Shown here: piece after piece, positions 1-16,269 of the stretch
Numbering within the stretch: position 1 is the stretch's first letter
Layout: every line of letters begins with the position of its first letter
Virus record (IMG/VR): IMGVR_UViG_2713896781_000003
Origin: a virus
Lineage: Duplodnaviria; Heunggongvirae; Uroviricota; Caudoviricetes
DNA length: 16,269 nt
Strand: one strand, 5' to 3'
The notes under the pieces: generated by a model
The model's database searches: none
The model's input: only the letters and a program-made list of their open reading frames with translations
What the model was told of the DNA's origin: nothing
Made by a program: the position numbers and the translations under genes

Positions 1-1583
1 CCACTTCCGTCAACCAGGCTTATCAGCGTGGTACCGGAGGATGGCAGCGTGATTTCACGGTCGAGCGTCAGCGTCCGGGTCTGGCTGTTCACCGCCAGCA
101 CGCGATCACCGGTGCTGATACCGGCATAGTCATCATCGCAGATTTCAATGACATCGCCCGGTACATGGCGAAGCCCTTCAGCACCCACGCTGAAATCCAC
201 GGTCTGCGTCTCCAGCAGTTCCGTTTTAATCAGCCACAGCCCGGCGCGGTGTGCCTGCCCCCGGCTGGTACAGCCAAAGGCATCCATCTTCGTGACATTA
301 CGACCGTAACGGGCAATGGCCTGCGTATCTTCAACAAGCTCTGTCGCCGTCTCCCAGCCGTTGTTCGGGTCAATCCAGTTCACCTCAACGGCATTATGGC
401 GGTCCTTCAGGGCGCTGAAGCTGTAGCGGAACGGCGCGCCATCATCCGGCATCACCACATTACTGCGGTTATAGGTCCACACCTTATCTGATGGTCGGTC
501 CTGCACGAACGTCAGCGTCTGCCCGTTCCATACCGGCATACAGCGCATCGCCGAGCAGAAATCACTGAGCACATCCCACGCCTTGCGCTGTGTGGTCAGG
601 TACGCATTACAGGTGATGCGCGGCTCCGTGCCGCCAAAGCCGTCCGGCACTGACTGGTCGCAGTACTGGCCGATGACATACAGCGCCCATTTATCCACAT
701 CCGCCGCACCAAGACGTTTCCCCATGCCGTAGCGCGGATGGGTCAGCATATCCCACAGACACCAGGCCATGTTGTTGCTGTATGCCGGTTTAAACGTTCC
801 GTCCCAGATACCGCTGTATTGCCGCGTCTGCGGGTTATAATTCGACGGCACCTGCAGAATGCGCCCGCGAAGATGATAATTACGGCTCACCTGCTGGCTG
901 CCGAACTGCTCCGAGTCCACCTGCACGCCGACCAGTGCCGTGTTCGGGTAGCACTGTTTCACATCGATGATTTCGGTGTATGACGACCAGAGCGTTTTGT
1001 TCTGCAGCTGGTCTGTGGTGCTGTCCGGCGTCATCCTGCGCATCCGGATATTAAACGGGCGCGGCGGCAGGTTATCCACCACCACCGAGGCCAGATACTG
1101 CGAGGTGGTTTTGCCCTTAATGGTGATGTCTTTTTCCGTCACCCAGCCACCGTTACGTTGTATCTGAACCAGCAGACGGACTTCCGACGGATTCCTGTCA
1201 CCCTTTGAGGTGGTTTCCACCAGTGCCTGTACACCGAAGGTAAAGCGCAGACGGTCGATGTTTGCAGACGTAATGGTGCGGGTGATCGGCGTGTCATATT
1301 TCACTTCCGTACCCAGCACCGTCTCGGAGCCGGAGGATTCAAACCCCTCCGGCGGTGACTGCTCCTGCTCACCTGCCCGGAACACCACCGTGACGCCGGA
1401 GATGTTGGTATTCCCCTCATTGTCCAGCACCGGCGTACTGTTCAGCAGCACGCTTTTTAATCCATCCACCGGACCTTCAACCGGCCCTTCACTGATGGCA
1501 TCGATCACACTCAGCAACTGCGTGGACTTCAGGTTGTCCTTCGCTTCGCGCGGGGTATGCCCCTTACTGCTGCCTTTACCCAT
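1..1583 (-). CDS. J: Tail tip / host-specificity protein J, N-terminal ~527 codons; 3' end lies beyond the window start
   Basis: Reverse-complement translation from the ATG at 1583..1581 reads MGKGSSKGHTPREAKDNLKSTQLLSVIDAISEGPVEGPVDGLKSVLLN, matching my recollection of lambda gpJ almost residue for residue. GAGG Shine-Dalgarno upstream. Not in the ORF track because it has no stop inside the window. Confidence 0.9.
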   Translation of the reverse strand, partial: MGKGSSKGHTPREAKDNLKSTQLLSVIDAISEGPVEGPVDGLKSVLLNSTPVLDNEGNTNISGVTVVFRAGEQEQSPPEGFESSGSETVLGTEVKYDTPITRTITSANIDRLRFTFGVQALVETTSKGDRNPSEVRLLVQIQRNGGWVTEKDITIKGKTTSQYLASVVVDNLPPRPFNIRMRRMTPDSTTDQLQNKTLWSSYTEIIDVKQCYPNTALVGVQVDSEQFGSQQVSRNYHLRGRILQVPSNYNPQTRQYSGIWDGTFKPAYSNNMAWCLWDMLTHPRYGMGKRLGAADVDKWALYVIGQYCDQSVPDGFGGTEPRITCNAYLTTQRKAWDVLSDFCSAMRCMPVWNGQTLTFVQDRPSDKVWTYNRSNVVMPDDGAPFRYSFSALKDRHNAVEVNWIDPNNGWETATELVEDTQAIARYGRNVTKMDAFGCTSRGQAHRAGLWLIKTELLETQTVDFSVGAEGLRHVPGDVIEICDDDYAGISTGDRVLAVNSQTRTLTLDREITLPSSGTTLISLVDGS

Positions 1584-1605
1584 TCCTCACGCTCCATAAA
1601 CGACA

Positions 1606-1625
1606 AAACCGCCCGGAGGCGGTTT
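1606..1625 (-). promoter_or_regulatory. RNA hairpin in the 60-nt I-J intergenic spacer (8-bp stem AAACCGCC/GGCGGUUU, loop UCCG)
   Basis: Perfect inverted repeat seen directly in the sequence. Followed by a U-poor tract, so probably a stabilising or processing hairpin rather than a strong terminator. Confidence 0.4.
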
Positions 1626-1643
1626 CACATAAAACGTTTTTCA

Positions 1644-2291
1644 TCAGCGACCAATCACCACAACCTGACCACCATCACCTTCATCTGCCGTGCTGATCTC
1701 CTGAGATACCACCCGGGACCCCACGCGCATTTCGCCATACAGCACCGGCAGCGAATTACCCTGTGCAACCATATTATCTAGCGAAGAAAAATAGGTGTTC
1801 TGTTTGCCGTTATCCGTGCTGGTCGCTGTGGGAGTTCTGGCTTTCGGTGCCAGCATCTGCGCCACTCCGCCCAGGACCATACTGGCCCCTGCCGCATACA
1901 TGCCCGATACAGCCGCGGCACCCAGCCAGCCCACAGGGTTCCACCATGCCACCGCAATCAGCGCCGCCCCAAGCACCACCTGAAACACACCGCCACTTTT
2001 AGCTCCCACCAGACGCGGCACGATGTGGATCACGGCACCATTTGCCAGCGGCTCATTAAGACGGGCAGACAATTCGGTTTCACCAGCATCACGCCCGGCA
2101 ATGCGTACCTGATACCAGCCGTCGCTCAGTTTCTGACGAAACGCCGGGATCTGTGTGGCCAGCGCCCGGATGGCTTCGGCCCCCGTTTTCACACGAAGGT
2201 CGATGCGGCGGCCAAATCGTTGCAAATCCCCGTAAAGGCAGATGCGTGCCATGCCCGGTGACGCCAGAGGGAGTGTGTGCGTCGCTGCCAT
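1644..2291 (-). CDS. I: Tail assembly protein I (ubiquitin-like N-terminal domain, hydrophobic central segment)
   Basis: 215-aa ORF with ATG start at 2291. Overlaps the 3' end of K by 103 nt in another frame, the arrangement I recall for lambda K/I. C-terminus ...YGEMRVGSRVVSQEISTADEGDGGQVVVIGR. Confidence 0.85.
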   Translation of the reverse strand: MAATHTLPLASPGMARICLYGDLQRFGRRIDLRVKTGAEAIRALATQIPAFRQKLSDGWYQVRIAGRDAGETELSARLNEPLANGAVIHIVPRLVGAKSGGVFQVVLGAALIAVAWWNPVGWLGAAAVSGMYAAGASMVLGGVAQMLAPKARTPTATSTDNGKQNTYFSSLDNMVAQGNSLPVLYGEMRVGSRVVSQEISTADEGDGGQVVVIGR

Positions 2292-2932
2292 TTGTCGGTA
2301 TACCTCTCTCGTTTGCTCAGTTGTTCAGGAATATGGTGCAGCAGCTCGCCGTCACCACAGTAAATGGCGGCATGATTCGGCACCGATGAACCAAAACAGC
2401 ACAGCAGCACATCGCCCGGCTGCGCCGCTGACAACGGCACCTGATACAGCCCTGTGGCCTCCAGATTATCCAGATAGAGATTCTGACCGTTACGCCACCA
2501 GTCATCCCCGCGATGAAAATCCGGCATCTCAATCCCCGCCAGATGATAAGCATCCCGAAACAGCGTGTAACAGTCCGTCACCCCGTGCTCAAAGCGACGC
2601 CCGGTGAGATGCGGCACACAGCGGAACTTGTGAATCTCACCCCGGCAGACCAGCCACCACGGCAAATCACTCTGCACCTGCAGCCGCCGGTCAGCCTCAC
2701 TCAGCCAGGGCAGACCACCGGGATGACTGTGGACCAGTGCCACAATCTCACCCTGCATCTCTGCCTGCAGCCAGTCCTCCGGAGCCATCCGGAAATAATC
2801 CTCCGGCTCACCGGAAATATTCACGCAGGGAAAATATCTTTCCCCCTCCGGCGCTCTCACCACGAAGCCGCACGACTCCGCTGGCGCACATCGCCGGGCG
2901 TGCGCCAGAATCGCTGATTCTGTCTCTGTCAT
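2189..2932 (-). CDS. K: Tail assembly protein K (MPN/JAMM metalloprotease-like domain plus NlpC/P60 cysteine peptidase domain)
   Basis: JAMM-type motifs AESCGFVV and EIVALVHSHPGGLPWLSEAD; a Cys-containing NlpC/P60-like segment HGVTDCYTLFRDAYHLAGI. Start set at the ATG at 2932, 4 nt after the L stop; the ORF-track start at 2974 would overlap L. Confidence 0.85.
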   Translation of the reverse strand: MTETESAILAHARRCAPAESCGFVVRAPEGERYFPCVNISGEPEDYFRMAPEDWLQAEMQGEIVALVHSHPGGLPWLSEADRRLQVQSDLPWWLVCRGEIHKFRCVPHLTGRRFEHGVTDCYTLFRDAYHLAGIEMPDFHRGDDWWRNGQNLYLDNLEATGLYQVPLSAAQPGDVLLCCFGSSVPNHAAIYCGDGELLHHIPEQLSKRERYTDKWQRRTHSLWRHRAWHASAFTGICNDLAAASTFV

Positions 2933-2936
2933 GGGA

Positions 2937-3635
2937 TTACTGCGAAAGTTTGTTAATGGAAAGGAAGCCGCCAAAGTTGCCGACGTTATTGCGAAATTTA
3001 CAGCCGCTCAGGCATTTGCTGCATTTATCCTTCGTGATATCGGACGTCGGCTGGTCATATTCATCCGCGACTGCCGGACCGTGATAACCGCACTCATCAC
3101 CGCGATAGGTCCAGGTGCAGGTGTTGGCCAGCATGATACGTCCTGGAAAAACAGCGCCGTCCGTTTCCGTCGGCGTGGACAGTACAAAGGAGGCACTGAC
3201 CGCGCTCAGTTCGCTGCACTGCTCGATGCGCCAGCGACTGATCACCTCCTGCTCCGGATCGGCGTCGCTGTTTCCGTTGACGAAGTTCACCGCATCCAGA
3301 AAACGGGCGTAAACCTTACGCCTGACCACCGTTCCGCCGACCAGACTCTGCATATCTTCCACCATACCGGTAACCATACCGTACAGGTTAGAAACCGTCA
3401 GTGTCGGACGGGCAGCACTGCCCTTGCCGTTCAGTTCAAATCCCGTCCCCTGAATGGGATACGCCTGATACTGTCGCCCCTGCCAGGTGACCGGCTCACT
3501 TTTTTCGTTCTGCTCATTACAGAAAAAATAACGTTCTCCACCGACCTCTGTCAGATCGATTTCCCAGAGCACCATCTGGGCTGACTGAGTGAGGCGTGTC
3601 GTCTCATGATGTGTTTCCTGTGGAATATCCTGCAT
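2937..3635 (-). CDS. L: Minor tail protein L (tail tip assembly, Cys-rich C-terminus consistent with an Fe-S site)
   Basis: 232-aa ORF, ATG at 3635 preceded by AGGAG. Sequence ...WEIDLTEVGGERYFFCNEQNE...CSKCLSGCKFRNNVGNFGGFLSINKLSQ matches my recollection of lambda gpL, which has the same length. Confidence 0.9.
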   Translation of the reverse strand: MQDIPQETHHETTRLTQSAQMVLWEIDLTEVGGERYFFCNEQNEKSEPVTWQGRQYQAYPIQGTGFELNGKGSAARPTLTVSNLYGMVTGMVEDMQSLVGGTVVRRKVYARFLDAVNFVNGNSDADPEQEVISRWRIEQCSELSAVSASFVLSTPTETDGAVFPGRIMLANTCTWTYRGDECGYHGPAVADEYDQPTSDITKDKCSKCLSGCKFRNNVGNFGGFLSINKLSQ

Positions 3636-3644
3636 CAGAGACTC

Positions 3645-3974
3645 CTATGCCACGACCTGTTCAAAATCTGCCGTTATGGTTACCCACAACGCCCCCACGC
3701 TTGCCGACCATTTACGACAAACCACCCTGATCGGCTTCCAGTCATAAGGTGGCGTCCACTGAAATGCGCGGACGCCACCGTGCCGTTCCAGAAAGGCTTT
3801 TAAAGATGGGTGTTCACATTTACGAACACGTATCGTCACGCTGTAAATCGACAACTGGTTATTCAGTCCCGCCGCACGACGCTGTTCATAACCATCGCCC
3901 AGCTTCACTGTCACCACTTTCGGCTCTGATACCACATTCATATCCGGGCGCACTTTCCAGTGAAACGTCTCCAT
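3645..3974 (-). CDS. M: Minor tail protein M
   Basis: 109-aa ORF, same length as lambda gpM and roughly half identical by eye (METFHWKVRPDM...GDGYEQR...WTPPYDWKPIRVVCRKWS...FEQVVA). Its ATG overlaps the H stop as TAATG. Confidence 0.85.
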   Translation of the reverse strand: METFHWKVRPDMNVVSEPKVVTVKLGDGYEQRRAAGLNNQLSIYSVTIRVRKCEHPSLKAFLERHGGVRAFQWTPPYDWKPIRVVCRKWSASVGALWVTITADFEQVVA

Positions 3975-6900
3975 TACCGATATGCTCCACTTAACCGACC
4001 ACCATCACGGGCCTGCTGTTGCATAAAATCCGCTGCCGCTTTTTTCCCAAGGTCATAAACCACCTTCAGGGCAGCCGGACCTATCTGCCCGTTCGTGCCA
4101 TCGTTATTGATCTCGATGTTGTACTGCGGGGCAAACATCGCCATACCTGAACCACCAATATCCGCCACAACCCCCAGCTTACCGTCAGCACCACGACGCA
4201 GTGGCAGAATGGCTTCAGGTCCAGCTTCCCCCATCACACCCGCGCCTTTTGCAAAAGCAAAAAACGTCGGACGGTTAACCACCGTGCCACTGTAACGACT
4301 CAAATCAGCAGACTGATAAATCCCCCCATTGGCATTCAGGGAAAGGCTGCTGAGATCAAATCCCAGTACACTGCCAATCCCTTTTATCGATTTCATCATG
4401 GTTGCCTGCGCCAGGATTTTCGCCATATCTGACAGCACCGAAGAGGTGAAGGATTTGAAGTTGAGTTTGCCGGTAGTGACAAAAGTTGCCAGGCCATTTC
4501 CCATGTTGCTGAAGGCTGACGAGAACACCTGTTCTGCTGTTCCTGCCGTATTGTCTGCATCCACGGTAAAATCCTGAAATGCACGCAGGACTCCGTTTTT
4601 CCAGTTACCCTGCACAACTTCAAGCTGTTGCCAGTAACGGCGATTCTCATTCAGTTGTCGGTTCAGGCTCTCCGTCAGCGCCTGCTCGGCCTTTCTGTAG
4701 TCATCCGTGTTATATGTCCCTTTCTGCTCACTATCCCGCCTCAACTGCTCCAGCTGTTGCTGGTTTTTCTGGCGAAGACTCAGTTGTACCTGATATCGCT
4801 GCCGCTGCTGATCACCCATACCCACCGTGGCGATATCCAGGTCATGTTGCTGACGCTGAGCGCGCTCTTCTTCAGCCAGTTGACTGGTCAGCTGAATTGT
4901 TTTTTTCTTCAGATCGTTGAGTGCCGTCTGTTTCTGAAGCTCCTGCTGTTTTACATCCAGCAGCATCAGTGCCTGAATCAGTTCATCTTTACGGGCCAGC
5001 ACACTCTTTTCATCTGTCGTCAGTTTTTTCCCGTCCAGATCGCTGATGCGCTGCTGCAGAGCCAGAAGCTGTTTATGCGCTTCTGTCATCTTTTCAGTGG
5101 CAATGCCTGCTGACTGTCTTGCAGCAGCAATCTGTCCTTCCACCTGTGCCTGTTGCTGACTGTACTGCAGCAATAACCGGGTGGCCTCATCATTACGGGT
5201 TTCGCGTGTTTTTTTCTTACCGGATGCCAGGGCTTTCTCGTAACGTTCATTTTCACGTTGTATCGCTGCATCCCTGACAGCCTGATCGGCGTACTGCATG
5301 GAATTAATACGCGCAATTTCACGCTGATGTCGTGCTGCTTCCGATTCATTCATCCGGTTCAGTGCAGCATTTTCAGCATTACGTCGTTTCTGTTGCTCCT
5401 GATAATTCCGCTCTGCCTGCTCTTTTGCATCCTGCAAATCCTTCTGGCGTTTTTTCTCCTGAAGATCGTTAAGACGCTGCTGATCGTATTCAACCTGAGA
5501 AGATGATGCCGTCCAGGGGAGTCTTTTCGCCCGCGACACTTTCTCCTGTAAAGCGGCAATCTGTTCATCCAGCGAGTCTTCACGACCAATATTCATGGCC
5601 GCATCCCAGAAACGACTCCACAAATCAGACAGATACTTCAGCGTACTGCCAAGCGCATTGAGGTTATTATCAATATCCGCAGTACGCCGACCGGTTTCCT
5701 CTGCCAGTGCAGACATGGCTATCCGTGCAGCATCACTGGACCGTCCCTGATCCCCAAGGACACGTATCTGCTCAAGCTGAGTGGCAGTAAGAAAATGCAG
5801 CTCATTGTCCAGAGCCTTCGCGGCATTTACAGGATCATCCTTCAGCCGCTTAAACTGACTTATGGTATCGCTGACCGACTGGCCAACCGATCGCTCCATC
5901 TGTGCGGCAGCTCTCGCCACCATACCGATATCGTTTCCACGAAATGCGCCACTCCCCACCACCTGAGCCAGCGCACCGGCTGCAGCATGTTGCGTGATAC
6001 CATTCCCGGAAATAGCACGACTGAGCGTCCACAGCTGCCCGGCAGTGACTCCGGCATAATGCCCCGTCAGCGACAACTGGCGGTTAAATTCTTCCCCCTC
6101 CTTCTGACCATCATACCAGGCTTTACCCAGACCATAGACGGCCGCGGCAATACCGCCAATAACCCCGCCCAGCATCATGCCTTTCGGTGACATCAGTGTG
6201 TCTATCCATCCGGCACGGTTAGCCAGCGTTATCCCGGATCCCCTCAGCGCACCTAAATTGCCGCGAACCAGTTCACCTATCAGAACGCCTATCTCCTGGC
6301 GGGCCGCTGCACTTTTCAGACCCAGCGAATGCGTGGCTTTTCCTGCCTGCTCCATTTTGCGGATATACACTTCTGCAGCACTGCTTACCCCCAGCTGGGC
6401 AGCCTTAGCACGAAGCAACTCAGAAGAAGAAAGATTCTGGCGGGTTGCCTGCTCTTTAAGCTGACGGATAAACGCCACTTTCTGTCGGGTAGCCTCTGCC
6501 TCAGCCTGCGTAAGAACACGGGTTTTCGCCGTAACCTCAGAAATCAGCGCCAGATAATCCTGCTGACCAATCCCGCCACTGTTTCTAGCCTGTCGGATCT
6601 GCTGCTGAATACGCTGTAATTCCTGCAGCCCCGCACTGGCCTGTTTCACACTGTCAATCTGACGATAAAACGCGGCAGCCGCTTTATCCTGAGCCTCCGC
6701 CAGAGCCATGGCCTGCGCCTGTTCCTCGCGCATTTTCTGGCTCAGTGCCTCCATACGCTGGCGGGTTTGCTCCACCTCGCGGGCCATGCGTTCATGAGCC
6801 TGTGCGCTCTTCTCCACCGTCTGCGCATGGACGGATGCGGCAGTTGCAGCCGAAGAAGCCGCCTGCATTGTCTGCCGGGCGGCCTGAGTCTGACGCTCCA

Positions 6901-7039
6901 TAAAACGCTGCATACGGGCAGAAGACCGTTCTGCATCGCTGGCTGCACCATTCAGAAGGTTTTTGATACGGGGAATTTCATTTTTAAACTCTGCCGCATC
7001 AATCCCCAAATCAATGACCAGGTTGGCTATCTGGTCCAT
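3974..7039 (-). CDS. H: Tail tape measure protein H
   Basis: About 1021 aa. Long coiled-coil Q/E/R/K-rich region and a C-terminus NNDGTNGQIGPAALKVVYDLGKKAAADFMQQQARDGGRLSGAYR that resembles the lambda gpH C-terminus. Start set to the ATG at 7039, preceded by GGAGG with an 8-nt spacer; the ORF-track start at 7069 is a TTG. Confidence 0.85.
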   Translation of the reverse strand: MDQIANLVIDLGIDAAEFKNEIPRIKNLLNGAASDAERSSARMQRFMERQTQAARQTMQAASSAATAASVHAQTVEKSAQAHERMAREVEQTRQRMEALSQKMREEQAQAMALAEAQDKAAAAFYRQIDSVKQASAGLQELQRIQQQIRQARNSGGIGQQDYLALISEVTAKTRVLTQAEAEATRQKVAFIRQLKEQATRQNLSSSELLRAKAAQLGVSSAAEVYIRKMEQAGKATHSLGLKSAAARQEIGVLIGELVRGNLGALRGSGITLANRAGWIDTLMSPKGMMLGGVIGGIAAAVYGLGKAWYDGQKEGEEFNRQLSLTGHYAGVTAGQLWTLSRAISGNGITQHAAAGALAQVVGSGAFRGNDIGMVARAAAQMERSVGQSVSDTISQFKRLKDDPVNAAKALDNELHFLTATQLEQIRVLGDQGRSSDAARIAMSALAEETGRRTADIDNNLNALGSTLKYLSDLWSRFWDAAMNIGREDSLDEQIAALQEKVSRAKRLPWTASSSQVEYDQQRLNDLQEKKRQKDLQDAKEQAERNYQEQQKRRNAENAALNRMNESEAARHQREIARINSMQYADQAVRDAAIQRENERYEKALASGKKKTRETRNDEATRLLLQYSQQQAQVEGQIAAARQSAGIATEKMTEAHKQLLALQQRISDLDGKKLTTDEKSVLARKDELIQALMLLDVKQQELQKQTALNDLKKKTIQLTSQLAEEERAQRQQHDLDIATVGMGDQQRQRYQVQLSLRQKNQQQLEQLRRDSEQKGTYNTDDYRKAEQALTESLNRQLNENRRYWQQLEVVQGNWKNGVLRAFQDFTVDADNTAGTAEQVFSSAFSNMGNGLATFVTTGKLNFKSFTSSVLSDMAKILAQATMMKSIKGIGSVLGFDLSSLSLNANGGIYQSADLSRYSGTVVNRPTFFAFAKGAGVMGEAGPEAILPLRRGADGKLGVVADIGGSGMAMFAPQYNIEINNDGTNGQIGPAALKVVYDLGKKAAADFMQQQARDGGRLSGAYR

Positions 7040-7735
7040 AACGCACACCTCCGGAAATACCTTCCCCAAGATGCATCAGTTCTTCGTCCGTTCGCTCCGG
7101 TATCCCGTTCTCTTCCGGTAAAAGGCTGAAATCAGCCACCGCAGCATCACTGCTACCGGACACCATTCTCACGATCAATGCCTTCAGCGAGGCAAACTGC
7201 GCATCCATCCACACATCACTGAAGCTCTGCATCCGGAAATAATCGCCCCACTCACCAAGCTCAGTGGCCGACATTTCCGACAGCATCCGCCGCCAGTCTG
7301 CCCGTCGGAACTCCCGGGCAAGCCGCATGACAAACTGCATTTCCCGCGTCAGGACTTTTCCGGCGTCAGCGCCTCATGCTCATCATCCCCGGCATTATCA
7401 ATGGTCCCCATACCGCTCAGCGACAGAACCATCTCCGCCCCCGCACCCAGGGCATCATACGACCATGTTGTAATAACGGATGCGCAAAGCGTCTCTACAT
7501 CCTTAGACTGATCCGCATTCCACAGTGAGCGGGAAACCAGCCAGGCATTGATATCCATCCCCATCCGCAGAAAAGCAATCTGTCGTTCAGCCTCCGGCAG
7601 TTCTCCCTCTTCGGCATCAAACTTTGCCGTTCGCTGCTGAACAAACGCCAGATATTCAATTCTCTGCAGCCCGGACAGCTCACTGAGCACCACGGACTGC
7701 TTTTCATAATTAAACGTGCCCTGTTTCAGAAACAT
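7011..7735 (-). CDS. T: Tail assembly chaperone G-T fusion, made by a programmed -1 ribosomal frameshift near the end of G
   Basis: The ORF 7011..7340 is in the -1 frame relative to G and stays open upstream to a stop at 7376..7374, so the shift must occur between about 7350 and 7373. The candidate slippery heptamer G_GAA_AAG lies at 7361..7355, two codons before the G stop. A conserved G-T frameshift is established for lambda-like tails. Confidence 0.65.
7349..7735 (-). CDS. G: Tail assembly chaperone G
   Basis: MFLKQGTFNYEKQSVVLSELSGLQRIEYLAF... resembles lambda gpG (MFLK..., ~140 aa). Start at the second of two tandem ATGs (7735), 6 nt after GGAG; 7738 is the alternative. The ORF-track start at 7777 is a TTG. 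Confidence 0.8.
   Translation of the reverse strand: MFLKQGTFNYEKQSVVLSELSGLQRIEYLAFVQQRTAKFDAEEGELPEAERQIAFLRMGMDINAWLVSRSLWNADQSKDVETLCASVITTWSYDALGAGAEMVLSLSGMGTIDNAGDDEHEALTPEKS
7355..7361 (-). other. Candidate -1 frameshift slippery site GGAAAAG (0-frame G GAA AAG)
   Basis: Seen directly in the sequence. Lys AAG to AAA slippage is well documented; the P-site GAA to GGA re-pairing would need a G-U pair, so it is weaker than the lambda G_GGA_AAG site. Confidence 0.5.
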
Positions 7736-7750
7736 CATGTTCTCCACCTG

Positions 7751-7775
7751 CAAAAAAGCCCCGGATAATCGGGGC
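7751..7775 (-). terminator. Intrinsic-terminator-like hairpin between V and G (stem GCCCCG/CGGGGC, 6-nt loop, then U6)
   Basis: On the minus strand the sequence reads GCCCCG-AUUAUC-CGGGGC-UUUUUUG, sitting in the 56-nt V-G spacer directly ahead of the G ribosome-binding site. Confidence 0.55.
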
Positions 7776-7795
7776 AAATGATGAGTATCGTCCTG

Positions 7796-8539
7796 TTAAC
7801 CTGCGGCGCTGACAGCCACCGTAGCCACTGCCACAAAATCGCCGTCAGAAGTCATGCCCACAATGCTGACACTGCCCTGCTTCACGCCTTTCACCGTGGC
7901 CACAAGCCCGTTCAGGGTCACCGTGGCAGTCTGTGGATCTGTCGAATGCACACTGATCGCTTTGTCACTGGCTCCGTCAGGTTTTACTGTAAAGGTCAGC
8001 GTGGTGGTTGCTCCCACTTTTACACTGGCAGATGCCGGTGCCACCGTCAGCCCGGTAACGCCCACGGTTTCAGTGCCTTCTTCTGCCAGATACGGACGCC
8101 CCACACCGCTGATTTTCACTGTGCGGGTCATCACGTCTTTTGAGGCAATGGTTTTACCCAGTGAACTCAGCCAGCCACGGAAAACATCAACAGTACCGTT
8201 GGGATATTTGATACGAAACGCGCAGACTTCACCGGAGTCGAACAACTGAACCAGTTTTTTCTGCCCGCTGTCACCCGGACGCCAGGCCAGCGTCGCCGAA
8301 GTATCACCGACGGATTTCTGCCCCTGGGTTGTCGTTTTCCAGTCTGCATCTTCATCATCGAGATAAGTGTCATCTTCTGCATCAGCGGTCATTTCGCCAG
8401 GTTGCAGATCCTTCACCATCGCAAGACGCAGCCAGTCAGTGTCCGACAAAGGGTTCGCAAACGCATCGCCGTTGCCGGTATACATCCAGAACGTCGTCCC
8501 CGCACCTTTCGTCTTTGCCAGTGGATTTGGTGTGGTCAT
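7796..8539 (-). CDS. V: Major tail tube protein V with C-terminal Ig-like (Big_2-type) domain
   Basis: MTTPNPLAKTKGAGTTFWMY...YLDDEDADW...FRGWLSSLGK... resembles lambda gpV. The T/V/S-rich C-terminal ~90 aa is typical of an Ig-like domain. Start at ATG 8539 after AAGGAGGTGGTA; the ORF-track extension to 8614 would overlap U. Confidence 0.85.
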   Translation of the reverse strand: MTTPNPLAKTKGAGTTFWMYTGNGDAFANPLSDTDWLRLAMVKDLQPGEMTADAEDDTYLDDEDADWKTTTQGQKSVGDTSATLAWRPGDSGQKKLVQLFDSGEVCAFRIKYPNGTVDVFRGWLSSLGKTIASKDVMTRTVKISGVGRPYLAEEGTETVGVTGLTVAPASASVKVGATTTLTFTVKPDGASDKAISVHSTDPQTATVTLNGLVATVKGVKQGSVSIVGMTSDGDFVAVATVAVSAAG

Positions 8540-8549
8540 TACCACCTCC

Positions 8550-8951
8550 TTAATTCGTGTACGTGATCTGGTACGTGATTTCCGCCATCGCCCAGGTGGC
8601 CATCTCATTATCACGTTGATAGTTAAAACCGAGTGGGATCAGGATGTCGATGAGTCCGGAAAGTGCCGGTACATCATTCAGGGCAGGGAAAATGGTGCTC
8701 TCCATCCACATATCCAGCTCTGAATCCGGTGCCTGTGCCCGGATGAAGACGGCAATATGCAGAACAGCCTGCCAGTCATCTTCATCCGTCATTTTTCCGG
8801 TGTACTGAGCATCACTCAGCCACACCGCCACGGCAGGCAGTTCCTGCGCATCAATAAATGCCGGAAGCCCGTCAAAAAACGTGGCGCTGTCTCCACACTG
8901 TTCCCGAAGGCGTGCCAGTACGGCCTGGCGGATTTGTGTATGTCGGTTCAT
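8550..8951 (-). CDS. U: Tail terminator protein U
   Basis: MNRHTQIRQAVLARL...ATFFDG...ELPAVAVWLSDAQYTG... resembles lambda gpU (MKHTELRAAVLDAL...). Start at ATG 8951, forming an ATGA overlap with the Z stop. Confidence 0.8.
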   Translation of the reverse strand: MNRHTQIRQAVLARLREQCGDSATFFDGLPAFIDAQELPAVAVWLSDAQYTGKMTDEDDWQAVLHIAVFIRAQAPDSELDMWMESTIFPALNDVPALSGLIDILIPLGFNYQRDNEMATWAMAEITYQITYTN

Positions 8952-9526
8952 CGGGTCAGCCATAACCTCAGTTGTTGTTTCAGTGCATACCCCAGCTGTT
9001 TCGGCATTTCCGCAGCAATGATGTGGTCGCGGGCATCTTCAAATGCCTGTGTCAGCGGTCCGGACAGCGGGATTTTCACCACATCAATGGGGTAACGATT
9101 TTTGCCATCAATACGTCGCATCACATGCCAGCGACCATTCGCCAGTTGCTGAATAAACGCATCCCGGAAAAGATATTTACCCACCTTCAGCACACTGCCA
9201 CGGTACTGCAGTTTTCCACCACGCCGGGCCAGTCTGACCCGGGCTGTCCCCAGCTTAATGGCGGGCAGATTGCCTCGGTTAACGCGGATCCTGGCCGTCA
9301 TTTTTCCTGACGGACTGGCTTTAAACACCCGGACACGCTGACGTACCAGTTTCAGGGGGATCCCTTTCACCTGGTTATCTCCCGCAACGGTATTCCCGGC
9401 AACCTGCCGGGTGGCAACCGAGACCGCTTTCTGTGCCACACGGTTTATCGCCCATGCGCTGGCCTGTGGCACCATACGGGTATCAAGGCTGTTCAGATTG
9501 CGGATGGCATTCTCAAGCCCCTTCAT
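8948..9526 (-). CDS. Z: Tail completion protein Z
   Basis: 192 aa, the same length I recall for lambda gpZ, at the syntenic position. ATG at 9526 preceded by AGAGGTG. Confidence 0.8.
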   Translation of the reverse strand: MKGLENAIRNLNSLDTRMVPQASAWAINRVAQKAVSVATRQVAGNTVAGDNQVKGIPLKLVRQRVRVFKASPSGKMTARIRVNRGNLPAIKLGTARVRLARRGGKLQYRGSVLKVGKYLFRDAFIQQLANGRWHVMRRIDGKNRYPIDVVKIPLSGPLTQAFEDARDHIIAAEMPKQLGYALKQQLRLWLTR

Positions 9527-9537
9527 CCCACACCTCT

Positions 9538-9813
9538 TTACTCAATAAAGATCATTGGCTTACCGTTAAAGCGTTCATGCCGTGTGACCGTCCATTGTTG
9601 TCCGTCATAAACAACGCGATCCCCGCGCCGTGGGCGGTATCCCGAAGAAAACACCACCAGAGAGACCGCAGGTCCGGACAGAGCATTCAGCTCTGCCAGT
9701 GTTTCTCCCGGGATCACAGTCATATCGACATCATTAATCGAGGCTGTCTTTCCCATCTTTCTGACCGTGATCGCATCCATACGCGCTGCCAGCCGGGAAA
9801 AGGGATCAGACAT
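9538..9813 (-). CDS. FII: Head-tail joining protein, gpFII-like
   Basis: 91 aa, immediately upstream of Z as in lambda. The C-terminal RRGDRVVYDGQQWTVTRHE resembles the lambda FII RRGD...W..DRV region. Call rests on weak similarity plus synteny. Confidence 0.65.
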   Translation of the reverse strand: MSDPFSRLAARMDAITVRKMGKTASINDVDMTVIPGETLAELNALSGPAVSLVVFSSGYRPRRGDRVVYDGQQWTVTRHERFNGKPMIFIE

Positions 9814-10129
9814 TGAGTTTTACCGGCACTTCTTCTGCACTGGTTCCGGCATCTGCCCAGACAACCCCGACCAGCGGATCAGAGCCGCTGTTAGTCAGCT
9901 GAACTTTTCCTGACTTCATATAAACCTTCTTACCCGTTTTCATGTCATCCGTTTTCAGCTTAGGCAGCATAAACACACCTTCGGTTATGCCGTCGCCTGT
10001 TTCTCCCTGTGGAATATCGGTCAGCGCCACCGCAAAAACATCACCCACCTGCACCAGATCTCCGCTGCTGATGGCTGCACTGGCAACAATCGCCACCGTT
10101 TTTCCTTCTTCTACAAAATTCTTTGCCAT
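9806..10129 (-). CDS. Small head protein, probably a decoration/cement-type protein (DUF2190-like)
   Basis: 108 aa from the ATG at 10129, preceded by GGAG with a 6-nt spacer; the ORF-track start at 10174 is further upstream. Gly/Val-rich beta-type composition; sits between the capsid gene and FII. Function inferred from position and composition only. Confidence 0.5.
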   Translation of the reverse strand: MAKNFVEEGKTVAIVASAAISSGDLVQVGDVFAVALTDIPQGETGDGITEGVFMLPKLKTDDMKTGKKVYMKSGKVQLTNSGSDPLVGVVWADAGTSAEEVPVKLNV

Positions 10130-10142
10130 AACTGTCTCCGCA

Positions 10143-10161
10143 CAGCCCCGTTCAGGGGCTG
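10143..10161 (-). promoter_or_regulatory. RNA hairpin (7-bp stem CAGCCCC/GGGGCUG, 5-nt loop) just upstream of the decoration-gene ribosome-binding site
   Basis: Perfect inverted repeat seen directly in the sequence, located between the post-capsid terminator-like element and the next gene's Shine-Dalgarno. Confidence 0.4.
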
Positions 10162-10172
10162 ATTTCAGGTAC

Positions 10173-10192
10173 AAAAAAAGCCCTTACGGGCC
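10173..10192 (-). terminator. Terminator-like element after the capsid gene (short stem GCCC/GGGC, GUAA tetraloop, then U7)
   Basis: The minus strand reads GGCCC-GUAA-GGGC-UUUUUUUG starting about 25 nt after the capsid stop codon. The stem is short (4-5 bp), so strength is uncertain. Confidence 0.45.
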
Positions 10193-10215
10193 ATCAGAGT
10201 TGTTGTCTGCGACGT

Positions 10216-12174
10216 TTACGCCGTACATTTCACTAGGCCGCGGTGATCAACTGGCGCAACACCAGCGTCAATACGTACTTTCGTTGTCACGCCATCCACA
10301 CTGAAGCCCTCCATCTGATCAATATATGGCGTATCCACACCGTTGAGATAAGCCACTTCAATCGTATCGGAGCCTTTGGACGCAGCCAGGTAGAAGGTGG
10401 TCTGGCTGTTATCATCAAGACGAGGCTCTGCAATAACGGTCGCAAAATCTTTCACCGGGTTAATAATACCGGCGTTAATGTCAGCCCCCTTGACACTTGA
10501 GGAGCGAATGACCTGGTTAGCAACAGACTCCATCGCCGTCGGTACCAGTACGAACGCAGGACGAATATTCAGATGACGCTCACCCTCTTTCTGAACGCGC
10601 ATCAACTGGCGGGCTTTATCCAGCGATGCCACGTCCATTGCCGCGCTCTCCAGTACGTTTGCATGTTTCGCTTTATCGAACAGACTTACATTATCTGTGG
10701 AGATTTTCGGGTTAGACGTCAGAATGGCATAAACCAGATCGGCAATAGTGGATTTCGCCGCACGGCCCAGCTTCATCGGGACATCGGTCAGCATATTCAG
10801 ATCATCATTGATAATGGCCTGACGGGTGATACTGAACAGCTCGCCATAGGTCGCCAGTGCAATAGTGGCCTGTTTATCTCCGGTGGTGACGTATTTATAT
10901 TCTGCCCCTTCACGCACCTGACGCAGAGCACTGAAGCCCCCCATACCCACACGATGGGCAATTTTAAAATCAGACAACTGACCTTTCCGCGTCCACTGTT
11001 CATAGGTTTCAGGGGCATCTTCCCAGCCCTGCAGAATGGCTTTGTTCGCAACATCCAGCAGAATATTACCGAAGTCAGACGTACTGTGTGTGAACGCCGC
11101 ACCGACCATCTGCATCGGGTTATAACTGGAAACACCAATACCACGTTCAGTCAGTGACATACGGGCATATTCACGCAGGGTCATCCCGTTGTAGACATTA
11201 TCACGTTCGGTTTTTTCAAACCCGGCGCGCGCCATCAGCGCCTGGCGGATCCCGTCCCCCACAAAATTACCGTTACCGGCATAAATATGAGCCGGGGTAT
11301 TTTTATTGGATGGCGTGGACTCGCGCCCCATCTCGTTCAACAGCTTTTCGCGGGCCTGCTCCAGCGAACATTCAGGATCGGCAAGACACTGAGCCTGCAG
11401 CGACTGATAACGCCCACCAAACATGGCAAACAGATCATTAATACCGTTTACACGCGCTTTTTGCTCTGCCAGGACCTGCGCACGGATGCTGTTTTCATCC
11501 ACCACGGGTGCTGCTGCCTGCACTGGCGTCCGGGAGGCTGCAGGTCCATCATCCTGTACGCGTGGAGCACTGTTGCGTGGCGGAGTAATCATATTTCGAA
11601 TGGATTCCGGCATCTTTTTAAATTCCTCTGTACGTTTTGACTGAATACATGCCATTGCCTTAACGGCTGGTGTCACCTGATCAGCAAATCCCTGTGCCAG
11701 ACATTCGGCACCGGACATCCAGGTCTCATCCGCCAGCATGGCAGCAATTTCATCGGTGGTTTTCCCGGTTTTCTGTGCATAAGCGGGTAACAGAACCGCC
11801 TCAACTTTATCGAGCAGGTCGGCATAGGTGCGCATGTCCTCCGCATCACCGCCCGTAAAGCCAAATGGTTTATGAATCATCATGAAGGAGTTTTCCGGCA
11901 TAATGACCGGGTTTCCCACCATCGCAATGACCGACGCCATTGACGCCGCCACACCGTCGACATAAACGGTAATGGACGCACCATGTGTTTTCAGTGCATT
12001 AAAAATGGCGATGCCTTCAAAGACATCGCCACCCGGTGAATTAATATGGAGATTAATGTGGGTGATATCGCCCAGTGCATTCAGATCACTGATAAACTGC
12101 TTCGCCGTAACACCCCAGAAACCAATCTCGTCATAAATATAAATATCCGCGTCACTCTGGTGACCTGCCTGCAT
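10216..12174 (-). CDS. Fused prohead protease (ClpP-like serine protease) - linker - major capsid protein (HK97 fold)
   Basis: The N-terminal ~170 aa carry ClpP-like active-site motifs (VDGVAASMASVIAMVG and MMIHKPFG). A Pro/Ala-rich linker follows, then a C-terminal ~350 aa of capsid-like sequence ending ...VAPVDHRGLVKCTA. Start set to the ATG at 12174, 13 nt after the portal stop (653 aa); the ORF-track start at 12435 would overlap the portal gene by ~250 nt. Confidence 0.8.
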   Translation of the reverse strand: MQAGHQSDADIYIYDEIGFWGVTAKQFISDLNALGDITHINLHINSPGGDVFEGIAIFNALKTHGASITVYVDGVAASMASVIAMVGNPVIMPENSFMMIHKPFGFTGGDAEDMRTYADLLDKVEAVLLPAYAQKTGKTTDEIAAMLADETWMSGAECLAQGFADQVTPAVKAMACIQSKRTEEFKKMPESIRNMITPPRNSAPRVQDDGPAASRTPVQAAAPVVDENSIRAQVLAEQKARVNGINDLFAMFGGRYQSLQAQCLADPECSLEQAREKLLNEMGRESTPSNKNTPAHIYAGNGNFVGDGIRQALMARAGFEKTERDNVYNGMTLREYARMSLTERGIGVSSYNPMQMVGAAFTHSTSDFGNILLDVANKAILQGWEDAPETYEQWTRKGQLSDFKIAHRVGMGGFSALRQVREGAEYKYVTTGDKQATIALATYGELFSITRQAIINDDLNMLTDVPMKLGRAAKSTIADLVYAILTSNPKISTDNVSLFDKAKHANVLESAAMDVASLDKARQLMRVQKEGERHLNIRPAFVLVPTAMESVANQVIRSSSVKGADINAGIINPVKDFATVIAEPRLDDNSQTTFYLAASKGSDTIEVAYLNGVDTPYIDQMEGFSVDGVTTKVRIDAGVAPVDHRGLVKCTA

Positions 12175-12187
12175 CCTGAACCAGGAA

Positions 12188-13696
12188 TTATTCTTCGGAC
12201 TGGTCGTCGGTGTGCTGCGGCTCCTGTCGTTTCGTTGCGGCACTGCTGCCTCCTTTATCACTGGCCGGATCGGTATCAAATACCAGATCCAGCTTGCGGT
12301 TTTCATCAATTTCGGCCTTGCGCCGACGTTTGACATCATCCGGATTACGACCACCTGCACGTACCCAGTCTGATTCTGTCGCCGCTCCACCACGAATCTG
12401 AATTTTCCAGGCCTCAGCCTCCTTAACAGGGTCAATCCACGGCATCACCGGTCCGGAATACACCGCGGTATACAGTGAAGAACGATCAAGATCGCGGGGT
12501 AGCCTGATAACACCGGATGCCACAGCCTGTTTCAGCCAGGCACGATACATCGGGCGGGTGACGGCACCAATAAACCAGTCCTGCAGGATCAGGTAGCCAT
12601 CAGTGGATTCAACCAGCTCCTGACGCTGGGCGCTGTAAGTGCCGTTATAGTTGCGCGCTGTACTGGAAAAACTCAGACGACTGCCCGCCGCCACGGCACG
12701 CAACTGACCATTACGAAAAGTTTCAAGATTAGGATTGGGGCGATCCGACTTCACCATTCCGATTTCTTCGCCGGGTTTCAGATCGTCGTAAATAATGCCT
12801 GGCTGAATGGTAAGCTCGCGTTCCTTATCCTTGCTGCCATTACCATCCGGTTCATAGCTCTGCCCGTCGCCTTTCCGGATGTACATCCCCAGAGCAGCGG
12901 CGATCCTTGCTGCAGTCAGCTCAGAATCTTCATACTCTTTCAGGGCACTGAGGCGGATCAGCACACCGGACAACAAAGACGTCCCGCGCATCTGGTGCAG
13001 ACGGCGAACAAATTTAAGATGCAGCATTCGCTCTGCATCCACTTCTTTGGTTTCCATCTGCCGTCCGGATACGGGACGGCTTTTATACACCAGATATTTT
13101 TCGGGACGCCCCCAGTCATCAACAAACACGCCCTGATTCAGCCTGTTGCTCTCATCACTGGTCATGGGAATAAAGTCCGGCTCGAGCGCCTCCAGCCAGA
13201 AATGAACACCGGCAGAAGGCGTCAGGCTGTTTATGCGCCCGGAAACCATCTGGGCAAACACCTCACCATCGCGCAGCCAGGTACGCAACATCAGACGTTC
13301 CAGCATCGGACGGGTAAACTGCCCGGTGACTTCCGGACTGACAGACCATTCACTCCATCGGGTGCGTATCTCCGCTGCCAGATCACGGGCAATGGCCCCA
13401 TTGCGTAATACCGGATGTGGCTCGACAATAATCCCGTTTTTCCCCACCACCCGTTCTTCCAGCTTGTCAAATACACCAATGACCAGATCGTGGTTGTTAT
13501 CAAGGTAACGGGCCTGCTCACGTAACGACACGGCCCCGTACTGGCTTAACTGGTCGGCAGTTCGGTTTTCCCGCCGGGCTTTGTGTGTCCGCGTCGTTTT
13601 TACGGCCTCATAAGCCTGGATCACCGCACGGGAACGCAGCCTTGCCGCTTTCCATCCTGGTGAAAAAACGCCAATCACATCATCAAGAATTGCCAT
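12188..13696 (-). CDS. Portal protein
   Basis: About 502 aa, positioned between the gpW-like gene and the capsid gene, with an acidic C-terminal tail. Start at ATG 13696, forming a TGATG overlap with the W stop. The call is by size and synteny; I cannot confirm the portal family without a search. Confidence 0.8.
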   Translation of the reverse strand: MAILDDVIGVFSPGWKAARLRSRAVIQAYEAVKTTRTHKARRENRTADQLSQYGAVSLREQARYLDNNHDLVIGVFDKLEERVVGKNGIIVEPHPVLRNGAIARDLAAEIRTRWSEWSVSPEVTGQFTRPMLERLMLRTWLRDGEVFAQMVSGRINSLTPSAGVHFWLEALEPDFIPMTSDESNRLNQGVFVDDWGRPEKYLVYKSRPVSGRQMETKEVDAERMLHLKFVRRLHQMRGTSLLSGVLIRLSALKEYEDSELTAARIAAALGMYIRKGDGQSYEPDGNGSKDKERELTIQPGIIYDDLKPGEEIGMVKSDRPNPNLETFRNGQLRAVAAGSRLSFSSTARNYNGTYSAQRQELVESTDGYLILQDWFIGAVTRPMYRAWLKQAVASGVIRLPRDLDRSSLYTAVYSGPVMPWIDPVKEAEAWKIQIRGGAATESDWVRAGGRNPDDVKRRRKAEIDENRKLDLVFDTDPASDKGGSSAATKRQEPQHTDDQSEE

Positions 13697-13908
13697 CAGA
13701 ACCTCGCAAGCCGGTACCCGGGATGCCCCCGTCGTCGTGTAATCAGAGCCGCAAGGCGGCGCTCCCACTCCTGCCGTCCCTGCCGGATCTCAGATAAGTT
13801 TTCCATGGTCATCTGCTGACCATTAAAGGTGACGGATTTTCCGTCCAGCACCGCCATTTCAGCTTCCGTATAACGCTGAATCATGGCTTCGATATCATTC
13901 TGGTTCAT
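13696..13908 (-). CDS. gpW-like head completion / head-tail joining protein
   Basis: 70 aa from the ATG at 13908, which overlaps the terminase stop as ATGA, with GGAGG 6 nt upstream. Small basic C-terminus ...ITRRRGHPGYRLARF resembles the lambda gpW C-terminus (...RRRGPAGF...). Confidence 0.6.
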   Translation of the reverse strand: MNQNDIEAMIQRYTEAEMAVLDGKSVTFNGQQMTMENLSEIRQGRQEWERRLAALITRRRGHPGYRLARF

Positions 13909-16007
13909 AACCATCCTCCGGAAGTCAGCCAGGGGTTAACATCGTCAGTTACTGTTTTCTTCCGTTTTTGTTTTTTAACAGGCGTGGATACCGGTTCCGG
14001 TGTGGGTGACGGTTCGGTACTGTCCGGGACACACTCCAGCCAGGTTTCCCGGCTCGCCCACTCCGGTGCATCCGGCCAGCGGATCTTTTCGTATCCATGC
14101 AGAATGACCGGAGCCTCGGCATACACCATCAGGTCAAAAGCTTCGTTGGCACCGCGACCCGGCTTACTCCATTTCCCGTCACTGCTCCGCTCTTCATACG
14201 TCAGTTCGTCGTAAAACCAGCTCCCCAGCCAGTCAGGGAAATGCACATAGCCGGGACCTGGCGAGTCACGCCATAACGCGTTATTCACCCGGTCTTTCAG
14301 GGCATCCGTCTGAAGAAGCCAGAGCGGTACATCACCTGCGGCCTGCGCCCGTCGGCCCGTTCGTCCGGTGTTATCAGGGAATGTACGGGTGATCAGTTTT
14401 GCGCGCCGGATGCTGTCGCCCTTAAACAGGTAAATACGTTTACCAAGGCCATCACGACGGCAACGACGCCAGAATTTATAGGCATTATCAGTGACTCCGT
14501 CTTCACCGCCGGAGTCCACCGCCATTGCCATCAGTCGCATTTGTTGAGAAGGATCGGAGGCCAGCGGCCAGCTTTTATGAAAAACATCCGTCAGCAGGAC
14601 ATCCCAGTCTTCCGGATAGCTGGCCGGATCAATTCGCTGGCTCTCCCCGTCGCTGTCACCGCGCAATGACTGCGTGATGTTGTAACGATCAATAATCCAG
14701 CGTTCGCCACGGCTGCCATAGCCCGTTACCTGAACCACAAAACGGCGATGACGTCCCGCCTGCACATCAACTGTCGCCACCAGGAAATTAACGCCATCCG
14801 GCACACTGCGGGAAGGAACTGGCTCTGCCCGCTGCTCAAGCAGTTCACTTTTTCGTTGCTCCATGCTGGCACGGGGAAGATAAGGTAATCCCCAGTCGGT
14901 ATTGATAACCGTCTTGAGTGTTTCTTCACTTCCGGTTGTCTCGTATTCCTGTTCTGCAGCAAGCAGTTTGTAAACGAGTTGCGAGAGTGTCTGGTAAGCA
15001 GCTGCCGGACCCTCCATCCAGAATGACGCAATACGTGAGCGTCGGGGATCACCATAACGACTGCCATCCGCATTGATGGATTCACCATCCCGCAACCAGA
15101 CCCCACGTCCGTTCAGCTCACGTTTTTGTTCAGGCATAATCCGTCCTGAACAGGAAGGACACTGAATATAAGCCGCCTCACTTGCCAGCACGGGATCGGC
15201 AATATCACGGAAACCAGCAACCACATCGCCGCAGGGCTGAAAATACTCACCACAGTGTGGACAGGGCCAGTACCAGCGACGGCGATCGCCACGGTTATAG
15301 AGCGACAGTATCCCCGTGGTTGGTGGAGCCTCATGCGGTGAAGTCCGTCGCCATTTCACATCCTTCACATCCCTGCCGGGGGAACTCTCCACCAGCGTCA
15401 TACCACTGGACATAAATGTGGTGGTACGTTTTGAGGCAAGAGAGAAGGCATCCCCCTCGCCATCAATATCTTCCGGAAAACGGTCATAATCCGTCAGCGC
15501 CACGCATTTATAATCTGATGAGGACATGATATTGACTGACGGCCAGCCGATTTTCAGGTAGTTGCCAGCAAGGAATGTTCTGTCATAAACGTTGTTGTCA
15601 TTTTTGTTCGGACTCAGGCGACTGACCACTTCCGGGCTGACGCGAAACGTTCTGGCAAGTCGTTTTTTGGAGTGTTCGCGGGCTTTTTCCTCCGTCATCT
15701 GAATGATCAGCATATCAGCAGGATCGCAAATCACGTTGTAAATCACCCAGCCGTCAATCAGGCCGATAGTCTTGCCAGTTCGTGCCGGGCCAACAAATAT
15801 CACTGCGTCGTATTCACGCGAGGCCAGGCAGTTCATCGGCTCAATAACATACGGTGCCACCAGCGGATCCCACGGGACTGAGTTCCCGGCCCCCATGGGC
15901 ACCCGCATATACTGAGCAACGGCATCAGCAACCCGCATTCGTCTCGGTGCGCGAAGGATATAACCTGAATCGGTTCGTGCTGCCTTTGCGGTTTCCTGAT
16001 TCAGCAT
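13905..16007 (-). CDS. Terminase large subunit (GpA family: N-terminal ATPase, zinc ribbon, C-terminal nuclease)
   Basis: 700 aa. Walker A-like VGPARTGKT; Cys4 zinc ribbon CPHCG...CPSC as in lambda gpA; basic C-terminal tail. ATG at 16007 overlaps the upstream stop (TAATG) and is preceded by AGGAGGAG. Confidence 0.9.
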   Translation of the reverse strand: MLNQETAKAARTDSGYILRAPRRMRVADAVAQYMRVPMGAGNSVPWDPLVAPYVIEPMNCLASREYDAVIFVGPARTGKTIGLIDGWVIYNVICDPADMLIIQMTEEKAREHSKKRLARTFRVSPEVVSRLSPNKNDNNVYDRTFLAGNYLKIGWPSVNIMSSSDYKCVALTDYDRFPEDIDGEGDAFSLASKRTTTFMSSGMTLVESSPGRDVKDVKWRRTSPHEAPPTTGILSLYNRGDRRRWYWPCPHCGEYFQPCGDVVAGFRDIADPVLASEAAYIQCPSCSGRIMPEQKRELNGRGVWLRDGESINADGSRYGDPRRSRIASFWMEGPAAAYQTLSQLVYKLLAAEQEYETTGSEETLKTVINTDWGLPYLPRASMEQRKSELLEQRAEPVPSRSVPDGVNFLVATVDVQAGRHRRFVVQVTGYGSRGERWIIDRYNITQSLRGDSDGESQRIDPASYPEDWDVLLTDVFHKSWPLASDPSQQMRLMAMAVDSGGEDGVTDNAYKFWRRCRRDGLGKRIYLFKGDSIRRAKLITRTFPDNTGRTGRRAQAAGDVPLWLLQTDALKDRVNNALWRDSPGPGYVHFPDWLGSWFYDELTYEERSSDGKWSKPGRGANEAFDLMVYAEAPVILHGYEKIRWPDAPEWASRETWLECVPDSTEPSPTPEPVSTPVKKQKRKKTVTDDVNPWLTSGGWL

Positions 16008-16269
16008 TACTCCTCCTGCTGTAATTCCTCCTCATCATCCGCACCTGCTTCGGTCACCCGCAGGGCTATCTGATCGCGCAGATCATCAATAATGGACTGA
16101 ACACGGCTCACAGCGGCAGGCTGCAGGCCGCAGTCACGTTCCAGAATATCCGGTAATGTCTCCAGCACCTGCACGACCGCTTTTGCCCAGATGGCAAACT
16201 CCCGTCTGTGAACCGCCCCGGAAATCCTGGAGACTAAACTCCCTGAGAAAGAGGTAAACAGGATGACTA
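16007..16269 (-). CDS. Probable terminase small subunit, C-terminal 87 codons (5' end beyond the window)
   Basis: Open frame running in from the window edge and ending ...TEAGADDEEELQQEE-stop, directly overlapping the large-terminase start. The call is by position only. Confidence 0.5.
   Translation of the reverse strand, partial: VILFTSFSGSLVSRISGAVHRREFAIWAKAVVQVLETLPDILERDCGLQPAAVSRVQSIIDDLRDQIALRVTEAGADDEEELQQEE

Follow-up and report, generated by a model that had tools for sequence, protein, structure and literature searches.

Does a tail tip that looks like that of phage lambda mean that a prophage took it from lambda? The question is raised by a 16,269-nucleotide stretch of caudoviral DNA (IMG/VR record IMGVR_UViG_2713896781_000003; hereafter, the window) in which genes L, K, I and J resemble their lambda counterparts and everything upstream of them is diverged. 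A preliminary description, made from the sequence alone, read this as a lambda-type host-range module grafted onto a non-lambda chassis, with a recombination breakpoint near the M/L boundary or in the 5′ part of L.

The window comes from a lambdoid prophage that is common in E. coli, the mEp460/Ayreon/cdtI type, and covers its late (structural) region; all genes are on the minus strand. By BLAST, it is collinear with Ayreon (MF807953), mEp460 (NC_019716 / JQ182728) and related phages at 97.9–98.2% nucleotide identity over 16.2 kb, from terS to J and mostly in a single piece, and with cdtI (NC_009514 / AB285204) at 95.7%. Ayreon, mEp460 and cdtI share the window's ClpP-MCP fusion head. Positions 1459–16208 are 100% identical to a prophage of E. 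coli O145:H28 (for example, NZ_CP027362, 3.82–3.85 Mb), which adjoins prfC, the integration site of Ayreon and cdtI (PMC5764929). This prophage lies between an integrase gene and prfC and is without an early region; the window itself stops short of the attachment site. The full arrangement is found in 1796 of 5426 E. coli genomes. The window carries a cos terminase, a ClpP-protease/capsid fusion head, a diverged lambda-homologous tail shaft and a near-lambda tail tip. The relevant features, by window position, are the following.

1..1583, minus strand: 5′ part of gene J, codons 1–527, running off the window edge (Pfam FNIII-A_GpJ, Phage-tail_3)
1600..1643, minus strand: I-J intergenic region, a conserved GC-rich hairpin and then a T run, terminator-like (aligns with lambda 15445–15490)
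1644..2291, minus strand: gene I, tail-tip insertion/plug protein, 215 aa (Pfam Lambda_tail_I)
1885..2100, minus strand: variable cassette in I, 216 nt, gpI residues about 69–134 (about 50–53% nucleotide identity to lambda)
2189..2932, minus strand: gene K, 247-aa ORF (Pfam Prok-JAB residues 4–105, NLPC_P60 residues 111–224)
2937..3572, minus strand: L codons 22–232, start of the shared high-identity block (94% nucleotide identity to lambda)
3400..3445, minus strand: small diverged patch within L, residues 64–75 (by alignment)
3572..3574: mosaic junction, the identity step at L codon 21/22, just upstream of GTGCTCTGGGAAAT (by alignment and maximum-likelihood change-point)
3573..3644, minus strand: L codons 1–21 and a 9-nt M-L spacer, chassis-linked and specific to the mEp460 type
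3645..3974, minus strand: gene M, distal tail protein, 109 aa (Pfam Phage_min_tail), chassis-type specific
3974..7039, minus strand: gene H, tape measure (Pfam TMP_2, TMP_4, Tape_meas_lam_C; 25% amino acid identity to lambda H)
16209..16269: IS3-family (IS629-like) element, left end, truncating terS (59/61 nt match)

The head and shaft agree with what the preliminary description had proposed. A single 675-aa ORF carries both a CLP_protease domain (residues 31–191) and a Phage_capsid_4 domain (residues 377–672), the identical protein is entered in RefSeq as a ClpP-like prohead protease/MCP fusion, and BLASTP of this ORF against lambda C, Nu3, D and E gave no match. The lambda head genes are unrelated to those of the window at the sequence level, and amino acid identity to lambda is 24.6% for TerL and 23.3% for the portal. 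The shaft genes Z, U, V, G, T, H and M are diverged homologues of lambda's (V 54.9%, U 53.5%, Z 49.7%, T 37.7%, G 32.6%, H 24.9%), with M, at 54.6%, about half identical as described. The H product is about 1021 residues long, compared to 853 in lambda, a difference of 168. At the other end of the window, homology to Ayreon terS ends at 16208, and 59 of the last 61 nucleotides match the IRL-to-transposase-ATG end of the O145 relative's IS3-family copy (L003 7716–7776). An IS3-family element cuts terS in both the window and the O145 copy, in opposite orientations. Because the element truncates terS at 16208, the window falls short of an intact, packaging-competent genome, and the prophage is probably defective.

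The tail-tip genes follow the lambda order, M-L-K-I-J, and match Phage_min_tail, Phage_tail_L, Prok-JAB with NLPC_P60, Lambda_tail_I, and FNIII-A_GpJ with Phage-tail_3 above the Pfam cut-offs; lambda itself (J02459, nt 13100–18903) has the same order and families. A 100-nt identity profile against lambda, the comparison that the preliminary description had suggested, gives 55–62% nucleotide identity from the 3′ end of H through M to nt 63 of L, and then 85–98% across L and K and 94–100% in J. In the alignment, a few nucleotides at 3572–3574 separate about 60% identity from about 95%. The predicted breakpoint is therefore real and sits 63 nt into L, equivalent to about nt 13492 of lambda. Divergence from lambda at four-fold degenerate sites falls at the same place, from 0.53 in M and 0.60 in L codons 1–21 to 0.11 in L codons 22–232, 0.15 in K and 0.07 in J. 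Since these sites step too, the step is due to ancestry and not to constraint alone.

The maximum-likelihood change-point falls at 3572–3574 in 52 of the 53 IMG/VR loci with non-window M types, a count that amounts to at most three independent chassis comparisons, not 52, because the lambda-type loci may all share one ancestral junction. Between lambda and SPF_0923, the edge seems to lie at the M/L gene border, and their L codons 1–21 are 90% identical. An edge at codon 21 is thus particular to the mEp460-type lineage.

On the chassis side of the edge, M is 59% identical to lambda at the nucleotide level and 99–100% identical to Ayreon and cdtI; the corresponding values for L codons 1–21 with the spacer are 63% and 98%. 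M, L codons 1–21 and the junction at codon 21/22 are the same in mEp460, Ayreon and cdtI as in the window. The M stop and L start codons overlap in lambda; the window carries 10 inserted nucleotides at this point. On the other side of the edge, L codons 22–232 are 92–96% identical to all panel phages, and this segment together with K and J 1–527 is 94–97% identical to lambda in nucleotides and 93–98.5% in amino acids. The L product has the same length as lambda's and aligns with it without gaps. Its 17 amino acid differences were expected to cluster in the first ~100 codons, which is close: nine lie within residues 1–46 and 15 within residues 1–92, and from residue 124 on there are just two, at 124 and 185. 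A 60-nt stretch of L (3365–3424) is 80% identical to lambda and 67–78% identical to PhiR49_2 and SPF_0923. The four cysteines of the C-terminal [4Fe-4S] site in lambda gpL (Cys173, 182, 205 and 212; PMC10721106) are kept in the window, with no differences from lambda at any of them.

How close to lambda is the block itself? It had been called lambda-identical, a label that fits the proteins of J(N) (98.5%) and K (97.0%; the last 199 codons of the ORF correspond to lambda's annotated K) and, less closely, L (92.7%). At the nucleotide level, however, the block stands at about 94–98%, and gpI is just 78.5% identical to the 223-aa lambda protein. Calling I essentially lambda gpI missed the 216-nt cassette, which is about 50% identical to lambda and leaves gpI eight residues shorter. 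This cassette spans the hydrophobic H1/H2 helices described previously (PMC11101478, PMC10721106). It comes in two discrete alleles, a lambda/434 type and a window/cdtI/PhiR49_2/SPF_0923 type, and is 91–98% identical in nucleotides to Ayreon, PhiR49_2, SPF_0923 and cdtI. Between I and J, the hairpin region differs from lambda by 3–4 mismatches, one of them in the hairpin loop, and the equivalent spot carries a terminator annotation in Ayreon and phage 434.

The block is not specifically lambda's. We distinguished four M types with mutual nucleotide identities of at most 60% (window/Ayreon/cdtI, lambda/434, PhiR49_2 and SPF_0923), and the L22-K-I-J(N) block adjoining them is 92–99% identical among all four; the window's L22-K-J(N) resembles phages of three other M/H types as closely as it does lambda, and at least four unrelated M/H types carry the block. 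Within the block, mEp460, Ayreon and cdtI are just 95–97% identical to the window, no nearer than lambda. Relatives with the window's chassis match it at about 99% in M but at only about 96% in L22–232, K and the 5′ part of J. Identity to the window in same-chassis and lambda-chassis phages, respectively, is 96.4% and 96.4% in K and 96.3% and 95.9% in J. In the 80 IMG/VR contigs with the closest K to the window's, lambda-type M lies alongside in 45 cases, window-type M in 23, PhiR49_2-type M in five, SPF_0923-type M in two and an M more distantly related to the PhiR49_2 type (73% identity) in one.

Variation inside the block is largely uncoupled from the chassis. The IMG/VR loci were selected because their L or K resembles that of the window, and many of the E. 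coli isolates that supplied them are related, so the linkage values and Fisher tests given here are on non-independent samples. Across L codons 22–232, the r2 of SNPs with chassis type decays from 0.71 (window 3572–3400) through 0.16 to 0.09; it is then 0.065 and 0.026 in K and 0.03 in J. Linkage is lost within about 400 nt. Between sites more than 200 nt apart, r2 is below 0.1, and the four-gamete test is failed by about 80% of informative site pairs. Copies that could exchange are abundant: the L22-K block (at least 80% coverage) is present in 4328 of 5426 complete E. coli genomes, at 14,826 places and with a median of three per genome, compared to 1782 genomes and a median of one for the window-type segment of the H 3′ end and M.

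The I cassette departs from this pattern. After 0.02–0.07 in K (0.02–0.04 ahead of the cassette), its mean r2 with chassis type is 0.34–0.36, a non-monotonic course. The window and lambda alleles of I number 71 and 4 with window-type M and 11 and 31 with lambda-type M (nominal Fisher p = 7e-15 on these non-independent samples). The cassette thus retains sizeable chassis linkage, and the block is not uniformly free-mixing.

The J gene bears on the question of the receptor. Only the hub and FNIII-A domains of J lie within the window; specificity maps to residues 960–1132, the receptor-binding domain (PMC6646904, PMC11101478), which are outside it. In the closest relative, J 1001–1132 is only about 45% identical to lambda J, and J 960–1132 matches long-tailed Stx phages, CP-1639 and YYZ-2008 among them, at 100%. 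By type, the specificity region of this relative belongs with the long-tailed Stx phages and not with lambda. Ayreon J (1165 aa) has a different C-terminal part. The window and its O145 twin differ solely in three short J patches (93–294, 861–870 and 1158–1293), and 54 nt of the first (window 105–158) match a lambda-chassis contig exactly. The J body and the specificity region are known to have discordant phylogenies, with recombination between them (PMC6646904).

What produced the step? If the prophage had recently gained lambda's own LamB-specific L-K-I-J module by a single crossover near the M/L border, the sharp rise at L codon 21/22 and the near identity of J 1–527 to lambda would both follow. 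Yet every mEp460/Ayreon/cdtI-type phage examined has this junction; Ayreon, cdtI and about 100 IMG/VR relatives carry it with M and L codons 1–21 that are 98–100% identical, which means that it was inherited and is not recent. In the preliminary description, uniform identity to one other phage was to count against the proposed junction, and the O145:H28 prophage shows it, at 100% through M, L, K and I. Together with the 1796 genomes that hold the full arrangement, a block as near to phages of other chassis types as to lambda, a non-lambda I cassette and the non-lambda specificity region in the closest relative, this makes a graft from lambda very unlikely. We consider it still less credible that no exchange occurred and that, through purifying selection far stronger on L, K and N-terminal J than on M, H and the shaft genes, all lambdoid phages kept near-identical versions by descent. 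The block does encode the structurally conserved tail-tip hub (PMC10721106), and its differing codons are mostly synonymous (22 synonymous and 9 nonsynonymous in L 22–232; 24 and 8 in J). However, selection on proteins does not account for the drop at four-fold degenerate sites (0.07–0.15 from 0.53–0.60), for the four-gamete failures and the decay of linkage within 200 nt, or for block variants that are not partitioned by chassis type. An assembly chimera or window artefact has practically no chance of being correct: we found no point in its support. Complete phages sequenced independently (mEp460, Ayreon, cdtI and the PhiR phages) have the same junction, as do hundreds of closed E. coli chromosomes.

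Protein co-adaptation could also set the edge and the cassettes, with M and L residues 1–21 travelling as a unit and the hydrophobic helices of gpI matching the C-terminus of the chassis H. The renewed chassis linkage of the I cassette and the skewed allele table fit this idea. We nevertheless regard it as rather unlikely. SPF_0923 M is only 47% identical to lambda's, yet its L codons 1–21 match lambda's at 90%, so this segment need not match M. Moreover, each chassis type carries both I alleles, a 216-nt heterology would evade short-tract conversion and stay linked without epistasis, and the samples are phylogenetically non-independent.

Instead, the step is very probably the inherited left edge of a tail-tip block that is pooled among lambdoid phages of differing heads and shafts and kept alike by recombination. 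The pooled block would span several kilobases (L codons 22–232, K, I and the N-terminal two-thirds of J) and would be homogenized and shuffled by homologous recombination and short-tract gene conversion. It would be exchanged among infecting phages and resident prophage copies, of which most E. coli genomes have several. Left of the edge, the DNA (M, H and so on, at most 60% identical) would remain clonal within each chassis type because it is too diverged to take part. Lambda, then, would be one sample of the pool and not the donor, and the junction would have come with the lineage. We infer that recombination between prophages and phages is the homogenizing process; the mechanism (Red, RecA or RecET; gene conversion or crossover) can be suggested from sequence patterns only.

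Described this way, the junction is ordinary, already-known lambdoid biology. Lambdoid mosaicism features sharp transitions between near-identical and diverged sequence, and tail genes are co-transferred as modules (review, PMC9836094). The window likewise has an abrupt boundary, one module with different neighbors and tail genes that behave as co-transferred modules. It differs in two respects: its boundary lies inside a gene, 63 nt into L, and not at a gene border, and the block to the right of the boundary is a well-mixed pool rather than a single transferred unit.

A more specific version of the pooled block can be offered tentatively. L(codon 22)-K-I-J(N) may be a pan-lambdoid "recombination commons" with a fixed left edge, kept uniform chiefly through short-tract gene conversion between the copies in each E. 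coli genome (median three) and interrupted by partly chassis-tied cassettes (L codons 1–21, the gpI hydrophobic-helix cassette and the J C-terminus), with the gpI helices needing to match the tape-measure C-terminus. The non-monotonic chassis linkage, low in K and higher in the I cassette, suggests this version, which is possible although we would not favor it. If true, the match between the gpI helices and the tape measure would be an unrecognized determinant of compatibility in lambdoid tail assembly or DNA ejection. The partial chassis linkage of the gpI cassette is, at the least, a modest, testable lead on such compatibility.

For annotation pipelines, identity to lambda within the block is uninformative about the rest of an element, here one with a ClpP-MCP fusion head and an IS disruption. 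Because L-K-I-J(N) is common to most E. coli lambdoid prophages and the receptor end of J is a separate, freely exchanged cassette, a near-lambda segment of this kind neither marks a phage as lambda-derived nor predicts LamB use. The block may let downstream host-range cassettes (the J C-terminus and stf) move between chassis. The window also offers a clean, small example of a high-identity block that links otherwise unrecombinable phage chassis.

All long ORFs in the window lie on its minus strand. Pfam confirmed the tail-tip genes M, L, K, I and J and showed the head protein to be a fusion. The genes match characterised lambda proteins or annotated phage proteins at 92% identity or better.

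Genes of the window (coordinates, strand, product)
16008-16208, minus strand, 3' end of terS
13905-16007, minus strand, TerL
13696-13908, minus strand, W-like gene
12188-13696, minus strand, Portal
10216-12243, minus strand, ClpP-protease/major-capsid fusion
9806-10129, minus strand, cement protein
9538-9813, minus strand, FII-like
8948-9526, minus strand, Z
8550-8951, minus strand, U
7796-8539, minus strand, V
7349-7735, minus strand, G
7011-7340, minus strand, T
3974-7039, minus strand, H
3645-3974, minus strand, M
2937-3635, minus strand, L
2189-2932, minus strand, K
1644-2291, minus strand, I
1-1583, minus strand, J, first 527 codons

The K frame encodes 247 aa, with a JAB domain (residues 4-105) followed by an NlpC/P60 domain. 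The classic 199-aa annotation of lambda K (J02459) begins within the JAB domain, whereas 434 and RefSeq carry the long form, as newer records do. At the G/T junction (7340-7365), T stays open in the -1 frame past the stop codon of G, which is the arrangement one would expect for a programmed frameshift of the lambda G/GT type. The heptamer ahead of that stop is GGAAAAG in the window and GGGAAAG in lambda.

The preliminary description proposed that a lambda-identical L-K-I-J module is joined to diverged DNA near the border between M and L or within the 5' portion of L. At the amino acid level, identity to lambda is 98.5% for J (residues 1-527), 97.0% for K, 92.7% for L and 78.5% for I. It is 54.6% for M, 54.9% for V, 53.5% for U and 49.7% for Z, and lower still for T (37.7%), G (32.6%), H (24.9%), TerL (24.6%) and Portal (23.3%); BLASTP of the fusion head protein gave no matches to lambda C, Nu3, D or E. 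In a global alignment scored per 100 nt, nucleotide identity is 55-62% from the 3' end of H through M, 85-98% over L and K; in J it is 94-100%. Base by base, the alignment puts the step at 3572-3574, between L codons 21 and 22 and directly ahead of GTGCTCTGGGAAAT, within the range that the preliminary description had given. Four-fold degenerate sites show the step too: divergence from lambda is 0.53 for M and 0.60 for L codons 1-21, and then 0.11 for L codons 22-232, 0.15 for K and 0.07 for J. The step is therefore more than constraint alone. We conclude that the junction is real and precisely placed. What had been overlooked is a cassette inside I and a patch of about 45 nt in L (3400-3445) that is diverged from lambda. 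Chi sites were considered as a source of the breakpoint and rejected: the window has just two, at 15389 and 15857, and neither is near the junction.

Over its whole length, the window matches Ayreon, mEp460 and several PhiR and vB_EcoS isolates at 97.3-98.2% and cdtI at 95.7%, mostly in one collinear piece. A prophage of E. coli O145:H28 (L003, NZ_CP027362; the O145 twin) is 99.8% identical overall and 100% identical from 16208 down to 1459. It sits between an integrase gene and prfC, the integration site of cdtI and Ayreon (PMC5764929). Places spanning at least 80% of the window occur in 1796 of 5426 complete E. coli genomes. Given these matches, both the junction and the chassis, by which we mean the M/H type on the shaft and head side, are common, known and inherited. 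Across M, L, K and I the O145 twin is identical to the window throughout, a pattern the preliminary description had itself named as contrary to its reading, and the junction is thus not special to this prophage. As module boundaries go it is ordinary, passed on by descent within a lambdoid prophage type that is known and very common.

The last 61 nt of the window (16209-16269) are the left end of an IS3-family, IS629-like element, from its inverted repeat through the transposase ATG. Because the element cuts terS at 16208, the prophage is probably defective. The terS of the O145 twin is likewise interrupted by an IS3-family element, which matches the window's IS end at 59 of 61 nt in the opposite orientation and with a junction offset of about 2 nt. 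This difference suggests either IS-mediated inversion or independent insertion. Between attL and the cut terS (L003 4514-9229), the O145 twin holds only an integrase, a few small ORFs and an IS; the whole early/regulatory region is missing. The lineage thus persists as a structural-gene remnant, one that can still donate tail-tip sequence.

To the right of the step, the sequence is shared by phages of several chassis types. For the window, lambda, 434, Ayreon, cdtI, PhiR49_2 and Salmonella phage SPF_0923, we aligned an interval that starts in the 3' end of H, takes in M, L, K and I, and closes in the 5' part of J. The M genes of these seven form four types with at most 60% mutual identity (window/Ayreon/cdtI, lambda/434, PhiR49_2 and SPF_0923), and starting with L codon 22 all seven are mutually 92-99% identical. 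The window's copy of the block formed by L codons 22-232, K, I and the N-terminal part of J is no closer to Ayreon and cdtI (95-97%), which share its chassis, than to lambda and 434 (94-97%).

Larger samples from IMG/VR gave the same picture. Among the 80 contigs with the L most similar to the window's, all but one carry window-type M at about 99.4% identity, but their identity to the window is only about 95.7% for L codons 22-232, 95.8% for K and 96.2% for the 5' part of J. This set has little chassis diversity, since its 80 best matches share L codons 1-21. The 80 contigs with the most similar K have mixed chassis: beside K, 45 have an M of the lambda type, 23 of the window type, five of the PhiR49_2 type (a sixth has a more distant relative of that type, at 73%) and two of the SPF_0923 type. 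Median identity to the window is 96.4% for K on both window-type and lambda-type chassis, and 96.3% and 95.9%, respectively, for the 5' part of J. Of 53 loci whose M is not of the window type, 52 have their step at 3572-3574 in a two-rate change-point fit. At this one point, identity to lambda rises from 60 to 95% and that to same-chassis relatives drops from 99 to 96%, indicating that the left side is clonal within each chassis type and the right side is drawn from a common pool. "Lambda-like" here means that the tail tip belongs to this shared pool and not that it descends from lambda. Among IMG/VR loci L088-L167 with lambda-type M, two also match the window's H 3' segment at 95.6% and one matches the window's L codons 1-21 at 98.4%; one L088-L167 locus has its change-point at 2936, not 3574. 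Such loci could reflect more recombination close to the M/H border, or their contigs could hold two prophage fragments.

Within the block, association with chassis type decays rapidly. Site-to-site r2 is below 0.1 past about 200 nt, and of the informative site pairs, about 80% have all four gametes.

SNP r2 with chassis type, from 23 sequences of window type and 35-37 of lambda type (J aligned separately)
L, 3572-3400: 0.71
L, 3400-3200: 0.16
L, 3200-2937: 0.09
K, 2937-2600: 0.065
K, 2600-2300: 0.026
J, 1-1583: 0.03

In phage DNA, the window differs from the O145 twin at 25 positions, all in three short J clusters (93-294, 861-870 and 1158-1293) that, judged from their sequence, look like gene-conversion tracts from other J copies. 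In a pattern search of viral contigs, 54 nt of the first cluster (105-158) matched exactly in a single IMG/VR contig (L168); the chassis of this contig is of the lambda type, and it matches the window at 89% over 1-4112. An exact 90-nt J pattern was absent from the genome contigs searched, and the best match to 1-1700 among complete E. coli genomes is 98.9%.

Why the edge lies at L codon 21 is the least certain part of the analysis. It is conceivable that M and the L N-terminus travel as one unit, as cryo-EM shows the E-loops in the gpM ring touching a ring of gpL HDI and gpJ HDII domains (PMC10721106). However, in SPF_0923 M is only 47% identical to that of lambda, yet L codons 1-21 match lambda at 90%. 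The two thus need not co-vary strictly, and an edge at codon 21 is peculiar to the mEp460-type lineage. History accounts for the edge adequately: a single old event would suffice, after which homology simply stops at that position.

The cassette inside I (1885-2100, 216 nt) shares only about 50% identity with lambda and differs from it in length by 8 residues, and its 3' flank (1700-1885) is 70-92% identical. It exists as two discrete alleles, I_win and I_lambda, whose linkage to chassis type (mean r2 0.34-0.36) far exceeds that of K SNPs between the cassette and the junction (0.02-0.04).

I alleles by M type (called by BLAST; 128 unique haplotypes from non-independent samples)
Window-type M: I_win 71, I_lambda 4
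Lambda-type M: I_win 11, I_lambda 31
PhiR49_2 M: I_win 5, I_lambda 0
SPF_0923 M: I_win 3, I_lambda 0

The cassette spans the end of the gpI N-terminal domain and hydrophobic helices H1/H2, which are proposed to be membrane-active in a protein lying beneath the gpH C-terminal coiled coil (PMC11101478, PMC10721106). Possibly gpI must match the tape measure, or a 216-nt heterology may simply escape short-tract conversion. Because the samples are non-independent, we leave this linkage as a lead.

The preliminary description also envisaged LamB-type receptor binding by J. Specificity has been assigned to J residues 960-1132 (PMC6646904), with the receptor-binding domain at the very C-terminal end (PMC11101478). 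The window covers J to residue 527 only, so LamB use cannot be deduced from it. The 1132-aa J of the O145 twin follows lambda to about residue 800, is patchy over 800-1000, and is about 45% identical over 1001-1132. Its residues 960-1132 are 100% identical to those of long-tailed Stx1/Stx2 phages such as CP-1639 and YYZ-2008; Ayreon J differs again. This nearest sequence evidence points away from LamB use by the phage.

Material for exchange is abundant: in complete E. coli genomes, the segment from L codon 22 through K occurs at 14,826 places in 4328 of 5426 genomes (median 3 per genome, maximum 14), and the 5' end of J behaves similarly; 1782 genomes carry the window-type H3'/M segment, at a median of 1 each. 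We infer that phages and co-resident prophages exchange this DNA by homologous recombination, which would keep the block similar and let downstream host-range cassettes re-pair with other chassis. Such exchange would fit the report that the body of J and its specificity region have discordant phylogenies (PMC6646904) and the co-transfer of tail modules (PMC9836094).
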